Part shown: one piece after another, positions 1-57,417 of the stretch
How the letters are laid out: each line of letters starts with the position of its first letter
Position numbering within the stretch: the first letter of the stretch is position 1
IMG/VR virus record: IMGVR_UViG_3300029581_000016
Reading direction: 5' to 3' (one strand)
DNA: 57,417 nucleotides
From: a virus
Translations under genes and position numbers: made by a program
The notes under the pieces: model-generated
Told to the model about the DNA's origin: nothing
The model's input: only the letters and a program-made list of their open reading frames with translations
The model's database searches: none

Positions 1-99
1 TGTATGCACACCATATAAGAAGTTACTTATGAGCCAGTTTTTGTCTAACTCATATTTCACAGTCAGAACATTTGACTTAACAACAGTAGATGGCAGATG
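1..99. repeat. Terminal direct repeat: copy of 57319-57417 (circular closure or assembly overlap)
   Basis: Read directly: the first 99 nt (tgtatgcacacc...ggcagatg) recur exactly as the last 99 nt of the window. Confidence 0.95.
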
Positions 100-514
100 G
101 ACACATACAGACGCAAATGGCGAACCTTGCCCGATATTCGGATTTCTGATTACACACCCAGAAATGGGGAAGATGCTTTACATAACGGATTGTGAAGTTA
201 TTAAGTGGAAATTTAAGGATATAAACCACATTCTTCTCGGTGTGAACTATGACAAGGATTTAGTAGATGCTGACAATCCAAAAGCTAATCACGTTTTCAG
301 AGGTCACTTAAGCATTGATACAGCTTGCGATTTTGTCAAGGCTAATGATTCAGACAGCTTGCAGAATATCATAATGTGCCATTTATCGAGTGAAAATGCT
401 GATAAGGATAGTTTTATTGAGAAAATGAAAAATGCCGTAAATGGGGCGAATGTAGACGTTGCAGAGCAGGGCAAGAGTTGGATTTTAAGGAAAGGAGATG
501 AATGTCCGTTTTAG
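2..514 (+). CDS. MBL-fold metallo-hydrolase, C-terminal part (continues from 57104-57417 across the circular junction)
   Basis: The frame of 57104.. continues into codons starting at base 2. The N-part carries the HSHQDH (HxHxDH) motif. The stop is at 512-514. Confidence 0.75.
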   Translation, partial: VCTPYKKLLMSQFLSNSYFTVRTFDLTTVDGRWTHTDANGEPCPIFGFLITHPEMGKMLYITDCEVIKWKFKDINHILLGVNYDKDLVDADNPKANHVFRGHLSIDTACDFVKANDSDSLQNIIMCHLSSENADKDSFIEKMKNAVNGANVDVAEQGKSWILRKGDECPF

Positions 515-528
515 AAAGGAGAATTGAT

Positions 529-780
529 ATGCGGCTTAAAGATGTTACAGAAAGATTTGATAGTAGCAAATTCTACAAAGGCAAGTACAAAAAGTTTGAG
601 TGCCGTATAAACTATTCTTCTAATGATGATATTTGGTATTATTGCATATCGTCTAATGATGAAAGAGATATAAGGTACAACAGTTTGTGGAATGGCATAA
701 AATTTAAAACACAGGAAGAATGCGTAAATGCTTGTCAGAAATACATTGATGAGGTAAATAAAGGCAGAAAGGAGCAGTAA
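529..780 (+). CDS. hypothetical protein
   Basis: ORF 502-780. The ATG at 529 has a better-spaced RBS (gaaaggagaattgat). Confidence 0.5.
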   Translation: MRLKDVTERFDSSKFYKGKYKKFECRINYSSNDDIWYYCISSNDERDIRYNSLWNGIKFKTQEECVNACQKYIDEVNKGRKEQ

Positions 781-1460
781 TGGAGAGATTAACAAGTAAC
801 AAAGAAGTATCTGATATGTCAATGATTGAACTAGCACATAATAGTTGCTACGCAGATGATAAACGCAACGCAAGGTACAGAGATTATGATTTAGACATTG
901 ACAGCAGACAGCTTGTAAGAAATCTTATGAAAGATATGTGCGATGAAGATTTATCCGATATGTCAGATGAAGAATTTGACGACTATATGAGTGAAATGCT
1001 GTCGGTTGAAGTGGATAGTCAGATAGGACTGTTAGCCTTGTTTTATCGCAATTTATGGGCTATGGCTGATTTAAGAGAAAAGCTCAAAGAATATGAGGAC
1101 TTAGAAGAACAGGGCAGACTTATTATTCCACCTTGTAAAGTGGGAGATACAGTTTATGTAGATAACACAATACTCCCAATAGAGGATATGGAGTGTTACG
1201 AGGACATTGATAATAAGATTCCATTATATTTTCCGGCGCGAGTTGTTTCATTCCGCTTTGCAAAAAGAAACTGGATGAAGATTGCTGTTAAGGCAAAATG
1301 GTTACATGAATGGATTGACGATGAGACCGGACCAGAAAGCGATTACATAGAGTGTGAGAAAAATTTTACAATCTTATTGTCAATGATTGGGAAAACAGTA
1401 TTCCTCACAAAATCCGAAGCCGAAGCAAAACTGAAAGAATTGAGAGGTGAAGCAAAATGA
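780..1460 (+). CDS. hypothetical protein (226 aa, acidic)
   Basis: Long ORF. RBS aaaggag upstream. ATG overlaps the previous stop. Confidence 0.6.
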   Translation: MERLTSNKEVSDMSMIELAHNSCYADDKRNARYRDYDLDIDSRQLVRNLMKDMCDEDLSDMSDEEFDDYMSEMLSVEVDSQIGLLALFYRNLWAMADLREKLKEYEDLEEQGRLIIPPCKVGDTVYVDNTILPIEDMECYEDIDNKIPLYFPARVVSFRFAKRNWMKIAVKAKWLHEWIDDETGPESDYIECEKNFTILLSMIGKTVFLTKSEAEAKLKELRGEAK

Positions 1461-1642
1461 AAACCGTATATCAGATATGCGTTAGCGATGAGGAAGTAGA
1501 TACTATCCATGAATTGTTGAGAGCATTAGATAACTGTCCTATTGACTTAACAGATGATGGCTATGTTGCAATTATGAGAGCTATAGCGTCTGGAGATAAG
1601 GAGACAGACATTGACGGCGTAGGAATTGCTTACGAGGACTGA
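1457..1642 (+). CDS. hypothetical protein (61 aa)
   Basis: ATGA overlap with the upstream gene. RBS gaggtga. Confidence 0.5.
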   Translation: MKTVYQICVSDEEVDTIHELLRALDNCPIDLTDDGYVAIMRAIASGDKETDIDGVGIAYED

Positions 1643-1661
1643 GGAGGGAAAAGTCGAACGA

Positions 1662-1856
1662 ATGAGATGTTGTCGAGACTGCCCTAACAGAGGTTGTGGG
1701 GCTTACCACGATAAATGTGAGAAATACCAGGCGGAAGTGACGAGCAACCGCAAAACTAATGGAGCTCGAATAATTGAGAGTGAAAAGAATAGCATGAGAT
1801 TTTTGTATCGGGAGAACAAGAAACTCATGAGAAAATGGGATAAGCGAAGGAGATAA
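1662..1856 (+). CDS. small Cys-rich protein (CCRDCPNRGCG..C)
   Basis: ORF 1626-1856. First ATG is at 1662. The cysteine cluster suggests zinc binding. Start uncertain. Confidence 0.45.
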   Translation: MRCCRDCPNRGCGAYHDKCEKYQAEVTSNRKTNGARIIESEKNSMRFLYRENKKLMRKWDKRRR

Positions 1857-1860
1857 GACG

Positions 1861-2298
1861 ATGAATAAGGTTATCTTAATGGGAAGATTGACGAGAGACC
1901 CGGAAATCAGGGTAAGCGTTGCGACGAATGTTACAACTGCGAAATTCACACTTGCGGTTGACAGAAAGTACAAGAAGGAGGGCGAACAGCAGACGGCTGA
2001 TTTCATAAACTGTACGGCATTCGGCAAAACTGCAGAAAGCATTGAACGGTATCTTCATCAAGGAACCAAGATTGCAGTTGTCGGACGTATTCAGACTGGA
2101 AGTTACGCTAATAAAGACGGCAATAAGGTGTACACCACAGATGTTGTTGTTGAGGAATACGAGTTTGCGGAGAGTAAGAACGCTAACGGCAGCAGTCCAA
2201 GCCAGTCGGCTTCAAATATGTCTGCCCCGGCAATGGCAAGTGACGGCTTCATGAATTTGCCATTGGGTGTAGAAGATACAGGTTTACCCTTTAACTAA
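1861..2298 (+). CDS. ssb: single-stranded DNA-binding protein
   Basis: N-terminus MNKVILMGRLTRDPE, an OB-fold pattern, a disordered tail and a C-terminal acidic/hydrophobic tip ending ..DTGLPFN. Confidence 0.9.
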   Translation: MNKVILMGRLTRDPEIRVSVATNVTTAKFTLAVDRKYKKEGEQQTADFINCTAFGKTAESIERYLHQGTKIAVVGRIQTGSYANKDGNKVYTTDVVVEEYEFAESKNANGSSPSQSASNMSAPAMASDGFMNLPLGVEDTGLPFN

Positions 2299-2312
2299 GG
2301 AGATGGGGCAGC

Positions 2313-2492
2313 ATGACAAAGCAAAAGAAATGTAGCACATGTAAATACAATTGCCGTTTGAGCTTCGAGGACGGTGATAGGTTCTGCCAGTACATATTGA
2401 TAACCGGGCACAGAAGACCGTGTCCGGTAGGTGATGAATGTACAGTGTACGAGAAAAGCAAGCGACTAAAGGAATACAATTTTGGCGATTGA
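2313..2492 (+). CDS. small Cys-rich protein (59 aa)
   Basis: Not in the ORF track (<60 aa). RBS aaggag. Motifs CSTCKYNC..FCQ..PCPVGDEC. Confidence 0.45.
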   Translation: MTKQKKCSTCKYNCRLSFEDGDRFCQYILITGHRRPCPVGDECTVYEKSKRLKEYNFGD

Positions 2493-2508
2493 ACTAGGAG
2501 GGGATAAT

Positions 2509-2703
2509 TTGGGCATTCTGGAAGCAATTGAAATTCTTCGTGATGAACAAAAACTACTAATAAATGCAATAGCAGTATACAGTAGCGATTACTTGGGATT
2601 GAGTGAAGCAAAGAAAAGAGAGCTTACAATGATAAACAAAAAAAGAATTGAAGCTATTAACATGGCAATTGAAGCACTGGGAGGTAGAGAAGATGAAGCC
2701 TAA
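2509..2703 (+). CDS. hypothetical protein
   Basis: ORF 2482-2703. A TTG at 2509 lies 5 nt after aggagggg. Confidence 0.45.
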   Translation: MGILEAIEILRDEQKLLINAIAVYSSDYLGLSEAKKRELTMINKKRIEAINMAIEALGGREDEA

Positions 2704-2821
2704 GAATGGTAGCATGAGTGCATTTATTTATGGCAAGCCGACAGGCGGTAGCCGTTACGTTGGGAGCAAGAAGAAGCGTAAGACTACAAGGATTAACAAG
2801 AGTAAGAAGGTGGTTTCATGA
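2693..2821 (+). CDS. small basic protein (42 aa)
   Basis: RBS gggagg 8 nt upstream. ATGA overlap with the next gene. Very short, so uncertain. Confidence 0.3.
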   Translation: MKPKNGSMSAFIYGKPTGGSRYVGSKKKRKTTRINKSKKVVS

Positions 2822-3369
2822 AAGAGAGTGAAGCAATTAAGGAATTACAACAATACGTTGGCTTACCGTTTGAAATGGACGTATTAGAAGAAGCGGCAAA
2901 GATGGCAATACAGGTGCTTGAAGAAGTACAACAGTACCGCGCAATCGGCACACCGGAAGAATTACAGGATATGAAAAACAATTATTTTGAAGCATTAAGC
3001 GATTGGCGTCAATATCGCAAGATTGGAACTTTGGAAGAATGCCGGACGGCGAGAGAAAAGCAGATACCGAAGAAACCTAAACATACATATATTAAGCATG
3101 GCAAACACACATGGAAGAAAAATGAAAACGGAGAAATAGACGATTTCGCATGGGATTATGATTACCACAATGGTGTTGTTTGCGAAGTCTGTGGCGAGAT
3201 AGTATGTGTGCATTGCAATCCTGACTACATGGAACTTGACGATTGCGAAGAAGAGCATTGGAGTTGTTCATCTTGTGGGAAAGAGGTATATCGTAACACT
3301 AAATATTGTGATTGTGGTCAAAAATTAGATTGGTCAGAAGAAAGTGAGAAAAACAATGAGACTGATTGA
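2818..3369 (+). CDS. hypothetical protein with C-terminal zinc-ribbon-like CxxC pairs
   Basis: 183-aa ORF. Motifs CEVCGEIVCVHC ... CSSCGK ... CDCG. Confidence 0.6.
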   Translation: MKESEAIKELQQYVGLPFEMDVLEEAAKMAIQVLEEVQQYRAIGTPEELQDMKNNYFEALSDWRQYRKIGTLEECRTAREKQIPKKPKHTYIKHGKHTWKKNENGEIDDFAWDYDYHNGVVCEVCGEIVCVHCNPDYMELDDCEEEHWSCSSCGKEVYRNTKYCDCGQKLDWSEESEKNNETD

Positions 3370-3613
3370 TGCTGATGAACTAAAGAAAAATTTGAAATCG
3401 GTTACTTTAAGCAATGGAACTTTGCTTAATACAAATACAGTATTGCTATTACTGGATAAATATCCAACCGCCTATGATGTAGATAAGGTTGTGGAGCAAT
3501 TAAAAACGGACTCTTTAGTAAAACTATATGGAAGCGGTAACAGTGATAATTATCTCATTCCTGTTAAAAGAGCAATCGAAATAGTAAAGGCAGGTGGAAT
3601 AGATGAACGATAG
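3356..3613 (+). CDS. hypothetical protein
   Basis: ORF 3344-3613. First ATG is at 3356. Confidence 0.5.
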   Translation: MRLIDADELKKNLKSVTLSNGTLLNTNTVLLLLDKYPTAYDVDKVVEQLKTDSLVKLYGSGNSDNYLIPVKRAIEIVKAGGIDER

Positions 3614-4037
3614 ATATTTATTCAAAGCAAAGAGAGTTGATAATGGAGAATGGGTACAAGGCAATCTTATTCAAAGCTGTGATGCAACAGATGGATGGGA
3701 ATCAATTATAATTCCTGCCAAGAATAGTAATATGTTTGCAAAACATATTGGACATGGTTACGGAAATCTTGGATTTGAAAATTGGTACAGAGTTAACCCA
3801 TCTACAATCTGCCGATGCACAGGCTCAAAAGACAAGAACGGTGAGCTGATTTACGAGAATGATATTATGAAAAATAAACATAATTCATACAGAGTTGTTT
3901 GGGATAATGAAGAGGGGTCTTGGATGTTAGAACTTGATTCTGTCTCATTATATGGTCTTGGCGAGGCAAATAGCAAGAAATATGAAGTTATCGGCAACAT
4001 ATTTGACAATCCACAATTATTAGAAAGTGAGGAATAA
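3603..4037 (+). CDS. YopX-family protein
   Basis: Pattern FKAKRVDNGEWVQG...CTGSKDKNGELIYENDI...VIGNIFDNPQLL matches my recollection of the YopX domain. Confidence 0.8.
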   Translation: MNDRYLFKAKRVDNGEWVQGNLIQSCDATDGWESIIIPAKNSNMFAKHIGHGYGNLGFENWYRVNPSTICRCTGSKDKNGELIYENDIMKNKHNSYRVVWDNEEGSWMLELDSVSLYGLGEANSKKYEVIGNIFDNPQLLESEE

Positions 4038-4100
4038 TATGGCAAGAATATTAAGAATAAGTGGATATTTAAAAGCAAAACGAATAGGAGATGAAAGAGA

Positions 4101-4271
4101 ATGGATAATTTAGTCAAGACATTAATTAAAATGCTTAAGGAGAGCAATGCAGGATTTATCTCGGCTAAGGTAGGCGAGTACACGATTATTGTTACGGATG
4201 ACGATGATGGAGCCAAGGCGCTTAATGAAGCTTGGGACAAGTATGCGGAGGCAGGAGAAGATGACAATTGA
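4101..4271 (+). CDS. small acidic protein (56 aa)
   Basis: Below the track cutoff. In-frame ATG..TGA checked by hand. Confidence 0.4.
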   Translation: MDNLVKTLIKMLKESNAGFISAKVGEYTIIVTDDDDGAKALNEAWDKYAEAGEDDN

Positions 4272-4530
4272 TGAGCAGATAGCATTTTGCGAAGAGAAAA
4301 GCAAGAACATCAAGCTCAAAGCGGAGCCGCAGACTTTTGTTGATATTGCAAAGAGTTTAAAACGGCTTAGAGAATACGAGCAAAATGATGGAGTAGTTTT
4401 GCTTAAAGACATTTACAATAAGGCTGTCGATGATACAGTTGAAGCCGTGAAAGAAGCCTATGAGTTTGTCATTATTGAGGAAGAAATTAACGAAATAGGG
4501 GAGAAATTAAAGGTAGGTGGCAATCCTTGA
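4261..4530 (+). CDS. hypothetical protein
   Basis: ORF 4189-4530. The ATG at 4261 overlaps the upstream stop. Start uncertain. Confidence 0.45.
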   Translation: MTIDEQIAFCEEKSKNIKLKAEPQTFVDIAKSLKRLREYEQNDGVVLLKDIYNKAVDDTVEAVKEAYEFVIIEEEINEIGEKLKVGGNP

Positions 4531-4623
4531 ATAATCAGAACATAGCAAGAGCTAAGGTAATTGAGCAGGAGAATAAGAAAAGGCTGTTAAAGGTCAATCC
4601 TAAGTCAAATTAAAAGATACCGC

Positions 4624-4779
4624 CTACTTATCAGCGGTATCCTCTACATAGTTTTGAAGAACAGTAACAATAAGATTGCTTAAACTGCGATTTTGTTTCT
4701 TTGCGAGTTCGGACAACTTCTCTTTGAGGGTTTTATCCATATTCACAAGAACACCTGTTTTATCCTTAGAAACCGCCAT
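4624..4779 (-). CDS. ribbon-helix-helix (CopG/Arc-like) DNA-binding protein, 51 aa
   Basis: The minus-strand ORF reads MAVSKDKTGVLVNMDKTLKEKLSELAKKQNRSLSNLIVTVLQNYV. RBS aaaaggagga. It is divergent from an operator-rich promoter. Confidence 0.65.
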   Translation of the reverse strand: MAVSKDKTGVLVNMDKTLKEKLSELAKKQNRSLSNLIVTVLQNYVEDTADK

Positions 4780-4829
4780 TGACAAATCCTCCTTTTGGGA
4801 GATTGTAACACGCTAAATGGTTATAGTCA

Positions 4830-4884
4830 AGTTATATAACTTTGCATTGACTGTTATATATAAAAGTTATATAATAGTTATATA
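4830..4884 (+). promoter_or_regulatory. Promoter TTGACT(4847-4852)-17-TATAAT(4870-4875) overlaid by four GTTATATA operator half-sites
   Basis: GTTATATA occurs at 4831, 4853, 4866 and 4877. The first copy lies inside the perfect palindrome agttatataact (4830-4841). Confidence 0.6.
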
Positions 4885-4901
4885 GAAACGGAGGCGGAAT
4901 T

Positions 4902-5840
4902 ATGGAAAATAGGATTGATTTAACAGGTCAGAGATTTGGAAGATTGGTTGTTTTGGAAAGAGCAGAAGACCATGTTACAAAAAGCGGAAAGAAAGTTAAG
5001 CGGTGGAATTGCTTATGCGATTGTGGGAATGAAACTATTGTTCGGCACGGAAACTTGAGAAGTGGAAAAACAACCTCCTGCGGTTGCCTTCACAAAGAAA
5101 AAGTGGGAGCAATAAACAGAACTCACGGGCTTTCTACAAAGCACAGTAGATTATATCCTTTATGGAAGAGTATTAAATACAGATGTTACAACAAAAATGC
5201 CAAGAGTTACAAGGATTATGGCGGTAGGGGTATAAAAATGTGTGATGAATGGCTGAATAATCCAAAAACTTTTTGTGATTGGGCAGTTGCTAATGGCTAC
5301 AAAGAAGAAAAGACAGACAGGCATATAAATGTATTGACAATAGACAGGATAGATGTAAATGGTGATTACTGCCCTGAAAATTGTAGGTTTGTTACAAATG
5401 AAGTTCAGGCAAGAAATAAGAGAGATACTATTCCAAATGAAGAAAGATATAGAATTTGCCCTATTTGCGGAAAAGAATATGAAGTTTCATCTAGGAACGG
5501 AGCAAAAACTTGTAGTTATGAATGCGGTTTTAAGTTAAGAGCCAAAACGCACCCAAACGCAAAAGATTACACGAAAATCTGTCCTATATGCGGGGAAAGT
5601 TTTAATGCAAAAAGAGGAGGTCATTTTAATCAAGCGGTATATTGTAGCGCAAAATGTAGAAATATATCAAATTCTCCAATATGGGAATATAACGGAGAAA
5701 AACTCCATGTTGTTGAATGGGCAGAAAGATTAAGGACTACTTCTCATTGTCTATTACATAGAAAGGAATTGGGGTGGGACATTGAAAGAATATTAACTAC
5801 TCCACTAAGAGGTAAAAATAATGGAAAAACCAAGTCATAA
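4902..5840 (+). CDS. phage DNA-binding/endonuclease-associated protein (GRLxV...CxCxCG...SCGC module plus C-terminal zinc ribbons)
   Basis: N-terminal LTGQRFGRLVVL..WNCLCDCGN..SCGC and YGGRGI..DRID..NGDY..ENCRF. I recall this as a common phage HNH/AP2-associated module. The function is not established. Confidence 0.55.
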   Translation: MENRIDLTGQRFGRLVVLERAEDHVTKSGKKVKRWNCLCDCGNETIVRHGNLRSGKTTSCGCLHKEKVGAINRTHGLSTKHSRLYPLWKSIKYRCYNKNAKSYKDYGGRGIKMCDEWLNNPKTFCDWAVANGYKEEKTDRHINVLTIDRIDVNGDYCPENCRFVTNEVQARNKRDTIPNEERYRICPICGKEYEVSSRNGAKTCSYECGFKLRAKTHPNAKDYTKICPICGESFNAKRGGHFNQAVYCSAKCRNISNSPIWEYNGEKLHVVEWAERLRTTSHCLLHRKELGWDIERILTTPLRGKNNGKTKS

Positions 5841-6414
5841 ACAGATATACGCAATTAAGACAGAACGAGAGGGCAGAATTAAAAAAATCTGCCCGAACAT
5901 TCCATATTCAAGCGGTATTTATGTGTTTTATAGGACTGATGAGACACAAATTCGTCGGGCATATTGCGGTCAAGCAATCAATTTGTGTGAGAGATGTGCT
6001 TCTCACTTAGGTGAATACGACCATATCGCATTAAGCCTTAAAAAGCATGGATTTTATAGTGAGAAAAATCCGTATGGTTGGAAACTGGCATTTAAGACTT
6101 GCCCTAAGAGTGAGTTAGACAAAAGAGAGATTGCAACAATTAAGTCATTTGCGGATGATGGCTTCCAGATGTATAACGTGACCGCAGGCAGCCAATCAAT
6201 AGGAAAACTCGTGACAGGGCAATATAAACAGCCTAAGACCTACACACAGGGCGTACAGCAGGGAAGAAAGAACCTTGCAAGGGAATTATCCAATATAGCA
6301 GAAAAGCACCTTAAAATCGAATTGAGAGAAGATAAGGCTAATAATAAGGTGTCGCAGAAACAGTATGAGAAGTTTATGTCTCTTATGAATGGTGGTGAAA
6401 CTGATGGAAATTAG
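5821..6414 (+). CDS. GIY-YIG nuclease domain protein
   Basis: SGIYVFYRT....RRAYCGQAINL fits the GIY...YxGQ core. It is free-standing next to the previous endonuclease-like gene. Confidence 0.65.
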   Translation: MEKPSHKQIYAIKTEREGRIKKICPNIPYSSGIYVFYRTDETQIRRAYCGQAINLCERCASHLGEYDHIALSLKKHGFYSEKNPYGWKLAFKTCPKSELDKREIATIKSFADDGFQMYNVTAGSQSIGKLVTGQYKQPKTYTQGVQQGRKNLARELSNIAEKHLKIELREDKANNKVSQKQYEKFMSLMNGGETDGN

Positions 6415-6847
6415 ACCAATAACCTTTGCAAGTGCTTGTGATTTTATCAATAGAAATCATAGACACCATAGAGCAACGGTCGGCTGTAAATTTTGTCTTT
6501 CATTATATGATGTTGATAAAATGGTTGGCGTGGCTGTCTGCGGAAGACCTGTATCTCGAATGTTAGATGATGGGTATACTTGCGAAATCAATAGAGTATG
6601 CACAGATGGAACTTACAATGCGTGTTCTATGTTATATGGTGCCTGCTGTCGTGTTGCCAAAGAAATGGGGTATAAAAAAGTTATAACCTATATTCTTGAG
6701 TCAGAAAATGGGGCAAGTTTGAAAGCAAGTAATTTTATTTGTGAAGGACTTGCTGGCGGAACGCATTGGACTGGTAGGAGGGACAGGGGGCAGGACATAC
6801 CAAGAGAAAAGAAAACAAGATGGGTGAGAATTTTAAGGAATTATTGA
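6404..6847 (+). CDS. GNAT-like small protein of the XF1762 type (often linked to phage methyltransferases)
   Basis: MEIRPITF..A..FI..NHRHH....G.KF...L......VGVAV.GRPV matches that family from memory. Start is the ATG at 6404. Confidence 0.45.
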   Translation: MEIRPITFASACDFINRNHRHHRATVGCKFCLSLYDVDKMVGVAVCGRPVSRMLDDGYTCEINRVCTDGTYNACSMLYGACCRVAKEMGYKKVITYILESENGASLKASNFICEGLAGGTHWTGRRDRGQDIPREKKTRWVRILRNY

Positions 6848-6861
6848 AAGGGTGAAAGAGA

Positions 6862-7194
6862 ATGAGTGATATTCCTATTGGTGCATACACATTTTCGGAT
6901 TCTTTTTTGAAAAACCTTAAGAAAGTTGAGTTGATAGAGCATTACAGAACATTGGAGAAAAATTGGTTTAATGAAATTAAATCAAGCAATATTCAAATGG
7001 ATAATTCAAAGAAACTGCTTAAAGAAGAATATAACAAGACTGTTGATGATTTGACCGCTAACATCATTGAGCGTTTTTCCGGAATGGCTATGTCAAGCGA
7101 ATTACCAACCGAGGGTGCAACTTGGGAAAATGCCATAAGGCAAGTAAAGCAGATAGCAGAACAGTTGAAAGGAGCGAAGCAGAATGAAGATTGA
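6862..7194 (+). CDS. hypothetical protein (110 aa)
   Basis: Clean ORF with an upstream purine-rich RBS. Confidence 0.55.
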   Translation: MSDIPIGAYTFSDSFLKNLKKVELIEHYRTLEKNWFNEIKSSNIQMDNSKKLLKEEYNKTVDDLTANIIERFSGMAMSSELPTEGATWENAIRQVKQIAEQLKGAKQNED

Positions 7195-7215
7195 CGATTT
7201 TATCGGAGGCGCGGA

Positions 7216-8277
7216 ATGACACAGATGAACCTATTTGACTATTTGCGAGAGCCTATCAGCATAACAAAGCCTATCCGATTGATAGAGTTGTTCGCAGGTT
7301 ACGGAAGTCAGGCTATGGCATTAAAGCGAATAGGTGCAAAATTTGAGCATTATCTTATATGTGAATGGGAAATGCATTCGGTTGCATCTTATAAGGCAAT
7401 TCACATGCCGGACGATAACACTGATTATAGCAATGGAATCGGCTCAGGACAAATAATCGAAAAGTTGACAAAGCTTGGGATATCTGTTGATGGAAAGACA
7501 GCACTTAGTGAAAATCAGATACGCAGCCATTCCTACGGAGAGATGTGGAGAAGGAAGTGTTACAATAACATAAAAGCTACGCATAATTTGGTCAATATAT
7601 GTGCAACTCACGGAAATGATTTAAAAATAGTTGATACGGAACACTTTACTTACTTACTTACTTATTCATTTCCTTGCACCGATTTATCAGTTGCGGGAAA
7701 GCAAATGGGAATGAGTAAAGGTAGTGGTACAAGAAGTGGTTTGCTATGGGAAGTTGAGAGGATTTTAACCGAAATCAGGGATAGTAACGGAGAACTGCCA
7801 CAGATACTGTTTATGGAAAATGTACCACAAGTCCATAGTCAAGACAATATGCCCGACTTTAGAAAGTGGTTAGACTTCCTTGAAAGTTTGGGATATGTGA
7901 ATTACTGGCAAGACTTGAACGCTAAGAATTATGGGGTTGCACAGAACAGAGAAAGATGTTTTATGTTCTCGTTCTTAGGAGAATATAATTACAAGTTCCC
8001 TAACCCTATACCACTCACAAAGCGGTTAAAGGACTACTTAGAGGAAGATGTGGACGAGAAATACTACATTAACAATGAAAAAGCGCAGAAGCTTATTCAG
8101 ACACTTATTGACAACGGAACATTGCCAGATACAATCCCTAAGAGCGAGCAGACTTGCGTTGACGGAACAATCTGTGAACCGGGAAGAAGAGAAATCGCAA
8201 ACTGTATCAAGGCAAAATATGACGCAGGAATCAGCAATTTGCGGTCTGACGGAAACTGTGTTGTTGAAAGCAGTTGA
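7216..8277 (+). CDS. DNA (cytosine-5) methyltransferase, N-terminal part (motifs I-VIII plus a first TRD-like segment)
   Basis: LFAGYGS (motif I), SFPCTDLSVAG (PC motif IV), MENVPQV (VI), AQNRERCF (VIII). It stops before motifs IX and X. Confidence 0.85.
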   Translation: MTQMNLFDYLREPISITKPIRLIELFAGYGSQAMALKRIGAKFEHYLICEWEMHSVASYKAIHMPDDNTDYSNGIGSGQIIEKLTKLGISVDGKTALSENQIRSHSYGEMWRRKCYNNIKATHNLVNICATHGNDLKIVDTEHFTYLLTYSFPCTDLSVAGKQMGMSKGSGTRSGLLWEVERILTEIRDSNGELPQILFMENVPQVHSQDNMPDFRKWLDFLESLGYVNYWQDLNAKNYGVAQNRERCFMFSFLGEYNYKFPNPIPLTKRLKDYLEEDVDEKYYINNEKAQKLIQTLIDNGTLPDTIPKSEQTCVDGTICEPGRREIANCIKAKYDAGISNLRSDGNCVVESS

Positions 8278-8391
8278 TTTATCAATTAACAATCCAAAAG
8301 AAAAGATTATTTCTAATTGCATTTTGTCTCATATTTCAAAAGATGGAAATGCAATAGGGAAATATGCATCATTAAATACAGGAGTGGTTGA

Positions 8392-9138
8392 ATGGAAGTT
8401 AAAGTAATTGGTTCATTTGAAAGCAAATTTGAAAGCACGAACCAGATTTATGATGTGGGGGGGTGTAGTCCAACATTGAGTACAATGCAAGGTGGAAGCA
8501 GAGAGCCAAAAGTGATTGTAGAAAGTCAGATTCCGTGCAAATTAAATAAAATGCCTGATGGTCATTTAGACAGACTTGATAATGCAAAAATATGTGATGT
8601 CGATACGCCAACAGCAAGTACAGTTACATCAAGATATTACAAAGGAATAGGAGCGCATAAGGACAATATGTGTATAGTTGCAATGCGTGGCAGAAATCCC
8701 GATAATCCGTCCGACAGGTCCGCTGGTAGTCCAACAAAACAAAGGTTAGAGGTAAATACGCAAGGTACAAGTAATTGCCTAACAAGTGTTCAAAAGGATA
8801 ATCTTGTAATGGAAAATGTGATTGCAATAGACGAACAAAACATGAGTGCAAAATTAGACGCTTTCGGAACACTCACAACTGACGGAAGTAGTCCAAAGCA
8901 CAATAACAGAGTTGCAATTAAGCAGAACACAATAGGCAAATATATTTATCCTAAATACCGCATACGAAAATTAACGCCAAGAGAATGTGGGCGGCTGATG
9001 GGTGTATCTGATGAAGATATTAACAAAATGGCAGCAGTAAACAGTGATTCTCAACTATATAAACAGTTCGGGAACAGCATTGTGGTAGATGTTATGTGTG
9101 CTATGTTTAAGAATTTGAATATTAAGCAAGGAGAATAA
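8392..9138 (+). CDS. DNA (cytosine-5) methyltransferase, C-terminal part (several TRD-like segments plus motifs IX and X)
   Basis: SPTLSTMQGG, TVTSRYYKG and FGTLTT are TRD-like. RKLTPRECGRLMG is motif IX and QFGNSIVV is motif X. Confidence 0.8.
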   Translation: MEVKVIGSFESKFESTNQIYDVGGCSPTLSTMQGGSREPKVIVESQIPCKLNKMPDGHLDRLDNAKICDVDTPTASTVTSRYYKGIGAHKDNMCIVAMRGRNPDNPSDRSAGSPTKQRLEVNTQGTSNCLTSVQKDNLVMENVIAIDEQNMSAKLDAFGTLTTDGSSPKHNNRVAIKQNTIGKYIYPKYRIRKLTPRECGRLMGVSDEDINKMAAVNSDSQLYKQFGNSIVVDVMCAMFKNLNIKQGE

Positions 9139-9329
9139 TGTTGACAGACAATACAAAACAGGAAATACAAATAGTTCTAGATTTGCTAAAAGGTAGCCTT
9201 ACAAGGAATGGCGTGTCAATGGGATTCGATAAAGAGAATCATACATTGGTATTCTTTGACACGAATACATTCTTGGAAAGTAATAAAATGGACGGATTCA
9301 GAGTTAAGTTAGAAGATTTAGTGAGATAG
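9138..9329 (+). CDS. hypothetical protein (63 aa)
   Basis: ATG overlaps the upstream stop. RBS aaggag. Confidence 0.5.
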   Translation: MLTDNTKQEIQIVLDLLKGSLTRNGVSMGFDKENHTLVFFDTNTFLESNKMDGFRVKLEDLVR

Positions 9330-9349
9330 AAAACAAAAAGGAGCGGAAT

Positions 9350-9847
9350 ATGGCAGACAAGAGAATGTTCTCAAAAAAGTTAATAGATTCGGATGCGTTC
9401 CTTGATATGCCAATATCGGCGCAGGGTTTATTTTTTCACTTGTGCATGAGAGCGGATGATGACGGCTTTGTGGATGCACCTAAGAGGATTGCGCGGGAAT
9501 GTCAAGCGTCAAGCGAGGACTTGCAGATGTTGATTGACAAGCGGTATATTCTGACATTCCCTAACTCTAACGTCATTGTAATTAAGCATTGGCGGCTACA
9601 TAACACCATACCTAAGGACAGATATAAGCCAACGCTGTACACAGAGGAAAAATCGCAGATAGGTGTTAAGCCTAACGGAGCCTACACAGATGACCCGGCT
9701 AAGATGGTGAGTATGAGCACAACCCAAAGCTCAACACCAAGGACAAAGAACACGTTTAACAAGTTTTCACAGAGAGGATATACGGACGAACAATTCAAAG
9801 AGATGGAACGAAAAATAATACAGAAAGGAGATAAAGATGGCGGCTAA
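9350..9847 (+). CDS. phage replisome organizer (N-terminal domain family)
   Basis: MADKRMFSKKLIDSDAFLDMPISAQGLFFHLCMRADDDGFV is the typical opening of Phage_rep_org_N proteins as I recall them. Confidence 0.7.
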   Translation: MADKRMFSKKLIDSDAFLDMPISAQGLFFHLCMRADDDGFVDAPKRIARECQASSEDLQMLIDKRYILTFPNSNVIVIKHWRLHNTIPKDRYKPTLYTEEKSQIGVKPNGAYTDDPAKMVSMSTTQSSTPRTKNTFNKFSQRGYTDEQFKEMERKIIQKGDKDGG

Positions 9848-10205
9848 CGAAATATATTATAAACGCAAGGCGAACCATGAATGTACATATTGTGGAGCTA
9901 AACTGCCAGACAATTACAAGTTTTCAAAGTGCGAGAATTGCTTGAAAACTGATAGCGAAATGACTAAATACGCAAGGAAAATAGCACTGAAAGCAGGATT
10001 ATGTACAATATGCAAGACAAGGAAAGCACGCCCGGGCAGAGTAACTTGCGAAATATGCGGACGAAAGAAATCAGACGAGGTTATGGCACGGCGAAAGCGG
10101 CTTAAGGCACAAGGGTTGTGTACTATGTGCGGGAAAGTGCCGCACATAGAAAGCTCCTGCCTATGCGAGGAGTGCAAAATCAAATGGAGGGGGTATAACT
10201 ATTGA
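9837..10205 (+). CDS. protein with repeated CxxC zinc-ribbon units
   Basis: Four CxxC...CxxC units (CTYCG, CENC, CTICK, CEICG, CTMCG, CEEC). Confidence 0.55.
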   Translation: MAANEIYYKRKANHECTYCGAKLPDNYKFSKCENCLKTDSEMTKYARKIALKAGLCTICKTRKARPGRVTCEICGRKKSDEVMARRKRLKAQGLCTMCGKVPHIESSCLCEECKIKWRGYNY

Positions 10206-10372
10206 TGGCAACGACAATAGCTTTTTTGACCGGAACGATATTATCAGCTATGGCAACATTCCTGATAGTGGGAGCAAGCAAAAACAATACAATTATTGAA
10301 GCATACGAAGAGGGTTACAGAGATGGGTTAAATGCAGCCGGAAACGGAGTAAAATATGACGAGGTTCGCTGA
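10205..10372 (+). CDS. small membrane protein (55 aa)
   Basis: Below the track cutoff. Has an N-terminal hydrophobic helix (IAFLTGTILSAMATFLIVGA). Confidence 0.35.
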   Translation: MATTIAFLTGTILSAMATFLIVGASKNNTIIEAYEEGYRDGLNAAGNGVKYDEVR

Positions 10373-10559
10373 CAATCTCCGGGTGCTTATGGCACGGCAA
10401 AAGGTGTCACAGTTTAAGCTTGCCAGTGATTTAGGCTTGTCTCAGGCACAGGTGAGCAAGTATTTATGTCACAAGGCATACCCTAGACCGCATACGTTAG
10501 ATAAGATAGCAACGTACTTTAATGTGAGTACTGATGAACTTGAATGCGAAAGAATGTGA
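10356..10559 (+). CDS. XRE-family helix-turn-helix protein
   Basis: NLRVLMARQKVSQFKLASDLGLSQAQVSKY is a classic HTH_3 pattern. Confidence 0.7.
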   Translation: MTRFADNLRVLMARQKVSQFKLASDLGLSQAQVSKYLCHKAYPRPHTLDKIATYFNVSTDELECERM

Positions 10560-10572
10560 GGAGTGACAGACA

Positions 10573-10965
10573 ATGGCTAAGAGCGACAAGAAGATACACG
10601 AATACAGAATGTCGGGTGCGGCGTGGATATTAGATATCGCACAGAGATACGGCATTGACGAAGCGGTTAAGGAATTGAAGCAGAGGAACGCCGAGTTTAT
10701 TCCGCTTGAAGTATCGCACGAAGAATTAGAAGCGTGTACCAAGCGGATAAAGAACAATACTGTTGATTCTATATGTCTGTTATCAGCGGTCACGCTCCGA
10801 GATGAGTTTGACTTCGGGCGTTCAAGATTAAACCGATTTATGGATAGGTTTAATAGCAAGGCAGAATGCCTTGCCGATGACGATGTGAGTTGGACGGACA
10901 TGAGACAGACCATGCGTGAAGAGTGTGGCTTGGACTTTAACTGGCGAAGAGAAGAGGGAGAATAG
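10573..10965 (+). CDS. hypothetical protein (130 aa)
   Basis: Clean ORF with RBS gaggag. Confidence 0.55.
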   Translation: MAKSDKKIHEYRMSGAAWILDIAQRYGIDEAVKELKQRNAEFIPLEVSHEELEACTKRIKNNTVDSICLLSAVTLRDEFDFGRSRLNRFMDRFNSKAECLADDDVSWTDMRQTMREECGLDFNWRREEGE

Positions 10966-10980
10966 GAGGAATAACGGTTT

Positions 10981-11184
10981 ATGAAGCTGTCAAAGCTGAC
11001 TAAGCCGGAGCTTGATGAAATTATTAACAACGCCAACTTCACAGAAGAAGAGATTGAAGTTTTTAAACTTCTTGCAAGAGGTAAAACGATAACGGAGATT
11101 GCACAGCAAGTATCGGTATGCAATCGTACAGTGAACAGGCGGATTAAAAAAATTAAGTCAAAAATCAGCAGATTGGAGGGGTAA
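10981..11184 (+). CDS. sigma-70 region-4 / LuxR-type HTH small regulator
   Basis: FTEEEIEVFKLLARGKTITEIAQQVSVCNRTVNRRIKKI. Confidence 0.6.
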   Translation: MKLSKLTKPELDEIINNANFTEEEIEVFKLLARGKTITEIAQQVSVCNRTVNRRIKKIKSKISRLEG

Positions 11185-11186
11185 TC

Positions 11187-11288
11187 ATGGTGATTGTGAC
11201 ACAGAATGGCAGGGAGATTAAGACAGGCGAAATCAAATTGCCGGACAAGACCAAAGAACTGATTGCATCAATAATTGACAATCAGTAA
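11187..11288 (+). CDS. tiny ORF (33 aa)
   Basis: RBS ggagggg. Ends just before a strong terminator. Very short. Confidence 0.3.
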   Translation: MVIVTQNGREIKTGEIKLPDKTKELIASIIDNQ

Positions 11289-11300
11289 ATATGAGCGTAA

Positions 11301-11338
11301 AATGTGCCGTAACGCGATAAGTACGGCACATTCTTTTT
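11301..11338 (+). terminator. intrinsic terminator
   Basis: 11-bp stem aatgtgccgta/tacggcacatt followed by cttttt. Confidence 0.8.
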
Positions 11339-11354
11339 AAGAGGAGGTTAAACA

Positions 11355-12716
11355 ATGGAATGTGTTGCGTACATGAGAGTATCAACGGAAAGGCAAGCCG
11401 AAGAAGGCAACGGACTTGAGAGCCAAAAGAGAGACATTCTCGACTACTGCTCCAAGAACGAACTAATCGTGACAGATTGGTATGTTGACGATGGTTACAC
11501 CGGGGCAAATATGAACCGCCCTGAGCTTCAAAGGCTTGTTGCTGACTGTAAGCATAAGAGGATATACTGTGTGGTGGCTTTTAAGCTCGACAGATTATCA
11601 AGGAATATGATTGACGGTCTATATATGATTGAGAAGATATTCCAACCGAACGGCGTACAGTTCAAGTGTGTGCATGATAGCGTAAACTACGACAGCCCAA
11701 TGGAACAGGCATATACTCAGATGATGGCAGTTTTTGCACAGCTTGACAAAAATACAATGATGTTGCGTATGCGTGGCGGTATGTTAGAAAGAGTGAAGCA
11801 AGGTTACTGGATGGGTGGTGGCAACTTGCCTTATTGCTACAGCTATGACAAGGATAGTGGAATCTTAATCCCTATTGCAGAACGCAAAGAACAGGCAAAT
11901 AAGGCACTTGAATTGTATATAAGTGGGTATTCGGATGCGATGATATGCGAAATATGCGGATATAAAGGAGAGCGTGTTGTCAATCGTATACTTACAAGCA
12001 CTGTCAACATCGGCATGATACCATACAAGGGCAAGATATATCAAGGTTTGCATGAGCCTATATTCAACAAGGAGCAGTTTGAACTTGCGCAACAGTTGAG
12101 AAAATCTCGAAGCTGCAATAAAGCAAGTTGCATAACTGAACCGAACTTATTGACAGGCTTATGTTATTGCGGTGTGTGCGGATGCGCCATGAGATACCAG
12201 AAGTGGACGCATGGAAAGCACAAGATATATTGCATGTCAAGAAATAAAGCTATGTCTTATCTGCCGAACCACAAGCCGGACTGCAATAATTCGCTTGAAT
12301 GGGCGGACGATATAGAGGAGCAAGTCGAGAAAGAAATGCTCAAAATATCGCTTGACTTATCATCGTACAAGCCTAAGGAGAAGGAAACGAAGCTTGATAT
12401 TATGCAGTCACAGCTTGACAAGGAACAGGCAAAATTGAAAAGGCTTTACGGCTTGTATGCGGATGGCAACGACACAGTGTTGAGCATGATTAAGGAGCTT
12501 GAAGCAAATATATCTGCGATTAAGGAGAACATTGCAGAAGAACGGAAGAACTTTTCGGCAAGACAGAAGAATACTATTGTATATGACGAAATAAAAAAAC
12601 TTGCCGATGTTTGGGACAGCATCGACAAGAAACAAAAAAATATGATATTAAAAACTATAATTGACAAGATAATCATTGTCAACGGAAATATTGAGATACA
12701 ATTAAAGAATTTTTAG
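11355..12716 (+). CDS. int: large serine recombinase (integrase)
   Basis: YMRVSTERQ catalytic serine motif, DRLSRN, a recombinase domain, the zinc ribbon CYCGVCGC..HKIYC and a C-terminal coiled coil. RBS aagaggagg. Confidence 0.9.
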   Translation: MECVAYMRVSTERQAEEGNGLESQKRDILDYCSKNELIVTDWYVDDGYTGANMNRPELQRLVADCKHKRIYCVVAFKLDRLSRNMIDGLYMIEKIFQPNGVQFKCVHDSVNYDSPMEQAYTQMMAVFAQLDKNTMMLRMRGGMLERVKQGYWMGGGNLPYCYSYDKDSGILIPIAERKEQANKALELYISGYSDAMICEICGYKGERVVNRILTSTVNIGMIPYKGKIYQGLHEPIFNKEQFELAQQLRKSRSCNKASCITEPNLLTGLCYCGVCGCAMRYQKWTHGKHKIYCMSRNKAMSYLPNHKPDCNNSLEWADDIEEQVEKEMLKISLDLSSYKPKEKETKLDIMQSQLDKEQAKLKRLYGLYADGNDTVLSMIKELEANISAIKENIAEERKNFSARQKNTIVYDEIKKLADVWDSIDKKQKNMILKTIIDKIIIVNGNIEIQLKNF

Positions 12717-12878
12717 CACTTACTGTATGCCATCCCTACGGCGGTATGCTAGTGCTAATGCCGTATTTATCGCGTTTTTTCAAAGTGGAAATTGAATATT
12801 TGTCGCTTTTATGTCGCCAAGCTGTCGCTTTAGGCGGCTTTTTTTATGCCAAAATATAAGCAAAAGGAGGGGTAACCG

Positions 12879-13040
12879 ATGTTGTCAGACAAAGTAATTG
12901 AGAAGATTTTCGCGAAAGAGGAAATTCAAAAAGCAGACCTGATGACGGTATCTCTTATTATTCACGCAGTTGGCGAAGCTATCGAGGAGGTAGAAGAAGA
13001 AAATGCAAATAAACAATCCTCAATACAACAATCCTTATAA
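12879..13040 (+). CDS. small acidic protein (53 aa)
   Basis: RBS aaaaggagggg. Overlaps the next ORF by 38 nt. Below the track cutoff. Confidence 0.35.
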   Translation: MLSDKVIEKIFAKEEIQKADLMTVSLIIHAVGEAIEEVEEENANKQSSIQQSL

Positions 13041-13539
13041 CATTCCGAGCTATTATCCACAGCAGTACACAGGTTATCCACAATACTTACAGCAAATGCA
13101 GGCGGCAAGGTATCAGCCTCAGGAACAGGCACCGGTGCAGATGCAGGGAACATATCAGCAACAGTCAGTAGGCATCAATGGGCGAATGGTACAGTCTGTT
13201 GAGAACATCAACGCTAATGAAGTGCCTATGGACGGCTCAATGGCGTTTTTCCCCAAGCAAGATATGTCGGAAATATACGTCAAGGGTTGGAACGCTGATG
13301 GGACAATTAAGACGATTGTGTATAAGCCCCAAATAGACAATAAATCTGTGCAAGCGGTAAATACTTCACTTGATACGGAAAAACTCAAAATTGACCTATC
13401 AGAGCAAGTTACAGCAGGCATTATGCAACGCTTCGATGACTTATCAGCCAAGATTGAGCAGTTGGAGAACAAGGTAGCTTTAGGGACGCAGAGAAAAACT
13501 TCGCAATCGCAAAGCAAAAAGGAGAGTGACGAGGCATGA
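13003..13539 (+). CDS. Q/N/Y/P-rich N-terminus plus coiled-coil protein
   Basis: MQINNPQYNNPYNIPSYYPQQYTGYPQYLQQMQ..., then a globular segment and a C-terminal coiled coil. Confidence 0.6.
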   Translation: MQINNPQYNNPYNIPSYYPQQYTGYPQYLQQMQAARYQPQEQAPVQMQGTYQQQSVGINGRMVQSVENINANEVPMDGSMAFFPKQDMSEIYVKGWNADGTIKTIVYKPQIDNKSVQAVNTSLDTEKLKIDLSEQVTAGIMQRFDDLSAKIEQLENKVALGTQRKTSQSQSKKESDEA

Positions 13540-13772
13540 TAAACCCAATGCAGTTAATTCAAATGATGCGTGGCGGCAATCCGCAGCAGTTTTTACAACA
13601 GATGATGGGGAATAACAGCGTAATGAGCAACCCTATGGCTAGAAACGCTATGCAGATGGCTCAAAAAGGAGATTCCAAGGGCATAGAGCAGATGGCTAGG
13701 AATTTGTGTCAAGAAAAAGGGTTAAATGCAGATGATGTATTTAATCAGATAAAAAGTAGATTTGGTAATTAA
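13536..13772 (+). CDS. Q/M/N-rich small protein
   Basis: ATGA overlap. Sequence MINPMQLIQMMRGGNPQQFLQQMMGNNSVMSNPMARNAMQMAQ. Confidence 0.55.
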   Translation: MINPMQLIQMMRGGNPQQFLQQMMGNNSVMSNPMARNAMQMAQKGDSKGIEQMARNLCQEKGLNADDVFNQIKSRFGN

Positions 13773-13842
13773 TAGCATATTAGATGTCTTTGCAAACTAC
13801 CTAGGTGACATCTTTATGAATATATTTTTAGGAGGTAACAAT

Positions 13843-14631
13843 ATGTTTTCAAACTCAAATTGTGCCAGCGTGCCATTAGTCGCGAACATTGACGGCAACA
13901 GCAATAACGGCGGATGGGCTGACGGTGGATGGCTTTGGATAATCGTTGTATTTGCCTTGCTCTTTGGATGGGGCAATGGCGGATTTGGCGGTTTTGGTGG
14001 CAACAATGGCGGTGGCTATGTTGCGACAGCGGCTACACAGGCTGATATTCAGAGAGGCTTCGACAATTCGGCAGTTATCAGCAAGTTAGACGGCATTTCC
14101 AACGGACTTTGCGATGGTTTTTATGCTATGAATAACAGTATGCTTACCGGCTTCAATGGTATTAACACAAATATCATGCAGACCGGTTATGGCATCCAGC
14201 AGGCTATCAACGCTGATACAGTCGCTAATATGCAGAATACAAACGCTTTACAGTCACAGCTCGCTAACTGTTGCTGTGAGACAAGAGAAGCCATACAGGG
14301 TGTGAACTACAATATGGCAACTAACACCTGCGCTTTGCAGAACACAATGAATAATAATACAAGAGATATTATCGACAGCCAGCAGGCAGGAACTAGAGCA
14401 ATCCTTGACTTCTTGACAAATGACAAGATTGCAACCTTACAGGCAGAGAACAACGATTTACGCAGAGCTGCTTCACAGGATAGACAGAATGCACTTCTGA
14501 CTACCACAATGGCAGCACAGACAAATCAGATAATCGACGCTATAAGGCCTACACCAGTACCATCATTCCCGGCAAGCAACCTTTACGGATATGCTTATGG
14601 ATGTGGTTGCAATACAGGTTGTGGCTGCTAA
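13843..14631 (+). CDS. Gly-rich single-pass membrane protein with Cys clusters
   Basis: RBS ggaggt. Has GGWADGGWLWIIVVFALLFGWGNGGFGGFGGNNGGG, an NCCCE motif and the C-terminus YGCGCNTGCGC. Confidence 0.6.
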   Translation: MFSNSNCASVPLVANIDGNSNNGGWADGGWLWIIVVFALLFGWGNGGFGGFGGNNGGGYVATAATQADIQRGFDNSAVISKLDGISNGLCDGFYAMNNSMLTGFNGINTNIMQTGYGIQQAINADTVANMQNTNALQSQLANCCCETREAIQGVNYNMATNTCALQNTMNNNTRDIIDSQQAGTRAILDFLTNDKIATLQAENNDLRRAASQDRQNALLTTTMAAQTNQIIDAIRPTPVPSFPASNLYGYAYGCGCNTGCGC

Positions 14632-14806
14632 ACAACTGAATAATCAAGTATCTTAATCAGATTGGGTGCTTTTGAGTTCCACTCGAAAGAAAACTCGAAA
14701 GATTATGTCTGCTAAGCAGTATTACGTTGGTACCGACATTGATGTCGGGAGCATGGGGCAGACTTGTATGGTTTGCCCTTATTTTTTAGAAAGAGAGGTA
14801 AAAACA

Positions 14807-15226
14807 ATGGAAATTACAGGAATCGCATTACAAACAGTTGCTGCTGGCGAGGATGTGGCGTTTACAGAAACACCAGTTTGCGGTAGTAAGTGTATCGTAC
14901 ACAGACAGGGAAGTGGAATTATCAAGTTAAGAGGTATTACAAATCAGTGCAAAGCAAGATTTTTAGTATCTTATAGTGGAAACATTCAGATACCTACAGG
15001 CGGCACAGTTGAAGAGATTTCACTTGCCATAGCAGTAGACGGAGAGCCTTTACAGTCTACAAAGATGATAGTCACTCCAGCAGCAGTTCAAAATTTATTT
15101 AACGTATCGGCACAAGCATATGTTGATGTACCTTGCGGCTGTTGCAGTACAGTAGCGGTGCAGAATACATCTACGCAGGCTATTGAGGTACAGAACAGTA
15201 ACTTAATTGCAGTAAGGGAGGCTTGA
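14807..15226 (+). CDS. all-beta small protein, possibly a C1q/TNF-like (BclA C-terminal-like) jelly roll
   Basis: Alternating beta pattern ...RFLVSYSGNIQIP...ISLAIAVDGEPL...VAVQNTS..IEVQNSNLIAVR. The fold assignment is by resemblance only. Confidence 0.55.
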   Translation: MEITGIALQTVAAGEDVAFTETPVCGSKCIVHRQGSGIIKLRGITNQCKARFLVSYSGNIQIPTGGTVEEISLAIAVDGEPLQSTKMIVTPAAVQNLFNVSAQAYVDVPCGCCSTVAVQNTSTQAIEVQNSNLIAVREA

Positions 15227-15232
15227 CGTAAT

Positions 15233-15964
15233 ATGCACATTGAAAGAATCCACAAAATGATTGAATGTCTTACAGAGAAAGCCTTATGCGAGCTTGATAA
15301 GGGTGTTGAGAATGTCAACACAGAGGAAATGGGCGAAGCGGTCGATATGATTAAGGACTTGTGCGAGGCAGAGTACAAGGCTGTTATCGTTAAGTCTATG
15401 AAGAAAGCTGATGAGGAAGAGGAAGAGTATAACAAGGAACTTCTTAGAACCTTAAAGGATGAGTATGGCGAAGAGGGCGGCAGAAGATACTATGATGAAT
15501 ACCGCTATATGCGTACTGGCAGGTATGCACCAAAGGGCAAGGGCAGTTATGTAGGCAGACGCGGCTACGAGGAGCCACCATACTGGCACAGATACCCGGG
15601 CGATATGACAGATATGGATTATGACAGCATGGAGCGCATGAGAAACATGGACAGATTAAGCCGGGGCAGAATGTATTACACCGACATGTCAGACCGCATG
15701 GGAATGATAGACCAGCCGAGAAGTGGCAGTGCTGCCGAGCGTGATATGCGTGAGGGTAGAAGTGGCATGAGCCGCAAGCATTACATGGAGACTAAGGAAC
15801 AGCACAAGGCTAACACCCAGCAGGACAAGGACGCAAAAATGCAGTCACTTGATGAATACATGAAGGAGCTGTCAACGGACTTAACCGACATGATAAGCGA
15901 CATGACACCAGAAGAGCGTTCACTTATGAAGAGCAAAATGTCAATCCTGTTGACTAAAATGTGA
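15233..15964 (+). CDS. acidic/R-Y-G-D-M-rich low-complexity protein
   Basis: EEEEEYNKELL..GGRRYYDEYRYMRTGRYAPKGKGSYVGRRGYEEPPYWHRYPGDMTDMDYDSMERMRNMD. Confidence 0.6.
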   Translation: MHIERIHKMIECLTEKALCELDKGVENVNTEEMGEAVDMIKDLCEAEYKAVIVKSMKKADEEEEEYNKELLRTLKDEYGEEGGRRYYDEYRYMRTGRYAPKGKGSYVGRRGYEEPPYWHRYPGDMTDMDYDSMERMRNMDRLSRGRMYYTDMSDRMGMIDQPRSGSAAERDMREGRSGMSRKHYMETKEQHKANTQQDKDAKMQSLDEYMKELSTDLTDMISDMTPEERSLMKSKMSILLTKM

Positions 15965-16010
15965 TTTATGAGGTAGGGGCAGAAATGCTCCTACCATTGT
16001 GAGGTATAAT

Positions 16011-16331
16011 ATGTTTACAATCAACGGCATTAACTGGAGCTTAATATTCGTCAATAATTCAAGTCCTGACTTGTTGCGTTCAGACGGCACTACAAGTCTT
16101 GCTGTGACCGACTGGAACCGCAAGAGTATATTTGTATCACTAGCACCTAAAGGGGCTTATCTGAGGCGTATAATCGCTCATGAGCTATGCCATGCGTTTT
16201 GCTTTAGTTATGACATATCAATGCCGATTGAGCAGGAGGAATACCTTGCCAACTGGATAAGCTTGTACGGCACTGATTTGATTTATTTGCTTGATGGTAT
16301 TATGTCAAGTTTATCACGGAGGGCAGTATGA
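16011..16331 (+). CDS. small HExxH zinc-metallopeptidase-like protein
   Basis: IAHELCHAF motif. The ATG at 16011 follows gaggt. Confidence 0.55.
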   Translation: MFTINGINWSLIFVNNSSPDLLRSDGTTSLAVTDWNRKSIFVSLAPKGAYLRRIIAHELCHAFCFSYDISMPIEQEEYLANWISLYGTDLIYLLDGIMSSLSRRAV

Positions 16332-16468
16332 CAGCGGAACAGTTATTAGAGTACATCCGGAGAACTAACCCGGAAATGACAATGGAGCGCATGATATACG
16401 AGCTTAGCCAAAGCATATATACGGCTAAATCTGTGATTTTTACGGCGCAAAATCAAGTCAAAAAATAA
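16328..16468 (+). CDS. tiny ORF (46 aa)
   Basis: ATGA overlap with the upstream stop. Confidence 0.4.
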   Translation: MTAEQLLEYIRRTNPEMTMERMIYELSQSIYTAKSVIFTAQNQVKK

Positions 16469-16909
16469 TGCAAAAATTTTTAATCGCCCCCACCTATGGA
16501 AATGAAAAATAAAAAATCGAAGTCAAATTCTTGTGAAATTTGGCTTCGATTTGGTGTCATTTTGTCTGATATTCTCGATATTTTTTTTCAAAAATTTTCC
16601 CTAAAATTTTTGGGTCAACATTTTTGGTACGCCCCTATACCCGAAACGCAAAATATAAAAACCGATTTACGATTTTGCCAAAATTTGGCTCTGATTTGGT
16701 GTTGTTTTTGAGCCAAAAACAGCTCTGTATGACAGCGGGACCAGTAGAATGTCACACCCAAAATCGCCCGGCTCTGCCTATGACAACGAAGTTAGGCACA
16801 ACAAACAGACCCCCAAACAGCATCACGTTACAAGCCGCCGCTCATTAAGGGTGCAGTTGTCCGCTTGATGATAAAATAGCACTTCGATTTCAATTTGTCA
16901 AGGAACGAC

Positions 16910-16939
16910 AAAAAGAGAACTTCTGAAAGTTCTCTTTTT
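16910..16939. terminator. bidirectional intrinsic terminator
   Basis: 9-bp stem agagaactt/aagttctct with loop ctga, flanked by AAAA on one side and TTTT on the other. It ends the leftward operon. Confidence 0.75.
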
Positions 16940-16945
16940 AACTGC

Positions 16946-17107
16946 TTATTCCTCCTCAATGGTATCAAGCACCATCTGGATGGCATACTCACGGGAGCAC
17001 ATCTCGGCGCCATCCCATCTATTCGCCTCAATCATCTTGTTGGCTTCGGTCGTTGCATCGGCACGGGTGTAGCCGCAGCTCATGAGCCAGTCAATTATCT
17101 TGTCCAT
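16946..17107 (-). CDS. hypothetical small protein (53 aa)
   Basis: Minus-strand MDKIIDWLMSCGYTRADATTEANKMIEANRWDGAEMC... with RBS gggaggg. Below the track cutoff. Confidence 0.5.
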   Translation of the reverse strand: MDKIIDWLMSCGYTRADATTEANKMIEANRWDGAEMCSREYAIQMVLDTIEEE

Positions 17108-17201
17108 GTCAAACCCTCCCTTGTTAAATTTTCAAGCCCCAAAGCGGAGCTGATACCGCCGCCCGGCAATGAGTCGGGGACATTCTCTGCGGCGGTGATT
17201 T

Positions 17202-17504
17202 TTACAAGCCGTAAAAGCCAAGAAGTTCAGCCTTGCGATTATTATCAAACACGACCTCAGTTTTGCGAACACCAAAATCGCAAAATAGCCAAGTGTCGCC
17301 GGCGACTATCGAAACTGCCAACCCTCCCATCAACGCGTGGTCGACGCTGCCAGCCACTGCATAAGCCAACATCTCAACTGTACCCTTTGGTAGGCAAGTC
17401 AACATAAGAGCCTCGCTTGTAGCCGTTTTTTTGGCTACAAGCTCCATGATTTCATTGCTAGACGCAAATGCGTCATTACAACTATAAATATCTAGTTTTT
17501 TCAT
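17202..17504 (-). CDS. hypothetical protein (100 aa)
   Basis: ORF-track entry. RBS ggaggt 7 nt upstream. Confidence 0.6.
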   Translation of the reverse strand: MKKLDIYSCNDAFASSNEIMELVAKKTATSEALMLTCLPKGTVEMLAYAVAGSVDHALMGGLAVSIVAGDTWLFCDFGVRKTEVVFDNNRKAELLGFYGL

Positions 17505-17550
17505 TTTAATACCTCCATATATTTAATTATCTAGCCGATTTTATCGGCTG

Positions 17551-17591
17551 AAAAGCAACCCGGGGAATCGAACCCCGGCAGTGCGCCGCCT
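17551..17591 (-). repeat. 41-nt tRNA 3'-half-like element, left copy (perfect inverted repeat of 19222-19262)
   Basis: The reverse complement equals aggcggcgcactgc-cgggg-ttcgatt-ccccg-ggttgct-ttt. Confidence 0.9.
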
Positions 17592-17603
17592 CCGGTGATT
17601 GCC

Positions 17604-18116
17604 TTAATCCAAACAGCTTTCCCATGAAATCGCATACCGCGATTTCAGTAGGTCGTATGCTCTATTCGTGACTTTATAAGCGTTCCAGCCGCTCTTATAC
17701 TGCCCGGAGCTTGTCAAGTCACCGGCTTTGTACGTTTTCAAAAACTGGATGCCGCGCCCCTTAAGCTCTAACGGAGTGTCGATAAATATATGACCTCCGT
17801 AATATGCGCGGTGGGCTTCTATCTGACAGCCTTCCGGTTTCTGTTGTCCCATTTCTGGGGTATATGCATAAATCCCGGGCTTTTCAGCCTTCAATGCTTC
17901 CCCTTGTGGTGGGGTGGCAAGTTCAAGACGTTTGCCCCTGCCAATACGGCGCAGGGTGTGAAGCTCGCTTTCTGAAATGTCGCCATTTTCGAAAAGTGTC
18001 TCAGCAATGTCCAGATAGGCATTACAGCTTGCGACATTGTCGCAGATTTTGAACAGTGCAACAAGATTATAATATCCGTTGCTCCTCTTTTCAGGGAACT
18101 GTATTATTTCTCCCAT
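17604..18116 (-). CDS. hypothetical protein (170 aa)
   Basis: ORF 17604-18122. The second ATG (18116) is 6 nt from ggagg. Confidence 0.6.
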   Translation of the reverse strand: MGEIIQFPEKRSNGYYNLVALFKICDNVASCNAYLDIAETLFENGDISESELHTLRRIGRGKRLELATPPQGEALKAEKPGIYAYTPEMGQQKPEGCQIEAHRAYYGGHIFIDTPLELKGRGIQFLKTYKAGDLTSSGQYKSGWNAYKVTNRAYDLLKSRYAISWESCLD

Positions 18117-18209
18117 ATTCATCCTCCTTGTAATGTTAAAATTTTAATACCCCTATAAAGAGGGAAGAACCGCCGCCGGTATCGGTCCGGCTGGCATCCT
18201 CTGCGACGG

Positions 18210-18389
18210 CTATTTTTTACGACTGTAAAAATTCTCGCAAGCCTCGTCGAACTCCTCCGGCGTGGCGATGAAACGAACGCGGTAGCCGTTGCCTCTGAGA
18301 GCATCAGCATAAGCTCTCTTTGTTGTAAAAGTATCATTTTTTACAACTTGTATCTCTCCCTCATATCTCACGCTTGCCATTAACATCAT
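18210..18389 (-). CDS. hypothetical small protein (59 aa)
   Basis: Minus-strand MMLMASVRYEGEIQVVKNDTFTTKRAYADALRGNGYRVRFIATPEEF... with RBS aaggagg. The track instead lists a spurious overlapping frame (18119-18337). Confidence 0.55.
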   Translation of the reverse strand: MMLMASVRYEGEIQVVKNDTFTTKRAYADALRGNGYRVRFIATPEEFDEACENFYSRKK

Positions 18390-18448
18390 ATATAGTCACC
18401 TCCTTGTTTTTGGGTACAACAAACACATGTTCTGTATCTGTTCTATTT

Positions 18449-18495
18449 CCCTTTCGTTGATATTATAATATCACGATTATTAGAGAATGTCAACA
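18449..18495 (-). promoter_or_regulatory. leftward promoter/operator, left copy of a 47-bp inverted repeat
   Basis: The reverse complement reads tgTTGACAttctctaataatcgTGaTATTATaatatcaacgaaaggg, a 46/47 match to 18822-18868. Confidence 0.7.
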
Positions 18496-18525
18496 AGAAA
18501 ATCACTTTTTTTAGAGATTTTTTTA

Positions 18526-18554
18526 TTGACAAAACCGCAGCGCCTTAATATAAT
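18526..18554 (+). promoter_or_regulatory. consensus sigma-A-type promoter of the HTH gene
   Basis: TTGACA (18526-18531), a 17-nt spacer, then TATAAT (18549-18554). Confidence 0.7.
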
Positions 18555-18577
18555 GTAGTCACTGAGGAGGTGATATA

Positions 18578-18820
18578 TTGATATCTTATAAGATAAATGT
18601 TATGGAAGCATTAAAAGAGGCAGGTTTTAATGGTTCAACAGCAAAACAGACCGGGATTTTCAGCCAGAGCACAATGCGGAAGTTTAAAGAGGGCGACACT
18701 GGAATAACCCTGGACAATCTCAACCGCTTGTGCTGCATTCTCGAGATGCAGCCACGCGACATCATTAAGTTTACGGAGACTGACGATGATAGAAATAATA
18801 TTTTAAAAAATATAAAATAA
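18578..18820 (+). CDS. XRE-family HTH repressor-like protein (80 aa)
   Basis: TTG start 7 nt after gaggagg. STMRKFKEGDTGITLDNLNRLCCILEMQPRDII is an HTH_26/XRE pattern. Confidence 0.7.
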   Translation: MISYKINVMEALKEAGFNGSTAKQTGIFSQSTMRKFKEGDTGITLDNLNRLCCILEMQPRDIIKFTETDDDRNNILKNIK

Positions 18821-18821
18821 G

Positions 18822-18868
18822 TGTTGACATTCCCTAATAATCGTGATATTATAATATCAACGAAAGGG
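18822..18868 (+). promoter_or_regulatory. rightward promoter/operator, right copy of the 47-bp inverted repeat
   Basis: TTGACA 18824-18829, 17-nt spacer, TG-extended TATTAT 18847-18852. The palindrome cgtgatattataatatcaacg spans the -10. Confidence 0.7.
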
Positions 18869-18929
18869 AGAAGATAAGAATTTTCGAACGTGTGTTTGCT
18901 ACACGAAAAATTAAAATGGAGGTTCTAAG

Positions 18930-19202
18930 ATGGATTTTAAAATTCAGTGGAGAAGAGAAAACAGAGCTGCCGACCCGGCAGCAGTTATAAAAATTAAAAA
19001 AGTTCTCAGGGAGCTGCCAGAACTCCTTGAGAACGACACAATCACAATTAACCCTAGTGATTGTGATTTCATCGAGCGATGTGCAGATGAGTATTGCTCA
19101 AAACTCCGTACATTGAAGTATGGATATGACCCAGAGCTGGCGATACGCTGTGTTGTCAGCGACTGGGAACGCAGCGAGTTGGAGGCACTCGGTTTGCGGT
19201 AA
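18930..19202 (+). CDS. hypothetical protein (90 aa)
   Basis: RBS atggagg. Clean ORF. Confidence 0.6.
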   Translation: MDFKIQWRRENRAADPAAVIKIKKVLRELPELLENDTITINPSDCDFIERCADEYCSKLRTLKYGYDPELAIRCVVSDWERSELEALGLR

Positions 19203-19221
19203 GCAGTTAGGCAACTGCTGA

Positions 19222-19262
19222 AGGCGGCGCACTGCCGGGGTTCGATTCCCCGGGTTGCTTTT
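19222..19262 (+). repeat. 41-nt tRNA 3'-half-like element, right copy
   Basis: aggcggcgcactgc cgggg ttcgatt ccccg ggttgct ttt. T-arm-like hairpin with a canonical T-loop heptamer. Confidence 0.9.
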
Positions 19263-19303
19263 ACCCGGATAACCGGGAATTTAAAATCAGGAGGAAATAA
19301 ATT

Positions 19304-19615
19304 ATGACCATGACAGAGTTGGCCAAATACATCATTGCAGTGGAGGTACTGGAAAAAGAGCAGGCTCCACTTGCGCAGCAAGTAGGGGACCTGATGCACA
19401 AGAAGTTCACCGTCGGATTGACGAGAGACGAGCAGGAACTTCTCACAATGTCCGACAAGGCAAATCAGCAGTATCAACTGATACTTGCTGACCTGAGACA
19501 TGTGGCAGGGCTGGACAGTATATGTCTGTCGCGCGAAGAGCTTGAAGAAGAGCACCAAGCCGTAGAAGAAGCTCATGCCTCAGTGAGTGAGTGGCTGGCA
19601 GGATATGGCGAATAA
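19304..19615 (+). CDS. hypothetical protein (103 aa)
   Basis: RBS caggagg. Clean ORF ending at a terminator. Confidence 0.6.
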   Translation: MTMTELAKYIIAVEVLEKEQAPLAQQVGDLMHKKFTVGLTRDEQELLTMSDKANQQYQLILADLRHVAGLDSICLSREELEEEHQAVEEAHASVSEWLAGYGE

Positions 19616-19623
19616 TAAAAACA

Positions 19624-19657
19624 AGCCCCGGCGAAATAATCGTTCCGGGGCTATTTT
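19624..19657 (+). terminator. intrinsic terminator
   Basis: 8-bp stem agccccgg/ccggggct followed by atttt. Confidence 0.7.
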
Positions 19658-20045
19658 CATGCCGTAAAGCGCCTATTAAAATAATAAATGGCTCCTGCCA
19701 AGTCACGACCGATTAAAAAGCGTACCAAGCGATAACGGTCGGCACTTCCAGCCCTTATAAAATACATGATTTTTAACTGATTGTCAACGTATCGTATTTT
19801 ATATTGATATATTTTAAGCATTGACAAGCGGTTAATTCGATATTATTATAATAATAATTAAATAATCTCACACATTTATATTTTTAGACCAATAACAATC
19901 GGTTATATGGTCTTTTTGTCGTTCCGTTAATATCTTGACAATGTATCTTATTTAATCCCCAAAAACGATTCGTAAAATGTATATTATATGATAACTATAA
20001 GTGCCACCGGAAGCTTGCAGTTTCCACATCATTACATTAACGTAG

Positions 20046-20109
20046 TAAAATCTGTATACAAAATGTAAACAAAACGTAGCCTAGAGAAGATTAGATAAGA
20101 TTAGACAAG
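20046..20109 (+). repeat. 40-bp block identical to 42950-42989, followed by three TAGAnAAG units at an exact 10-bp period
   Basis: The block is taaaatctgtatacaaaatgtaaacaaaacgtagcctaga. It is followed by tagagaag (20082), tagataag (20092) and tagacaag (20102). Confidence 0.9.
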
Positions 20110-20321
20110 GTAAGATTAATGAGAATGTGTAAATAAATAATCGGTTTTTAAAAAACGTATATAATTATATACTGTATATGCAATTAGTACCAAAGTACTA
20201 TGCTTAAATACCCCAAAGTTATATTTTATATACTTTATGTATATAGTCACGTTTAATTTTATGTGCTATGATAATTCATGTGTGAGAGATAAAGAGATTA
20301 TGATTTGGAGGTGATTATATT

Positions 20322-20951
20322 ATGTGTGACGATAATAACGGTTATGATGTTCAGACAATCAGGACTGTTGATGACATGAGAATTGTAGCTAGTGATATAG
20401 TCACTAATTACTGCAATAGACATAGCATTGATGAAAATGATATATTTCCGTCTATATGGGCAGATATAATTACCGAATTAAACATATTACTATTTACCCC
20501 ATGTAATAAAGTACTTAAAAAAGTAGACGGTATTCATAATGAGTATGACATAGACAAAGTTGAATATGTTTATAATTATATATATAAGCGTCTCTGTAAT
20601 AGTCATTGTCAAGAAGTGACTATTAAGGGATTTTTAGATATGACTGGTATAAATAGACAGACGTTGTACGACTGGTCGAACGGTGTACTTAGCTCTCAGC
20701 GTTCCGATTTAGCTAAAAAAATAGCCGAAGATAACGAAGAAAGCCTATTCAATTTGATGAAGGATAGACGATTAAATCCTATGAAAGTGTTACCAAAGTT
20801 AAACAGATACCACGGTTGGAATATGCCGGGAGCTAGAGCGGAGAGAACGGAGAGAGAAGCCCTTGGAGCTGATGCCCTGATACAGCTTGGACAGCAGCCG
20901 AAGCCGCTTGAGTTGTCCGATAATAGCACCGTGATTGACGGTGATAATTGA
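20322..20951 (+). CDS. terS: terminase small subunit (putative)
   Basis: Position at the head of the packaging module. Has an HTH-like GINRQTLYDWSNG and a C-terminal ...LNRYHGWNMPG typical of TerS proteins as I recall them. Confidence 0.5.
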   Translation: MCDDNNGYDVQTIRTVDDMRIVASDIVTNYCNRHSIDENDIFPSIWADIITELNILLFTPCNKVLKKVDGIHNEYDIDKVEYVYNYIYKRLCNSHCQEVTIKGFLDMTGINRQTLYDWSNGVLSSQRSDLAKKIAEDNEESLFNLMKDRRLNPMKVLPKLNRYHGWNMPGARAERTEREALGADALIQLGQQPKPLELSDNSTVIDGDN

Positions 20952-21302
20952 TGTTTTATCACATGGAGTTTTCGCACAATTCTGCACAATTCAAGAAAGC
21001 CCATAAATAAAGGGTTTGCACATATGTAGCTCAATGTAAACTATTCGCAAAAGTTAAGTTTAACGAATAGTTGAGCAGAACAGAATGGAATGATAACGCT
21101 ATTGCATGAATTGTTTGAGAATTGTGTATAAATGGGCTGATGGCACGGGACCAGACTGGGTGGGGGTTATATGGTTGCTGGATACGACCCCTCTAAGTCC
21201 CGAAAACTCCGACAAAAATAAAAAGCCCCTCATGGCATGAATAGGGATGTACACCTGACAAGCTGTAAGCCTTAACAGTTTTCATGCCATAACATTAAGG
21301 CA

Positions 21303-21410
21303 ATGGGGATAATTAGATTTCTCGGTCTGACAGCTTTAGGGATATTTATAATCGGCATAATAATAGTGCTCATAATGATTTTTGCCATAGCCATAAGGGC
21401 ACTTATGTAG
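21303..21410 (+). CDS. possible 35-aa hydrophobic peptide
   Basis: MGIIRFLGLTALGIFIIGIIIVLIMIFAIAIRALM. Weak RBS. Speculative. Confidence 0.2.
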   Translation: MGIIRFLGLTALGIFIIGIIIVLIMIFAIAIRALM

Positions 21411-21433
21411 ATGTTTAAAGACATGTAATTTTT

Positions 21434-21505
21434 CGGGCTATCGTCAAGCGGTAAGGCACAGCACTTTGACTGCTGTATTCGTCGGTTCGAATCCGACTAG
21501 CCCAG
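21434..21505 (+). tRNA. tRNA-Gln (anticodon UUG)
   Basis: Hand-folded cloverleaf. The anticodon arm is cagca-ctTTGac-tgctg and the T arm is gtcgg-ttcgaat-ccgac. The 1:72 pair is a C:A mismatch. No CCA is encoded. Confidence 0.8.
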
Positions 21506-21733
21506 TTTGGTCATGCAAATGACCATCGGACTTTTAAGTCATGTTGTTTCATAAACTCCACCTATTAGCGGAATGCTGTTAAGAGCCGTCACAAGGCTCG
21601 ATAGGTTTTCGGGTTTTGTTGCTGTAGTTACCCGGCGCTCCATAACACGCTAAAAGAATAGCAACAGTGCGGACAACATAAGCCGGGAAGCTTGCGACGC
21701 TGCTGATTCTCGCTGTCGCCCAGTCTGCACTTA

Positions 21734-21807
21734 CGGAATATAGTTCAGTTTGGCAGAACGCTCCACTTGGGATGGAGAGGTCGTAGGTTCAAATCCTGCT
21801 ATTCCGA
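21734..21807 (+). tRNA. tRNA-Pro (anticodon UGG)
   Basis: Acceptor cggaata/tattccg, D stem gttc/gaac, anticodon arm ctcca-ctTGGga-tggag, T loop ttcaaat. Confidence 0.85.
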
Positions 21808-21899
21808 CTGCCTCGAATGAGGCACAAAGCAATACCCCTTTTGATTCAATTTTCGTGTAGCCTTGCCACCGCTCGGCAAGTAAAACAAAGAGCGGACAT

Positions 21900-21971
21900 G
21901 GCGCATTAGTCAAGTGGTTAAGACACCGCCTTTTCACGGCGGAGACGTGAGTTCGATTCTCTCATGCGTCA
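21900..21971 (+). tRNA. tRNA-Glu (anticodon UUC)
   Basis: Acceptor ggcgcat/atgcgtc, anticodon arm ccgcc-ttTTCac-ggcgg, 4-nt variable loop as in bacterial tRNA-Glu. One mismatch in the T stem. Confidence 0.75.
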
Positions 21972-21990
21972 TTTAGGCATAATTGTCTAT

Positions 21991-22063
21991 TGGCATGTAG
22001 CTCAGTTGGTAGAGCAATCGGCTGTTAACCGATGTGTCGTGGGTTCAATCCCCACCTTGCCAG
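21991..22063 (+). tRNA. tRNA-Asn (anticodon GUU)
   Basis: D arm gctc-agttggta-gagc, anticodon arm atcgg-ctGTTaa-ccgat, T arm gtggg-ttcaatc-cccac. One acceptor mismatch. Confidence 0.8.
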
Positions 22064-22187
22064 TTAAACTTACGGTAATCACTCTGACAAAGGATTGCCG
22101 TAAGCGGTATAAAGTCCGCATAAAATTGTACAAGGTAGCGACAAAAGCAATTTTAGGTATGGCGGTTACGCTACGACTGCCGTACTT

Positions 22188-22270
22188 GCCAACATGGTGT
22201 AATGGTATCACAGCGGCTTGCTAAGCCGTCCAACAGAAATGTTGTACAGGTTCAAATCCTGTTGTTGGCG
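22188..22270 (+). tRNA. tRNA-Ser (anticodon GCU), long variable arm
   Basis: Acceptor gccaaca/tgttggc, anticodon loop ttGCTaa, variable arm caaca-gaaa-tgttg, T arm acagg-ttcaaat-cctgt. Confidence 0.85.
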
Positions 22271-22344
22271 TTTTCACATACAAGCGAAATGGAAATATAG
22301 TTGTTGGCTATCTGTATTTTCCTAAAACCAACCGGTATGTGAGT

Positions 22345-22594
22345 TGATGTGTGGCGGAAGAGGTAGACGATAATCAGATATACAAGACTTCGCTCGGTGA
22401 AACTGCGTAACGATATATGCAAGCGAGATAGCGTGAAACATCCCCTTGATTGGTTGTGAAAGCAATGCTACCCATTATACCAATGGATGCGGATAAGTTT
22501 GGAAGATGTTCCCATAGACTTGCACGAAGGGTAAAACGAGGCGTCGGTACACGCCTATTGTATATTATGTGTGGTGCAAATCCACACCGCATCA
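22345..22594 (+). ncRNA. candidate structured RNA with a tRNA-like terminal domain (function unknown)
   Basis: The 5' tgatgtg can pair with the 3' cgcatca (7 bp) next to a T-arm-like hairpin gtgtgg-tgcaaat-ccacac. The interior has GNRA-capped and 6-bp hairpins. No credible ORF. Confidence 0.25.
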
Positions 22595-22631
22595 ATCTTT
22601 CAGTATTGGCACTGAATTACAGAGGACTACA

Positions 22632-22838
22632 ATGGACTATTTTGGCATGTATAGAGATATATGGACATTCCACAAAAAGTACATCGACAAGATAAGCTTT
22701 GCTGATGATAAACTCTGGAACAGCATAATCCAAGAAGCAAGTGAACTCGGTAAAAAGTACGGCAACTGTGAGTTCATAGGTGAGCTGATAAGGAATGAGG
22801 TGAATGAGTTTGAGCGAATTGCGAAAAAGACTGTTTAA
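22632..22838 (+). CDS. hypothetical protein (68 aa)
   Basis: ORF 22569-22838. The ATG at 22632 follows agagga. Confidence 0.55.
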   Translation: MDYFGMYRDIWTFHKKYIDKISFADDKLWNSIIQEASELGKKYGNCEFIGELIRNEVNEFERIAKKTV

Positions 22839-22895
22839 TCAAAATCTTAGAGGAAACAAAATCATTAGCAAATAGTGTGAAAAAAGGAGTGAGGT

Positions 22896-23207
22896 ATGAC
22901 AGCAAGTGAATATTGCTCAACAATGTTGTGTCGTGGAGATTGTGAAAAATACAAACCTTGCCAATATATAAAAGATTGCAAATTGCGTATTATGATTCGT
23001 GAGGATGAAAATTTTAATGAGGAGTATATAATTGGCTTAGGACAAAACTCGTTGCTATGCAAGAGAGATAATCCAAACTTCAAGCCATACACAGTACATC
23101 AATTTATAGAAGCATATAAGCAAATGCCATTACCGTTCAGAACAAATGCAAGCATTGGAGAATTGCTAGAAAGTGGAATAGCAAACGGAACTATAGTAAA
23201 GGAGTGA
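22896..23207 (+). CDS. hypothetical protein (103 aa)
   Basis: RBS aaaaggag. Confidence 0.6.
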   Translation: MTASEYCSTMLCRGDCEKYKPCQYIKDCKLRIMIREDENFNEEYIIGLGQNSLLCKRDNPNFKPYTVHQFIEAYKQMPLPFRTNASIGELLESGIANGTIVKE

Positions 23208-23211
23208 GATT

Positions 23212-23598
23212 ATGAAAAAATTATTTGTAAGCGTGCCAATGAAAGGCAGAACAGAGGAAGAAATTAAAGCAAGTATTCAGAAGATGAAAAAGATTGCAGA
23301 AATTTATGAGGGAGAAGAACTGGAACTGATTGACAGCTACATTGAGGATAACCCACCTAAAGACAGTAAAGAAGCTGTATGGTATTTAGGTGAAAGCCTT
23401 AAGAAGCTGGCGCAGGCTGATGTATTTATGGGAATATGTGAGAGTTACGATTGGAACGGCTGTAGCATTGAAAGAGAAACAGCAGAAAGATATGGCATTA
23501 AAACATATATGATTCCAGCACGGTATGTAATTGATGATTATAATGCACTTTTGAATAGATTGCATACGAATTTTTGGGATGCAATGCCAACAGTCTAA
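23212..23598 (+). CDS. DUF4406 / nucleoside 2-deoxyribosyltransferase-like protein
   Basis: MKKLFVSVPMKG....E......L..ADVF.....W..S.G...E...A...GI pattern, recalled from that family. Confidence 0.5.
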   Translation: MKKLFVSVPMKGRTEEEIKASIQKMKKIAEIYEGEELELIDSYIEDNPPKDSKEAVWYLGESLKKLAQADVFMGICESYDWNGCSIERETAERYGIKTYMIPARYVIDDYNALLNRLHTNFWDAMPTV

Positions 23599-23672
23599 TA
23601 AAATATTACCGGCTACAGATTGATTGTAGTCGCTACCCTAAAACAGTTATAGGCAGAGGTCTATAAGCACCT

Positions 23673-25415
23673 TTGCTGGAAAGCGAGGTGCTTTTTCTTT
23701 TGGCATCTGAATATCTGAAGCAAACAATCCAAGGATACGAAAACTACATAAAGCAAAGCGGAATAGATGATAAGGTAATCGGAGCATACATAGACGCGTC
23801 AAAAACGGCGTATCTGAACGAAAAGGATACAGAGTATGGGTTAAAGATTTCTAAGCGCTCTAAAGAGCTTATAGAACAGTATGTGCTAAGTTTGGCTAAG
23901 ATGTCTATATGGGATTTGGATTCACTGGCTAACCAAACAAAGAAAAATTACCAAATCCTTGACAAGTACTATAACTTGTTGAAATTAGAAGCACCATATC
24001 TTTTTCACAGTTATCTACTGTATCTCGAAAAAAATAGGCAAGAAGAAGAAAAATTTTATGCCCCGAAAATGGAACAGTTAAACAGGCATGGTCTGATTCA
24101 AGCTTTACAAGACCTCGAAGATGATAAGCTTGACCTTTTATCTATCTCAATGCCACCCGGCGCACAGAAAACCACGTTAGAGAAGTTTTTTTGCTCATGG
24201 ATAATAGGTAGACACCCGAAAGATTATAGCTTGTTTTTCTCACACTCTGACGACATTACAAGAATGTTTTATGATGGAGTTCTTGATATAACTACCAATA
24301 GCGAAGAATACACATGGAGCGAAATTTTTCCTGACGTAAAACTGCAAAATACAGATGCAAAAAGACAGCGTATCAATTTTGACAAGCCAAAAGCGTTCTC
24401 AAATATACAATGTACATCTGTCGGCAGTAAGAATGCCGGTAAGGTTAGATGTAACAGATATTTGTATTGTGATGACCTTGTTAGTGGCATTGAAGAAGCG
24501 CTTAATAAGAAAGCACTTGATAAGCTGTGGCGTATATATGGAACTGATGCAAGGCAAAGAAAGCTGAATGAGCAAGTTAAGGAAATCCATATTGCTACAC
24601 GTTGGAGTGTACACGATGTTATAGGGAGATTACAAAGAATTTACGCCAAAAGCGACAGGGTTCGTTTTATCGCGGTTCCTGATATTGACCCGGTTACAGG
24701 AAGAAGTAATTTTGACTACAAATATAATGGAATGTCGGTTGAGTTTTTCCACGACCAAGAGCTTACTATGGACGATATTTCATATCGTTGTTTGTACAAA
24801 AATGAGCCAGTTGAGCGTGAAGGACTACTTTACCATGATGACGACCTTAGACGTTTTATGTCAATGCCACTTAGGGAACCAGATGCAATCCTCGGAATCT
24901 GCGATGTTAAGAACAAAGGAACCGACTTTATGTTCTTGCCTTGTATGTACCAGTTCGACAACGATTTTTACTTGGTTGATTGCATCTGCGATGATACGAC
25001 AGATTACGGCATACAGTATAGCCGCTTATCTAACATCATTGTAGACCACAAAATGCAACAGTGCGAGTTCGAGAGTAATTCAGGAGGAGACAGAGTATCT
25101 TACGAAGTGGCTCAAAGGGTCGAGAAGATGGGCGGACGGTGCAATATTACAGACAAGCCAACGGAAACCAATAAAGAGACAAGAATTATTGTTAATGCTG
25201 ATTGGGTCAAGAAACATGTCTTATTTAAGTCGGTAGAAAATTATAAACCAAAAGAAGATTACGGAATAATGATGACATGGCTTTTGACTTATTCAGTAGT
25301 CGGCAAAAATGACCATGACGATGTGCCAGACGGCTTGGCTAACTTTTGTCTTTTCGTTACAAGAGGTAGCTTAGTAGCTAAATGTGAAGCAGCAGTTAAT
25401 CCATTCAGGAGGTGA
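23673..25415 (+). CDS. terL: terminase large subunit
   Basis: Walker-A-like SMPPGAQKTT, nuclease-half acidic motifs, and its size and position before the portal. The start is uncertain (TTG 23673 or 23700) because a hairpin plus T-run lies at 23664-23700. Confidence 0.85.
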   Translation: MLESEVLFLLASEYLKQTIQGYENYIKQSGIDDKVIGAYIDASKTAYLNEKDTEYGLKISKRSKELIEQYVLSLAKMSIWDLDSLANQTKKNYQILDKYYNLLKLEAPYLFHSYLLYLEKNRQEEEKFYAPKMEQLNRHGLIQALQDLEDDKLDLLSISMPPGAQKTTLEKFFCSWIIGRHPKDYSLFFSHSDDITRMFYDGVLDITTNSEEYTWSEIFPDVKLQNTDAKRQRINFDKPKAFSNIQCTSVGSKNAGKVRCNRYLYCDDLVSGIEEALNKKALDKLWRIYGTDARQRKLNEQVKEIHIATRWSVHDVIGRLQRIYAKSDRVRFIAVPDIDPVTGRSNFDYKYNGMSVEFFHDQELTMDDISYRCLYKNEPVEREGLLYHDDDLRRFMSMPLREPDAILGICDVKNKGTDFMFLPCMYQFDNDFYLVDCICDDTTDYGIQYSRLSNIIVDHKMQQCEFESNSGGDRVSYEVAQRVEKMGGRCNITDKPTETNKETRIIVNADWVKKHVLFKSVENYKPKEDYGIMMTWLLTYSVVGKNDHDDVPDGLANFCLFVTRGSLVAKCEAAVNPFRR

Positions 25416-25419
25416 CACG

Positions 25420-25857
25420 ATGACAACAAAAAGTATCTTATCTCAATATATTGACATTAAAGATGAAATCAGGGAAGTAAGAGCCAAAATTGACCGATTG
25501 GAAGCAGATATTCAGAGGATAGAGGACGGAGAGAAAGTTGTTGACAGTGTCACTGGTGGGTTTGGTGGCACGCAACATTTCCGAATTGATGGCGTTCCAT
25601 ATCCTGAATATAGTCGCAAAAAGACTTTGCTTTATTCAAGGAAAACCACTTTACAGTTGCTTGAAGATGATTTGCTTACAAAGACAAACGAAGTCGAACA
25701 GTTTATAGCGAACATACCTGATAGCCGCATGAGAAGGATAATAAATCTCAGGTACCTCGAAAATATGTCATGGAATAAGGTCGCAGACCATATAGGCGGT
25801 GGCAATACAGAGGACAGCGTGAGGAAAGCATGTGAGAGGTTTCTGAAAAGCAACTAA
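25420..25857 (+). CDS. putative transcriptional regulator with a C-terminal sigma-70 region-4-like HTH
   Basis: RBS caggaggtga. N-terminal coiled coil. C-terminus RRIINLRYLENMSWNKVADHIG. Confidence 0.5.
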   Translation: MTTKSILSQYIDIKDEIREVRAKIDRLEADIQRIEDGEKVVDSVTGGFGGTQHFRIDGVPYPEYSRKKTLLYSRKTTLQLLEDDLLTKTNEVEQFIANIPDSRMRRIINLRYLENMSWNKVADHIGGGNTEDSVRKACERFLKSN

Positions 25858-25940
25858 AGTTGTCCGATATGTCCGCTTGACGATATGTTATAGTTATACT
25901 TGGAAAGTTCGTTCAAGAGCTTAATATTCACTCCTCTAGG

Positions 25941-25970
25941 AAAGCATCGTCTTAATGGCGGTGCTTTTTT
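25941..25970 (+). terminator. intrinsic terminator
   Basis: 9-bp stem aaagcatcg/cggtgcttt running into tttttt. Confidence 0.65.
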
Positions 25971-25986
25971 GTGCGAAAGGTAATTT

Positions 25987-26184
25987 ATGAAAAAAGATAA
26001 ATGCAAAATATACTGTCCACAATGCCACCGCCGGGTTGCGGAGTGGGACGGAAAATATTCAGGGAATATAATTGCCGGTTGCCGTAAGTGTCACAAAAAG
26101 ATTGTGTATTACACAAATACAGGCATTACGGACACAAAGCCATGGGAGCCAAGGAGAACGGCAAGTGGCATGACATATCTATAA
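25987..26184 (+). CDS. Cys-rich zinc-ribbon protein (KTR-like)
   Basis: CPQCHRR....GCRKCHKK two-CxxC arrangement. Confidence 0.5.
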   Translation: MKKDKCKIYCPQCHRRVAEWDGKYSGNIIAGCRKCHKKIVYYTNTGITDTKPWEPRRTASGMTYL

Positions 26185-26198
26185 GGAGCAGATAACTA

Positions 26199-27635
26199 AT
26201 GAACCGTGGAACACTTCAAGACCTTGTTAGAGGTTGCTATGGGCGAAAAATTGCATACACCGATGTAGATACAATAACTGCTAACAATGTTTTTAAGGTT
26301 ATTGGAAGTACTATTGGTATATTTAATTGGAATAAACCAATAATTAAGTATCTGTGGGACTATTACAAAGGCGACCAACCAATATTATACAGGCACAAGC
26401 TAAATAACGAAGATATTACAAACAAGATTGTAGAGAACCACGCATATGAAATTGTCCAATTCAAGGTAGGACAGACATATGGTGAACCAATCCAGTTTAT
26501 AAGCCGCAAAGATGATGAGACTATCAATAAAGCTGTTGATATGCTTAATGATTTTATGACAGATGCCAATAAACAAGAAAAAGACATTAAAGCTGGAGAA
26601 TGGCAATCAGCAACAGGAACATCCTTTAAGGCTGTCCAACCTAAAAATGGCGATGTGCCATTTAGAATTGTAGCACCCACACCAATGAATACTTATACTG
26701 TCTACAATGAAAGCACAGAAGAACCTATGCTTGTTGTGCAGGAACTTAAAGACGAGGACGGAAATTGGTATAAAATGGCATTCTCCGACACCACATCATT
26801 CAGAATTGTTGACAGCAAAGTAGTTGAAGCAAAACTACATACATATGGTGAAATTCCTATCGTTGAGTTTCCTAATAATCACGAAAGAATATCCGATATT
26901 GAGCTTGTTATCGGTATGCTTGACGCTATCAACAATATGCAGTCTAACAGAATGGATAGCATACAGCAGTTTGTCGAGTATTGGGTTAAGTTCGTGAACT
27001 GTGAAGTTGATACAGAAACTTTCAATAAAATGAAAGAGAGCCATGCTCTTGTTGTTAAGTCTATCAATAAGGACAACAAGTCCGATGTAGAGATTATGAC
27101 ACAAGAGCTTAATCAGACACAATGCCAAGTTGCTAAGGAAGATTTGTGGGATAACACATTATCTATATTGGCTATACCAAACAAGCAGGGCAACACAGGT
27201 GGAGATACTCAAGGAGCGGTCGAGTTAAGAAATGGATGGGATTTCTCTAAGACGAGAGCAAAGCTAAAAGACCCCATTGTTAAATCATGTGAAAAGCGAT
27301 TGGCTGTAGTGGTTCTTAATATATTAAGACTTGCAGGAAATGATTTAAAATTGTCAGTTAGAGATTTTGACATACAAATAAATCACAGTCCGCAGGACAA
27401 TATGTACACTAAGGCACAAACCCTTACAGTACTGCTTCAAAGTGGAATACATCCGCTTATAGCGATTAAGACAGTAGGATTATGGGGGGATGCAGAAAAA
27501 ACATTCTTGCTATCAAAACCATATCTGGACAATATATACAAGACTATTGAAAATGCAAAAGAGCAAGAAAAGAAAGCACAGGAGATAGTTAATCAACTCA
27601 ATAATAATCAGCAAAATAAGGCAGTTATCGAATAA
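26199..27635 (+). CDS. portal protein (SPP1 Gp6-like)
   Basis: 478 aa, immediately after terL. The N-terminal ...KYLWDYYKGDQPIL... is typical of SPP1-family portals. Confidence 0.85.
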   Translation: MNRGTLQDLVRGCYGRKIAYTDVDTITANNVFKVIGSTIGIFNWNKPIIKYLWDYYKGDQPILYRHKLNNEDITNKIVENHAYEIVQFKVGQTYGEPIQFISRKDDETINKAVDMLNDFMTDANKQEKDIKAGEWQSATGTSFKAVQPKNGDVPFRIVAPTPMNTYTVYNESTEEPMLVVQELKDEDGNWYKMAFSDTTSFRIVDSKVVEAKLHTYGEIPIVEFPNNHERISDIELVIGMLDAINNMQSNRMDSIQQFVEYWVKFVNCEVDTETFNKMKESHALVVKSINKDNKSDVEIMTQELNQTQCQVAKEDLWDNTLSILAIPNKQGNTGGDTQGAVELRNGWDFSKTRAKLKDPIVKSCEKRLAVVVLNILRLAGNDLKLSVRDFDIQINHSPQDNMYTKAQTLTVLLQSGIHPLIAIKTVGLWGDAEKTFLLSKPYLDNIYKTIENAKEQEKKAQEIVNQLNNNQQNKAVIE

Positions 27636-27743
27636 CCGGTAGCTGCTTTTATTTTATACATTTTGCACCTATGCGGTAAATAGGAGAGAAACTCAGCAGG
27701 AGCGACCTGCGGTAACAAAAGCGTGAGTTTAACGGAGGTAATT

Positions 27744-28301
27744 ATGACAAGAGAAGATGTGTTGAAACTGTTTCCGGAAGCAACAGACGAACAGATTACA
27801 AATCTGCTTAATCAGAACAATTCAGAAGTTGCCAAGGAAAAGAACAAGGCGAGCCAGTACAAGTCCAAGGCTGACACAGCAGACGACCTGCAGAAACAGC
27901 TTGATGAGCTACAGGCTGGCAACATGACAGAACTTGAAAAGGCAAATAAAGCCTTAGAAACAGCTAATCAGCAGATAGCAGAATTACAGAAGTCTAATGC
28001 TATCAGAGACCAGAGAGAAGCAGCTATGACTAATTTTAAGATTACTGCTGAACAGGCAAAAATAGTTGTTAAAGATGATGGAAACCTTGATTACACAGAA
28101 CTTGGCAAGATTATGTCCGAGAAAGAAACGGCTGCAGCACAGGCTAAGGAACAGGAGATTGCAAAACATCAGGATATTCCGGGCGGTGGCAGTAATAAAG
28201 GTGGTGCAGACAATAAGACAAACGCTGAAAAGATAGCAGAAAGTCTTATGTCTAACGCACCTAAGAACAATGACGTTTTATCACATTACATCCAACAATA
28301 A
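27744..28301 (+). CDS. scaffolding protein
   Basis: Coiled-coil, charged, about 185 aa, between the portal and capsid genes. RBS ggaggt. Confidence 0.7.
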   Translation: MTREDVLKLFPEATDEQITNLLNQNNSEVAKEKNKASQYKSKADTADDLQKQLDELQAGNMTELEKANKALETANQQIAELQKSNAIRDQREAAMTNFKITAEQAKIVVKDDGNLDYTELGKIMSEKETAAAQAKEQEIAKHQDIPGGGSNKGGADNKTNAEKIAESLMSNAPKNNDVLSHYIQQ

Positions 28302-28314
28302 CAGGAGGTAAAAA

Positions 28315-28668
28315 ATGGCAAAGGAAATGAATATGCAGTATGAAAAGACTTCATACGCAGGAGATGTTCAGATTTTAAAGAGAGAGCCTAATGAAGCAAT
28401 CCCATTAACACTTGATTTTGATGGCGTAACAACTAAAAACGCACAGGGCAAGAAAATTGTCAAAGCAGGTACTCCAATCGGAGCAAATGGCAAGGCTGAC
28501 AATACAGCTACAGTAGTTGGTATCTTAAGGTTTGATGTAACAGAGGACAGACCACAGGGAGTACTGCTTAAGAAAGCATACCTTAATACAAAGGCGGCAG
28601 AAGCACACTCAGGCGTTACATATGACGCAGCGGTTAAGACAGCTCTTCCAATGATTGTATTTGAATAA
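28315..28668 (+). CDS. putative head decoration / minor capsid protein
   Basis: Called from position between scaffold and major capsid, and from its beta-rich 117 aa. Confidence 0.5.
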   Translation: MAKEMNMQYEKTSYAGDVQILKREPNEAIPLTLDFDGVTTKNAQGKKIVKAGTPIGANGKADNTATVVGILRFDVTEDRPQGVLLKKAYLNTKAAEAHSGVTYDAAVKTALPMIVFE

Positions 28669-28685
28669 TAACAGGAGGTAAACAG

Positions 28686-29759
28686 ATGTTAATTAATGAA
28701 GTATTAGACAGTAAGTCTATTGCGTTATCAGCAACAGAAAACGCTAGTAATCAGATACCTTATCTTGGTTTACAGTGGTTTCCAGAAAGAAAGAAGCAGG
28801 GTCTTGATTTAAGTTGGATTAAGACACATAAAGGACTTCCAGTATCACTTGCACCATCTAATTTTGACACAATTCCAACTCTTAGAGCTAGAGAGGGATT
28901 AAGCAAAGAAAAAACACAGATGGCATTTTTCCGTGAGGGAATAACAGTCGGTGAAGAAGAAATGCTTGAAATCGAGCGTGTTAAGTCTGCGGATGACCCA
29001 TATCTTGCTAGCGCTTTATCAAGCGTGTATGACGACACAAATAATCTTGTAAGCGGTGCAGAGGTTGTACCAGAGCGAATGAGAATGTCACTTCTTGCGA
29101 CAAATGCAGGACACCCGGTAATTGCTATTGTGAGTGATGGCGTTCAGTATGCCTATGATTATGACAAAGATGGTTCATACGCAAAAGACCATTACGCAAA
29201 GTTATCTGGCACAAGTATGTGGAGCGATACAACCAATTCAAAGCCACTTACAGACCTTAATAATGCGAGAAAGAAGTTACAGAAACAGGGCAAGATTGCT
29301 AAATATGCACTTATGAACAGCAATACATTCCAGTATTTGCTTGATAATGCACAGATAAGAAACTCAATCCTCGCACAGAATCTTACAGCAACTATTGAGG
29401 TTGATGACGATGCTGTTATTTCAGTAGTACAAAAGAGAGCAAAGCTCACCATCGTACTTTACGATAAGATGTACATTGACGATGATGACAAGGAACAGTA
29501 CTTCTACCCAGATAACAAGGTCACACTTCTTCCAGAGGGAAATCTTGGTAATACCTGGTTCGGTACTACACCAGAGGAAAGAACAGCAAGACAGGTGGCT
29601 GATGTAGATGTAACAGTATACGGCACAGGTATCACAGTCGCTACAAAGACAGAGTACGGACCACCTATGAAGATGTCAACATTTGCTTCCGAAGTTGTAC
29701 TTCCATCATACGAGAATATGGATAGCACATTCGTATATGAGGTTCATAGCGAAGAGTAG
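28686..29759 (+). CDS. major capsid protein (E-like family)
   Basis: 357 aa. The N-terminal ...YLGLQWFPERKK..LDLSWIK... resembles the Phage_cap_E family. Position fits. Confidence 0.8.
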   Translation: MLINEVLDSKSIALSATENASNQIPYLGLQWFPERKKQGLDLSWIKTHKGLPVSLAPSNFDTIPTLRAREGLSKEKTQMAFFREGITVGEEEMLEIERVKSADDPYLASALSSVYDDTNNLVSGAEVVPERMRMSLLATNAGHPVIAIVSDGVQYAYDYDKDGSYAKDHYAKLSGTSMWSDTTNSKPLTDLNNARKKLQKQGKIAKYALMNSNTFQYLLDNAQIRNSILAQNLTATIEVDDDAVISVVQKRAKLTIVLYDKMYIDDDDKEQYFYPDNKVTLLPEGNLGNTWFGTTPEERTARQVADVDVTVYGTGITVATKTEYGPPMKMSTFASEVVLPSYENMDSTFVYEVHSEE

Positions 29760-29770
29760 GAGGTACGACT

Positions 29771-29998
29771 ATGAAATACCCATATATAGTAGTTCACAAT
29801 GGTAAATGGTATAACGCAGGTGAAGAAGTTCCAGAAAACAATAATTCTGGAGCTTCTTTTGATTATAGTAAAACAACCATAAATCGTATGCCTACATCTG
29901 ATTTACAGGAACTTGCCACAAAACAGGGCATAGAAAACGCAGGCGAAATCAGCGGTGCAGAACTTAAAAAGATGTTAATCGAGAAGTTCGGATTGTAG
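29771..29998 (+). CDS. small protein with a Rho-N/HeH-like motif
   Basis: TSDLQELATKQGIENAGEISGAELKKMLIE. Confidence 0.5.
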   Translation: MKYPYIVVHNGKWYNAGEEVPENNNSGASFDYSKTTINRMPTSDLQELATKQGIENAGEISGAELKKMLIEKFGL

Positions 29999-30006
29999 GA
30001 GGGCTT

Positions 30007-30369
30007 ATGCTATACACAACATTAGAGCAGGTCAAGATAAGGCTTAAACAATATCACATGGAGACAACCGAAAATGCTAGTGTTGTGGTATGGGATGAAT
30101 TAGAGGACAATCCGCACATCGAACAGCTTATTGAGCAGGCAAGGCAAGAGATTGTCAACGTAAGGAATTATCCGAGCAGCTATACACAAGAGCAAATTGA
30201 TGATGACTTAGCTAAGTATGAGAGCGTTATCGTCAACCTCACGGTGTATGACCACTCGCAAGCTGGTGAAAGCTTTATGGCAAGTTATTCCGAGAACGGC
30301 ATTAATCGTAATTGGGTTGACCGCAATAATCTACTCGCCGGGGTAATTCCATTCGTTAAGGTATTATAA
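30007..30369 (+). CDS. head-tail connector (gp6-like)
   Basis: TLEQVKIRLKQ....D..IEQLIEQARQEI pattern and position. Confidence 0.6.
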   Translation: MLYTTLEQVKIRLKQYHMETTENASVVVWDELEDNPHIEQLIEQARQEIVNVRNYPSSYTQEQIDDDLAKYESVIVNLTVYDHSQAGESFMASYSENGINRNWVDRNNLLAGVIPFVKVL

Positions 30370-30457
30370 GAAGATTGTGCGTTACCAATATGGTAGCAGG
30401 CGGCACACATTAAGGGTGGTGGGCGGTGTGCCATATTTTAATCGCAGGAGATATAAA

Positions 30458-30766
30458 ATGAAAGAAATTTTATTACAGACTTACACCATAGCATTGCCAA
30501 TATTGCTTGGTTACATAGTTTGGCTTCTGAAACAACAGAAAAAAGACAAGGACGCCAACAGCAAAGGTACAATGCTGCTTTTGCGAGTACAGCTTATCGA
30601 ATACCATGATAAGTACATGAAACTTGGTGAAATTCCATCTTATGCGTATGACAACTTTATTGAGATGTACAACGCATATCACACATTAGGCGGTAATGGC
30701 ATGGTTACGAAGATGTATAACGAGATACAGGCATTACATTTAGGCAAAGCAGGAGGTAAGGATTGA
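30458..30766 (+). CDS. membrane protein, holin-associated
   Basis: ORF 30377-30766. The ATG at 30458 follows caggag. N-terminal TM helix TYTIALPILLGYIVWLL. Confidence 0.5.
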   Translation: MKEILLQTYTIALPILLGYIVWLLKQQKKDKDANSKGTMLLLRVQLIEYHDKYMKLGEIPSYAYDNFIEMYNAYHTLGGNGMVTKMYNEIQALHLGKAGGKD

Positions 30767-31035
30767 TGGATATTACACAGGTATCAACAGTAGTTGCAAT
30801 CGTTGTTATCACTTACTTAATCGGATTAGCTGTTAAGGCAATCCCACAGATTAAGGACAACTACATTCCCATAATCGTAGGTATTGCAGGCGGTATCTTA
30901 GGTGTTATCGGTATGTATGTAATTCCTGATTTCCCGGCGAATGACATTCTCAATGCTATTGCGGTCGGCATAGTGTCGGGGCTGTCAAGCACCGGAGTGA
31001 ATCAGGTCTACAAACAGGTAAAGAAAGATGCTTGA
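30766..31035 (+). CDS. holin
   Basis: Three hydrophobic helices and a charged C-terminal tail (VVAIVVITYLIGLAV, IPIIVGIAGGILGVIGMYVI, AIAVGIVSGL, ..KQVKKDA). Confidence 0.7.
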   Translation: MDITQVSTVVAIVVITYLIGLAVKAIPQIKDNYIPIIVGIAGGILGVIGMYVIPDFPANDILNAIAVGIVSGLSSTGVNQVYKQVKKDA

Positions 31036-31492
31036 CATTAATAAGCAGAACATGAAGTACTCTCGGCAAGGACAGCGTACAGTTGTTTATGAGACTGACA
31101 GTGAGGGCAACATAATCTATGAGGGATACACTGACAGTGAGGGTAACTTTATTCCGTATCTTGATGATGATGGTAATAAGATACCGCGCATCAAGGAGGA
31201 ATACATAGGCTATTCACTGCCGGTTGCTTTCAAAGCAAATATCGCCTTTAGCGGCGGCGAAGCACAGGCGGAAGAGTATGGCTTTAACGTGGCAGACTTT
31301 GATGCAGTTATGCTGACGGAACGCAACGAGCTACCATTGAGCAAAGGTGATGTTATATGGCTTGACAGTGAAATTGGCTACAAGGACGAGGATAAGGTTC
31401 ATGTTGACGAGATTACGGCGGATTTCATTGTCGTCGGAGTAAAGCCTTCTTTAACCTCCACAAAGTACATGCTGAAAGCTCAGGTGAAGTGA
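31028..31492 (+). CDS. putative head-tail joining protein
   Basis: Called from position only. Confidence 0.45.
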   Translation: MLDINKQNMKYSRQGQRTVVYETDSEGNIIYEGYTDSEGNFIPYLDDDGNKIPRIKEEYIGYSLPVAFKANIAFSGGEAQAEEYGFNVADFDAVMLTERNELPLSKGDVIWLDSEIGYKDEDKVHVDEITADFIVVGVKPSLTSTKYMLKAQVK

Positions 31493-32025
31493 TGGCAAAG
31501 CACAAGATTGTTGTTAATGTATTTTCGCAGAAGTCCATTGAGGACGCGATAAAAGGCTTACAGAGCTATCAAGATTATCTGACATATAAATGTCAACTAC
31601 TTGCGGAAAAACTGGCAGAAAGAGGCGTTGAGATTGCGAGAGTACAGGTTGCGGAGCTTGACGCAATATTCACAACTGAATTGCTTTCAAGTATTCATTC
31701 TGAATATAAAGGAAGCGTAAAAGGTGGCGGCGTATGGGCGGTTGTAGCAGACAGCTCACACGCTGTTTTTGTTGAATTTGGAACTGGCATTATCGGCAAG
31801 GCACAGCCATATAAAGGCACATTGCCTGAGGGCGTTACTTGGGAGTATGCAAGTGGTAAGACAATCAGACAGCTTGCAGATGGGCGTTATGGTTGGTTTT
31901 ACAAGGGTGCGGATGGCAACTGGTACTTCACAGAGGGTATGCCGTCAAGACCGTTCATGTACAACACAGCGAATGAGCTTAGGTCAATTATTGTCAGTAC
32001 AGCAAAGGAGGTATTCAAGGACTAA
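31489..32025 (+). CDS. HK97 gp10-like tail-component protein
   Basis: ...AVFVEFGTGIIG... motif and position. Confidence 0.65.
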   Translation: MMAKHKIVVNVFSQKSIEDAIKGLQSYQDYLTYKCQLLAEKLAERGVEIARVQVAELDAIFTTELLSSIHSEYKGSVKGGGVWAVVADSSHAVFVEFGTGIIGKAQPYKGTLPEGVTWEYASGKTIRQLADGRYGWFYKGADGNWYFTEGMPSRPFMYNTANELRSIIVSTAKEVFKD

Positions 32026-32441
32026 TGGCGAGCGAAAATTCATGGGCCTATGACATTGAGAGCACAGTCTATTCCATTGTCAAGGCTAAGACATATTCAG
32101 CGATTAAGAAGAAATACCCCAACTTGCTGTTTACGGATAAAGGGCAGAGTGACAGCTCACCGACATTCCCAACAGTCTACATTCACATGTTGGCACCGAC
32201 AGAGCAAGGACGAACGCTTGACGGACAGACAATTAACGGCTTACTTGTCACAGTTCAAGTTGACATTAGCACGAACACGAACAGTTCAGACGTGCGTTGG
32301 GTGATGAGTGAAATTGCCGAGGTATTCAAGGCTATGCGGTTTGAAGCCAAGCCGATGCCGGAAACTACATACGCAAATAAGATATATAGAAGCACCGCAC
32401 GATTTAGGCGCGTTATCGGTGCAAATGACAGATTGTTATAA
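32025..32441 (+). CDS. putative tail completion/terminator protein
   Basis: Lies just before the major tail gene and is followed by a hairpin plus T-run. Confidence 0.5.
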   Translation: MASENSWAYDIESTVYSIVKAKTYSAIKKKYPNLLFTDKGQSDSSPTFPTVYIHMLAPTEQGRTLDGQTINGLLVTVQVDISTNTNSSDVRWVMSEIAEVFKAMRFEAKPMPETTYANKIYRSTARFRRVIGANDRLL

Positions 32442-32490
32442 CTAAGAGCTTTTTAAGGCTCTTTTTTTATTTTTATAGGAGGACAAAAAA

Positions 32491-32967
32491 ATGGCAGTAG
32501 CAGGTATATCTACATTAGGTGTTACGTTTGGTTACGGCACTGAAACGACAGCCGGAACTAAGCCGACAACATTCACACAGCTTACCAGAATTAATTCCAT
32601 TGCCGGAATTAGTATTGACCAGGAGAACATTGACGCATCTGCTCTTGAAGATGCAATTACAAGAAACATAAAAGGCAGAGCTGATACGGGCGGAACGTGG
32701 ACTATAACAGTCAACTTTACCGATGCGACAGAGACAGAATGGGAAACACTCATGTCTGCATATAAGGCATTAACAGGTGGCAAGCGTATGTGGTTTGAGA
32801 CTGTAATTCCAGGTATTACCAAGGGATTTTTTGTTGTTGCTCAACCACCAGAAAATGTTCCACATCCTACAATCGACCAGAACGGTCTTTTAACAGTCGA
32901 GTTCAACCTCATAATCGAGGAATACAAAGGACTTGACACAAAGGTGGAGCTTACACCGGGGGAATAG
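32491..32967 (+). CDS. major tail (tube) protein
   Basis: 158 aa, strong RBS, upstream of the chaperone pair. Followed by several stable hairpins. Confidence 0.7.
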   Translation: MAVAGISTLGVTFGYGTETTAGTKPTTFTQLTRINSIAGISIDQENIDASALEDAITRNIKGRADTGGTWTITVNFTDATETEWETLMSAYKALTGGKRMWFETVIPGITKGFFVVAQPPENVPHPTIDQNGLLTVEFNLIIEEYKGLDTKVELTPGE

Positions 32968-33119
32968 TAAGTCATTCAGCTAATATGGCTGTACTGAATG
33001 ACGATACAGCCGATGATTACTTGTCGATGTATGGCAAGTAAGTGATTATTTGACAGAGAAGGGCGGTCTACGGACTGCCCCTTTTCCTATGTGAATCATA
33101 GGAGGAAAAGGAGAGCATA

Positions 33120-33572
33120 ATGATAACATTTGATATTGATAACAAGGAATATAAGTTAGAGTTTGGCTTTGATGCCGCTGAGAATAAGGACATCGTACAG
33201 AAGATGTTCGATTATATGACCGGAGCATACATTTATAAGGAGAACGGCAACACAATCACCGCAATGTCTAACGGTGCCGGTAAGATGGTTGCTGATTATA
33301 GCGAAGTATGTCACATGGCGTTTTATGCCGGCTGCTTACAGCATAATCAGGTCACTAAGGCAGAAGCTAAGGCTCTGACACGAGAATATATTAAACATAA
33401 GAGAAAGACCGACAGCAAGTACGGTTATTATCAGTTATTTGATGACATTAAGAAGTGCATGGAGGACGATGGTTTTTTCGTTTTGAGCGGTCTTCAGGAG
33501 ACAATCGAGCAGATGAACAAGTCGGCGGCGGAGCAACTGGAGATGATGCAGAAAGCAAAGGGGAAAAAGTAA
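33120..33572 (+). CDS. tail assembly chaperone (G-like)
   Basis: Position before the tape measure gene. Ends at a G4A5 slippery run. Confidence 0.7.
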   Translation: MITFDIDNKEYKLEFGFDAAENKDIVQKMFDYMTGAYIYKENGNTITAMSNGAGKMVADYSEVCHMAFYAGCLQHNQVTKAEAKALTREYIKHKRKTDSKYGYYQLFDDIKKCMEDDGFFVLSGLQETIEQMNKSAAEQLEMMQKAKGKK

Positions 33573-33949
33573 ATTTCCACAAACTGATATGGGAAGAATA
33601 CTTCCCGCTTGCGTTTTCTATTGGCATAAGCCTTGAAGAGTTCAAGAAACTCACACCTAAAACTTTAGGCTATTGCCTAGAGGGTGAGAAACTTAGACGC
33701 AAGGAACGAGACAGGGAAGTATGGCTATGGACAAGACAATACGGCTTGCCGGCTATCATCATCGGTACAAGAGGCGGTGCATGGGGCAAGGATAAGGTTG
33801 AATATCCTGAACAGGCTATATATGTTGCACAAGACCCAGTGGAGCAAGAACGGCTTGCAGAACAAAAAAGACAAGAGTTACTTGCACAGCTTATGGGTAT
33901 GCAAGAGAGCTTTGAACGCAATAAGAGAGAAAGAGGCGGTACGGAGTAA
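33120..33949 (+). CDS. tail assembly chaperone, -1 frameshift product (GT-like)
   Basis: The overlapping ORF 33455-33949 is in the -1 frame relative to 33120. The run aaggggaaaaag (33558-33569) sits just before the stop at 33570-33572. Confidence 0.55.
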
Positions 33950-33988
33950 TCTGTGCCGCTTTTATTTTTATGACGGGGAGGTGAGAGA

Positions 33989-35266
33989 ATGGCAGAAGTT
34001 GACAGCTTGGAGATTGGGTTGCAAGCAAACGCCAAAAAAGCAAATGACAGCATTGAAACCCTTATCACTAAGCTTGGCATACTTGCATCGGCATTAGGGA
34101 GTGTCAACAGCTCACAGCTTGGTACATTGGCTATGAATGTCAATAATTTAGGCGCGTCCATGAAGTCGATAAACGATGTCGGCACAGCAAGCTTTACAAG
34201 GCTTGCAAAAAACATCACTAAAATAGCAAGTGTTGACAGTTCGGCACTTAATACGGTTGCAAGCTCACTTAATTCCACGGCGAGCGCATTTAATCAGTTT
34301 ACGGCGGTGTCTGAAAATGCGGCGCAGATTGGTGAAGTTGCCAAGAACATAGCAAAGCTTGGAAACAAGAGTGTACAGACCTCAATTACCAATATGCCGC
34401 AGTTGGCAACATCACTTACAAATTTACTCACAACGCTTGCAAGCGCACCGACAGTAAGCAATAACGTCATTCAGATGACCAACGTATTGGCGAATTTAGC
34501 AAGCCAAGGTTCGAGGGTAGGTTCTGCTTCACGGACAATTCAAAGAAGCCTAAATGGCGTTCACAGAAGCGCACAGACGGCAACTAAAAGCACATGGTCA
34601 CTAGCTAAGTCATTCGGTAAGTTTTACGCTTCATACTTCATGGTCGTTCGTGGCATTAAGGGCTTGTGGACTTCGATTGAAAGTACCACGGATTACATTG
34701 AGGCGTTCAACTACTATGCGGTTGCGTTTGGCAAAATCGGCTCCGAATGGGGCAAAGACTTTGAAAAGTACGGCTATGACAACGCTACGGATTATGCGAA
34801 TAGCTTTTCCGACAGGGTAAGCGCGTTGTTAGGCAAGCTTTCAGGACTTCAAGTTGATGTTGAGGACGGCTTGTTAACGGCAGACAGCACTAAGAACTTA
34901 GGCTTGAATATTCAGAAAGTTACGGAGTTCGCGTCACAGCTTGCCTCAGTGACTAACTCACTTGGACAAACAGGAGAGACAACTACAGCAATAGCAAAGT
35001 CAATGACAATGCTTGCCGGCGATATAAGCTCCCTTTTCAACAAAGGCTATACATCCGTAGCCACCAACATACAAAGTGGCTTAATCGGTCAATCAAGGGC
35101 ATTGTACAAGTATGGTATTGATATTACCAATGCCACATTGCAGACATACGCTTACAACTTAGGTGTTGAAAAATCCATAAGTGAAATGACGCAGATGGAA
35201 AAGCAGCAGTTAAGAGTACTTGCTATACTTGACCAGTCTAAGGTGTCATGGGGTGATTTAGCTAAT
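33989..35266 (+). CDS. tape measure protein, exon 1
   Basis: Alpha-helical, A/S/N/L-rich TMP-like sequence ending ...SWGDLAN. The remaining 16 codons before the stop look like intron read-through. Confidence 0.7.
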
Positions 35267-35605
35267 AAACGGAAGAAAGTTTATAAATTAACTTATCTTC
35301 CAAGTGTTGCATAAGAATAGAAATATCTTATGGCAATCGGGCAATATCGGTGAAAGCTAAAGTTTTCAACTATGCTAATACCGAGATAACTCAATAGATT
35401 GCGAGCAGGCTATTGAGTATCGTAACGAGTAGGAATTGAATAAATATAATATTCCCAAGAGTGTCCGACACTACTGTATATAGGGCAGTATGAGGTGGAA
35501 GTGGCTACCACCAAACCAAACGTAAAACGTGGGTGATAATGTACTCTGAACTTATAGGAAACTATAAGAAGTATAGGATAAAGAGCCTATACGATAACAT
35601 AATTG
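35267..35605 (+). ncRNA. candidate ORF-less group I-like intron
   Basis: In-frame excision restores GDLAN|TINSPSN. The exon ends in U and the intron ends in G. Contains many stable hairpins, including cttatag-GAAA-ctataag. Confidence 0.55.
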
Positions 35606-38600
35606 ACAATAAATTCCCCAAGTAACATGATTAGACAATTCAACACTAATATCAAAGAGACAGGCATGGTATTAGGGCAGATTTTTATACCTGTTCTTCA
35701 AAAGGTTATGCCTGTTGTTAATGGTACAACAATCGCAATTAAACGTATGCTTGTGAGCGTTGCAAGCCTTATGGGTGTCAAAATCGATTTTGACGCTTTC
35801 GGTCAGAATGGCTATAAGGACACCTCTGACGGATTAGAGGATATAGCAAATGGCTATGACAATGTGGCAGATGCGGCTAAAAACGCACAAAAGGGTGTTC
35901 GTGGATTTGACGAACTTGAAAATAGAACCACAGGAACAAGTAAAAGCGGTGCTTCCACTGGCACAGGTGACACAATCGACCTCACAGACGAGATTGTCAA
36001 GGCTACGGAAGAATATGAAAAGGTATGGAACGATGCTTTTGGCAAGATGGAGAATAAGGCTGAGGCATGGGCGGACAAGGTGCAAGGTTTTTTTGAGCGC
36101 ATGTTTAAACCGCTTAAAACATGGGGCAGTAAAGTTGACTGGAAAAAGCTCAAAAATGGCTTTAACGGCATTTTGGAATTTGCTAAGAAGTTTACAGTCG
36201 GTACAGGCACAGGCTTTTTAGATTTCATCGAGGGTTTATCCAATATTGGTGCGCCTGCTATCAATCTTTTAGGTGGTGCCGTAGAAATATTATTTAAAGC
36301 ACTTAATTTAGTTCCGGCTCCAGTGTGGCATACATTGGGTGGCGCTTTAGGTGGCGTCGCAACAGCTCTTCTTGCCTTTAAAGCTTATTCTGCTATTGCA
36401 AGCGGTATAAATACCGGCTTAGGTAAATTTGCAGATGCGATTTTGAAAATTTCAAGTGCAAAGCCGGTTAGCGTTGGCGAGGGTGTTGGTAAACTTGGTA
36501 CAGCGATAGCTTCATTGAGCACAGGCGGCTATGTAGTGCTTGCTGTTGGTGCATTGGCAGCGGTGGCAGGAGCTATTATATCTATTGAGCAAGCCTATAA
36601 GAACAGCATTGACGCATTCACGCAAACGAGTGTATTTGATGGTCAAGGCACACCAATAGGCGATATAGCACAACAGGTAATCGACCTTATCAATGCAACT
36701 GGAACATCAAGCGAAGATATGACTAACTTTGCGACAGAGCTTGACAGAGTAAGCACAAACTTACAGAGTGCAAGCGAAGAAGTCGAAAATCTTAAATTTA
36801 AGTTTGACAACTTGGATTTAAAGAACATATCTGATACGGATATAGAAGATATGCGTACAGCAGTCGGTGACCTTGCTTCTGCATTGCGTGATGATTTGCA
36901 TGTTAGTTCTGATATGGCATGGGACGCTTTGGCTAAGATGTCCGCAGATACAGCGACAAAGTTAGGGATTAGTGTGGGTGAAATGACAACCATATTGTCA
37001 GATTTCAATGCTAGATTTAACGACATTTACAGCGATATGGAATCGCAAGCTAATACGATTTTTGACAAAATGCTTAGCGGCGAAGCTACACAAGCAGATG
37101 TTGACTCACTTAACGGCTTACTTGACGACATGAACTATCTAAGCGGTGAAGCAATTAAGCGACAGGTCGATTTGCAAAACAGCTTTGACAGCATGACCAA
37201 TATTAACTTTCAAAGCTTAGAAGAAACCACCAAAGCTATATCTGATATAACCGAAGCAGGAAAAGCTAAGCTTGATGAAGTTGATGAATATTATCAAAGC
37301 CTTATAGGGCAAGCCGATGAATGGAAAGTATATACTCAACGTGCTTTGGAACGTGGTAAAATCACCTCGGAAGAAGCAGGGCAATACCTTGATTGGATTG
37401 ACAATCTTGCAGAAATATATAATGCTAACTGGACTGAGGAAAAAGACGACATTACCAATCAGATAAACACAACATTTGACTACATACAGTCACAGGTTGA
37501 AAAAGCAGGGGTTGAAGCTTTTCAAGAGGCGCAGACAAAAGACTGGGGATTTGCCGACTTGTTCAGAAATCCAATACAGGATGTTGCCAAGAGTGTTGAT
37601 AAGAATATGGTACAACCGACCATTACTGCAATCAATCAAGGCAAAGAGCAAATAGGCATTGAGATATCGAAAGACAACCATTTGTATCAAAGATGGCTTG
37701 ATAATGCTGCTGTATCCGAGAATGACGTAAGTGGTTGGGCTATGCAAAATGCAAATGCTATCGGTAACGCTATATTAGCAAATGCAGATATCACAACTAA
37801 GGCATTTGCGGACATGGCAGGATATGATGTAAGCGGTTATACGGACGCAATCAAAAAATATCAGCCTAATGTAAAAACGTCTCTGATAAACATGAATAAT
37901 AATGCGATAATGGGTTTGTCGAATGAAGCAAATACTAAAATGCAAAATGTAGGCAAATCGGTTGTTACAGGTTATATTGGCGGTGTAAATAGCAATTCTC
38001 AACAGCTCATTAAACCTGTAGCTGGGCTTGCCAACTTATCGCTTAGCACTTTTATGGAAGCTCAAGGCTCACAAGGCAATAAGCCATCATCGGGTTTTAG
38101 TGGAATTGGTAAAAATTCCATTTTAGGCTATATACAAGGTATTGATAGCCTCGAAAAAGTTTCAACAGATAAAGTGTCCAGCATGGCAGCTAAGTTGAGC
38201 ACTACTTTTGCAGACAAAGCAACTGTCAATATGCCAAGTATTGGCGTTCAAGTAATGACCGGGTTCCTTAATGGCTTGACCTCAATGGAGCAGTCAGTAT
38301 ACAGCAAGGCAGACGAGATAGCCAAGAACGTAGCAAAGACTATCCAATCCGCCCTTGACATTCACTCACCATCAAGGGTTATGTTTGAACTTGGTGCCTA
38401 CACCACAGAGGGCTTTAAAGAGGGCATGGAAAGCCTCTATAAGCCAACAGAGCTATCCATTAAGGATTTTGGCTTTGGCATGGTTGAGGCGGTACACCCA
38501 CAGCAGTTGTACAGTGGTTATGCCGATTACACGCCGAGCGTAAGCACATCGACAAGTACCACTACACAGAACTATTACAATACAAGTTCGAGTGTGGACA

Positions 38601-38758
38601 ATGCCGAGACAAACGCACTACTGAGAGAGCAGAACGAGTTATTGCAACGCATACTTGCCAAGGAATACGGCATAAGCAAAAGCGATATAGGCAAAGCTTC
38701 AAGAGAGTATGCAAGAGACTTTTTTAAGCGGACAGGGCGTGACGCTTACACATTTTAA
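35606..38758 (+). CDS. tape measure protein, exon 2
   Basis: The 1051-aa ORF lacks its own ATG and RBS. It opens TINSPSNMIRQF and has TM-like Gly/Ala helices in the middle, typical of TMPs. Confidence 0.75.
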   Translation, partial: TINSPSNMIRQFNTNIKETGMVLGQIFIPVLQKVMPVVNGTTIAIKRMLVSVASLMGVKIDFDAFGQNGYKDTSDGLEDIANGYDNVADAAKNAQKGVRGFDELENRTTGTSKSGASTGTGDTIDLTDEIVKATEEYEKVWNDAFGKMENKAEAWADKVQGFFERMFKPLKTWGSKVDWKKLKNGFNGILEFAKKFTVGTGTGFLDFIEGLSNIGAPAINLLGGAVEILFKALNLVPAPVWHTLGGALGGVATALLAFKAYSAIASGINTGLGKFADAILKISSAKPVSVGEGVGKLGTAIASLSTGGYVVLAVGALAAVAGAIISIEQAYKNSIDAFTQTSVFDGQGTPIGDIAQQVIDLINATGTSSEDMTNFATELDRVSTNLQSASEEVENLKFKFDNLDLKNISDTDIEDMRTAVGDLASALRDDLHVSSDMAWDALAKMSADTATKLGISVGEMTTILSDFNARFNDIYSDMESQANTIFDKMLSGEATQADVDSLNGLLDDMNYLSGEAIKRQVDLQNSFDSMTNINFQSLEETTKAISDITEAGKAKLDEVDEYYQSLIGQADEWKVYTQRALERGKITSEEAGQYLDWIDNLAEIYNANWTEEKDDITNQINTTFDYIQSQVEKAGVEAFQEAQTKDWGFADLFRNPIQDVAKSVDKNMVQPTITAINQGKEQIGIEISKDNHLYQRWLDNAAVSENDVSGWAMQNANAIGNAILANADITTKAFADMAGYDVSGYTDAIKKYQPNVKTSLINMNNNAIMGLSNEANTKMQNVGKSVVTGYIGGVNSNSQQLIKPVAGLANLSLSTFMEAQGSQGNKPSSGFSGIGKNSILGYIQGIDSLEKVSTDKVSSMAAKLSTTFADKATVNMPSIGVQVMTGFLNGLTSMEQSVYSKADEIAKNVAKTIQSALDIHSPSRVMFELGAYTTEGFKEGMESLYKPTELSIKDFGFGMVEAVHPQQLYSGYADYTPSVSTSTSTTTQNYYNTSSSVDNAETNALLREQNELLQRILAKEYGISKSDIGKASREYARDFFKRTGRDAYTF

Positions 38759-38772
38759 AATTGCGTAACTCA

Positions 38773-38969
38773 TTGAAAATTATGCAATTATAATGTATAA
38801 TGAAGTCACAATTTAATTTGTAACATTATAACGAAAGCATTAAAGAATACCAGTCGGCAGGCTGGCGGCAGAGTTGGTGTTACGAACAGTAAGAGGATGC
38901 AGGCAGAGTGAGCTTGAAGTAATTCCCTCAGCAGATACATTGTAGAAGTGTACCTGTTGAGGGTTTTTT
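38773..38969 (+). promoter_or_regulatory. promoter, ~160-nt leader and intrinsic terminator upstream of rha (attenuator or riboswitch candidate)
   Basis: TTGAAA (38773-38778), 17-nt spacer, TG-extended TATAAT (38796-38801). The 10-bp stem ccctcagcag/ctgttgaggg (38925-38963) is followed by TTTTTT. Confidence 0.6.
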
Positions 38970-39001
38970 ATTACAAATCATCAACAGAAAGGAATGATAT
39001 T

Positions 39002-39658
39002 ATGTTAGTAGAAACAAGAAAAATCGCCAAGAACAAGGAAACAATAGTTGTTAGCAGTCTCGATGTGGCAGAGACATTTGAGAAAGAACACAAGCATGTT
39101 CTTGAAGACATCAGAAAAATTTTTGAGACTTTGAGTACAGCCGAGATTTCGGCTCTATTCTATGAAAGTGAATACACAGCAAGCAACGGCAAGAAAAATC
39201 CAATGTACCTTATGAACCGAGACGGCTTTACACTTTTGGTAATGGGGTATACAGGTGAAAAGGCTATGAAGTTTAAGCTGGCTTACATCAATCAGTTTAA
39301 TGCGATGGAACAGCTTCTTACAGGAAAACTGATTGAGCGCGAAAAGGGCATTGCAGTAAGGCAGTCACTTACTAAGGCTATCCAGCAGTCAAATGAGAAT
39401 GAGCGTATGCATGGACACGCTTATTCTACATATACCGACATTATTTACAAAGTGATATTCGGCAAAACAGCAAAGCAGTTAAGGGAAGAATACGGCATTG
39501 ACAAAAAGGCTAATTTAAGAGACTGTTTTACAGCTGAGGAGCTTGCGAAAGTTCAGTCCATAGAAATGATTGTCAGCGGTCTTGTAAACTGCGGTTGGGG
39601 TTATGACGATATAAAAAGTTTTATTACTAATCCGACGAAAAAATTACTTGTCGCATAA
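39002..39658 (+). CDS. Rha-family phage regulatory protein
   Basis: VVSSLDVAETFEKEHKHVLEDIRKI and ...LMNRDGFTLLVMGYTGEKAMKFK... are typical Rha motifs. Confidence 0.75.
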   Translation: MLVETRKIAKNKETIVVSSLDVAETFEKEHKHVLEDIRKIFETLSTAEISALFYESEYTASNGKKNPMYLMNRDGFTLLVMGYTGEKAMKFKLAYINQFNAMEQLLTGKLIEREKGIAVRQSLTKAIQQSNENERMHGHAYSTYTDIIYKVIFGKTAKQLREEYGIDKKANLRDCFTAEELAKVQSIEMIVSGLVNCGWGYDDIKSFITNPTKKLLVA

Positions 39659-39721
39659 GTTGACATACCTCTCATATCGTGTAATAATGAGGTCACTACA
39701 TTATATGGGAGGTATTGTTAT

Positions 39722-39970
39722 ATGGAAGAAAAAACCACTAAAACCGACAATCAAAGCAAAAACAGTGAGGATATCAAAATAAATGTAATATCCATACTGC
39801 TTGGTTTAGCTTTTTTGTTAGGTGTATTTTTGGCTTTAACTGGTAGATTTATGATTTTATTGTGGATAATAGGCATTTTTTTAAGCTTATTTTGCTTATT
39901 TTTGGGTATAAGACTTTGCTTTGATGTCCACGCAATCAGAAAACACCTTGACAGCAAGGAGAGCAGATAA
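39722..39970 (+). CDS. small membrane protein (two TM helices)
   Basis: ISILLGLAFLLGVFLALTG and LLWIIGIFLSLFCLFLGI. Confidence 0.5.
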   Translation: MEEKTTKTDNQSKNSEDIKINVISILLGLAFLLGVFLALTGRFMILLWIIGIFLSLFCLFLGIRLCFDVHAIRKHLDSKESR

Positions 39971-39971
39971 T

Positions 39972-40922
39972 ATGAGAAGATTAAAAATCGGAGCGATTAT
40001 TTTATCTGCCGCATTGATGGTTTGTGGTTGCAATAGTCCACAGGGCAATGCGGAGACAAATACACCGACAAAAACCACAATTGAGAAAATTCCAGAAACA
40101 ACTACTATTGCAGAAACAGCAACCGAAGTTGAGCTGTCTGATAGCCGTAAAGGACAATATGATGTTACTGGTGGAAATGTGGAATATACTGCTTTGACTA
40201 GTGGCATGAAATCACAATATATTATAAATGCTACGGCTGATAATTCTGACATGGCAACTATAATGTATTTTGTATTTGCTGGAATAATCAATGATGTTGA
40301 TAGTGAATATATTGATTTTACTTTAACAATAAAATGTTCAGATGGCAGTATTGTTTACTCAAAAATAGGCGGTAAAACAGTTGTAGGCAGCACTGATAGA
40401 TATGGTAATATATTGACAACACTTCCTAAATGGTGTGATTTGGGAATTGATGTTGAAATTGAAGAAAATAAAATGTGTTTTTACGATACATTTAACAGTT
40501 TTTCTCAATTTTTATTTGATGCTTTTGGGGTAGAATACAAGCCTATAACACCTGATAATGCAAATGAAGCCGACAATATAGTTTATGAAGATAGTTACAT
40601 AAGGGTGGAATACAACGGTGTTGAAAAAACGAGATATAGTGATGGTAGCTATGATATAATCGTCACAGTAGAGAACTTGACAGACCAAAGTATGACAGTG
40701 CAAGCAAGAGAAATGTCTATAAATGGTTACATGGTTGACCCAATTTATTCTTGTGACATTGCGGCTGGAAAGAAATCTAAGGAGGGAATGAGGATAAGTT
40801 CCGACAGCGCAAAGGATTGTCCAATATCTGATATTGAAAATATTGAGACAAGATTTATTTGTTATGGTTCTGGATTTAATTCGCTAGAAAAGACAGAACC
40901 TATTGTGTTATATCAGAAATAA
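39972..40922 (+). CDS. lipoprotein (possible superinfection-exclusion or surface moron)
   Basis: Signal peptide MRRLKIGAIILSAALMVCGC with a lipobox-like VCGC. Followed by a hairpin plus T-run at 40929-40950. Confidence 0.6.
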   Translation: MRRLKIGAIILSAALMVCGCNSPQGNAETNTPTKTTIEKIPETTTIAETATEVELSDSRKGQYDVTGGNVEYTALTSGMKSQYIINATADNSDMATIMYFVFAGIINDVDSEYIDFTLTIKCSDGSIVYSKIGGKTVVGSTDRYGNILTTLPKWCDLGIDVEIEENKMCFYDTFNSFSQFLFDAFGVEYKPITPDNANEADNIVYEDSYIRVEYNGVEKTRYSDGSYDIIVTVENLTDQSMTVQAREMSINGYMVDPIYSCDIAAGKKSKEGMRISSDSAKDCPISDIENIETRFICYGSGFNSLEKTEPIVLYQK

Positions 40923-40976
40923 GCAGAAGGGAGCTGAGAAGCTCCTTTTTGTTTGCAAAAAAATTAAAAATAACTC

Positions 40977-41030
40977 TTGACAAAGTGTAGCAACAAATGT
41001 ATTATAAAAGCACAACAAAATGTTGCTACA
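40977..41030 (+). promoter_or_regulatory. promoter with flanking 10-bp inverted repeat (operator)
   Basis: TTGACA 40977-40982, 17-nt spacer, TG-extended TATTAT 41000-41005. Inverted repeat tgtagcaaca (40986-40995) / tgttgctaca (41021-41030). Confidence 0.65.
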
Positions 41031-41053
41031 AAGTAAAAAGGAGGATAATAGGT

Positions 41054-41233
41054 GTGTCACCTAAAATAGGGCAAAAAATCAAAGACAATCCCAAAGACTT
41101 TATGTTGAGGACAAGGCTTGATGACGAAACCGTTAAGAAGTTGGATTATTCGGCAGAAAAACTCAATGTAAGCCGTTCAGAGATTGTCAGACGTGGTATC
41201 GAAGATGAATACCAAAAGGCAAAAAAGAAGTAA
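41054..41233 (+). CDS. ribbon-helix-helix (CopG-like) regulator, 59 aa
   Basis: GTG start 9 nt after aaaggagg. Sequence LRTRLDDETVKKLDYSAEKLNVSRSEIVRRGIE. Confidence 0.6.
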   Translation: MSPKIGQKIKDNPKDFMLRTRLDDETVKKLDYSAEKLNVSRSEIVRRGIEDEYQKAKKK

Positions 41234-41357
41234 TCGCAAGATTTGGCGGTCACACGATTACTCCTAAATGTACAATCCGCAAAGGAATTGATAAATCTAT
41301 ACTATCATTCCTTTTGCGGAAAATCAAGGTTTTTTTGGAAAGGAATGGTATGATATA

Positions 41358-41480
41358 ATGAAAGAGCAGATTATCAAGTCAATCATCAGTAATTTAGAAC
41401 ACATCAACTTGCACTTCCTAAAGTGTGTACTGGCATACACAAATGTGTTAGCCGGGAACGAGAAGGGAGGCAATCAGTAA
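41358..41480 (+). CDS. tiny ORF (40 aa)
   Basis: ATG just after a tgatataat -10-like box. Short. Confidence 0.35.
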   Translation: MKEQIIKSIISNLEHINLHFLKCVLAYTNVLAGNEKGGNQ

Positions 41481-41593
41481 TGGAAGAAAACAGAGCAATA
41501 CTTCACAAGCTGATTGACAGCATAACAAGTGGCGGCACACTGGAATATCTTGCTACATTTGTAAGATTATTCTTAGAGAAGTGGGGTGAGTGA
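41480..41593 (+). CDS. tiny protein (37 aa), paralogue of 48401-48559
   Basis: Ends GGTLEYLATFVRLFLEKWGE, compared with AGTLEYLHTFIKLFLEKWG in the other copy. Confidence 0.5.
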   Translation: MEENRAILHKLIDSITSGGTLEYLATFVRLFLEKWGE

Positions 41594-41595
41594 TT

Positions 41596-42285
41596 ATGGC
41601 AAATGATTTAATTACCATTGAGGGAACGGCACTTGCAGTTAGGGAGTACAACGGTCAGAGAGTTGTCACATTCAAGGATATTGATACTGTGCATCAGAGA
41701 CCAAGCGGAACGGCGAGAAATACTTTCAACAGAAACAAAAGCAGATTTGAAGTAGGTAAGCATTATTTTATGCTCCAATTAGAAACAGAAAATTCTAATG
41801 TCCGTTTAACGGACATTAGAAATATCGTTGTACCAAGCAGAGGTATAACAGTATTGACAGAGCGGGGCTATCTGATGTTGGTAAAAGCCTTTACGGATGA
41901 TTTGTCTTGGAAAGTGCAGGACGAATTGATAAGCGGTTACTTCAAGGCTAAGGAGCTTGCGACAGCAGTTTCTACGGCTCTGATTGATGATGGTCTAAAG
42001 TACAACACAAGCGGAACGCCATTGCCAAAAACCAAAAGCTGGTATGACCGCAATGTTGAGAAAATAAACTGGATATGCTCAAGGCTTGGCTGGCAGCAGT
42101 CAACTGTTATCCATAAGTTGCTTGTAAGGATAGGGGCTGAATATGACCTCAACGAAGCAGACAGGATATATCAGCAGGAAACAGGACGCGAAAAGCGTTA
42201 TATGCTTGACCTTGTGGATTATTTCCCGGAGCTTGCAGACATGGCGACGAACTGGATTGACGAAATGCTGAATTGGATAAAATAA
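41596..42285 (+). CDS. ORF6N-domain antirepressor-like protein
   Basis: ALAVREYNGQRVVTFKDIDTVHQRPSGTARNTFNRNKSRFEVGKHYF is the ORF6N/KilA-N-like opening. Confidence 0.7.
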   Translation: MANDLITIEGTALAVREYNGQRVVTFKDIDTVHQRPSGTARNTFNRNKSRFEVGKHYFMLQLETENSNVRLTDIRNIVVPSRGITVLTERGYLMLVKAFTDDLSWKVQDELISGYFKAKELATAVSTALIDDGLKYNTSGTPLPKTKSWYDRNVEKINWICSRLGWQQSTVIHKLLVRIGAEYDLNEADRIYQQETGREKRYMLDLVDYFPELADMATNWIDEMLNWIK

Positions 42286-42436
42286 ACAGATTAGTAGTGC
42301 GGCGGCACCTCAGAAATGGGGTGCTGTTTTTTGTAAGCAATTTTTAATGGGACAAATTGTCCCTTTTAAGCATTGCAAAGGTATGTACGTTAAACGTACT
42401 TTTAGAATGTATTGTTTGATGAAAGGAGCATTAGTG

Positions 42437-42658
42437 ATGGAAAATTCAAGAATTGAAATCAAAACAGACGGAGCTTTTTCACAGATATTCATTGACGGCA
42501 AGAAACTCAATGGTGTAAGAAACTATAAGTTAGAACATGCGGCAGGCAAAGCGCCAACATTAACACTAGACCTCAACGCATTTGATGTATCAGTTGACGG
42601 ACAGATGTTGACTATGCAAAAAGGCGTAGGAGAGATTGAATTGAGTATAAAGGGGTAG
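42437..42658 (+). CDS. hypothetical protein (73 aa)
   Basis: ORF 42347-42658. The ATG at 42437 follows gaaaggag. Confidence 0.5.
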   Translation: MENSRIEIKTDGAFSQIFIDGKKLNGVRNYKLEHAAGKAPTLTLDLNAFDVSVDGQMLTMQKGVGEIELSIKG

Positions 42659-42678
42659 CTGATAACTACCCCACAGTT

Positions 42679-42879
42679 TTAGCCCGAAATGCTTTCAGGA
42701 GCATTTGAAGCAATAGGACATTGAGGTAAATTACAATCATTGCCACAGCTAGTATAATCGCAACTTGCAATACCTTTGGCATACTCAAAGCGTTCAGTTG
42801 TTGAAGCGTTGATGTAATTAACTCTAATCGAATAGTCCTTGTTTTGGGTTGGGCAAAAACCATATACTCTTTTGTACAT
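42679..42879 (-). CDS. small Cys-rich protein (66 aa)
   Basis: The minus-strand ATG at 42879 follows ggaggtg. Sequence ..FCPTQ..CDYTSCGNDCNLPQC. Confidence 0.55.
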   Translation of the reverse strand: MYKRVYGFCPTQNKDYSIRVNYINASTTERFEYAKGIASCDYTSCGNDCNLPQCPIASNAPESISG

Positions 42880-42949
42880 AATACACCTCCTTCCAAGGAA
42901 GATTGTAGCACACAAAAGGCTTAAAATCTACTTTTACAATTTACTATAC

Positions 42950-43019
42950 TAAAATCTGTATACAAAATGTAAACAAAACGTAGCCTAGATAAGTATAGAT
43001 ATAGATAAGAGTAGATAAG
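42950..43019 (+). repeat. second copy of the 40-bp block plus TAGATAAG array
   Basis: 42950-42989 is identical to 20046-20085. tagataag occurs at 42986, 43002 and 43012, and tagata at 42996. Confidence 0.9.
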
Positions 43020-43088
43020 ATTAATAAGAGTATATATATAATAATAAAAAGTAAATAAAGAAATACAGTATATTATTAATAATAATAG

Positions 43089-43116
43089 GGCAGTCCACAA
43101 GGGCTGTCTTTTTTAT
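43089..43116 (+). terminator. intrinsic terminator-like hairpin
   Basis: Stem ggcagtcc/gggctgtc (8 bp with two G:U pairs) followed by tttttt. Confidence 0.55.
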
Positions 43117-43148
43117 TAGATAAATTAGACACATGGAGGGATAAGACT

Positions 43149-43898
43149 ATGAACATTGGTAACAGAGTATTGGCAGTTCAGGGATATGCTGTGACACAGA
43201 ACTACGTACGGCACGTCGAAGCGGTCAAGAATGGCGGTTATGCACAGGGAATTGACCTTGTGCCGCAAAAGGATAACAGATACATTCAGAGCGATATTGT
43301 GGCTCATTCGGACGGTACAGTGCTTTATGCTGGCAACGGTGACGGCTATGGCAATGCCGTGTGGATTCTGCATAATGACAACTATGTGACTGGCTACGGA
43401 CACATGAGAGAGCTTAAGGTCAAGACAGGTGATGTTGTCAAGAAAGGTACACCAATAGGCGTTATCGGCAACACCGGTCATTCAACAGGCATACATCTTC
43501 ACTTTGAGGTTCGTAAGTACAAGAAACCTTATACTGTCAACGCTAGTGATTTCTGGGGAGCCAATTCCTTTATGAACACTTCCAAGTTTGACTGGGTAGA
43601 CCCGACACCGTACATCAACGCTGATTTGCCGGGGCAGACGGTACAGGCGACCACAGATAAGTACTATCGTGTACAGGTTGGAGCTTTTGAAAACAAGTCT
43701 TATGCAATAAACATGGCAAGAGACGTTAGGAGCAAGGGTTACAGTGCGATAATTAAGTACTATGAGGGCAACTACCATGTACAGGTCGGAGCATACAAGG
43801 CTTACTGGCGTGCTACAGCAACAAGGCTCAGGCTGTTAGCGTCCGGCTACAAGGGAGCGTTCATTACTAATAAGACAGGACAGGACATAACATTTTAG
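43149..43898 (+). CDS. peptidase M23 endolysin with a C-terminal SPOR domain
   Basis: GYGNAVWILH...GYGH...GNTGHSTGIHLHFEV is an M23 signature. YYRVQVGAFENKSYA...YHVQVGAY is SPOR-like. Confidence 0.8.
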   Translation: MNIGNRVLAVQGYAVTQNYVRHVEAVKNGGYAQGIDLVPQKDNRYIQSDIVAHSDGTVLYAGNGDGYGNAVWILHNDNYVTGYGHMRELKVKTGDVVKKGTPIGVIGNTGHSTGIHLHFEVRKYKKPYTVNASDFWGANSFMNTSKFDWVDPTPYINADLPGQTVQATTDKYYRVQVGAFENKSYAINMARDVRSKGYSAIIKYYEGNYHVQVGAYKAYWRATATRLRLLASGYKGAFITNKTGQDITF

Positions 43899-43947
43899 CA
43901 TCTATCATTGATAGGTGCTTTTATTATGCCCTAGAAAGGCGGTAAAG

Positions 43948-44364
43948 GTGGCATACGGCGGTTTCTTAATTAAGGTGGGAGAATATATCATCCCGCAAAA
44001 ATTTATCAAGGCTGACACATATAAGGCGTATGTGAACATGCAAGACATAGACGATTACCCGGATGCTAACGGCTATCTGCACCGTAACGCCGTGGAATTG
44101 AAAGCACTAAAGGTTGAGTTTGATGTGCGTGCCATGCTGACAGGCAGTGAATTAGAGGAACTTATGTCGAACATTCGCAACAGTTACACTAATTCAAGGG
44201 GTAGAGAGTGTATAATCACAGCTTTTATTCCTGAGTACAACGATTATGTAACGCAAAAAGGCTACCTTGCCGACTTTCAACCGCAGATATACGGCACATA
44301 CGGCGGAGAGATACATTACAGTTCATTCAGAATGGCATTTATTGGGGGTGTATACGATGGTTGA
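43948..44364 (+). CDS. putative distal tail protein (small)
   Basis: Lies immediately before the tail fibre/Tal gene. GTG start. Functional call from position only. Confidence 0.45.
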   Translation: MAYGGFLIKVGEYIIPQKFIKADTYKAYVNMQDIDDYPDANGYLHRNAVELKALKVEFDVRAMLTGSELEELMSNIRNSYTNSRGRECIITAFIPEYNDYVTQKGYLADFQPQIYGTYGGEIHYSSFRMAFIGGVYDG

Positions 44365-47300
44365 TTACACTTTGCAAGACTTGTTTTATCGTCAGAATGT
44401 GGATAAGCAGTTCATAATCACAACCGATGACGGCTCCGTGACAATCACCAACACAGAACTGCATCAAGAGAGCTTTGAGCTGACAGAGAGTTTGTGTTCC
44501 GAGAGTGAACTGACATTCGGAGCGTGTGAAGCGGCGACGGTTAAGTTCACAATTTCAAATATTTTCACTTCACTGAAAGACAAGTGGATAACTGTCAAGA
44601 TAATCCTTGACGGCAACAGCGATAATTCGTTCATTTTAGGGCGTTATAAGGTGGTGTCTGATAAACCTACGGCAGACCGAATTAAACGCGAGATTGAGGC
44701 TTACAATGCGTTGTACGATGTGATTAACGCCGATGTGGTTGATTGGTACAACAGTATCTTGCCGACAGCGGACACTTACATCACATTCAAGACTTTCAGA
44801 GACAGTTTTTTTGCTCATTTTGGCATCACGCAAAAAGAGATTACTCTTGTCAACGATACTATGACTGTAAGCAGAAGTGTTTACACTGACGAACTTAGCG
44901 GCGGTCAAGTCCTCAATGCTATCTGCGAGATTAACGGTTGCTTGGGGCATATCGGCAGAAGTGGGCAATTCGAGTTTGTATACCTTAGCAACACGGCACC
45001 TATAATAATCAACAAGAGCTACTACACAAGTGCTGATTATCAAGACTACATTGTGTCACAGATTGACAAGTTGCAAATTAGACAGGACGAGAACGATATA
45101 GGAGCTATTGTCGGCACAGGCAGTAACACTTACGTTATTGAGAATAACTTTCTTGTGTACGGCAAGGATGCGGCGACACTAAAGGCTATTGCAACTAATA
45201 TATTCGACAAGATTAAAGGCATAACGTACCGTCCGGCAGAAATAACAAGCCTCGGCAATCCATGTATCGAAGTTGGCGATGCAGTCAACTTATCAAGCAA
45301 GTATGCAGAGATAAACACTTACGTCTTAGAACGCACCTTAAAGGGCATACAAGCCCTTACAGACAGTTATACGGCACAAGGCGAACAATTACGCACCACA
45401 CAGATAAACAGCTCTAATAAGTCAATTACACAACTTAAAGGTAGAGTGAACCGACTAATCCGTGATGTAGACCAGAACAAAGCGGAAATATCGAATGTTG
45501 AAGCCGGATTAAAGAATGAGATAACACAGACCGCATCGGAACTGGATGTAAAGATACAGAGTTTGCAATCGCAGATAGATGGCGAGATAACCGTCATCAA
45601 CGGTCACGGAGTACCAACACTCTATAATTACCCGGCATACAACTGGGTAGCCGGTCCCAAGGTTGGCGATATACTTGTTGAGGGCACAAAGTTCACTTAT
45701 TCGGATGAGGTGTATCGTAAACACCAGAGGACATTGTTTTTCGATGAGGATACGGCGACTACATACCGTTTTATAAAAAAAGATGATATGTGGATATGGG
45801 AGCCGATAGCCGACACTGAATATTCGGTGATTCAGAAGCAGATAGCAGACCTTAATGTAACTGCACAAGGAATTACTCAGAGCGTTGAGCAGCTGTCAAC
45901 CAAGGTGACGAATGAGTATATCACACAGATTGATGCCAAGACACTTGTAGCGACCACAGCAGACGGAATCAAGGAAGATATATCCAAGACGTATACTACT
46001 AGGGATTATGTCAACACACTGAGTGCAGAGTTCAACAGGACAGCAGAGGGACTTACCGCACAGATAAGTGAGGTTAATGAAGCTCTTGATGGTGCCAATG
46101 AGGTCTACACCATACAAGGAACCCCAACCTTACAAAATTATCCGGCGTACAACTGGACATCGGGACCAGTGGTGGGTGATAAGCTTACGCAGGGATTGAG
46201 GTTTACTTATTCAGACGCAAGCTATAAGAAACACAACAGAGCACTTGTCTATGATGAGGTTGCCAGCAAGACGTACAGGTTCATCAAGAACGGTGACACA
46301 TGGGGATTTTCCGATGTTGGCGATACCGAATTTTCGTGGGTCAATAAGAAGTTAGCTGAGTATAAAGCTACGGCAGACGGACTATCTGCTGATTTATCGA
46401 AGTTCGAGACTAAGGTTGACTCGGATTACATAACCAAGATTGATGCTCAGGCGAGCATTAAACTCTCAGCGGATGAACTGAAAAAGGACTTTAGCAAGAC
46501 GATAAGCAATTACTCAACCACTACACAGATGAACTTAGCGATAAGCGAAAGCGCAGAGGGCATTATGACGAATGTAAGCAAGACTTACGCAACAAAGGGG
46601 GTTGTCAGCAGACTGGAAACGTCTATCAAAGCTACGGCAGAAGGGCTAGAAACCAAAGTGTCGAAAGACAAGCTTGTAACCGAAATCAATGCCAGTGCCG
46701 AAGAAGTATTGATTTCATCGAGCAAGCTTGATTTAAAAGGGCTTGTCACAATATCGGCATTACAAGAAAGCGGACAGACTGTAATCAATGCTGATAATAT
46801 AACAACCGGAACAATTAAAGGGCGGCGACTTGAAGCGTGTGCAATGGACGGCGGAGCCATTGCAATAGGGGCAAACAACATTGTAATGAATGAAGCGGGA
46901 CTGTGGGTAATAGGTGAATGTTCAGCAGACAAGCCGGCTTACCAAGTTAATAACAGAGGTGAGATAATGCAATACTGGACAGATGGTATACGCCGATTCT
47001 ACTCTAACGGTTTAGGCGTGAGTGGAACATGGGTAACACATTTTGATGAATACACTGCATCATCGGATTGGTACAAGATATGCATTGCCGCTAATAATAC
47101 ATCAGATGCACGATACAAGAACACAATCAAAAGTCTGGACGATGAAGAACACATGGAAGAACTTTTTAATAGTCTAAAGCCATCAGCATTTTATTATAAC
47201 AAAGGCACAGAATACGTGGAAACCCAAAGACACCTGGGCTTCATCGCACAAGACATTGAGAAAGCGATTACAGAAGCAGGAATCGAGGCAGACATGGCAT

Positions 47301-47428
47301 TATTTGACCATATCAACGAGGATAAACTTGGAGTTAATAAGCAAGAGTTAATAGCCCTGTGTGTATGGCAAATACAAAAACTTAAAGCCCGCGTAACCGA
47401 GCTTGAAAAGAAAGGAGAGGTAGCATGA
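44357..47428 (+). CDS. tail-associated fibre protein with an internal duplication and a C-terminal S74 intramolecular chaperone domain
   Basis: The ATG at 44357 overlaps the upstream stop. Two ~170-aa repeats (PTL.NYPAYNW...). C-terminus ..DARYKNTIKSL...HLGFIAQDIEKA...LKARVTELEKK. Confidence 0.8.
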   Translation: MVDYTLQDLFYRQNVDKQFIITTDDGSVTITNTELHQESFELTESLCSESELTFGACEAATVKFTISNIFTSLKDKWITVKIILDGNSDNSFILGRYKVVSDKPTADRIKREIEAYNALYDVINADVVDWYNSILPTADTYITFKTFRDSFFAHFGITQKEITLVNDTMTVSRSVYTDELSGGQVLNAICEINGCLGHIGRSGQFEFVYLSNTAPIIINKSYYTSADYQDYIVSQIDKLQIRQDENDIGAIVGTGSNTYVIENNFLVYGKDAATLKAIATNIFDKIKGITYRPAEITSLGNPCIEVGDAVNLSSKYAEINTYVLERTLKGIQALTDSYTAQGEQLRTTQINSSNKSITQLKGRVNRLIRDVDQNKAEISNVEAGLKNEITQTASELDVKIQSLQSQIDGEITVINGHGVPTLYNYPAYNWVAGPKVGDILVEGTKFTYSDEVYRKHQRTLFFDEDTATTYRFIKKDDMWIWEPIADTEYSVIQKQIADLNVTAQGITQSVEQLSTKVTNEYITQIDAKTLVATTADGIKEDISKTYTTRDYVNTLSAEFNRTAEGLTAQISEVNEALDGANEVYTIQGTPTLQNYPAYNWTSGPVVGDKLTQGLRFTYSDASYKKHNRALVYDEVASKTYRFIKNGDTWGFSDVGDTEFSWVNKKLAEYKATADGLSADLSKFETKVDSDYITKIDAQASIKLSADELKKDFSKTISNYSTTTQMNLAISESAEGIMTNVSKTYATKGVVSRLETSIKATAEGLETKVSKDKLVTEINASAEEVLISSSKLDLKGLVTISALQESGQTVINADNITTGTIKGRRLEACAMDGGAIAIGANNIVMNEAGLWVIGECSADKPAYQVNNRGEIMQYWTDGIRRFYSNGLGVSGTWVTHFDEYTASSDWYKICIAANNTSDARYKNTIKSLDDEEHMEELFNSLKPSAFYYNKGTEYVETQRHLGFIAQDIEKAITEAGIEADMALFDHINEDKLGVNKQELIALCVWQIQKLKARVTELEKKGEVA

Positions 47429-47661
47429 GTAATTATGACATAAGGGCATTCAGAAGTTCACTTGCACAGTACATCAATCAGTCGCCGATTGAAACTGAGG
47501 TAAAGCTACTTGCACTTAAGGATTTGACTACACAGTTAGAGAAAGAAGCAGATGCCGCAGTTGCCAGAGAAGCGGCAGAATTGGAAAAAGCGGCACAGTT
47601 AAGAGCTGCTAAGGAAAAAGCAACCCAAAAAGAAAGCGAGGTAGAAGATAATGGCGATTGA
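47425..47661 (+). CDS. hypothetical tail-module protein (78 aa)
   Basis: ATGA overlap. Coiled-coil, alanine/glutamate-rich. Confidence 0.5.
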   Translation: MSNYDIRAFRSSLAQYINQSPIETEVKLLALKDLTTQLEKEADAAVAREAAELEKAAQLRAAKEKATQKESEVEDNGD

Positions 47662-48010
47662 CTATAACAAGCATAACTGGGCTTACGGCGAGGAAATTAC
47701 ACCTGATAAGCTCAATAACGTGGAGAATGGCGTCAAAACAAATGCAGACGCGATAAATGAGGTAAATAATAATTTAACCTCAAAGTTGGATTTCTTTAAT
47801 CTGTCTAATTATGATAACTCGGGTATATTAAATTTAAGCAAAAAACAACCGTTCATGGGTTACATCGAATGGAATAGTAATAATACTCCATCTCAAGGCA
47901 ATAGCTGCATGGTCTTTGGGTATAATCTTGTGGTGATAGCGATATCGAAGCCGGGCGGCATCTATTCCATTAGTACAACCGAACCTTACGAGTGGGTTAA
48001 AAGAAATTGA
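47651..48010 (+). CDS. putative tail fibre/receptor-binding accessory protein
   Basis: The N-terminus HNWAYGEEITPDKLNNVENGVKTN resembles conserved fibre N-termini. Confidence 0.5.
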   Translation: MAIDYNKHNWAYGEEITPDKLNNVENGVKTNADAINEVNNNLTSKLDFFNLSNYDNSGILNLSKKQPFMGYIEWNSNNTPSQGNSCMVFGYNLVVIAISKPGGIYSISTTEPYEWVKRN

Positions 48011-48012
48011 TA

Positions 48013-48171
48013 TTATGTCAGCCCATAAACAGCAAAAATAGCTCTATCATCTTTATACTGGTTATTATCAGAGACATAATCAATTATTGATTGTACATAA
48101 AGGTGGTCACCATACACATCACAAACAGTCATTTTCCCTACAATATTGTTTGTAATAATAGTTTTGTCCAT
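48013..48171 (-). CDS. hypothetical small protein (52 aa)
   Basis: ORF 48013-48216. The ATG at 48171 follows ggaggt. Confidence 0.5.
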   Translation of the reverse strand: MDKTIITNNIVGKMTVCDVYGDHLYVQSIIDYVSDNNQYKDDRAIFAVYGLT

Positions 48172-48328
48172 GATAATACCTCCGTATTCTGCGTATTTTG
48201 TCGATTTTTTTGGCACGATTGAGAGTGAGTTACCGTTGATTCTGTGTTATGCTCAACATGTTCCTAACTGGAACAACATCAAGCTTCGGCGAGGAGCGGT
48301 GTGATTGGCGTTGCACCGTTCCTTGTGC

Positions 48329-48357
48329 TTGACAATATCGAACTTATGTTCTATAAT
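48329..48357 (+). promoter_or_regulatory. consensus promoter
   Basis: TTGACA 48329-48334, 17-nt spacer, TATAAT 48352-48357. Confidence 0.65.
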
Positions 48358-48400
48358 AGGTACATCGCTACTGGGAAACGTGTGGATTTTGGGAGGGGTA

Positions 48401-48559
48401 ATGTTGGGTAAGGTGAAGTTAAAAGAACGAGCCGAATTAACCAAAGAAGCTATTGACAACAAAGAACAAATCATTAAAATGATAACTAAAATAGAAGATG
48501 CAGGCACCCTAGAGTACCTGCATACATTCATCAAACTTTTTTTAGAGAAGTGGGGTTAA
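48401..48559 (+). CDS. tiny protein (52 aa), paralogue of 41480-41593
   Basis: RBS gggagggg. C-terminus TLEYLHTFIKLFLEKWG. Confidence 0.5.
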   Translation: MLGKVKLKERAELTKEAIDNKEQIIKMITKIEDAGTLEYLHTFIKLFLEKWG

Positions 48560-48933
48560 TCCTCACTTTTCTTTTTTCGAGATAACATAACATCAATCAT
48601 GCCTAAAATGGTATCTTTATCTCTTTGGTCTAACAAAGAAAATTTCCACATTAAATCAATATCCTTATCGGCTTTGACCGACTTGTCTTTGCGTTCTGGC
48701 GAAACATCAAAACCCATAAGCCATGCTTCTGAAACATCCAAAGCCATTCCTAGAATAACTAGCTTTTCTTGGCTTGGTTCGACTTTGCCTGACACATACT
48801 GGCTAATATCAGATTTATTCATCTTGATATTGTATTCCTTACAGTATGGTGCAGAAAGAGTAAGAATATCGACTTGCTTCAATCTTCTTTCGCTCATTAG
48901 TTTTTTGAGCCTATCTGCGGTTGTCTCTTTCAC
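48556..48933 (-). CDS. CI-like XRE-family repressor (no S24 domain)
   Basis: The GTG at 48933 follows aaaggagga. LKKLMSERRLKQVDIL...SDISQYVSGKVEPSQEKLVILGMALDVSEAWLMG is a classic HTH_3. Divergent from the cro-like gene. Confidence 0.75.
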   Translation of the reverse strand: MKETTADRLKKLMSERRLKQVDILTLSAPYCKEYNIKMNKSDISQYVSGKVEPSQEKLVILGMALDVSEAWLMGFDVSPERKDKSVKADKDIDLMWKFSLLDQRDKDTILGMIDVMLSRKKKSED

Positions 48934-48971
48934 TTTGGTTTTCCTCCTTTCGTATAACAATATAACACTAT

Positions 48972-49078
48972 TTGAACGAAAGTTCAATACATAAAACTTA
49001 AAAAGTAAAAAATGTTGAACTTTCTGTTGACATGTGTGTAAAGTGGTGGTATTATACAATCAGTTCAAAACATTGAAC
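48972..49078. promoter_or_regulatory. CI/Cro switch region: operators and rightward promoter
   Basis: TTGAAC-gaaa-GTTCAA (48972-48987) and GTTCAA-aaca-TTGAAC (49063-49078). A TTGAAC half-site at 49015 lies next to TTGACA (49027-49032), 17-nt spacer, TATTAT (49050-49055). Confidence 0.65.
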
Positions 49079-49107
49079 TTAAAAACGAGAAAGGAGAGGC
49101 AAAGAGA

Positions 49108-49332
49108 ATGGCTTTTAATTACAGCAAGCTAAGAGGACGCATTGTGGAAAAATATGGTAGCCAGTCTGATTTCGCTAAGGCTTTGGGCTGTTCGGAGAGA
49201 ACATTGTCTTTTAAGATGACAGGCAAAAGACCTTGGAAACAGACAGAAATACTGTCTGCAATAAAGCTGTTAGGGTTAGCAGAAGAAGACATACAGGATT
49301 ATTTTTTTACACTTGAAGTTCAAAAGGTTTAA
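49108..49332 (+). CDS. Cro-like XRE-family HTH protein
   Basis: SQSDFAKALGCSERTLSFKMTGKRPW. It is divergent from the repressor. Confidence 0.7.
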   Translation: MAFNYSKLRGRIVEKYGSQSDFAKALGCSERTLSFKMTGKRPWKQTEILSAIKLLGLAEEDIQDYFFTLEVQKV

Positions 49333-49354
49333 CTTTTTGTAGAAAGGAGTAAGA

Positions 49355-49630
49355 ATGGATAAGCAGAGATACAGTATTGTAGACAGTACTGGAAAAGCTG
49401 TGATAGTCAAGAAAGATGATGACCGATACATCGGGATTGACGAACTTGCACAGCACATAGCAATGGATGTCATTGACGATTATCAGGACATTATAAATGG
49501 CGGTAAGAAGATTGAAGAAACTAACATTGAGCTGTCTGTCAAAGTTCTCACCGCCATTACGCCAGTGATTGAAGTTTTTAGAAGCAAGCTACCTACGGAA
49601 AGGGGTGATTGCCGCTTCAATTTTTGCTGA
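49355..49630 (+). CDS. hypothetical protein (91 aa)
   Basis: RBS gaaaggag. Confidence 0.5.
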   Translation: MDKQRYSIVDSTGKAVIVKKDDDRYIGIDELAQHIAMDVIDDYQDIINGGKKIEETNIELSVKVLTAITPVIEVFRSKLPTERGDCRFNFC

Positions 49631-49768
49631 TTGCGGTTTTTCAGCCGGCAGGGAGTTTATGATTTCCGAATAGTATTGGACGTACAGTTTCTTGAAATCA
49701 TCTAAAGAGCCGTTATAACCGCAAATCTTAGCGGTAGCATAAGCAGACACAATTTGTTCAACTGGCAA
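49589..49768 (-). CDS. possible small protein (59 aa), convergent and overlapping
   Basis: A TTG start lies 9 nt after aaggaggtga on the minus strand. It overlaps the 3' end of 49355-49630 by 42 nt. Confidence 0.3.
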   Translation of the reverse strand: MPVEQIVSAYATAKICGYNGSLDDFKKLYVQYYSEIINSLPAEKPQSAKIEAAITPFRR

Positions 49769-49830
49769 AGCAAGTCACCTCCTTATTGAATGATAAGGAG
49801 ATTATAACACAAGAAAGGAGAAAAGAGAAC

Positions 49831-50622
49831 TTGAACGAAGTCGAGAAAGCAGAGACAAGAACACCGATTGAGATAGCCCTTGACATTGACAGCGAGGGTA
49901 TGACAACAGCAAGAAAGCTGTATGAGTTTTTAGGACTTAACCCTAGCAACTATTCCAAATGGTGCAAGGCAAACATTATTGACAACGAGTTTGCCACAGA
50001 AAACGAGGATTATTGGGTTTTCGTACCGCAGGAAGAAAACCCATTGGGTGGCAGACCGACAACAGATTACAGGCTCACAGCTCACTTTGCAAAGAAGTTA
50101 TCCGTTAAGGGCAACGGAGAAAAGGCGGAACAGGCAAGGGAGTACTTCACGGCGGTTGAGGAACGTGTCAAGCAGACAGCTATTGACCGAACCCAGTTAT
50201 CACCACAGTTACAGCTTATGAATATGCTTGTTGAGAGCATGAGCAGGCAGGAGCTTGAAAGCAAGCGACAGGCAGAGCAGATAACTAAGGTTGAAAGCAC
50301 TGTCAATAACATTAAGGAGATTTTCACACAGCCGATTGGTGACTGGAAAGCGGAGATAAACGCAAGAATCCGTGAAATCTCAATTAAGAGCGGCATTGAC
50401 TATCAGACGCTTTACAACGAGATGTACGGACGGCTTGAAACCATAGCTCATTGTAGCCTAAAGAGATTACAGGACAACAAGACAGCGAGAATGGAAAAAG
50501 CCGGAAACACCAAAACAGCAATCAGAGAGGGTACTACCAAGATTGCAATTATATACGAAAAGCCACAGCTTAAGGCGATATTTGAGGATATTGTTAAGCG
50601 GTATGCAATGGCTTATGCGTAG
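49831..50622 (+). CDS. AntA/AntB-type antirepressor
   Basis: TTARKLYEFLGLNPSNYSKWCKANI..NEFATENEDY...GGRPTTDYRLTAHFAKKLSV...AREYF. The start is uncertain (TTG 49786 or 49831). Confidence 0.65.
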   Translation: MNEVEKAETRTPIEIALDIDSEGMTTARKLYEFLGLNPSNYSKWCKANIIDNEFATENEDYWVFVPQEENPLGGRPTTDYRLTAHFAKKLSVKGNGEKAEQAREYFTAVEERVKQTAIDRTQLSPQLQLMNMLVESMSRQELESKRQAEQITKVESTVNNIKEIFTQPIGDWKAEINARIREISIKSGIDYQTLYNEMYGRLETIAHCSLKRLQDNKTARMEKAGNTKTAIREGTTKIAIIYEKPQLKAIFEDIVKRYAMAYA

Positions 50623-50634
50623 TTAGGAGGAACG

Positions 50635-51030
50635 ATGTCAATTCTAAGCATTTTGTGTGCCGTATGTATATGCGTTACACTGACAGCACCCAACTACATA
50701 GAGAAGCCGATATATGGTCCTATTCAGGAAACATCGGACGAATGGCAGACATTCACGCTTACAGCATATTGCGGTTGTGAGAAGTGTTGTGGAAAGAATG
50801 ACCGAATAACCGCAACAGGAACTTATGCCGTTGAGGGTGTTACCATAGCGGTAGACCCTACGGTCATTCCTTATGGTTCTATGGTAGATATTGAGGGAAT
50901 CGGAACATTTATAGCCGAGGACTGCGGCGGTGCAATCAAGGGCAACAAAATTGACATATATTTTGAGAATCACGCTGATGCATTGACGTTCGGTGTGTGG
51001 GAAGAATGGAGAGTGAGAGTAAGGGAATGA
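50635..51030 (+). CDS. 3D-domain (MltA/RlpA-like) cell-wall protein with an N-terminal signal/anchor
   Basis: FTLTAYCGCEKCCGK....TATG......IAVDPTVIPYGS.V.IEG.G.F.AEDCGGAIKGNKIDIYF. Confidence 0.7.
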   Translation: MSILSILCAVCICVTLTAPNYIEKPIYGPIQETSDEWQTFTLTAYCGCEKCCGKNDRITATGTYAVEGVTIAVDPTVIPYGSMVDIEGIGTFIAEDCGGAIKGNKIDIYFENHADALTFGVWEEWRVRVRE

Positions 51031-51203
51031 AGCAGCCTAAGCGACTGACAAGAGAACAGAAAATCATAGTATCTTCACATGGGCTTAATGCTAATGACTG
51101 GATGCTTGATAAGGAGACAGATTTTTATTTTTATCTTGTCGGCAAAGACGGAGACAAAAAGAAAATCATAGACAAATTTGCAAGAGGAGGAAAGCGAAAA
51201 TGA
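51027..51203 (+). CDS. hypothetical small protein (58 aa)
   Basis: ATGA overlap. First ATG of ORF 50997-51203. Confidence 0.45.
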   Translation: MKQPKRLTREQKIIVSSHGLNANDWMLDKETDFYFYLVGKDGDKKKIIDKFARGGKRK

Positions 51204-51322
51204 TTATCACAGACTTGAACGCAATGTATGTTGATGAATTGCAGATATTATGTGCAGCCGGAAACATGGAGGTTGTGATTGAGGACGGCAAGATTACAGG
51301 AGCCGTTCAGAAGGAGGACTAA
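51200..51322 (+). CDS. tiny ORF (40 aa)
   Basis: ATGA overlap. Frame checked by hand. Confidence 0.35.
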   Translation: MIITDLNAMYVDELQILCAAGNMEVVIEDGKITGAVQKED

Positions 51323-51327
51323 GAGGA

Positions 51328-53271
51328 ATGAATATTAAGCTTTTGAACATGAGGGTTGAGAACTTCATGTGTTACGCAAGTAAGGATTTTGATTTTTACG
51401 CCATTACTAAGCTCATGGCGAAGAACGGTGTCGGCAAGTCAACAATAGCCACGGCATATCTGTGGTGCTTGTTTAACTGCGATTATGAGTTGAAAGATAA
51501 TCCGGTTGTCAGAAGAGAAGTTGACGGAGTATCTGTTGATGATATGGACGTGTCGGTCGAACTTGTACTTGATGTTGACGGAAAAGAAATCACTATGAAG
51601 AAAGTGCAGAAGCGTACTTATAAAGAAGCTGTAAAAGATGGAAAAATTGTAACAACTGTCAGTGATAATAACTCTTATTACATCAACAGCGTTTTTAAGA
51701 CTTTAACAGCATTTAATGAGTATCTGGGCATTAATATGAAGATGTTTAAGGCTTGCAGTAATATCAATGCTTTTCTTAGTAGAAAGCCGGATGAAATGAG
51801 AGAATATCTTTTCAGTTTAATTGAAAGTGTTACGGACTTAGATATGGCAAGGTCAAGAAAAGGGTTGGCAGAATTAGTACCAATGCTCGAAAAATACACC
51901 GTCGAAGAAATCCGCTCAATGAATAAATTAATTTCGTCTAATGTTGACAAGCAATCGCCTGTTATTGACGGACAGATTAAGGAAAAGGAAAGAGATATTC
52001 AGATTAAGTCTGACATTGATACATCTGACCTTGAACTGCTTAGAAACAGCCTTAAAGAGCAGATTGCTGATTGCATTGCAAAGCAGACTGACAATGACAA
52101 GCTGTTAGCTGAATATGATAAGGCTAGTGCTGATATTCTTGACTTGAAGTTTAAGCAGGGAGACTTATCACGCAAGGCTAACGAGGACAATATCAAGGTT
52201 AGGCGAGAGATTGAGGACAAGATTTCCAATAAAAAGTTTCTTATTAAGCAGACGGAAAAGACTATCGGCGAGACAGAGAGCTGTATTGAGCTGTCAAAGA
52301 AAATCATTGAGAGTATAACCGAATATCTCGATGTAGAACGCAAGAAGTGGACTGAGGAGAATAACCGCCAGTTTGACGAAAACAGTCTTATCTGCCCTTA
52401 CTGCGGTAGTGAATACAGTGAGGACAAGAAAGAACAGTTGAAAGCCGACTTCAAGAAGCACAAGGCAGACACGTTAAAAGCTATCACGGATAACGGAAAC
52501 CTTTATGCTGACAGACTTAGCGAAGAGAAGAAAACACTTGCAGACCTCGAAGCAGAGTTGCCGGAGCATGAGGAAAGTCTTGGGATGCTGAATACAGCTA
52601 TCGAAGTTCTTACAGAGCAGTTGACGGAATTGCCGCAGGAGATTGATATTACCGATTCAGAAGAATACAAGGCACTTGAAAAGCAGATAGCTGAAAAGGA
52701 ACAGGCTATGCACAAGGCTAATGACATTTCAAGTGTCAAGGCTGAATTAAAGGCACAGGAAAGCGAACTTAGGCAGCAGTTGTCAGAGTGTGAGCGCAAG
52801 ATAGCTGAAAGCAACACAGAAAAAGACGAACAGCGACTTGAAGAATTAAGGGCAGAACAGCGTACACAGGAGCAGAACAAGACTAATGCTGGAAAAATCC
52901 TTGACTTGCTTGATGAACTGGATAAGGTGAAGAACGAAGCATTGTCTGACAGCATTAACAGTCACTTCTCACTTGTTAAGTGGAAGTTGTTTGAACTGAA
53001 CAAGTCGGGCGGTTACAAGTCAGTTTGCATACCGACAGTTGATGGAAAGTCGATTCTTACCACTATGAGCAATAAGGGCAACAGAATTTTAGGCAGAGTT
53101 GATATTTGTAACTCAATTCAGAAGATTAGCGGTATGTCAGTACCTATTATCTTAGATGATAGTGAGAGCCTTGACAACACTAATCAGAAGAAAGTTGCTG
53201 AAATGGTTGATAGTCAGTTGATTATGCTGGTTGTTGATGATAGCGAGAAATTAGAGATTGTGGAGGGGTAA
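51328..53271 (+). CDS. Rad50/SbcC-like AAA ATPase with coiled coil and zinc hook
   Basis: Walker A KNGVGKST, a long coiled coil with a central CPYCG hook, and a Walker B/D-loop PIILDDSESLD. Confidence 0.8.
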   Translation: MNIKLLNMRVENFMCYASKDFDFYAITKLMAKNGVGKSTIATAYLWCLFNCDYELKDNPVVRREVDGVSVDDMDVSVELVLDVDGKEITMKKVQKRTYKEAVKDGKIVTTVSDNNSYYINSVFKTLTAFNEYLGINMKMFKACSNINAFLSRKPDEMREYLFSLIESVTDLDMARSRKGLAELVPMLEKYTVEEIRSMNKLISSNVDKQSPVIDGQIKEKERDIQIKSDIDTSDLELLRNSLKEQIADCIAKQTDNDKLLAEYDKASADILDLKFKQGDLSRKANEDNIKVRREIEDKISNKKFLIKQTEKTIGETESCIELSKKIIESITEYLDVERKKWTEENNRQFDENSLICPYCGSEYSEDKKEQLKADFKKHKADTLKAITDNGNLYADRLSEEKKTLADLEAELPEHEESLGMLNTAIEVLTEQLTELPQEIDITDSEEYKALEKQIAEKEQAMHKANDISSVKAELKAQESELRQQLSECERKIAESNTEKDEQRLEELRAEQRTQEQNKTNAGKILDLLDELDKVKNEALSDSINSHFSLVKWKLFELNKSGGYKSVCIPTVDGKSILTTMSNKGNRILGRVDICNSIQKISGMSVPIILDDSESLDNTNQKKVAEMVDSQLIMLVVDDSEKLEIVEG

Positions 53272-53272
53272 T

Positions 53273-53437
53273 ATGAAGAAATCAAAAGCGGAAACGATAG
53301 CATATGCAATTAAAAAAGAGTGTCAAAGAACATCTTTAATTGATTGGTGCGACAGTTGGGATATTACGACAGATGAATTTGACGAATTTTTAGCACTTGC
53401 AGTAGACAATGCAGAGTCATCGGAAAGTGAGGAGTAA
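53273..53437 (+). CDS. small acidic protein (54 aa)
   Basis: RBS ggagggg. Below the track cutoff. Confidence 0.45.
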   Translation: MKKSKAETIAYAIKKECQRTSLIDWCDSWDITTDEFDEFLALAVDNAESSESEE

Positions 53438-53439
53438 AA

Positions 53440-54039
53440 ATGAGCAAGGCGTTAGATATGGCAAGAGAGCTTGTCAAGCAGTTAGAAGAAGCTGAAAAAG
53501 CTAACAAAGTACAGTTATTGGAGCTTAAACCGGGCGAGGTATTCAAGATAGGAGAGCATGATTTTATTGTGCTTGAACAGAAGAATGGAGCTACAAAGGT
53601 AATATCTAAGGGCTTCATGACAGGTAGTACTGACTTTGACAAAGATACACGAGATTACAGCAAGTCAAACCTCAAGGAAGTTATTGAGAGCGAGATACAG
53701 CCTATTATTGAAGCTGAATTAGGAGCAGATAATCTTGTCGAGCATATTGTTGATTTAACTTCAGTTGATATGCAGCATGAGTTTGAGCCTTGCACTTGCA
53801 AGGTAAGACCTATCACGTTTGATGAAGCAAGGCAGTACAATGTTTTACTTGTTAATAAGGATTTAGACAATTGGTGGTGGACATGCACACCTTGGTCTAC
53901 GGAAGAAAGAGGTCATCTGTACGCAATAGCCGCTGTTTATCCATCTGGCGATTTCAGCTACTACAGCTATGACTCCTTCAACGGCATTCGCCCAGTTTGT
54001 ATCTTAAAATCTAATATCTTTGTATCGAGAGGAGAATGA
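53440..54039 (+). CDS. DUF6273-like protein, copy 1
   Basis: C-terminus WWWTCTPW....GIRPVCILKSNIF. Confidence 0.55.
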   Translation: MSKALDMARELVKQLEEAEKANKVQLLELKPGEVFKIGEHDFIVLEQKNGATKVISKGFMTGSTDFDKDTRDYSKSNLKEVIESEIQPIIEAELGADNLVEHIVDLTSVDMQHEFEPCTCKVRPITFDEARQYNVLLVNKDLDNWWWTCTPWSTEERGHLYAIAAVYPSGDFSYYSYDSFNGIRPVCILKSNIFVSRGE

Positions 54040-54665
54040 CAATTATGGCTACATTGACAATGGAGATGTTACAGGAACAGATAACCGAATTAAGCAATAA
54101 GATAGCTGCACTTGAAGGTAATGTTAAGGTTAAGGCAAGAAAGCGTTTTACTGGGTCAAAGGTCGGAGATACATTTGAGCTTGCAGGGCTTAACTGGAAG
54201 ATACTTGATATTACGGATGAGGGTTATATGTGCCTTGCGGACACGCTTACAGACAAGATAGTATTTGATGAAAATTCTAATAACTGGGTTCAGAGCCAGT
54301 TAAGAGAATACCTCAATACAGAATTTGTCGAGAAGATTGCCGATGAGATAGGAGAAGAGAACATTGCCTTATTTAAGCGAGACTTGCTTTCGCTTGATGG
54401 ACAGACCGAGTATGGCGAGTGTGAAGATAAGGTATCGCTTCTTACGCTTGACGAATACCGCAAGTACAGAAGCCTTATACCTAACACAGATGACTACTGG
54501 TGGCGTTTGATTACGCCGTGGGGCACGGCTTGTAATAACGACTGGAGTACTGTTACTGTCACTGTTACTTCGTCCGGCAATATCATTATGCGTTATTGTG
54601 ATGACTACTACAGTGTTCGCCCAGTTTGTATCTTTTCCTCTTCAATCTTTAAATCAGAGGAATAG
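54036..54665 (+). CDS. DUF6273-like protein, copy 2
   Basis: C-terminus YWWRLITPW....SVRPVCIFSSSIF. Tandem paralogue with an ATGA overlap. Confidence 0.55.
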   Translation: MTIMATLTMEMLQEQITELSNKIAALEGNVKVKARKRFTGSKVGDTFELAGLNWKILDITDEGYMCLADTLTDKIVFDENSNNWVQSQLREYLNTEFVEKIADEIGEENIALFKRDLLSLDGQTEYGECEDKVSLLTLDEYRKYRSLIPNTDDYWWRLITPWGTACNNDWSTVTVTVTSSGNIIMRYCDDYYSVRPVCIFSSSIFKSEE

Positions 54666-54705
54666 CAGAACATTAAAATAAATCAATTAGAAAGGTAAAA
54701 AAATT

Positions 54706-55776
54706 ATGGCAGAGAATACAGCAGTTGCAGAGAAGAAAGCATTTACCACCTCATTAAGTGAGTGGAGTAATGCAATCACAGGTCTTATCATTGATGATTA
54801 CAAGTCTTGCGGAATGAATATGGATGATTATGCAAAAGAGTGTGCTATGGAAGCTATGACAAGCATATTTAATCTTGTTAAGAGTGACCCTAAGATTAAC
54901 ATGGGAAACCTTGATACAAGTAATTTAAGGGGCATTGTTAAGCGTTGTGCAAGCCTTAAATTAAATGCTAGTGCATATCCAAGAGAGTGCTATTTTCAGT
55001 TAAGAAATGTAAAGGTGGGAACTGACCCACAGACAGGCAAGGATATATGGCAGAAACAGGTTGAAATGGGAATTGAGGGTACAGGTTATGATTCTTTGCT
55101 CGCCAACTATGGAAAAGATGTTAAACAGGTATATCCATATTGGGTAATTAAAGAGGGCGACAAGTACATACCACCTAAGCATAAAGGACTTACAGTTACA
55201 GAGCCAGAGTGGGAAGAAAGCGGATTATCTGATAAAGCTGTAAGAGTTGTATATCCTGTTAAGCTGTTAGACGGAACAGTAACATATCTTTCTGCTGATA
55301 GAGACAGCGTTAAGGTAAATCTGTTAGCACATGTTAAGCAAAACCTAATGAACGAGACTTTTGGTATTTGTGAGGATAGATACCACGCTGTTGCAAAGCA
55401 GAAAGCAGAAATTAAGGCTAAGAAAGACGAGATACTTAATGCCTTAAGAGCGTGCAAGACAGTAGATGAAATGCTTGAATGTGAGATTGCAAGACCTTTT
55501 ATAAGCGGTGCTTGGCTTGATACTCCGGAGAGCATGATACAGAGAAAAATGTGCAACAATGCAACAAGGAAATACCCTAAGAACTATGACCCAATGGCAC
55601 GACAGGCACAGGTTGAAATGGATGCGGTATATCAAGTTACACAGGCTGAAATTGCCGAAAATGCCAATATTGTTGAGTTTATAGAAGATAAGGCAGATGT
55701 AGTTGACTCCACAGACACAGAAGCAACCGAAAAACAGGCAGAAGATAGCACACTACCGCCATTTATGCAGGAGTAA
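54706..55776 (+). CDS. RecT-like single-strand annealing protein
   Basis: Pattern ..KRCASLKLNAS...CYFQLR......Q.EMGIEGTGYDSLL....V.....VIKEGD.. resembles RecT. Acidic C-terminal tail. Confidence 0.6.
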   Translation: MAENTAVAEKKAFTTSLSEWSNAITGLIIDDYKSCGMNMDDYAKECAMEAMTSIFNLVKSDPKINMGNLDTSNLRGIVKRCASLKLNASAYPRECYFQLRNVKVGTDPQTGKDIWQKQVEMGIEGTGYDSLLANYGKDVKQVYPYWVIKEGDKYIPPKHKGLTVTEPEWEESGLSDKAVRVVYPVKLLDGTVTYLSADRDSVKVNLLAHVKQNLMNETFGICEDRYHAVAKQKAEIKAKKDEILNALRACKTVDEMLECEIARPFISGAWLDTPESMIQRKMCNNATRKYPKNYDPMARQAQVEMDAVYQVTQAEIAENANIVEFIEDKADVVDSTDTEATEKQAEDSTLPPFMQE

Positions 55777-55780
55777 GCCT

Positions 55781-56170
55781 ATGAAATCAGCAAGTTTAGA
55801 ACAGATGATGGCTAATATGAATAATGGCACTTATGACTTGACTTGTAACGGAGAATGTACTCAATGCGGTAATTGTTGTAGTAACTTACTTCCTATGACA
55901 GAAGATGAAATTGCAACAATCCGCAGGTACATCAAAAAACATCATATCAAGCAACATAGACATAATTATCCGACAGCTACACCAACAATGGATATGACTT
56001 GTCCGTTTCTTAATGATGATAAGCCAAAAGAAAAGTGCGAGATTTATTCAGTTAGACCAAGGATTTGCAGAGAGTTTATCTGCTATCCGAGTAAAAGACC
56101 ACCGATTGATGATTGGGATTACAAATTAAAGTGTAAGGCAGTTGATGTTAGAAAGGAGTTTTACGGATGA
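55781..56170 (+). CDS. YkgJ-type cysteine-cluster (zinc/iron-chelating) protein
   Basis: CTQCGNCCSN ... CPFL ... C.IY..RP.ICR.F.C. Confidence 0.6.
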   Translation: MKSASLEQMMANMNNGTYDLTCNGECTQCGNCCSNLLPMTEDEIATIRRYIKKHHIKQHRHNYPTATPTMDMTCPFLNDDKPKEKCEIYSVRPRICREFICYPSKRPPIDDWDYKLKCKAVDVRKEFYG

Positions 56171-56520
56171 GAGTAATTTCACAGGACGGAACATTAGATT
56201 TCCCTTATGAATTATCTACGATTCGTGTATATAATGAAATAATTTCGATGGGAATGTGCAAAGATGATTCTTGCAGAAGCATAATTGCAAGATATTCCAC
56301 CGAAGCAAAGGCACTTAAGGCTATAGAAATGTTGAGAGGAACATATGCTGGTATGCCTATTATGATGCAGAATGTTGATATTTCAGAAGATGTGGCAAAG
56401 GAATTTGAAAGATTGAAGAAATGTGGTGTGCTGGTGAACGCAGAAAATCAGCCGTCAAAGGTAGATTTTGTCAACAATGCTGTTTTTCAGTTCCCACAGG
56501 ATGATGAAATCGAGGTGTGA
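56167..56520 (+). CDS. hypothetical protein (117 aa)
   Basis: ATGA overlap. Clean ORF. Confidence 0.55.
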   Translation: MRVISQDGTLDFPYELSTIRVYNEIISMGMCKDDSCRSIIARYSTEAKALKAIEMLRGTYAGMPIMMQNVDISEDVAKEFERLKKCGVLVNAENQPSKVDFVNNAVFQFPQDDEIEV

Positions 56521-56522
56521 GT

Positions 56523-57107
56523 ATGAGCATGTATAAAGATATGCCCTCGATACTGAAAGACGGACAGGCCGGAGATTTCAAACTCCAACATTACGAAATT
56601 TCAGATAATAACTTTTATGCAACTGTCCGATGCGGAATACCTCCTGGAGAATACGTGAGGCTTGTAAACGGATGTGAATGTGTAATGTCTGATACACCTA
56701 TGGAAAAGAAAACAAATGAAGATTTTGTTCGCAATGCACACGGAAATGTTCTTATTGGTGGTCTTGGGATAGGTCTTATTATTCTTGCAATACAGGATAA
56801 AGAAGATGTTAAGCAGATAACAGTTGTTGAGAAGAATCGTGAAGTCATTGAACTTGTTGGAAAGCAGTTACCACTTAATTTCAAAGTAAACATTGTGAAT
56901 GATGATGTGTTTGAATATAAGCCACTGATTAAGTATAACACGATTTATATTGATATATGGAACTATATTAACGAGGATGTTTACAACAAACAGATGAAGC
57001 CTTTAATTAATCGCTACAGGAAATATTTAGTTCCTAAAGCCGAAGATGAAAACAGGTATATTGATTGTTGGTGTAAAAGACAGGCTAAAAACGGAGAACG
57101 CATATGA
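56523..57107 (+). CDS. putative class I SAM-dependent methyltransferase-fold protein
   Basis: VLIGGLGIGL (motif I-like), VVEKN.EVI (motif II-like), DDVFEY, YIDIW. Confidence 0.45.
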   Translation: MSMYKDMPSILKDGQAGDFKLQHYEISDNNFYATVRCGIPPGEYVRLVNGCECVMSDTPMEKKTNEDFVRNAHGNVLIGGLGIGLIILAIQDKEDVKQITVVEKNREVIELVGKQLPLNFKVNIVNDDVFEYKPLIKYNTIYIDIWNYINEDVYNKQMKPLINRYRKYLVPKAEDENRYIDCWCKRQAKNGERI

Positions 57108-57417
57108 AACTTAAATGTATCGCAACAGGAAGTACAGGTAATTGCTACACCTTAACTTCCGACAGTGGAGAAACACTTATCCTTGATTGTGGAATACCGA
57201 TTAAGGAGATTAAGAAAGGCTTGAATTGGAATGTTAAAGATGTTGTGGGTACGATATGTACCCACAGCCACCAAGACCATAGTAAATCGGTTAAAGACTT
57301 AAACAATATGGGTATTCCTGTATGCACACCATATAAGAAGTTACTTATGAGCCAGTTTTTGTCTAACTCATATTTCACAGTCAGAACATTTGACTTAACA
57401 ACAGTAGATGGCAGATG
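57104..57417 (+). CDS. MBL-fold metallo-hydrolase, N-terminal part (continues at base 2)
   Basis: ATGA overlap. TLILDCG...THSHQDHS motif. The frame runs off the window end into the repeat. Confidence 0.75.
   Translation, partial: MKLKCIATGSTGNCYTLTSDSGETLILDCGIPIKEIKKGLNWNVKDVVGTICTHSHQDHSKSVKDLNNMGIPVCTPYKKLLMSQFLSNSYFTVRTFDLTTVDGR
57319..57417. repeat. Terminal direct repeat: copy of 1-99
   Basis: Exact 99-nt identity, read directly. Confidence 0.95.

Follow-up and report, generated by a model that had tools for sequence, protein, structure and literature searches.

What purpose is served by a row of small genes with extreme amino acid compositions that a phage keeps next to its integration site? 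The question is raised by positions 12879–16468 of the window, i.e. the whole stretch of viral DNA that was analysed (57,417 nt; IMG/VR record IMGVR_UViG_3300029581_000016), where eight ORFs (g1–g8) follow one another on the plus strand directly 3' of a serine recombinase gene. The first-pass annotation described this co-directional arrangement correctly, placed it at a "prophage end" as moron-type cargo, and proposed either lysogenic conversion of the spore surface or an unrecognised virion-surface or entry module. The att-proximal position was confirmed; the "prophage end" was not, as the window is a complete circular assembly with a 99-nt exact terminal repeat, a phage genome in its attP form in which integrase, attP and operon are contiguous. 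The virion-type proposal is now the better bet over the spore surface: we tentatively suggest, with a probability of roughly 0.4, that the genes encode a structural assembly that is made late, put together in the cytoplasm, capable of cross-linking and set free on virions or along with them. The elements of the locus are as follows.

10981–11184, plus strand: HTH gene, 67-aa stand-alone sigma70-region-4/GerE(LuxR)-type HTH protein
11355–12716, plus strand: large serine integrase (Pfam Resolvase, Recombinase, Zn_ribbon_recom; PHROG 95 integrase, 3.7e-97)
12717–12752, no strand: attP, crossover within CCTA at about 12735–12738
12801–12831, plus strand: three phased direct repeats TGTCGC(T/C), about 11 nt apart; candidate regulator-binding site
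12813–12847, plus strand: terminator-like insulator, hairpin followed by T7, upstream of g1
12845–12855, plus strand: extended -10-like element, TATGCCAAAAT, TRTG-type, without recognisable -35; candidate promoter
12879–13040, plus strand: g1, 53-aa acidic protein, in 67 of 80 loci, dN/dS 0.20
13003–13539, plus strand: g2, Q/N/Y/P head, beta domain (..IYVKxxxADG..YKP), coiled coil, K/E-rich tail
13536–13772, plus strand: g3, 78-aa Q/M/N-rich protein
13843–14631 (ATG start), plus strand: g4, 262-aa single-pass protein
14755–14789, plus strand: internal attenuator/terminator-like site, hairpin and T-run between g4 and g5, -15.6 kcal/mol
14807–15226, plus strand: g5, 139-aa stand-alone BclA_C/C1q-TNF-like jelly roll with conserved Cys residues
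15233–15964, plus strand: g6, acidic helical N-terminus, R/Y/G/D/M-rich low-complexity middle, helical C-terminus
16011–16331, plus strand: g7, 106-aa HExxH (zincin-like) protein, an accessory of the window-type lineage only
16328–16468, plus strand: g8, 46-aa protein translationally coupled to g7, in 75 of 80 loci
16514–16552, plus strand: probable transcription-unit end, long hairpin after g8, -19.5 kcal/mol

The motifs reported at first reading are all present in the translations (GGW/GGFGG around one hydrophobic helix, NCCCE, YGCGCNTGCGC, CGCC in g5 and IAHELCH in g7), and the compositions indeed exceed those of all other ORFs of the window. Residues 1–55 of g2 are 67% Q/N/Y/P (maximum 36% in 49 other ORFs), the most biased 55-aa segment of g6 contains 69% R/Y/G/D/M (maximum 49% elsewhere in the genome), and g4 reaches 40% Gly in 30 aa (maximum 23% elsewhere). 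Of the supposed "two tiny acidic proteins", g1 is acidic but g8 is not (5 D/E against 6 K/R), while g2 does consist of a low-complexity head and a coiled coil, but with a conserved small beta domain between them that had been missed. Median dN/dS against relatives ranges from 0.03 (g5) to 0.20 (g1) at dS of 0.2–2, which indicates that all eight genes are under purifying selection; since they are also syntenic in distant relatives, we regard g1–g8 as genuine genes. Their GC content is 0.43–0.46, compared with 0.40 in the flanks. The genuinely variable cargo of this genome is the minus-strand block at 16946–18389, which is absent from relatives.

It is well supported that g1–g8 and the HTH gene form a conserved, self-contained accessory module, and equally that its carriers are temperate siphophages of gut and rumen Clostridia (Lachnospiraceae, Oscillospiraceae). 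We found the module in thousands of gut and rumen phages, with the gene order kept in hundreds of contigs. A survey of its distribution, as suggested in the first-pass annotation, located the core in practically every locus of two sets of 80 related viral loci and on at least four phage backbones, beside a serine or tyrosine integrase or directly after the lysis cassette, and also in phages of non-sporulating hosts; key sporulation genes are missing in rumen Lachnospiraceae (PMC3971600). In the 80 IMG/VR loci g4 to g7 are present in 79–80 and g2 in 76, irrespective of whether the integrase is of the serine (24 loci) or tyrosine type (16 loci), the latter occupying in relatives the slot of the serine integrase. 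The g4 and g5 pair, ringed by the low-complexity g2, g3 and g6, is well supported as the invariant core. The slot is att-proximal: in the window phage the module comes after int-attP, whereas other lineages have it behind the holin and lysin genes. In Ceridwen-type loci, Dulem virus 33, Bajarodcaudo virus 5 and a Vescimonas prophage the order lysin, sigma-r4 HTH, (C39-like protein), g2, g3, g4, g5, g6 recurs. Accessories differ between lineages: g7 and g8 in the window type, elsewhere a 125-aa Cys/His/Asp protein (CPDC motif) and a further protein, here termed g9. Dulem virus 39 possesses all eight genes, and its identity to the window phage is 36% for the capsid, 41% for the portal and 42% for the integrase, compared with 69–71% for g5 and 64% for g3. 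A set that is core and syntenic rather than sporadic, and that outconserves capsid and portal, leaves the "moron/cargo" reading weak. The core module is present in Butyrivibrio phage Ceridwen, for which no integrase is annotated and only lytic growth has been seen; its nearest relatives have an integrase just 3' of the module, and Ceridwen may be a recent virulent derivative that kept it.

The similarity of g5 to BclA C-terminal and C1q/TNF-like domains, initially a guess from the strand pattern, was borne out. The AF2 model (pLDDT 74) has as its top Foldseek PDB matches the F-BclA CTD, the BclA CTD and ExsFA/BxpB (TM 0.6–0.74), and Pfam BclA_C is matched by 7 of 54 diverse family members (best E 2.3e-10), with g5 itself below the Pfam threshold. 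It also matches PHROG 20016 (4.7e-67), and its dN/dS is 0.029 at dS 0.64. In the other core protein, g4 (PHROG 16490, 2.6e-57), a hydrophobic helix flanked by Trp and Gly is accompanied by a helical hairpin some 160 aa long, a CCC motif and, at the C-terminus, CGCNTGCGC. Its Cys motifs are invariant, its homologues number at least 7868, and the counterpart in Ceridwen is 31–33% identical. Its AF2 model contains helices only (pLDDT 45).

For the low-complexity partners g2, g3 and g6, to which no fold was assigned, profile comparison (hhalign; unrelated control pairs <2%) indicates that g2 and g3 are homologous between module types: against the Ceridwen-type proteins the probability is 93.8% (E 1.7e-7) for g2, which also matches PHROG 21718 (1.8e-10), and 88% (E 3e-6) for g3. 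Analogues of g6 in other lineages are recognised by position and composition, hhalign giving no significance. The earlier analogies to coat proteins did not hold up: none of GerQ, YjcZ and CotG was matched in Pfam or NCBIfam, and g6 lacks CotG-like tandem repeats. The g7 protein matches PHROG 1233 (3e-10) and, below threshold, Pfam Peptidase_M78 and SprT, while its orthologue in Dulem virus 39 matches DUF6782 at 2e-4. Judged from their sequences, g2, g3, g5 and g6 have no signal peptides.

The HTH protein, with NCBIfam matches to LuxR-type and sigma70-ECF families, is a putative dedicated regulator of the module. An ORF of identical length at the same position matches Pfam GerE in two related loci (L013, L100), and a small Sigma70_r4 HTH gene lies immediately 5' of the module in Bajarodcaudo virus 5 (L098) and Ceridwen and occurs in 54 of 80 rumen-type loci; Dulem virus 33 (L097) has a small unmatched ORF there. 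Repeats resembling those of the window in their phasing, of the (A/T)TGCAC type, precede the module in distant lineages. The hairpin upstream of g1 (-13.2 kcal/mol) varies in stem sequence among eight loci with pairing kept and the T7 run invariant, and the adjoining T[AG]TGC[CA]A[AC]AAT is found in 8/8 aligned loci and is unique within the window. A search for sporulation promoters, which the spore-surface proposal had called for, revealed no sigE/K/F/G-type motif upstream of g1 or g5.

Comparison of the window with the attL of loci L099 and L101 (sigG 5' fragment, junction, module) and the attR of L185 (integrase, junction, sigG 3' fragment) places attB inside host sigG, between the codons for ..YAVP and MIIGEI... 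The window phage therefore integrates inside the gene of the forespore sigma factor, in a skin-like arrangement, and we found no paper in the literature on phage integration inside sigG. The link of the phage to sporulation suspected earlier is thus real.

Our preferred explanation would operate as follows. The HTH protein would bind the phased direct repeats and switch on the -35-less extended -10 promoter, insulated by the terminator hairpin from outside transcription. The products would be non-enzymatic structural proteins and, because they have no export signal except the g4 anchor, would assemble in the cytoplasm, at the membrane, as a Cys/Tyr/Gln-Lys cross-linkable layer or fibre bearing trimeric g5 knobs. 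Only cell lysis would bring the assembly outside, on progeny virions or alongside them, where it would form a coat for protection or adhesion. If this is true, the module serves the productive cycle of the phage and not spore-specific lysogenic conversion; it is probably not a spore-specific add-on. In favour of this explanation we count the synteny, conservation and strong purifying selection, the fold of g5, the conserved hairpin/T7/TRTG element, the lack of sporulation-sigma consensus, the presence of lysis-type enzymes elsewhere in the window, the core module of lytic-only Ceridwen and the rumen Lachnospiraceae without key sporulation genes, as well as a PADLOC search that gave no match to anti-phage defence families among the module genes. 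Against it count the moron-like hallmarks (the lysin-att slot, own promoter and flanking terminators), the possible recent origin of Ceridwen as a virulent derivative, and the membrane anchor, which has no obvious place in a tailed virion; moreover, the invariance of g5 while capsid and tail diverge is unexpected for an add-on that co-evolves with the particle.

The same hallmarks could belong to a module acting in vegetative lysogens, by superinfection exclusion, receptor masking or envelope remodelling via g4 and its partners, which we consider doubtful, although it survives best among the alternatives. Low-GC Gram-positive siphophages classically carry their lysogenic-conversion genes between lysin and att, the GC content is slightly above that of the flanks, transfer among backbones that differ in their integrase points to a function that does not depend on the virion, and a conserved host target would suit the extreme conservation of g5. 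However, lacking an export signal, seven of the eight products cannot get to the outside of an intact cell, the compositions resemble those of structural proteins more than those known from exclusion or defence, and within its lineages the module belongs to the core instead of occurring sporadically. It is also kept in Ceridwen, a phage seen only in lytic growth, and in Ceridwen-type phages the gene of the regulator comes after the lysin, where the late region ends.

Lysogenic conversion of the spore surface, by coat- or exosporium-like proteins made in the sporulating mother cell and deposited on the spore, appears improbable. The exosporium proteins nearest to g5, the Gln/Lys, Tyr, Cys and Gly compositions reminiscent of cross-linked coat proteins, the GerE-type stand-alone regulator and the missing signal peptides, which fit mother-cell cytoplasmic assembly, all agree with it; so do the attB in sigG, the sporulation genes of window-type hosts (SpoIIP; spoIIGA-sigE-sigG region) and the module lying directly 3' of, and co-directional with, spoIIGA-sigE-sigG' in L099 and L101. 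Yet no HMM of GerQ, YjcZ, CotG or any coat family matches, no sporulation-type promoter was found, the conserved terminator shields the module from host transcripts entering from upstream, and a sigG prophage blocks sporulation unless excised. Integration varies too, with the opposite orientation in L004 and a site downstream of metA in L007–L011 and L014; the module abounds in Butyrivibrio/rumen phages and Vescimonas, and BclA_C/TNF-like knobs are common in phage fibres and giant-virus fibrils as well.

We likewise give little credence to a lysis accessory in which g4 is a glycine-zipper pore-former or holin-like protein and the other products adjust or finish the lysis of Clostridia whose envelopes are unusual. 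The Gly-rich helix of g4, the position directly after holin-lysin in four lineages and the absence of a recognised canonical holin-lysin pair 3' of the tail genes in the window would suit such a role, but the window-type module stands apart from all lytic enzymes, the charges that typically flank a holin helix are missing from that of g4, a set of five to eight genes is large for a lysis accessory, and a TNF-like knob or Q/N/Y- and R/Y-rich proteins have no precedent in lysis. Finally, chance or decaying ORFs of biased composition, for which nothing but the low-complexity sequence speaks, are refuted by the conservation data (dN/dS of 0.03–0.20 for 8/8 genes, order maintained across backbones, thousands of homologues).

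Among known systems, the integration site recalls skin, where a large serine recombinase lies at the element edge, upstream of the C-terminal fragment of the split gene (10.1101/2022.02.25.481979). As in skin (sigK) and SPbeta (spsM), the recombinase of the window phage edges the element immediately 5' of the piece of an interrupted sporulation gene that encodes its C-terminus, but the gene is that of a forespore (germ-line) sigma factor rather than a mother-cell gene, and the element is a complete 57-kb phage; the likeness to skin concerns the integration site, not module function. The module shares its slot and its own promoter- and terminator-like signals with the lysogenic-conversion/moron regions of low-GC Gram-positive phages; morons, however, are sporadic and usually of one or two genes, whereas here five to eight genes and a regulator belong to the core of several lineages, and purifying selection on them is strong. 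A LuxR/sigma-r4-type HTH protein of about 70 aa encoded beside low-complexity Cys/Tyr/Gln-rich structural proteins resembles GerE and the late coat genes of Bacillus subtilis, a likeness in architecture and composition only, without orthology or a sigK-type promoter. With the Bacillus exosporium BclA C-terminal domain and ExsFA/BxpB (PF18573; PDB 1wck, 9h38, 7r1m, 8d02) g5 shares the C1q/TNF-type fold, and, as with ExsFA/BxpB, the domain stands alone, measures about 140 aa and has no signal peptide; g5 differs in having neither a collagen-like stalk nor a recognisable exosporium-targeting N-terminus, and in being phage-encoded, also in phages of non-sporulating hosts. The same fold class includes the short tail fibre CBD of cyanophage A-1(L) (PDB 8ke9) and the collagen-like C1q proteins of giant viruses, virus-encoded like g5, cytoplasmically assembled and surface-exposed. 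In those cases the knob is the C-terminal domain of a long fibre protein encoded in a structural module, whereas g5 is a free 139-aa protein, far more conserved than is usual for receptor-binding tips, and its separate module also encodes a membrane protein and low-complexity proteins.

Directly 3' of a 453-aa large serine recombinase (Pfam Resolvase, Recombinase and Zn_ribbon_recom), the first-pass annotation had proposed eight co-directional genes of unusual composition. All eight ORFs are present on the plus strand:

12879-13040, plus strand: g1
13003-13539, plus strand: g2, with a Q/N/Y/P-rich head
13536-13772, plus strand: g3
13843-14631, plus strand: g4, Gly-rich, with Cys motifs
14807-15226, plus strand: g5, a 139-aa all-beta protein
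15233-15964, plus strand: g6, R/Y/G/D/M-rich
16011-16331, plus strand: g7, with an HExxH motif
16328-16468, plus strand: g8

The motifs attributed to their products (NCCCE, YGCGCNTGCGC, CGCC and IAHELCH) were all found, and the compositions are indeed outliers against the 49 other ORFs of this genome: Q/N/Y/P account for 67% of residues 1-55 of g2 (36% in the top 55-aa window elsewhere), R/Y/G/D/M for up to 69% of g6 (maximum 49% in other ORFs) and Gly for up to 40% over 30 residues of g4 (maximum 23%). The description of g8 as acidic was not borne out, and in g2 the proposed head and coiled coil are both present but a small conserved beta domain sits between them. All eight genes are under purifying selection, with median dN/dS against relatives (dS range 0.2-2) from 0.029 for g5 to 0.20 for g1. 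Searches of Pfam, NCBIfam, PADLOC and PDB sequences gave no explanatory match for g1-g4, g6 or g8, PDB sequence searches returned nothing meaningful for g4, g5, g7 or the profiles of g2 and of a C39-like protein from related loci, and PHROG labels every component as 'unknown function' only. Direct reading of the sequences of g2, g3, g5 and g6 revealed no signal peptide, and an Rfam scan of 12000-19000 no structured RNA.

We are highly confident that g1-g8 constitute a coherent, conserved and separately regulated phage module, and not sporadic cargo. Dulem virus 39, whose circular genome of 59.7 kb came from lemur faeces, carries all eight genes in the same order, 3' of its serine integrase, with 69-71% identity to the window in g5 and 64% in g3, compared with 36% in the capsid, 41% in the portal, 53% in the terminase and 42% in the integrase; among relatives the module is better conserved than the hallmark genes. 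Among 80 IMG/VR loci picked by g5 similarity, g4, g6 and g7 are present in 79-80, g2 in 76, g8 in 75, g3 in 73 and g1 in 67. Of these loci, 24 have a serine integrase 5' of the module and at least 16 a tyrosine integrase, and the remaining contigs end 2.0-2.7 kb upstream of g5, i.e. at att; the tyrosine-integrase prophages lie downstream of metA, with the module again first after attL. Database searches identified 1385 close homologues of g5 (669 clusters at 50% identity), at least 7868 of g4 and 1267 of g2, none with a name beyond 'hypothetical', and about 600 gut-type and 500 rumen-type contigs in IMG/VR carry the module. When non-phage carriers were sought, the sole match in the plasmid collection was a prophage on a Vescimonas chromid. 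The earlier view of these genes as a moron or cargo holds for their own promoter and terminator signals (at the level of consensus) but not for their distribution, as essentially all relatives carry them. The cargo that does vary is a group of four small minus-strand genes (16946-18389) that separates the module from the late-proximal region; nearly all relatives lack it, and it gave no family matches. Within it, CCGGGGTTCGATTCCCCGG (17560-17578, minus strand) resembles a tRNA T-arm, but ARAGORN calls no tRNA there; the element may be left over from a tRNA or an att site, or be no more than a terminator hairpin.

The module also occurs on other phage backbones. BLAST detects only g4 (31-33% identity) and g5 (44%) as common to the window and Butyrivibrio phage Ceridwen, which after its lysis cassette encodes, in order, a sigma-r4 HTH protein, a 125-aa Cys/His/Asp protein, a Q/P/Y-rich protein with a beta domain and a coiled coil, a small Q-rich protein, g4, g5, an HNH insertion, a protein with an acidic helix and an R/Y-rich part, and a protein that we term g9. 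Profile comparison with hhalign relates g2 (93.8%, E 1.7e-7) and g3 (88%, E 3e-6) of the window to the Ceridwen type, with unrelated control pairs scoring below 2%; for g6 the hhalign comparison across lineages was not significant. Eighty IMG/VR loci of the Ceridwen type show the same order, and a reverse-strand integrase often comes next. This order is also that of Dulem virus 33, with the lysin on one side of the module and a reverse-strand integrase on the other, and of a prophage of Vescimonas fastidiosa, where host genes come after the module (the HTH gene and the 125-aa gene are unannotated in that record). In Bajarodcaudo virus 5 the series follows the holin and lysin, with an unrelated Cys-rich protein of 139 aa at the position of g5. 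This protein (7680-8099 of the contig) is beta-rich, with a Cys-rich N-terminus (GGYGCGGC) and a Thr/Pro-rich tail, has no Pfam match, and may be a non-orthologous replacement of g5.

Ceridwen-type modules lack g7 and g8 and carry instead the 125-aa protein and the conserved g9 of ~110 aa (22484-22861 and 26121-26447 in Ceridwen; 4967-5347 and 8468-8857 in Dulem virus 33; the gap 6448-7397 in locus L186). The 125-aa protein, which is C39-like, has an invariant His and Asp, a nearly invariant Asp-Cys and a CPDC motif. We weighed whether it is a thiol oxidoreductase or an enzyme like papain or transglutaminase, but it gave no Pfam match and only an 18-residue match to a glutaredoxin motif, at E 0.12. 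Mobile insertions interrupt the series in relatives: an HNH-type endonuclease gene separates g5 from g6 in Ceridwen (24928-25722) and in several rumen loci, an endonuclease gene separates g3 from g4 in Dulem virus 33 (6043-6594, minus strand), and at 11799-13079 of loci L009/L011 an AntA-domain gene and a second g5 paralogue (142 aa, 52% identity) stand between g5 and g6.

Just 5' of the module lies a gene for a Sigma70_r4/GerE-type HTH protein of 67-82 aa (an unmatched small ORF in Dulem virus 33; present in 54 of the 80 rumen-type loci). In the window type, an apparent insertion of the integrase and attP separates this gene (10981-11184) from g1. Comparison of 8 orthologous upstream regions revealed a hairpin that varies in sequence while its pairing is kept, an invariant T7 run, and T[AG]TGC[CA]A[AC]AAT followed by the ribosome-binding site AAGGAG, which reads as a putative terminator and then a TRTG extended -10 promoter without a -35 element. 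Three phased TGTCGC repeats precede the promoter-like element in the window, and phased (A/T)TGCAC repeats stand at the equivalent place in distant lineages. The element was rejected as a shared late promoter, being present in the window in a single copy. Between g4 and g5 stands a hairpin with a T-run, and past g8 a long hairpin. The 175-nt spacer that ends in the former (14632-14806) is the place of an extra 104-aa gene in loci L007 and L012, and in the window it may be a gene remnant or an internal attenuator. Sporulation promoters, which the first-pass annotation had advised seeking upstream of g1 and g5, did not materialize: a regular-expression scan of the 8 orthologous upstream regions and of the region upstream of g5 found no complete sigE, sigK, sigF or sigG type, using a consensus derived from B. 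subtilis that may differ in Lachnospiraceae, and its sole match was an isolated sigK -10 motif in one relative (L003).

The proposed likeness of g5 to the BclA C-terminal and C1q/TNF-like jelly rolls was confirmed by an AF2 model (all-beta, pLDDT 73.8, pTM 0.70) and its Foldseek superposition on the BclA C-terminal domain (CTD). The best PDB templates were the F-BclA CTD (9h38: E 5e-7, TM 0.72-0.74) and the BclA CTD (1wck: TM 0.69; also 2z5w and 3tyj among the best matches), with ExsFA/BxpB (7r1m, 8d02) at TM 0.59-0.64; after these exosporium folds the list continues with TNF ligands and two cyanophage tail proteins. Against BFVD, g5 retrieved many stand-alone proteins of ~140 aa, named 'BclA protein' or uncharacterised, from metagenomes of gut sipho-, myo- and podophages, as well as collagen-like/C1q proteins and tail fibres. 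At the sequence level, g5 itself has no match to Pfam BclA_C (PF18573) at E<=0.1, 7 of 54 diverse relatives (36-58% identity) do match it (best 2.3e-10), the family profile finds 9h38 in the PDB at E 0.16 only, and the distant relative P0191 used as a search probe gave no match. BclA, the exosporium nap glycoprotein, possesses a collagen-like GXX stalk and an N-terminal exosporium-targeting region, neither of which is recognisable in g5: it is a repeat-free protein of 139 aa, and its family members are nearly all stand-alone, 135-150 aa long.

The remaining resemblances to spore-coat proteins did not survive comparison with the families concerned. Neither g2 nor its counterparts in Dulem viruses 33 and 39 match GerQ in Pfam or NCBIfam, the sole analogy being the Q-rich head. 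YjcZ was not detected for g4 in NCBIfam or Pfam at E<=0.1; the YjcZ 'tiny TM' model covers ~50 aa, whereas g4 has 262 aa, including a helical domain of ~160 aa. The AF2 model of g4 (pLDDT 45, left out of the fold search) contains only helices, a hydrophobic one at 29-41 and two long ones at 77-150 and 156-234, and the Cys motifs are invariant among the homologues compared. CotG-like coat proteins consist of tandem Lys/Ser/Arg/Tyr-rich repeats, whereas g6 has no tandem repeats beyond 2-copy micro-repeats and no HMM match. In g7 the claimed HExxH motif is present (HELCH), with scores of 16.3 bits for Pfam Peptidase_M78 (ImmA/IrrE; cut-off 22) and 14.9 bits for SprT (cut-off 25.6); its orthologue in Dulem virus 39 matches DUF6782 at 2e-4, under the cut-off, and g7 itself PHROG 1233 (3e-10), which is of unknown function. 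It is a minimal HExxH protein under all family thresholds. We also considered g3 as a double-glycine-leader bacteriocin precursor, rejected since the GG motif is not kept in orthologues, and the module as an anti-phage defence system, rejected since PADLOC matched no system; its sole match was a weak one between the g4 coiled coil and the ZorA tail (E 0.001).

The window bears an exact 99-nt direct repeat at its ends (1-99 and 57319-57417) and is therefore a complete circular assembly of a phage of ~57.3 kb; it codes for terminase, portal, capsid, tape measure and tail proteins, and for a CI/Cro-like pair at 48556-49332. The module had been thought to mark a prophage end, but the unbroken succession of integrase, attP and operon shows that the window is in the attP form. 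Integrated relatives (L099, L101, L185 and L004) place the attachment sites as follows:

~12717-12752 of the window: attP, crossover in CCTA at ~12735-12738
7448-7900 of L099: att region
2727-3180 of L101: att region
14400-14951 of L185: att region
7421-7930 of L004: att region

These junctions place attB inside sigG, the gene of the forespore sigma factor, between codons ..YAVP and MIIGEI... On the attL side, L099 and L101 have the host order murD, ftsW/spoVE, a gene of the EPSP-synthase family, an unannotated ORF, ftsZ, spoIIGA, sigE and a 5' fragment of sigG (100 aa, sigma region 2 only, ending in FSTYAVP and, past the joint, TAVC and a stop), after which come the junction and g1-g8. On the attR side, L185 has a 453-aa integrase closely similar to that of the window, then ACTGTATGCCATGCCT joined to ATGATAATAGGC, and past the junction a SigG C-terminal fragment of 165 aa (MPMIIGEIRRYLRD). 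L004, from the cultured isolate Lachnospira intestinalis CLA-AA-H89B, contains a related prophage at this same site, inverted and adjoining the C-terminal 162 aa of SigG (NCBIfam SigG, 6e-78). The exact attR pattern had no match in the metagenome collection, and a gapped pattern matched among viral contigs. The slot between the HTH gene and the module can hold a serine or a tyrosine integrase (10981-12716 in the window, 7127-8804 in locus L012; 80 loci), the latter accompanied by a Tn916-Xis-like gene; module proteins can keep >90% identity across this swap, and attB shifts with it from sigG to downstream of metA. The window further carries a cluster of five tRNAs at 21433-22271 (Gln-TTG, Pro-TGG, Glu-TTC, Asn-GTT and Ser-GCT); the idea that they serve the Q/N/P-rich module genes was dropped, as module codon usage does not favour the cognate codons.

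We regard g1-g8 as an att-proximal phage accessory module holding a BclA_C/TNF-fold protein. The reading that we tentatively prefer, with a probability of roughly 0.4, is that it encodes a structural assembly, produced late during productive growth. Such an assembly would be built in the cytoplasm at the membrane anchor provided by g4, would bear g5 knobs, and would be released with or on the virions. We base this on the non-enzymatic, low-complexity and Cys-rich nature of the proteins, their lack of export signals, the core status of the module in its lineages, its dedicated regulator, sited where the late region ends in phages of the Ceridwen type, and its retention in Ceridwen, which has been observed in lytic growth only (PMC7372960) and whose host group lacks key sporulation genes (PMC3971600). 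Against a structural assembly, it is not obvious where a tailed particle would accommodate a membrane anchor, a virion add-on would not be expected to be as invariant as g5, morons too have such a slot and such promoter and terminator signals, and Ceridwen's relatives are temperate. A vegetative function expressed in lysogens seems to us rather unlikely. More speculative, and improbable as we judge it, is a phage-encoded exosporium-like coat system: the GerE-type regulator, the membrane anchor, the putatively trimeric BclA/ExsF-like hub and the Gln/Lys-, Tyr- and Cys-rich cross-linkable proteins would together form a knobbed protein layer round progeny virions, or on the spore in spore-forming hosts. 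If so, a phage that splits sigG would gate sporulation and also reshape what the cell releases, and thousands of phages from gut and rumen would share a new kind of structure or of host manipulation. Conversion of the spore surface, the original proposal, draws on the exosporium-type fold of g5, the GerE-type regulator and the link of the phage to sigG, but coat-family matches and sporulation promoters are missing, a terminator insulates the module, att sites and orientations vary, and some hosts do not sporulate, so that we give it little chance. An accessory role in lysis, whose genes adjoin the series in several phages, is equally doubtful.

Our literature search found no paper on the module, and no annotation in Pfam, NCBIfam, PHROG or PDB accounts for it. 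It ranks among the most widespread and most constrained function-unknown blocks in phages of Lachnospiraceae and Oscillospiraceae. The exosporium-type BclA/TNF fold of one component, its own sigma-r4-type regulator and two cultured systems, phage Ceridwen and the prophage of L. intestinalis CLA-AA-H89B, make it experimentally tractable. Should the products prove to be a cross-linked coat or fibre on virions, tailed phages of anaerobes would display a new structural principle, with possible consequences for how particles survive oxygen and adhere in the gut.

The integration site invites comparison with skin. We found no literature report of a sigG-intervening element, the described cases being sigK, spsM, gerE, yabG and similar. 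The layout found here is nevertheless skin-like: a sporulation gene is split in two and a serine recombinase stands at the edge beside the 3' fragment, as the integrase of skin stands beside the 3' gene fragment (10.1101/2022.02.25.481979). Integration in sigG raises the question of whether sporulation of the lysogen is blocked, or rescued by excision. A complete phage inside sigG would extend the skin/SPbeta paradigm from mother-cell genes to a gene of the forespore, the germ line.

Follow-up and report, generated by a model that had tools for sequence, protein, structure and literature searches.

We read the block at positions 16905-19660 of the IMG/VR record IMGVR_UViG_3300029581_000016 (57,417 nt of viral DNA, analysed at full length and called the window below) as a plug-and-play island of accessory genes under repressor control, in which substrates of RNase P and RNase Z punctuate the polycistronic transcripts, a reading to which we give a probability of about 0.55. 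It suggests that the phage splits its messages into single-gene pieces via the tRNA-processing enzymes of its host, the block being one copy of a module widespread in gut phages. Two strong sigma-70-type promoters, each controlled by the same small central DNA-binding protein (here HTH_26), would drive the outward transcription of promoter-less small-gene cassettes. A structured RNA mark lies between cassettes, and in most cases a short hairpin and then a ribosome binding site (RBS) come after it. Host RNase P and/or RNase Z would recognise the 12-bp acceptor/T-arm stack and its elbow and cleave the multi-gene transcript next to each element, on one side or on both, freeing single-gene mRNAs with structured, protected ends and making the expression of each cassette independent of its neighbours. 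The elements would in this way do the job of the self-cleaving type II hammerheads that occupy the same junctions in relatives, and such modularity would accompany the free movement of cassettes from phage to phage, the breakpoints lying at the elements. An earlier note on this DNA, which had proposed an anti-defence island with Aca-like control, lacked this punctuation by tRNA-like elements and ribozymes altogether.

Island layout and the central regulator

Recomputed ORFs, promoters, terminators and repeats (Table 1) confirmed the mirror-image arrangement of six small genes about a repressor gene that the earlier note had described, i.e., four minus-strand genes to the left, two plus-strand genes to the right and a clean terminator at the end of each arm. 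The GC-richness noticed there by eye was also borne out (0.4525 in the island vs 0.405 in the window), and the windowed computation places the island among the highest 1% of windows of its size, as the part of the window richest in GC; part of this excess is contributed by the intergenic RNA elements (GC 0.50-0.55). Two inverted repeats had escaped the earlier description. A 15-nt pair (16902-16916/19911-19925), kept at 14-15 of 15 positions at both island ends in all relatives, carries the mirror symmetry out to 19925, where a short unit with its own promoter possibly yields a ~65-nt transcript that completes the mirror-symmetric arrangement; the second pair (17541-17617/19196-19272) is the tRNA-like element. 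The left arm runs antisense to all adjacent phage genes and the right arm is co-directional with the phage genes.

Table 1 Features of the island and its borders (positions in the window)
Feature	Position	Strand	Remarks
15-nt perfect inverted repeat GGAACGACAAAAAGA, left copy	16902-16916		island boundary; repeat search
Left-arm intrinsic terminator	16910-16939	-	hairpin and U-tract, -14.4 kcal/mol
F16, left-arm gene 4	16946-17107	-	53 aa; ORF list
Hairpin between D2 and F16 RBS	17135-17151	-	
D-type element D2	17154-17197	-	closing stem ACCGCCG/CGGCGGU, CAGAGAAUG linker, inner hairpin
F02, left-arm gene 3	17202-17504	-	100 aa; ORF list and relatives
Hairpin AGCCGAUAAAAUCGGCU between left tRNA-like element and F02 RBS	17533-17549	-	
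tRNA-like element, left copy	17551-17603	-	type A, 78.7 bits
F07, left-arm gene 2	17604-18116	-	170 aa; family of 259 hypothetical gut-phage proteins
Hairpin CCCUCUUUAUAGGGG between D1 and F07 RBS	18150-18164	-	
D-type element D1	18168-18211	-	first two bases within F09 stop codon
F09, left-arm gene 1	18210-18389	-	59 aa; conserved in L002, L011, L013
Left outward promoter P_L	18465-18493	-	TTGACA-17-TGnTATTAT; palindrome TGATATTATAATATCA at 18458-18473
HTH-gene promoter	18526-18554	+	TTGACA-17-TATAAT, 12/12 consensus
Central regulator, XRE-type HTH	18578-18820	+	80 aa; Pfam HTH_26
Right outward promoter P_R	18824-18852	+	46/47 inverted copy of P_L; palindrome at 18844-18859
F05, right-arm gene 1	18930-19202	+	90 aa; ORF list and relatives
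tRNA-like element, right copy	19210-19262	+	type A, 75.4 bits
Hairpin CCCGGAUAACCGGG between right tRNA-like element and F04 RBS	19264-19277	+	
F04, right-arm gene 2	19304-19615	+	103 aa; ORF list and relatives
Right-arm intrinsic terminator	19624-19657	+	hairpin and U-tract, -18.2 kcal/mol
Short unit: promoter, terminator, right 15-nt repeat	19821-19925	+	promoter 19821-19849 (11/12), terminator ~19887-19916
15-nt inverted repeat, right copy	19911-19925		within the 19821-19925 unit

The XRE-type HTH at the centre, with a promoter of its own, was confirmed by a Pfam match (HTH_26, E=2.8e-7, 31.1 bits, cut-off 22) and by the promoter scan. The outward promoters are duplicated as had been proposed, 18449-18495 and 18822-18868 being inverted copies (46/47 identical; TTGACA-17-TATTAT with an upstream TG), and a weaker similarity does extend beyond them (82% across 77 nt). 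This near-perfect duplication is confined to the lineage of the window; in relatives L001, L002, L003 and L010 the -35 of the right promoter differs and is weaker (TTGCAA in three of the four). The palindrome over the -10, of which exact GATATTATAATATC occurs at 18459 and 18845 only in the 57-kb window, had been taken for an operator. However, it is the same at the left promoter under every regulator, the phage with an RHH-like protein included, and is only half retained at the right promoter in most relatives, so it probably belongs to the promoter or start site rather than serving as the specific operator. What does follow the regulator is the -35 to -10 spacer, each regulator variant being paired with its own, common to left and right promoters, and in L005, where an RHH-like protein stands in place of the HTH, six AATGCACTTAT copies are distributed over both promoter regions. 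Since a change of regulator from one phage to another goes along with a change in the promoter spacers or repeats, the part of the earlier claim that assigned both arms to one dedicated regulator is supported in silico; that it acts by repression we infer. Comparable arrays in other phages likewise have a small divergent gene of the HTH_26 or RHH-like kind upstream.

tRNA-like and D-type elements at the gene junctions

All four internal gene junctions carry a ~50-nt tRNA-like element, which combines an acceptor stem of 7 bp, a mini hairpin whose loop contains GG, and an arm of 5 bp with 7 nt in its loop. A canonical T-loop is present in two of the four (the type-A copies of Table 1), and the T-arm GGGGTTCGATTCCCC is confined to these two junctions (0.01 expected); the other two, D1 and D2, are of a degenerate D-type. 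The left type-A element begins right after the F07 stop and passes through acceptor stem, mini hairpin and T arm GGGGUUCGAUUCCCC to UUUU. Among Rfam families, the sole match of the island elements is a weak one to mascRNA (RF01684), at 24.6-29.1 bits against a threshold of 42.5 and thus under the gathering score (25.6 bits for the right type-A copy). D1 and D2 have no Rfam match, the consensus fold of D1 is not its minimum-energy structure, and the Rfam scan found no hammerhead in the window itself.

The 7+5 bp geometry is common to all element types. Types A, B and C are represented by 50 distinct sequences, in which 99% of acceptor- and T-stem cells are paired, the T-loop consensus GGUUCGAUUCC and the GG-bearing mini-hairpin loops or linkers are conserved, and four base pairs show compensatory changes; neither the covariation score nor the paired percentage was equalled in any of 500 shuffles. 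As the covariation stems from the few deep splits between the types, the independent events behind it are few. The elements are invariably sense-oriented and closely packed between genes: a stop codon lies at most 12 nt upstream in 107 of 113 instances, a Shine-Dalgarno sequence and start codon at most 90 nt downstream in 108 (median 39-51 nt), and at least three U follow in 79. A short downstream hairpin is present in about half of type A/C and D instances and in 12 of 12 of type B. From their shape, we infer that the elements are cut by RNase P and/or RNase Z. The closing stem of the D-type overlaps the upstream stop codon (18210-18212 here; TAA in most other instances), and because a canonical RNase P cut would destroy that codon, D-type elements may be cleaved on the 3' side only or act by another mechanism. 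As a counterpoint to cleavage, the U-tract and 12-bp GC-rich stack are compatible with a full or partial role as intrinsic terminator or attenuator.

It is rather unlikely that the elements stay uncleaved and serve as leaky terminators or attenuators, or as 3'/5' stabilisers, with expression falling along each arm and the tRNA resemblance reflecting ancestry. Such a role would fit the stack followed by U in those 79 instances, the promoter/terminator scan, which marks both T arms as terminator-like, and the position of the D-type closing stem on the stop codon, where a terminating ribosome could modulate folding. Yet a terminator needs neither a T-loop nor GG, and here the T-loop, the GG loops or linkers and the covarying stems are all conserved; the downstream cassettes are promoter-less and would be silenced by efficient termination; and the same junctions carry hammerheads, i.e., dedicated cleavers without a U-tract.

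Hammerheads and cassette exchange in relatives

By sequence comparison the block is a hypervariable island, with flanks 88-95% identical among relatives and arm genes swapped. Junctions equivalent to those of the window hold type II hammerhead ribozymes in relatives (Rfam Hammerhead_II, 60-65 bits, gathering score 37), located after F10 or F09 in L001, L003, L009 and L011. Upstream of F07, D1 is present in the window, L001 and L002 and a hammerhead in L003; after F10 there is a hammerhead in L001, L003 and L009 and a tRNA-like element in L005. On many gut-phage contigs, hammerheads, tRNA-like and D-type elements form same-strand tandem arrays (median spacing 329 nt), and L069 has a hammerhead, type A, type B and D consecutively. 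Hammerheads that occur in clusters around single, differing genes of prophages (ardA in one case) cut ~2-kb polycistronic transcripts in vitro (PMC3088659).

Cassette breakpoints fall at the elements; the left tRNA-like element of the window combines a type-A body with the flank found after type B in relatives, one cassette having been lost. These breakpoints, a serine recombinase gene 5 kb upstream and the conserved 15-nt inverted repeats at the island bounds would also suit DNA recombination sites (integron attC-like or attP-like) or remnants of tRNA genes that served for integration, a reading that we hold to be very improbable: the elements are strictly sense to their flanking genes in both arms, the compensatory changes keep the bases paired at the RNA level, with G-U pairs that are meaningless in duplex DNA, no integron-type integrase is adjacent, and the sequence is not a piece of host tRNA genes or of the phage's own tRNAs.

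Cargo genes and comparison with known systems

All six cargo ORFs recur in related phages. In the seven regions that cover the left end, F02 is the sole gene shared by every left arm, and F16, a singleton in the nine-region comparison of close relatives, belongs to a 7-member cluster across D-motif loci, invariably downstream of a D2-type element. The 170-aa length of F07 holds with the start at 18116, which is that of its homologues. As a counterpoint to the punctuation reading, F07 occurs in distant phages beside an HTH_26 gene without tRNA-like, D-type or hammerhead elements. The earlier statement that no product could be assigned to a family stands after profile searches, in which ~45 cargo protein families had no match in Pfam, PHROGs, NCBIfam or PADLOC, and after structure comparison of two confident AF2 models: F07 (pLDDT 86.8) has no PDB fold match and matches only uncharacterised viral proteins, and the best PDB match of F02 (pLDDT 86.6, pTM 0.80), SepF-like/IF3-C-like, is not significant (E=0.1). 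The cargo most likely consists of early accessory or host-takeover proteins, possibly of anti-defence proteins, a function that is only plausible, by analogy, given the lack of a family or fold match.

Tentatively, the block might instead be an anti-defence island of Acr-like cargo under Aca-like negative autoregulation, in which strong early promoters fire upon injection, the HTH later silences both arms and the intergenic structures are incidental. The small, hypervariable cargo without detectable family, the consensus host-type promoters, the dedicated HTH or RHH regulator exchanged along with promoter motifs and the precedent of the hammerhead-flanked ardA (PMC3088659) are in its favour, as is a separate immunity region at 48.5-50.6 kb, by which the island HTH is shown not to be the master repressor. 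However, no cargo matches a known anti-defence or defence family or fold, the supposed Aca-like arrangement is not canonical (the regulator has its own promoter and does not lie downstream in a cargo operon), and the conserved, covarying elements at each junction are left unexplained.

We consider it unlikely that the island is a prophage-expressed moron, superinfection-exclusion or toxin-antitoxin-type module, read against the main direction in the lysogen with the HTH as a local switch. The phage is probably temperate (large serine recombinase, CI-like HTH, AntA), the block has its own promoters and terminators, its left arm opposes every neighbouring phage gene, and F07 homologues in unrelated phages are likewise antisense, immediately upstream of terminase genes. 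Against this, the right arm is co-directional, no toxin or antitoxin domain was detected among the cargo, and among 185,579 species-representative genomes one matched the type-A pattern, one the type-C pattern and none the D-type, vs more than 119 D-type stretches and 10 type-A matches in viral contigs, so most carriers are not seen as resident prophages.

Read as a punctuated island, the block resembles the clustered prophage hammerheads, for which a role in splitting long phage transcripts into mRNAs of one gene each has been proposed (Perreault et al. 2011, PMC3088659), in that small, varied, mostly unassigned phage genes are flanked by RNA-cleaving elements. Relatives of the window even carry Rfam type II hammerheads in the same island, whereas all four junctions of the window are tRNA-like, outside Rfam families, and would need host enzymes. 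In mitochondrial tRNA punctuation, MALAT1/MEN-beta mascRNA (RF01684) and gammaherpesvirus tRNA-miRNA units, RNase P and RNase Z separate RNA segments. These systems share a tRNA-type fold between segments with the island, whose elements have no anticodon arm, but are eukaryotic or organellar, and scores of 24.6-29.1 vs 42.5 bits point to an analogy of shape, not membership.

In anti-CRISPR/Aca operons, a strong promoter drives small cargo genes that vary, and a small HTH protein is dedicated to their control. The island has a similar promoter, varied small cargo and an HTH or RHH gene exchanged between relatives with cognate promoter repeats; its regulator, of putative binding, differs in having its own promoter between divergent arms, and its cargo is without Acr match. 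RiboJ-type synthetic insulators place a cleaving element, a short hairpin and an RBS before a gene for context-independent expression, and the same three-part layout precedes each gene here, although the island is natural, its cleaving part is a presumed RNase P/Z substrate and the hairpin is not at every instance. Integron arrays hold promoter-less exchangeable cassettes, each with a terminal structured element, behind a common promoter; unlike them, the island has no IntI, its elements are conserved as sense RNA folds and its two arms diverge around a repressor, but its freely exchanged, promoter-less small cassettes likewise end in a structured element.

Anatomy and regulation of the island

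The window encodes an SPP1-type portal, a terminase, a large serine recombinase and a C5 methylase, is probably a temperate siphovirus-type genome of ~57 kb, and looks like a complete, circularly permuted one. Within it, the block at 16905-19660 (the island) carries the ORFs listed in the earlier note, and the symmetrical anatomy described there holds as well. Its GC content, then judged by eye to be high, was computed at 0.4525, the window as a whole having 0.405, and ranks within the highest 1% of windows of that size. The central XRE-type HTH gene encodes an 80-aa HTH_26 protein (Pfam 31.1 bits versus a cut-off of 22, E=2.8e-7; a PDB sequence search with it found nothing), the two outward promoters are inverted copies identical at 46 of 47 positions, with similarity extending at 82% across 77 nt, and both arms end in well-folding terminal hairpins with U-tracts. 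Exact copies of the 14-mer GATATTATAATATC occur within the window solely at the two outward promoters.

Coordinates of the island's elements and of the genomic features around it
Feature	Coordinates	Strand	Description
Large serine recombinase	11355-12716		453 aa
Non-coding stretch	16470-16900	minus	~430 nt, read into by an outward promoter
Hairpin in the non-coding stretch	16514-16552		16 bp
Outward promoter into the non-coding stretch	16901-16873		TTGACA-17-TATTTT with TG
Perfect inverted repeat	16902-16916 and 19911-19925		15 nt, TCTTTTTGTCGTTCC (outward reading), just past a terminator at each outer island end
D-type elements (D1, D2)	18168-18211, 17154-17197	minus	Remaining two junctions of the left arm; closing stem ACCGYCG/CGGCGGU, conserved linker CAGAGRAUG, inner 5-bp hairpin with 7-nt loop
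Second inverted repeat	17541-17617 / 19196-19272	sense in both	77 nt; middle left-arm junction and sole internal right-arm junction
Canonical tRNA-like copies	17551-17603, 19210-19262	minus, plus	7-bp acceptor stem, 4-bp hairpin with RAGG loop, 5-bp T stem with 7-nt T-loop, then UUUU
Left outward promoter	18493-18465	minus	TTGACA-17-TATTAT, extended -10 TG
Promoter of the HTH gene	18526-18554		12/12 consensus
Right outward promoter	18824-18852	plus	TTGACA-17-TATTAT, extended -10 TG
Predicted short transcription unit	19821-19916		Promoter 11/12, terminator ~40 nt on
tRNA cluster	21433-22271		Five genes (Gln, Pro, Glu, Asn, Ser), by ARAGORN
Lysis-lysogeny region (probable)	48253-50622		167-aa HTH_3 protein (minus), then AntA antirepressor (plus)

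Relatives of the island were retrieved from IMG/VR gut-phage contigs with the F07 protein (170 aa, left arm) and the tRNA-like sequence. Against these relatives, identity in the flanks (16300-16942 and 19654-20400) is 88-95%, and the contents of the arms are mosaic. ORF clustering gives a constant plan, i.e., a central regulator, two divergent arms and the F02 family last in the left arm, between which intermediate cassettes are shuffled, including F07, F09-F14, F18-F20, F27 and F29.

The earlier note had read the block as a candidate anti-defence island under Aca-like control, with the palindrome across the -10 as a likely operator. This reading is partly supported: the regulator-centred variable island stands, whereas an anti-defence role is no more than plausible and the operator is doubtful. 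At the left promoter, the core with its palindrome TGATATTATAATATCA does not vary among any of the relatives, and at the right promoter of most of them only half of the palindrome is present; being the same whatever the regulator and halved on the right, it is probably a promoter or start-site feature, and as a specific operator it is doubtful. It is the spacer between -35 and -10, which in each phage is common to the left and the right promoter, that co-varies with the regulator (three HTH variants, three spacers). The related contig L005, in which the left core is likewise unchanged, cleanly exemplifies the exchange of a regulator together with its operator as one module. An unrelated RHH-like protein of 68 aa takes the place of the HTH there (regulatory region at 1770-2153 in region coordinates), and six AATGCACTTAT repeats, of the form (A/C)ATGCACTTAT, are spread over both promoter regions, four of them around the promoters of the left arm and the regulator and the other two at that of the right arm. 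We consider this co-variation good indirect evidence, at the level of sequence, for action of the central protein on both arms. The 46/47 duplication seen in the window goes back to a recent event in which the left promoter converted the right one.

Canonical Aca placement, with the regulator downstream in the cargo operon, is not what we see, as the HTH lies between the arms with its own promoter; in relatives whose right promoter has merely a weak -35, the HTH lies immediately 5' of the right-arm genes. A role as the phage's master repressor was rejected because CI-like HTH_3 and AntA genes sit at 48.5-50.6 kb. In arrays of other phages, a small divergent HTH_26 or RHH-type gene is found directly upstream in ~19 of 29 (ORFs counted by eye), and Pfam, run on 18 divergent regulators (16 from arrays plus those of L005 and the related contig L001), assigned HTH_26 to 7/18, Arc to one and HicB to one.

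The outer ends of the island carry features of their own. The 15-nt inverted repeat is kept at 14-15/15 in all relatives covering that end; it may represent the termini of an ancient mobile element, a pair of sites for a protein, or the junction of a terminator with a promoter. On the left, an outward promoter reads into a non-coding stretch that is 88-95% identical in relatives, a conservation above that of the cassettes; its initial 200 nt are GC-rich and possibly structured, it has no match in Rfam, and possible identities are an ncRNA and a site for packaging or replication. On the right, the predicted short transcription unit would give a transcript of ~65 nt, and the -10 region of its promoter (TTCGATATTATTATAATA) is similar to that of the outward promoters.

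Structured elements at the cassette junctions

The second inverted repeat holds GGGGTTCGATTCCCC, a perfect tRNA T arm that is absent elsewhere in the window (expected 0.01). Both canonical copies form a minihelix, with the acceptor stem stacked on the T stem and a T-loop of the GTTCRANNC type, and lack an anticodon arm. No complete tRNA was found within the block by ARAGORN, and the Rfam tRNA model (RF00005) has no match at the elements. Their sole Rfam match is mascRNA-menRNA (RF01684), the MALAT1 tRNA-like RNA, for which the window copies score 24.6 and 25.6 bits and those of relatives at most 29.1, below the gathering threshold of 42.5. A covariance model of the elements does not match the window's five true tRNAs, whose T arms are unlike those of the elements. 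A tRNA-gene remnant or attP was rejected, on the missing anticodon arm, the absence of the sequence from the phage's own tRNAs and its rarity in species genomes. The tRNA cluster itself, 1.8 kb downstream, separates the island from the packaging genes, and in two related contigs the Rfam int-alpA RNA is found above threshold beside tRNA genes (L039 13694-13761, L057 448-515).

Across relatives the canonical elements fall into three types with distinct but paired stems (A, GGCAAC./.GUUGCU; B, AGUGACG/CGUCACU; C, AGCAAG/CUUGCU). Stem pairing holds in 99-100% of cells, for 18 sequences and then for 50 distinct ones, and falls to 39-65% in slid controls; double changes occur at four pairs, with few independent splits behind them. 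That the elements covary as RNA, G-U pairs included, and lie in sense orientation counts against integron attC sites, which act as DNA, and an integron cassette array also lacks its adjacent IntI-type integrase here, the nearest recombinase being the large serine recombinase 5 kb away. Covariance-model matches of the canonical elements are confined to such islands.

The D-type elements retain the geometry of 7+5 bp and a 7-nt loop but not the T-loop sequence. Their motif matches more than 119 IMG/VR contigs, ~70 of the matches being genuine intergenic ones, and the consensus (AACCGCC-GCAGAGRAUGCCM-GCCGG-ACCGAUA-CCGGC-GGCGGUU-UUU) adopts the same mini-cloverleaf at -21.4 kcal/mol (z=-2.75). Permissive small-region scans of 18120-18225 and 17100-17215 against Rfam, including twister, twister-sister, pistol, hatchet, HDV-like and hairpin models, gave only noise, and a known ribozyme was thus rejected. 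A bolder reading would make this very widespread motif, with its invariant GCAGAGRAUGCC linker, a new class of self-cleaving ribozyme.

In the arms of relatives too, a structured element is found at every junction, and some of these are ribozymes. Rfam hammerhead II (RF02276; CUGAUGA + GAA core, gathering 37 bits) follows F10 or F09 at 60.6-65.3 bits in L001, L003, L009 and L011, with a second, weaker hammerhead-like element (35-36 bits) next in L009 and L011; the window has none in 15000-21500 at E<=5. The same genes are accompanied by different elements in sister phages: 5' of F07 there is D1 in the window, L001 and L002 and a hammerhead in L003; 3' of F10, a hammerhead in three phages and type A in L005; 5' of F11, L011 has the weaker hammerhead-like element where two other phages have type A. 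Cassette breakpoints fall at the elements. In the window, the left canonical element has a type-A body fused, right past the UUUU, to the flank found after type B elsewhere, and the F11/F13 cassette is deleted. Contig L010 holds, at ~6475-6740, an F07 remnant (start codon and first ~25 codons) between D1 and type A, which is a cassette deletion scar.

Spread among phages and the cargo proteins

Beyond the close relatives, contigs with the D motif contain canonical tRNA-like elements (39 hits across 56 loci), and hammerhead II is present in 8 of the 13 D-motif loci scanned. Hammerhead, tRNA-like and D-type elements lie on the same strand, one small gene apart, at a median spacing of 329 nt. One contig, L069, has a hammerhead, type A, type B and D-type consecutively and a further type A on the opposite strand, a mirror layout like that of the window. 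Of 113 distinct tRNA-like and D-type instances, 107 have a stop codon no more than 12 nt upstream, and 108 have an SD with start codon no more than 90 nt downstream, at a median of 39-51 nt. At 4/4 junctions of the window, the element is succeeded on its 3' side by a short hairpin, after which comes the next gene's RBS. In L043, L074 and L032, a canonical element is followed by a D-type one ~94 nt later (start to start) with no intervening ORF, i.e., back-to-back marks.

A search of 185,579 species genomes returned canonical elements once each in Firmicutes bacterium CAG:882 and an uncultured Lachnospiraceae bacterium, both resembling prophage copies, and zero matches to the D motif; blastn of the block against GenBank phages gave nothing relevant. 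The module is in essence carried by phages, with Lachnospiraceae-like gut Clostridia as the probable hosts.

We searched the six window proteins against Pfam, PHROGs, NCBIfam and PADLOC, 10 close-relative families against Pfam, and 28 wider-array families against Pfam and PHROGs. The earlier note could place none of the six in a family, and neither could we, the HTH being the only match within the island. Altogether, ~45 cargo families have no Pfam match, the 34 also run against PHROGs have none there, and no recognised anti-defence protein was detected by Pfam, PHROGs, NCBIfam, PADLOC or PDB fold. The fold comparison proposed in that note gave no significant PDB match for F07 or F02. The F07 model (pLDDT 86.8) combines an N-terminal three-helix unit with a beta-rich domain, with an empty PDB sequence search, no PDB structure match at E<0.7 and structural matches to uncharacterised viral proteins only; for F02 (pLDDT 86.6) the best match, to SepF-like/IF3-C folds (E=0.1), is too weak for use. 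The family of F07 comprises 259 hypothetical proteins, and in unrelated phages with a P22-type portal or lambda GpA-type terminase (L015-L021) its homologues lie antisense just upstream of the small terminase, beside a divergent HTH_26 gene in L015-L018 and opposite a DUF4258 gene in L019; these loci have no tRNA-like or hammerhead elements. An early accessory or anti-defence role of the cargo is plausible.

Proposed punctuation of arm transcripts and parallels in known systems

A 12-bp acceptor/T stack with an elbow is the feature recognised by RNase P, by RNase Z and by the CCA-adding enzyme, and B. subtilis RNase Z prefers CCA-less precursors with a U after the discriminator, a preference that the UUUU tail of the elements fits. 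From such a stack, together with the hammerhead-like architecture, we infer that host tRNA-processing enzymes would cut the arm transcripts at each element, whereupon the hairpin 3' of it would shield the newly made 5' end while presenting the RBS. The same GC-rich stack and U-tract could also terminate transcription. In the D-type, the closing stem shares bases with the stop codon of the upstream gene (TAG at 18210-18212 in the window, TAA in most other instances, L022-L139), and canonical RNase P cleavage, on the 5' side, would remove that codon and leave a non-stop mRNA, which favours cutting on the 3' side only, or another mechanism. A terminating ribosome would melt this stem, an overlap for which the simple processing model does not account.

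A further-reaching reading, to which we give a probability of roughly 30%, is that the tRNA-like minihelices, canonical and D-type, are an undescribed class of phage punctuation marks that recruit host RNase P/Z, are functionally interchangeable with hammerheads and form a plug-and-play cassette system. We found no description of tRNA-like elements at ribozyme-type phage junctions in Rfam 15 or the searchable literature, large motif catalogues being where unnamed entries may still lie; these motifs may be among the 10,006 candidate structured RNAs of viruses catalogued in PMC10690425. If the proposal is correct, gut phages could rearrange accessory genes that lack promoters, and that are possibly anti-defence genes, around a repressor that can itself be swapped, and arrays of tRNA-like, D-type and hammerhead elements beside a small HTH or RHH gene would be a signature for hypervariable islands of dark-matter genes in gut phages. 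The ~45 small protein families would then constitute a screening set for anti-defence or host-takeover activity, and the elements natural insulator parts for synthetic operons.

The main interest of the island is its proposed tRNA-like punctuation, interchangeable with hammerheads, a variant of the known ribozyme-punctuated phage operon. In prophages, clustered hammerheads flank single, variable genes, one set flanking ardA, and cut ~2-kb polycistronic transcripts in vitro, which was proposed to make gene-length mRNAs (PMC3088659); the window has the same architecture but with tRNA-like minihelices in place of the hammerheads. The purpose of bacterial and phage hammerheads and of other small self-cleaving ribozymes, an open question since at least 2011, was still listed as unresolved in a 2019 review (PMC6765202). 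Tentatively, since the tRNA-like elements occupy the hammerhead positions of sister phages with the same genes on either side, selection would act on the cleavage or insulation of cistrons and not on ribozyme chemistry. Such a system would be the phage counterpart of integron arrays with RNA insulators built in and, as far as the searched literature goes, the first counterpart to mitochondrial tRNA punctuation in bacteria or phages; its order of element, hairpin and RBS is the layout of the synthetic RiboJ insulators.

Follow-up and report, generated by a model that had tools for sequence, protein, structure and literature searches.

Two ORFs that both read as tail tape measure protein (TMP) lie next to each other on one strand of a virus recorded in IMG/VR (IMGVR_UViG_3300029581_000016; the whole stretch of 57,417 nucleotides analysed here is called the window), which raises the question of what separates them. 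The original prediction was a group I-like intron. Our analysis indicates that 35267-35605 is very probably an ORF-less group I intron of 339 nt, lying between codons 426 and 427 of the TMP gene of a siphovirus-type phage of gut Clostridia and predicted to be removed by splicing. The assignment draws on the Rfam family RF00028, on relatives in which the same site is empty and on covariation. The intron, its exons and all of their features given below are on the + strand.

The ORF list contains the two co-directional ORFs as originally described, 33989-35314 (441 aa) and 35603-38758 (1051 aa, listed from TTG), and PHROG searches placed TMP families on both exons. Exon 1 (33989-35266) comprises 426 codons and ends in ...SWGDLAN; exon 2 (35606-38758) starts with TINSPSNMIRQF and comprises 1050 codons plus a stop. 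On phrog_28918, exon 1 covers profile positions 2-192 and exon 2 continues over positions 193-402. Exon 1 also matched phrog_1535 (tape measure; positions 1-345) and phrog_1204. Among the tape-measure PHROGs, phrog_1535 was matched by both exons, and 1272, 1686, 5493, 305 and 58 were matched by exon 2. Those homologues that carry an annotation are TMPs. The predicted spliced product is 1476 aa long, and no Pfam TMP domain was detected in it at E<=0.01. Directly 5' of the gene, two ORFs (33120-33572 and 33455-33949) overlap in different frames, preceded by a weak match to major tail protein at 32491-32967; the ORF pair (33120-33949) probably encodes tail assembly chaperones via programmed frameshifting. 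On the basis of its TMP-family homology, its large size and its position 3' of the tail-chaperone ORF pair, the interrupted gene is a tail tape measure gene.

Neither frame reads through the interruption. Beyond ...SWGDLAN the upstream frame continues with KRKKVYKLTYLPSVA and then TAA, that is, 15 codons and a stop; unrelated codons and a stop had been predicted at this point, with the codons miscounted as 16. The downstream ORF opens L-TINSPSNMIRQF and, as predicted, neither an ATG nor a GGAGG-like ribosome-binding site was found immediately 5' of exon 2, whose start falls midway through a conserved motif in the protein alignment. Base 35266 is the third base of codon 426, and joining it to 35606 keeps the frame, again as predicted. 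The bases at the two borders are U (35266) and G (35605). Since 35267 and 35606 are both A, sequence alone would allow a shift of the junction by one base; a U 5' of the intron together with a G at its end is found only with the pair 35266/35605. The spliced junction then reads GDLAN|TINSPSN, with GCUAAU joined to ACAAUA, and the predicted nucleotide junction of the ligated exons is GATTTAGCTAAT-ACAATAAATTCC.

The junction was compared with uninterrupted TMPs, as the original prediction had proposed. In an alignment of six proteins, WGD-LAN|TINSPSNMIR aligned without a gap to WGD-LAD|TINQPANQMR of Dulem virus 39 (uninterrupted sequence WGDLADTINQPANQMR) and to four others, and the G, D, A and a downstream N of the motif were invariant. 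The motif that had been proposed for this position was therefore roughly right, although its label as TP901-type was not borne out by the Pfam search. A 152-aa peptide spanning the junction matched 55 phage records in GenBank, with 43 of the matches in a single piece and covering 80% or more of the peptide. No split match at the site found in the window occurred among these 55 records with a detectable homologue; the match in one short fragment (MT839765.1) lies downstream of the site only.

To place the site among closer relatives, we turned to IMG/VR, since a megablast of window positions 1-25000 returned no close phage relative from GenBank. A scan with the junction peptide yielded 572 relatives, and in the best 80 of the 572, which were kept, all 152 residues were matched contiguously, some at 98% identity in protein. 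A second scan, with a 23-mer from P9.1 and the 3' tail of the intron, added at least 119 further contigs, and the exon flanks were projected onto all loci. The site was found in three states: empty, with a gap of 0 nt, in 77 contigs; occupied by an ORF-less intron, with a gap of 337-341 nt, in 55; and occupied by a long allele, with a gap of 1264-1276 nt, in 14. The empty site reads …GCTAAT|ACAATA…, and in a close relative (L012) GGTGATTTAGCTAAT|ACAATAAAC. In the long allele, the P5 loop of the same intron is enlarged by about 935 bases that code for a 311-aa protein, in which a GIY-YIG (E=2.6e-10) and a NUMOD1 domain (E=1.3e-13) were recognized. The last ~12 codons of this endonuclease ORF double as the P5'-P4'-P6 strand of the ribozyme, a stretch still present in the window copy. 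In the long allele at L114 1445-2721 and at 13 other IMG/VR loci, the loop that holds the ORF is closed by a 6-bp GUUUUC/GAAAAC stem. An extended -10-like sequence, TGGTATAAT, is present just 5' of the endonuclease ATG, and the endonuclease may have a promoter of its own. Contiguity across the site was seen at 24 genome or MAG loci, mostly of Lachnospiraceae and other gut Clostridia, which suggests gut Clostridia as the host range.

The empty-site alleles also fix the 3' border. As set by them, G35605 directly abuts exon 2 (ACAAT), and a G stands at this position in 42 of 42 alleles of the intron, as expected of a terminal G (omega-G); the U before the intron is likewise invariant, so that the predicted border bases were confirmed in the whole set. 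The end of the Rfam match, 35568, was considered as the 3' splice site and rejected, because the empty-site alleles put the boundary at 35605.

A search of 35100-35760 with Intron_gpI (RF00028), the check named in the original prediction, gave a match at 35289-35568 on the + strand that spans the full model (positions 1-253) with 48.0 bits and E=4.2e-11. The curated gathering score of the family is 50 bits, 2 bits above the window copy. Sibling alleles scored 50.7 (L110, above the cut-off), 46.8 and 44.7 bits, and the intron family thus straddles the cut-off, with E-values that are far from chance. In Rfam scans of the whole window, run in gathering and in E-value mode, the intron was not listed, and it was seen only in the 661-nt search; it lies below the gathering cut-off, and in E-value mode the filters dropped it. 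Since these scans missed a genuine intron, Rfam silence elsewhere in the window is weak evidence against other introns there. An Rfam E-value scan of 38700-44400 found no further intron 3' of the TMP gene, and nhmmer with a profile of the intron family found no second copy anywhere in the window. The 339 nt are without an ORF, as predicted, their longest stop-free stretch being 58 codons on the minus strand. A homing endonuclease is absent from the window copy, and tblastn found no GIY-YIG homologue elsewhere in the window. That absence, which the original prediction had singled out, is real; as a distinguishing trait it becomes ordinary beside the GIY-YIG-bearing siblings at the same site. 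An intein, ribosomal bypass and frameshifting were also considered for the interruption and rejected on account of the in-frame stops, the 339-nt insert and the match to a ribozyme model.

To define the fold, 42 distinct alleles were aligned, with helices placed from the Rfam alignment and by inspection, and 88 pairs were scored. These were 99.4% paired across the 42 alleles. Compensatory double changes were found at 10 pairs, compared to a mean of 4.0 in shuffles, none of 500 of which reached 10, and to 0-1 in slid controls. They are located in the P1 extension, P2, P5, P5a, P6, P7.1, P8 (three pairs) and the third hairpin of the P8 domain. With a mean column identity of 97% among the alleles, single inherited events account for some of these counts. 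No compensatory change was seen in P3, P7 or P9: P7 does not vary at all, and the variation in P3 and P9 is confined to a G·U pair or, in P9, to one unpaired cell. P1, P7 and P9.1 keep every pair. Covariation is uninformative for P1, P7, P9 and P9.1, which are invariant or nearly so in the family. RNAalifold and minimum free energy (MFE) folding gave the same helices except for the pseudoknot, and each recovered independently all five stems listed in the original prediction. Compared with shuffled sequence the fold is stronger (z = -4.5), and none of 100 shuffles equalled it.

At the 5' splice site, exon UAAU and the first intron base A (35263-35267) form the 5' strand of P1 and pair with the internal guide sequence UGUUG (35305-35309), which was placed from the helix assignment and the covariation analysis. 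This guide had been suggested as a possibility, and its pairing with UAAU|A holds in 42 of 42 alleles, as does the UG pair at the splice-site U, U35266·G35306. At exon position -4, a U to C change in 2 alleles leaves the pair with G35309 in place. P1 is short, with 5 bp that are 100% paired; 4 of them involve exon bases, and two of these 4 are G·U. P10 has 2 bp only: read from the sequence, U35305 and G35304 can pair with A35606 and C35607 of exon 2. The guide is also complementary to UAACA (35595-35599), an invariant mimic of the 5' exon end (UAAUA) that lies 6 nt before the terminal G, and both RNAalifold and MFE folding prefer this pairing. Another hairpin in place of P1, AUAAAC/GUUUAU (35265-70/35279-84), was set aside, since it would put A opposite the splice-site U and has decayed in most siblings. 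The P1 extension hairpin (35271-35301; GGAAGA at 35271-76 with UCUUCC at 35296-301) is 100% paired around a variable loop; its stem shows one G-C to A-U compensatory change and is kept in siblings with 3-nt and 12-nt deletions in the loop. P2 (35310-35332) pairs CAUAAGA with UCUUAUG under a GAAA tetraloop, with an A-U to G-C change at the tip in 7 alleles, and holds the in-frame TAA (35312-35314) that ends the exon-1 frame in 42 of 42 alleles. The first helix of the Rfam model, CUUAU/AUAAG, was dropped in favour of the P1 extension and P2, as L175 lacks the upstream CUUAU whereas GGAAG/CUUCC and CAUAAGA/UCUUAUG are retained with compensatory changes.

The core helices P3 to P9, including the P3/P7 pseudoknot, were all located. 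P3 pairs UCGGGCA (35337-35343) with UGUCCGA (35462-35468) over 7 bp that are 100% paired and recovered by RNAalifold and MFE folding. The P4-P5-P5a domain (35347-35384) shows compensatory changes in P5 (C-G to U-A) and in P5a (U-A to C-G in 8 alleles); alignment with the long alleles puts their GIY-YIG ORF in the P5a loop, at 35365-35367. P6/P6a (35385-35421), placed from the Rfam alignment, pairs CUCAAUAG with CUAUUGAG and has an outer GA/UC, with a C-G to U-A change in 3 alleles. The 5' strand of P7, GAGUA (35427-35431), pairs with UACUC (35542-35546) as a pseudoknot with P3, in agreement with the Rfam consensus P7 positions GACUA/UAGUC; the 3' strand is preceded by J8/7 (AUAAUG), the two together (35536-35546) being aligned to the Rfam consensus ...GAUAUAGUC. 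Between P7 and the 3' strand of P3 lies a P7.1-type hairpin (35432-35455), with a U-A to G-C change in L147 and L138. The P8 domain (35469-35535) consists of hairpins at 35472-35490, 35494-35512 and 35520-35530, with three compensated pairs in the first and one in the third, and is possibly closed by an invariant helix of CAC (35469-71) with GUG (35533-35). P9 (CUUAUAG-GAAA-CUAUAAG, 35551-68) and P9.1 (GUAUAGG/CCUAUAC, 35571-92) complete the structure (35551-35592). Extra helices P7.1/P7.2 between P7 and the 3' strand of P3 are a trait of subgroup IA in the scheme of Michel and Westhof. In the window family this interval contains a single hairpin, which covariation supports; no second one was detected there, and two extra hairpins follow after P8. 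The architecture appears subgroup-IA-like, with a non-standard, three-hairpin P8 region.

Intron and exons differ in their relationships. The window intron is on average 94.9% identical to the other alleles, compared to ~80% and ~70% for their 300-nt exon flanks. The nearest relatives of the window by exon sequence are mostly intron-less (L010-L025), and only L147 and L138 among them share the intron. Such a pattern points to lateral spread or repeated loss, which a homing intron would be expected to show, and a homing history is accordingly how we would read the distribution. Over the first 30 nt of exon 2, identity is 77-79% with intron-bearing loci vs 65% with empty loci, a weak signal that no more than suggests exon co-conversion. 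Since siblings at the same site carry the GIY-YIG/NUMOD1 ORF, the window copy is read as an allele of a mobile intron that lacks the endonuclease and is non-autonomous. It would be passed on vertically or by recombination, perhaps aided in trans by a sibling with the endonuclease in a co-infected cell. The 3' end of the intron reaches further. Exact copies of the 23-mer GGATAAAGAGCCTATACGATAAC, which covers P9.1 and the 3' tail, were found in at least 119 IMG/VR contigs (L090-L208), also in introns of unrelated phages. At 75.7-92.4% identity, it further stands at the end of inserts or gaps in various genes in records of Staphylococcus, Clostridium, Streptococcus, Alicyclobacillus and crAss-like phages, and pieces of the intron recur in 19 Bacillus phage records. 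This segment appears to be a 3' module widely shared across a large family of phage introns.

Could the insertion be an artefact of assembly or a chimera that placed unrelated DNA in the TMP gene? The window is probably a metagenomic assembly, and the exact 24-mer spanning P3-P4 has no match in IMG/VR, the siblings differing there by one base. The same insertion, to the nucleotide, is nevertheless present in 55 short and 14 long independent contigs from several samples, and L147 and L138 match the window at 96-97% across the intron and its flanks, so that an artefact, which the original prediction had named as a way to be wrong, is effectively refuted. A genuine insertion might still be a decayed remnant that no longer splices, leaving the TMP broken in a defective phage or expressed in pieces. 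The window copy lacks an endonuclease ORF and scores slightly under Rfam's gathering cut-off, P1 and P10 are weak, and the metagenomic origin of the sequence gives no assurance of a viable phage. Set against this, the core helices are intact, with the same 99.4% pairing, the compensatory changes kept over 42 alleles in 55 contigs point to ongoing selection on the fold, there is no variation in the U at -1, the terminal G or the guide, and the exon frames are intact over 426 and 1050 codons. We therefore consider a dead remnant highly unlikely.

Slightly less credible still is a gene in pieces, in which the TMP halves are translated apart and assemble without splicing, with the 339 nt as a spacer derived from a mobile element. 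Annotators list similar loci as two proteins (6ec, phiCP13O, TPWB06), and endonuclease insertion is known to split essential genes (a ribonucleotide reductase case is among the references of PMC10448857). Exon 2, however, starts inside a conserved motif with neither an ATG nor a ribosome-binding site, and a spacer has no need of a full-length match to the group I model or of conserved splice-site nucleotides. The RNA family match, the precise insertion, the colinear exons, the structural covariation and the three-state polymorphism are direct observations, and the group I intron that they describe is probably functional, its splicing being predicted from these features. The ORF-less allele could further be more than a passenger, either through conditional splicing that times or limits the tail-length ruler or through a functional 441-aa N-terminal TMP fragment made from unspliced RNA. 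The data require neither, and we rate such a role as very unlikely; the idea is entertained because this is the commonest intron allele (55 of the 69 sampled intron-bearing contigs) and because of its unusual three-hairpin P8 domain and the alternative pairing of the guide with UAACA.

In the proposed pathway, the whole TMP gene would be transcribed into a single pre-mRNA, in which the guide UGUUG (35305-09) would pair with exon UAAU and form the U35266·G35306 wobble. An external guanosine bound in P7 would then attack after U35266, and the freed 3'-OH of exon 1 would attack after the terminal G35605, ligating ...GCUAAU to ACAAUA... in one TMP frame of 1476 codons (…WGDLAN-TINSPSN…). Ribosomes on unspliced RNA would halt at the conserved P2 TAA, 15 codons into the intron and 5' of the catalytic core. 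Work on T4 td points to a need for ribosomes to stay out of the ribozyme core, and the conserved stop in P2 would fit this.

In mobile introns of the T4 td/I-TevI type, as in the window family, a GIY-YIG ORF protrudes as a loop from a peripheral helix of the ribozyme, which in T4 is of subgroup IA; an in-frame stop follows soon after the 5' splice site, and intron-plus and intron-minus alleles coexist among related phages. The T4 introns lie in nucleotide-metabolism genes, whereas the window intron lies in a structural gene, and the window allele differs from the td type in that its ORF was lost or never present. The original prediction knew of no intron described in a tail-length determinant, and on this point it was mistaken: TMP introns have been described before, and the window intron is a fresh example of a known phenomenon. 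Group I introns of subgroups IA1/IA2 were reported in 2008 at three TMP sites of prophages of the B. cereus group, with one allele, TMP-IVS3b, lacking a complete homing endonuclease gene and shared between different phages (Tourasse & Kolsto, PMC2504315). The Bacillus introns TMP-IVS1/2/3, of subgroup IA, resemble the subgroup-IA-like window intron as group I introns inside a prophage or phage TMP gene, some without a complete endonuclease, common to otherwise different phages and targeting conserved stretches of the gene (PMC2504315). In contrast, the window intron belongs to a phage family of gut Clostridia, and its sibling endonuclease is of the GIY-YIG type and sits in the P5 loop. The TMP gene has since been called a 'frequently interrupted gene' (Barth et al. 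2023, PMC10448857), and splicing of an interrupted TMP gene was demonstrated in the Vibrio phage ICP1 in 2023 (PMC10448857). As in the window family, the endonuclease content of the ICP1 TMP intron varies between isolates in a constant context (PMC10448857); the ICP1 intron has HNH-3 endonuclease genes and a Gram-negative host, whereas the window copy is ORF-less and its splicing predicted.

Related inserts are present in database records in which no intron is annotated. Two CDSs stand for the TMP in the records of Staphylococcus phage 6ec, 'Arcanobacterium' phage TPWB06 and Clostridium phage phiCP13O, and in TPWB06 they are separated by a gap of ~210 nt. The inserts of these phages end with the same P9-P9.1 module, the likeness being one of sequence identity (75.7-89.6% over the last 73-106 nt of the intron). 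They lie at other protein positions than the window intron (…QLG|NNMATQE…, …NGIKG|…EGGTALRN…), and the 6ec insert has an HNH ORF.

Further features of the window were also recorded. A cluster of five tRNA genes (55.6-67.9 bits) lies on the + strand at 21434-22270, and one of the five is similar to a tRNA-Asn found in phages of Ruminococcus gnavus. Four ORFs with non-coding gaps between them (38948-43898) follow the TMP stop and precede the next large tail gene (44267-47428): anti-repressor/Bro-like ORFs at 38948-39658 and 41590-42285, a 333-aa ORF with no assignment at 39921-40922 and an M23-type peptidase ORF at 43149-43898. They form an unusual moron-like insertion within the tail module, and the Rfam scan of 38700-44400 gave no hit of any kind there. 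The phage phiCP13O likewise has an antirepressor directly after its TMP.

The finding leaves knowledge of introns and of tail-length determination unchanged. Its practical value is in correcting a split-gene annotation and in exposing a blind spot of threshold-based Rfam scanning. Gene callers cut one essential gene into 'proteins' of 441 aa and 1051 aa, and the GenBank records of 6ec, phiCP13O and TPWB06 contain the same error. Standard Rfam scans, which apply the gathering threshold, pass over the element, so that gut viromes probably hold more such introns than are counted. Together with its relatives, the locus provides a well-sampled site in a structural gene in three states, empty, endonuclease-bearing and ORF-less, that is usable for the study of homing and intron decay in gut phages.
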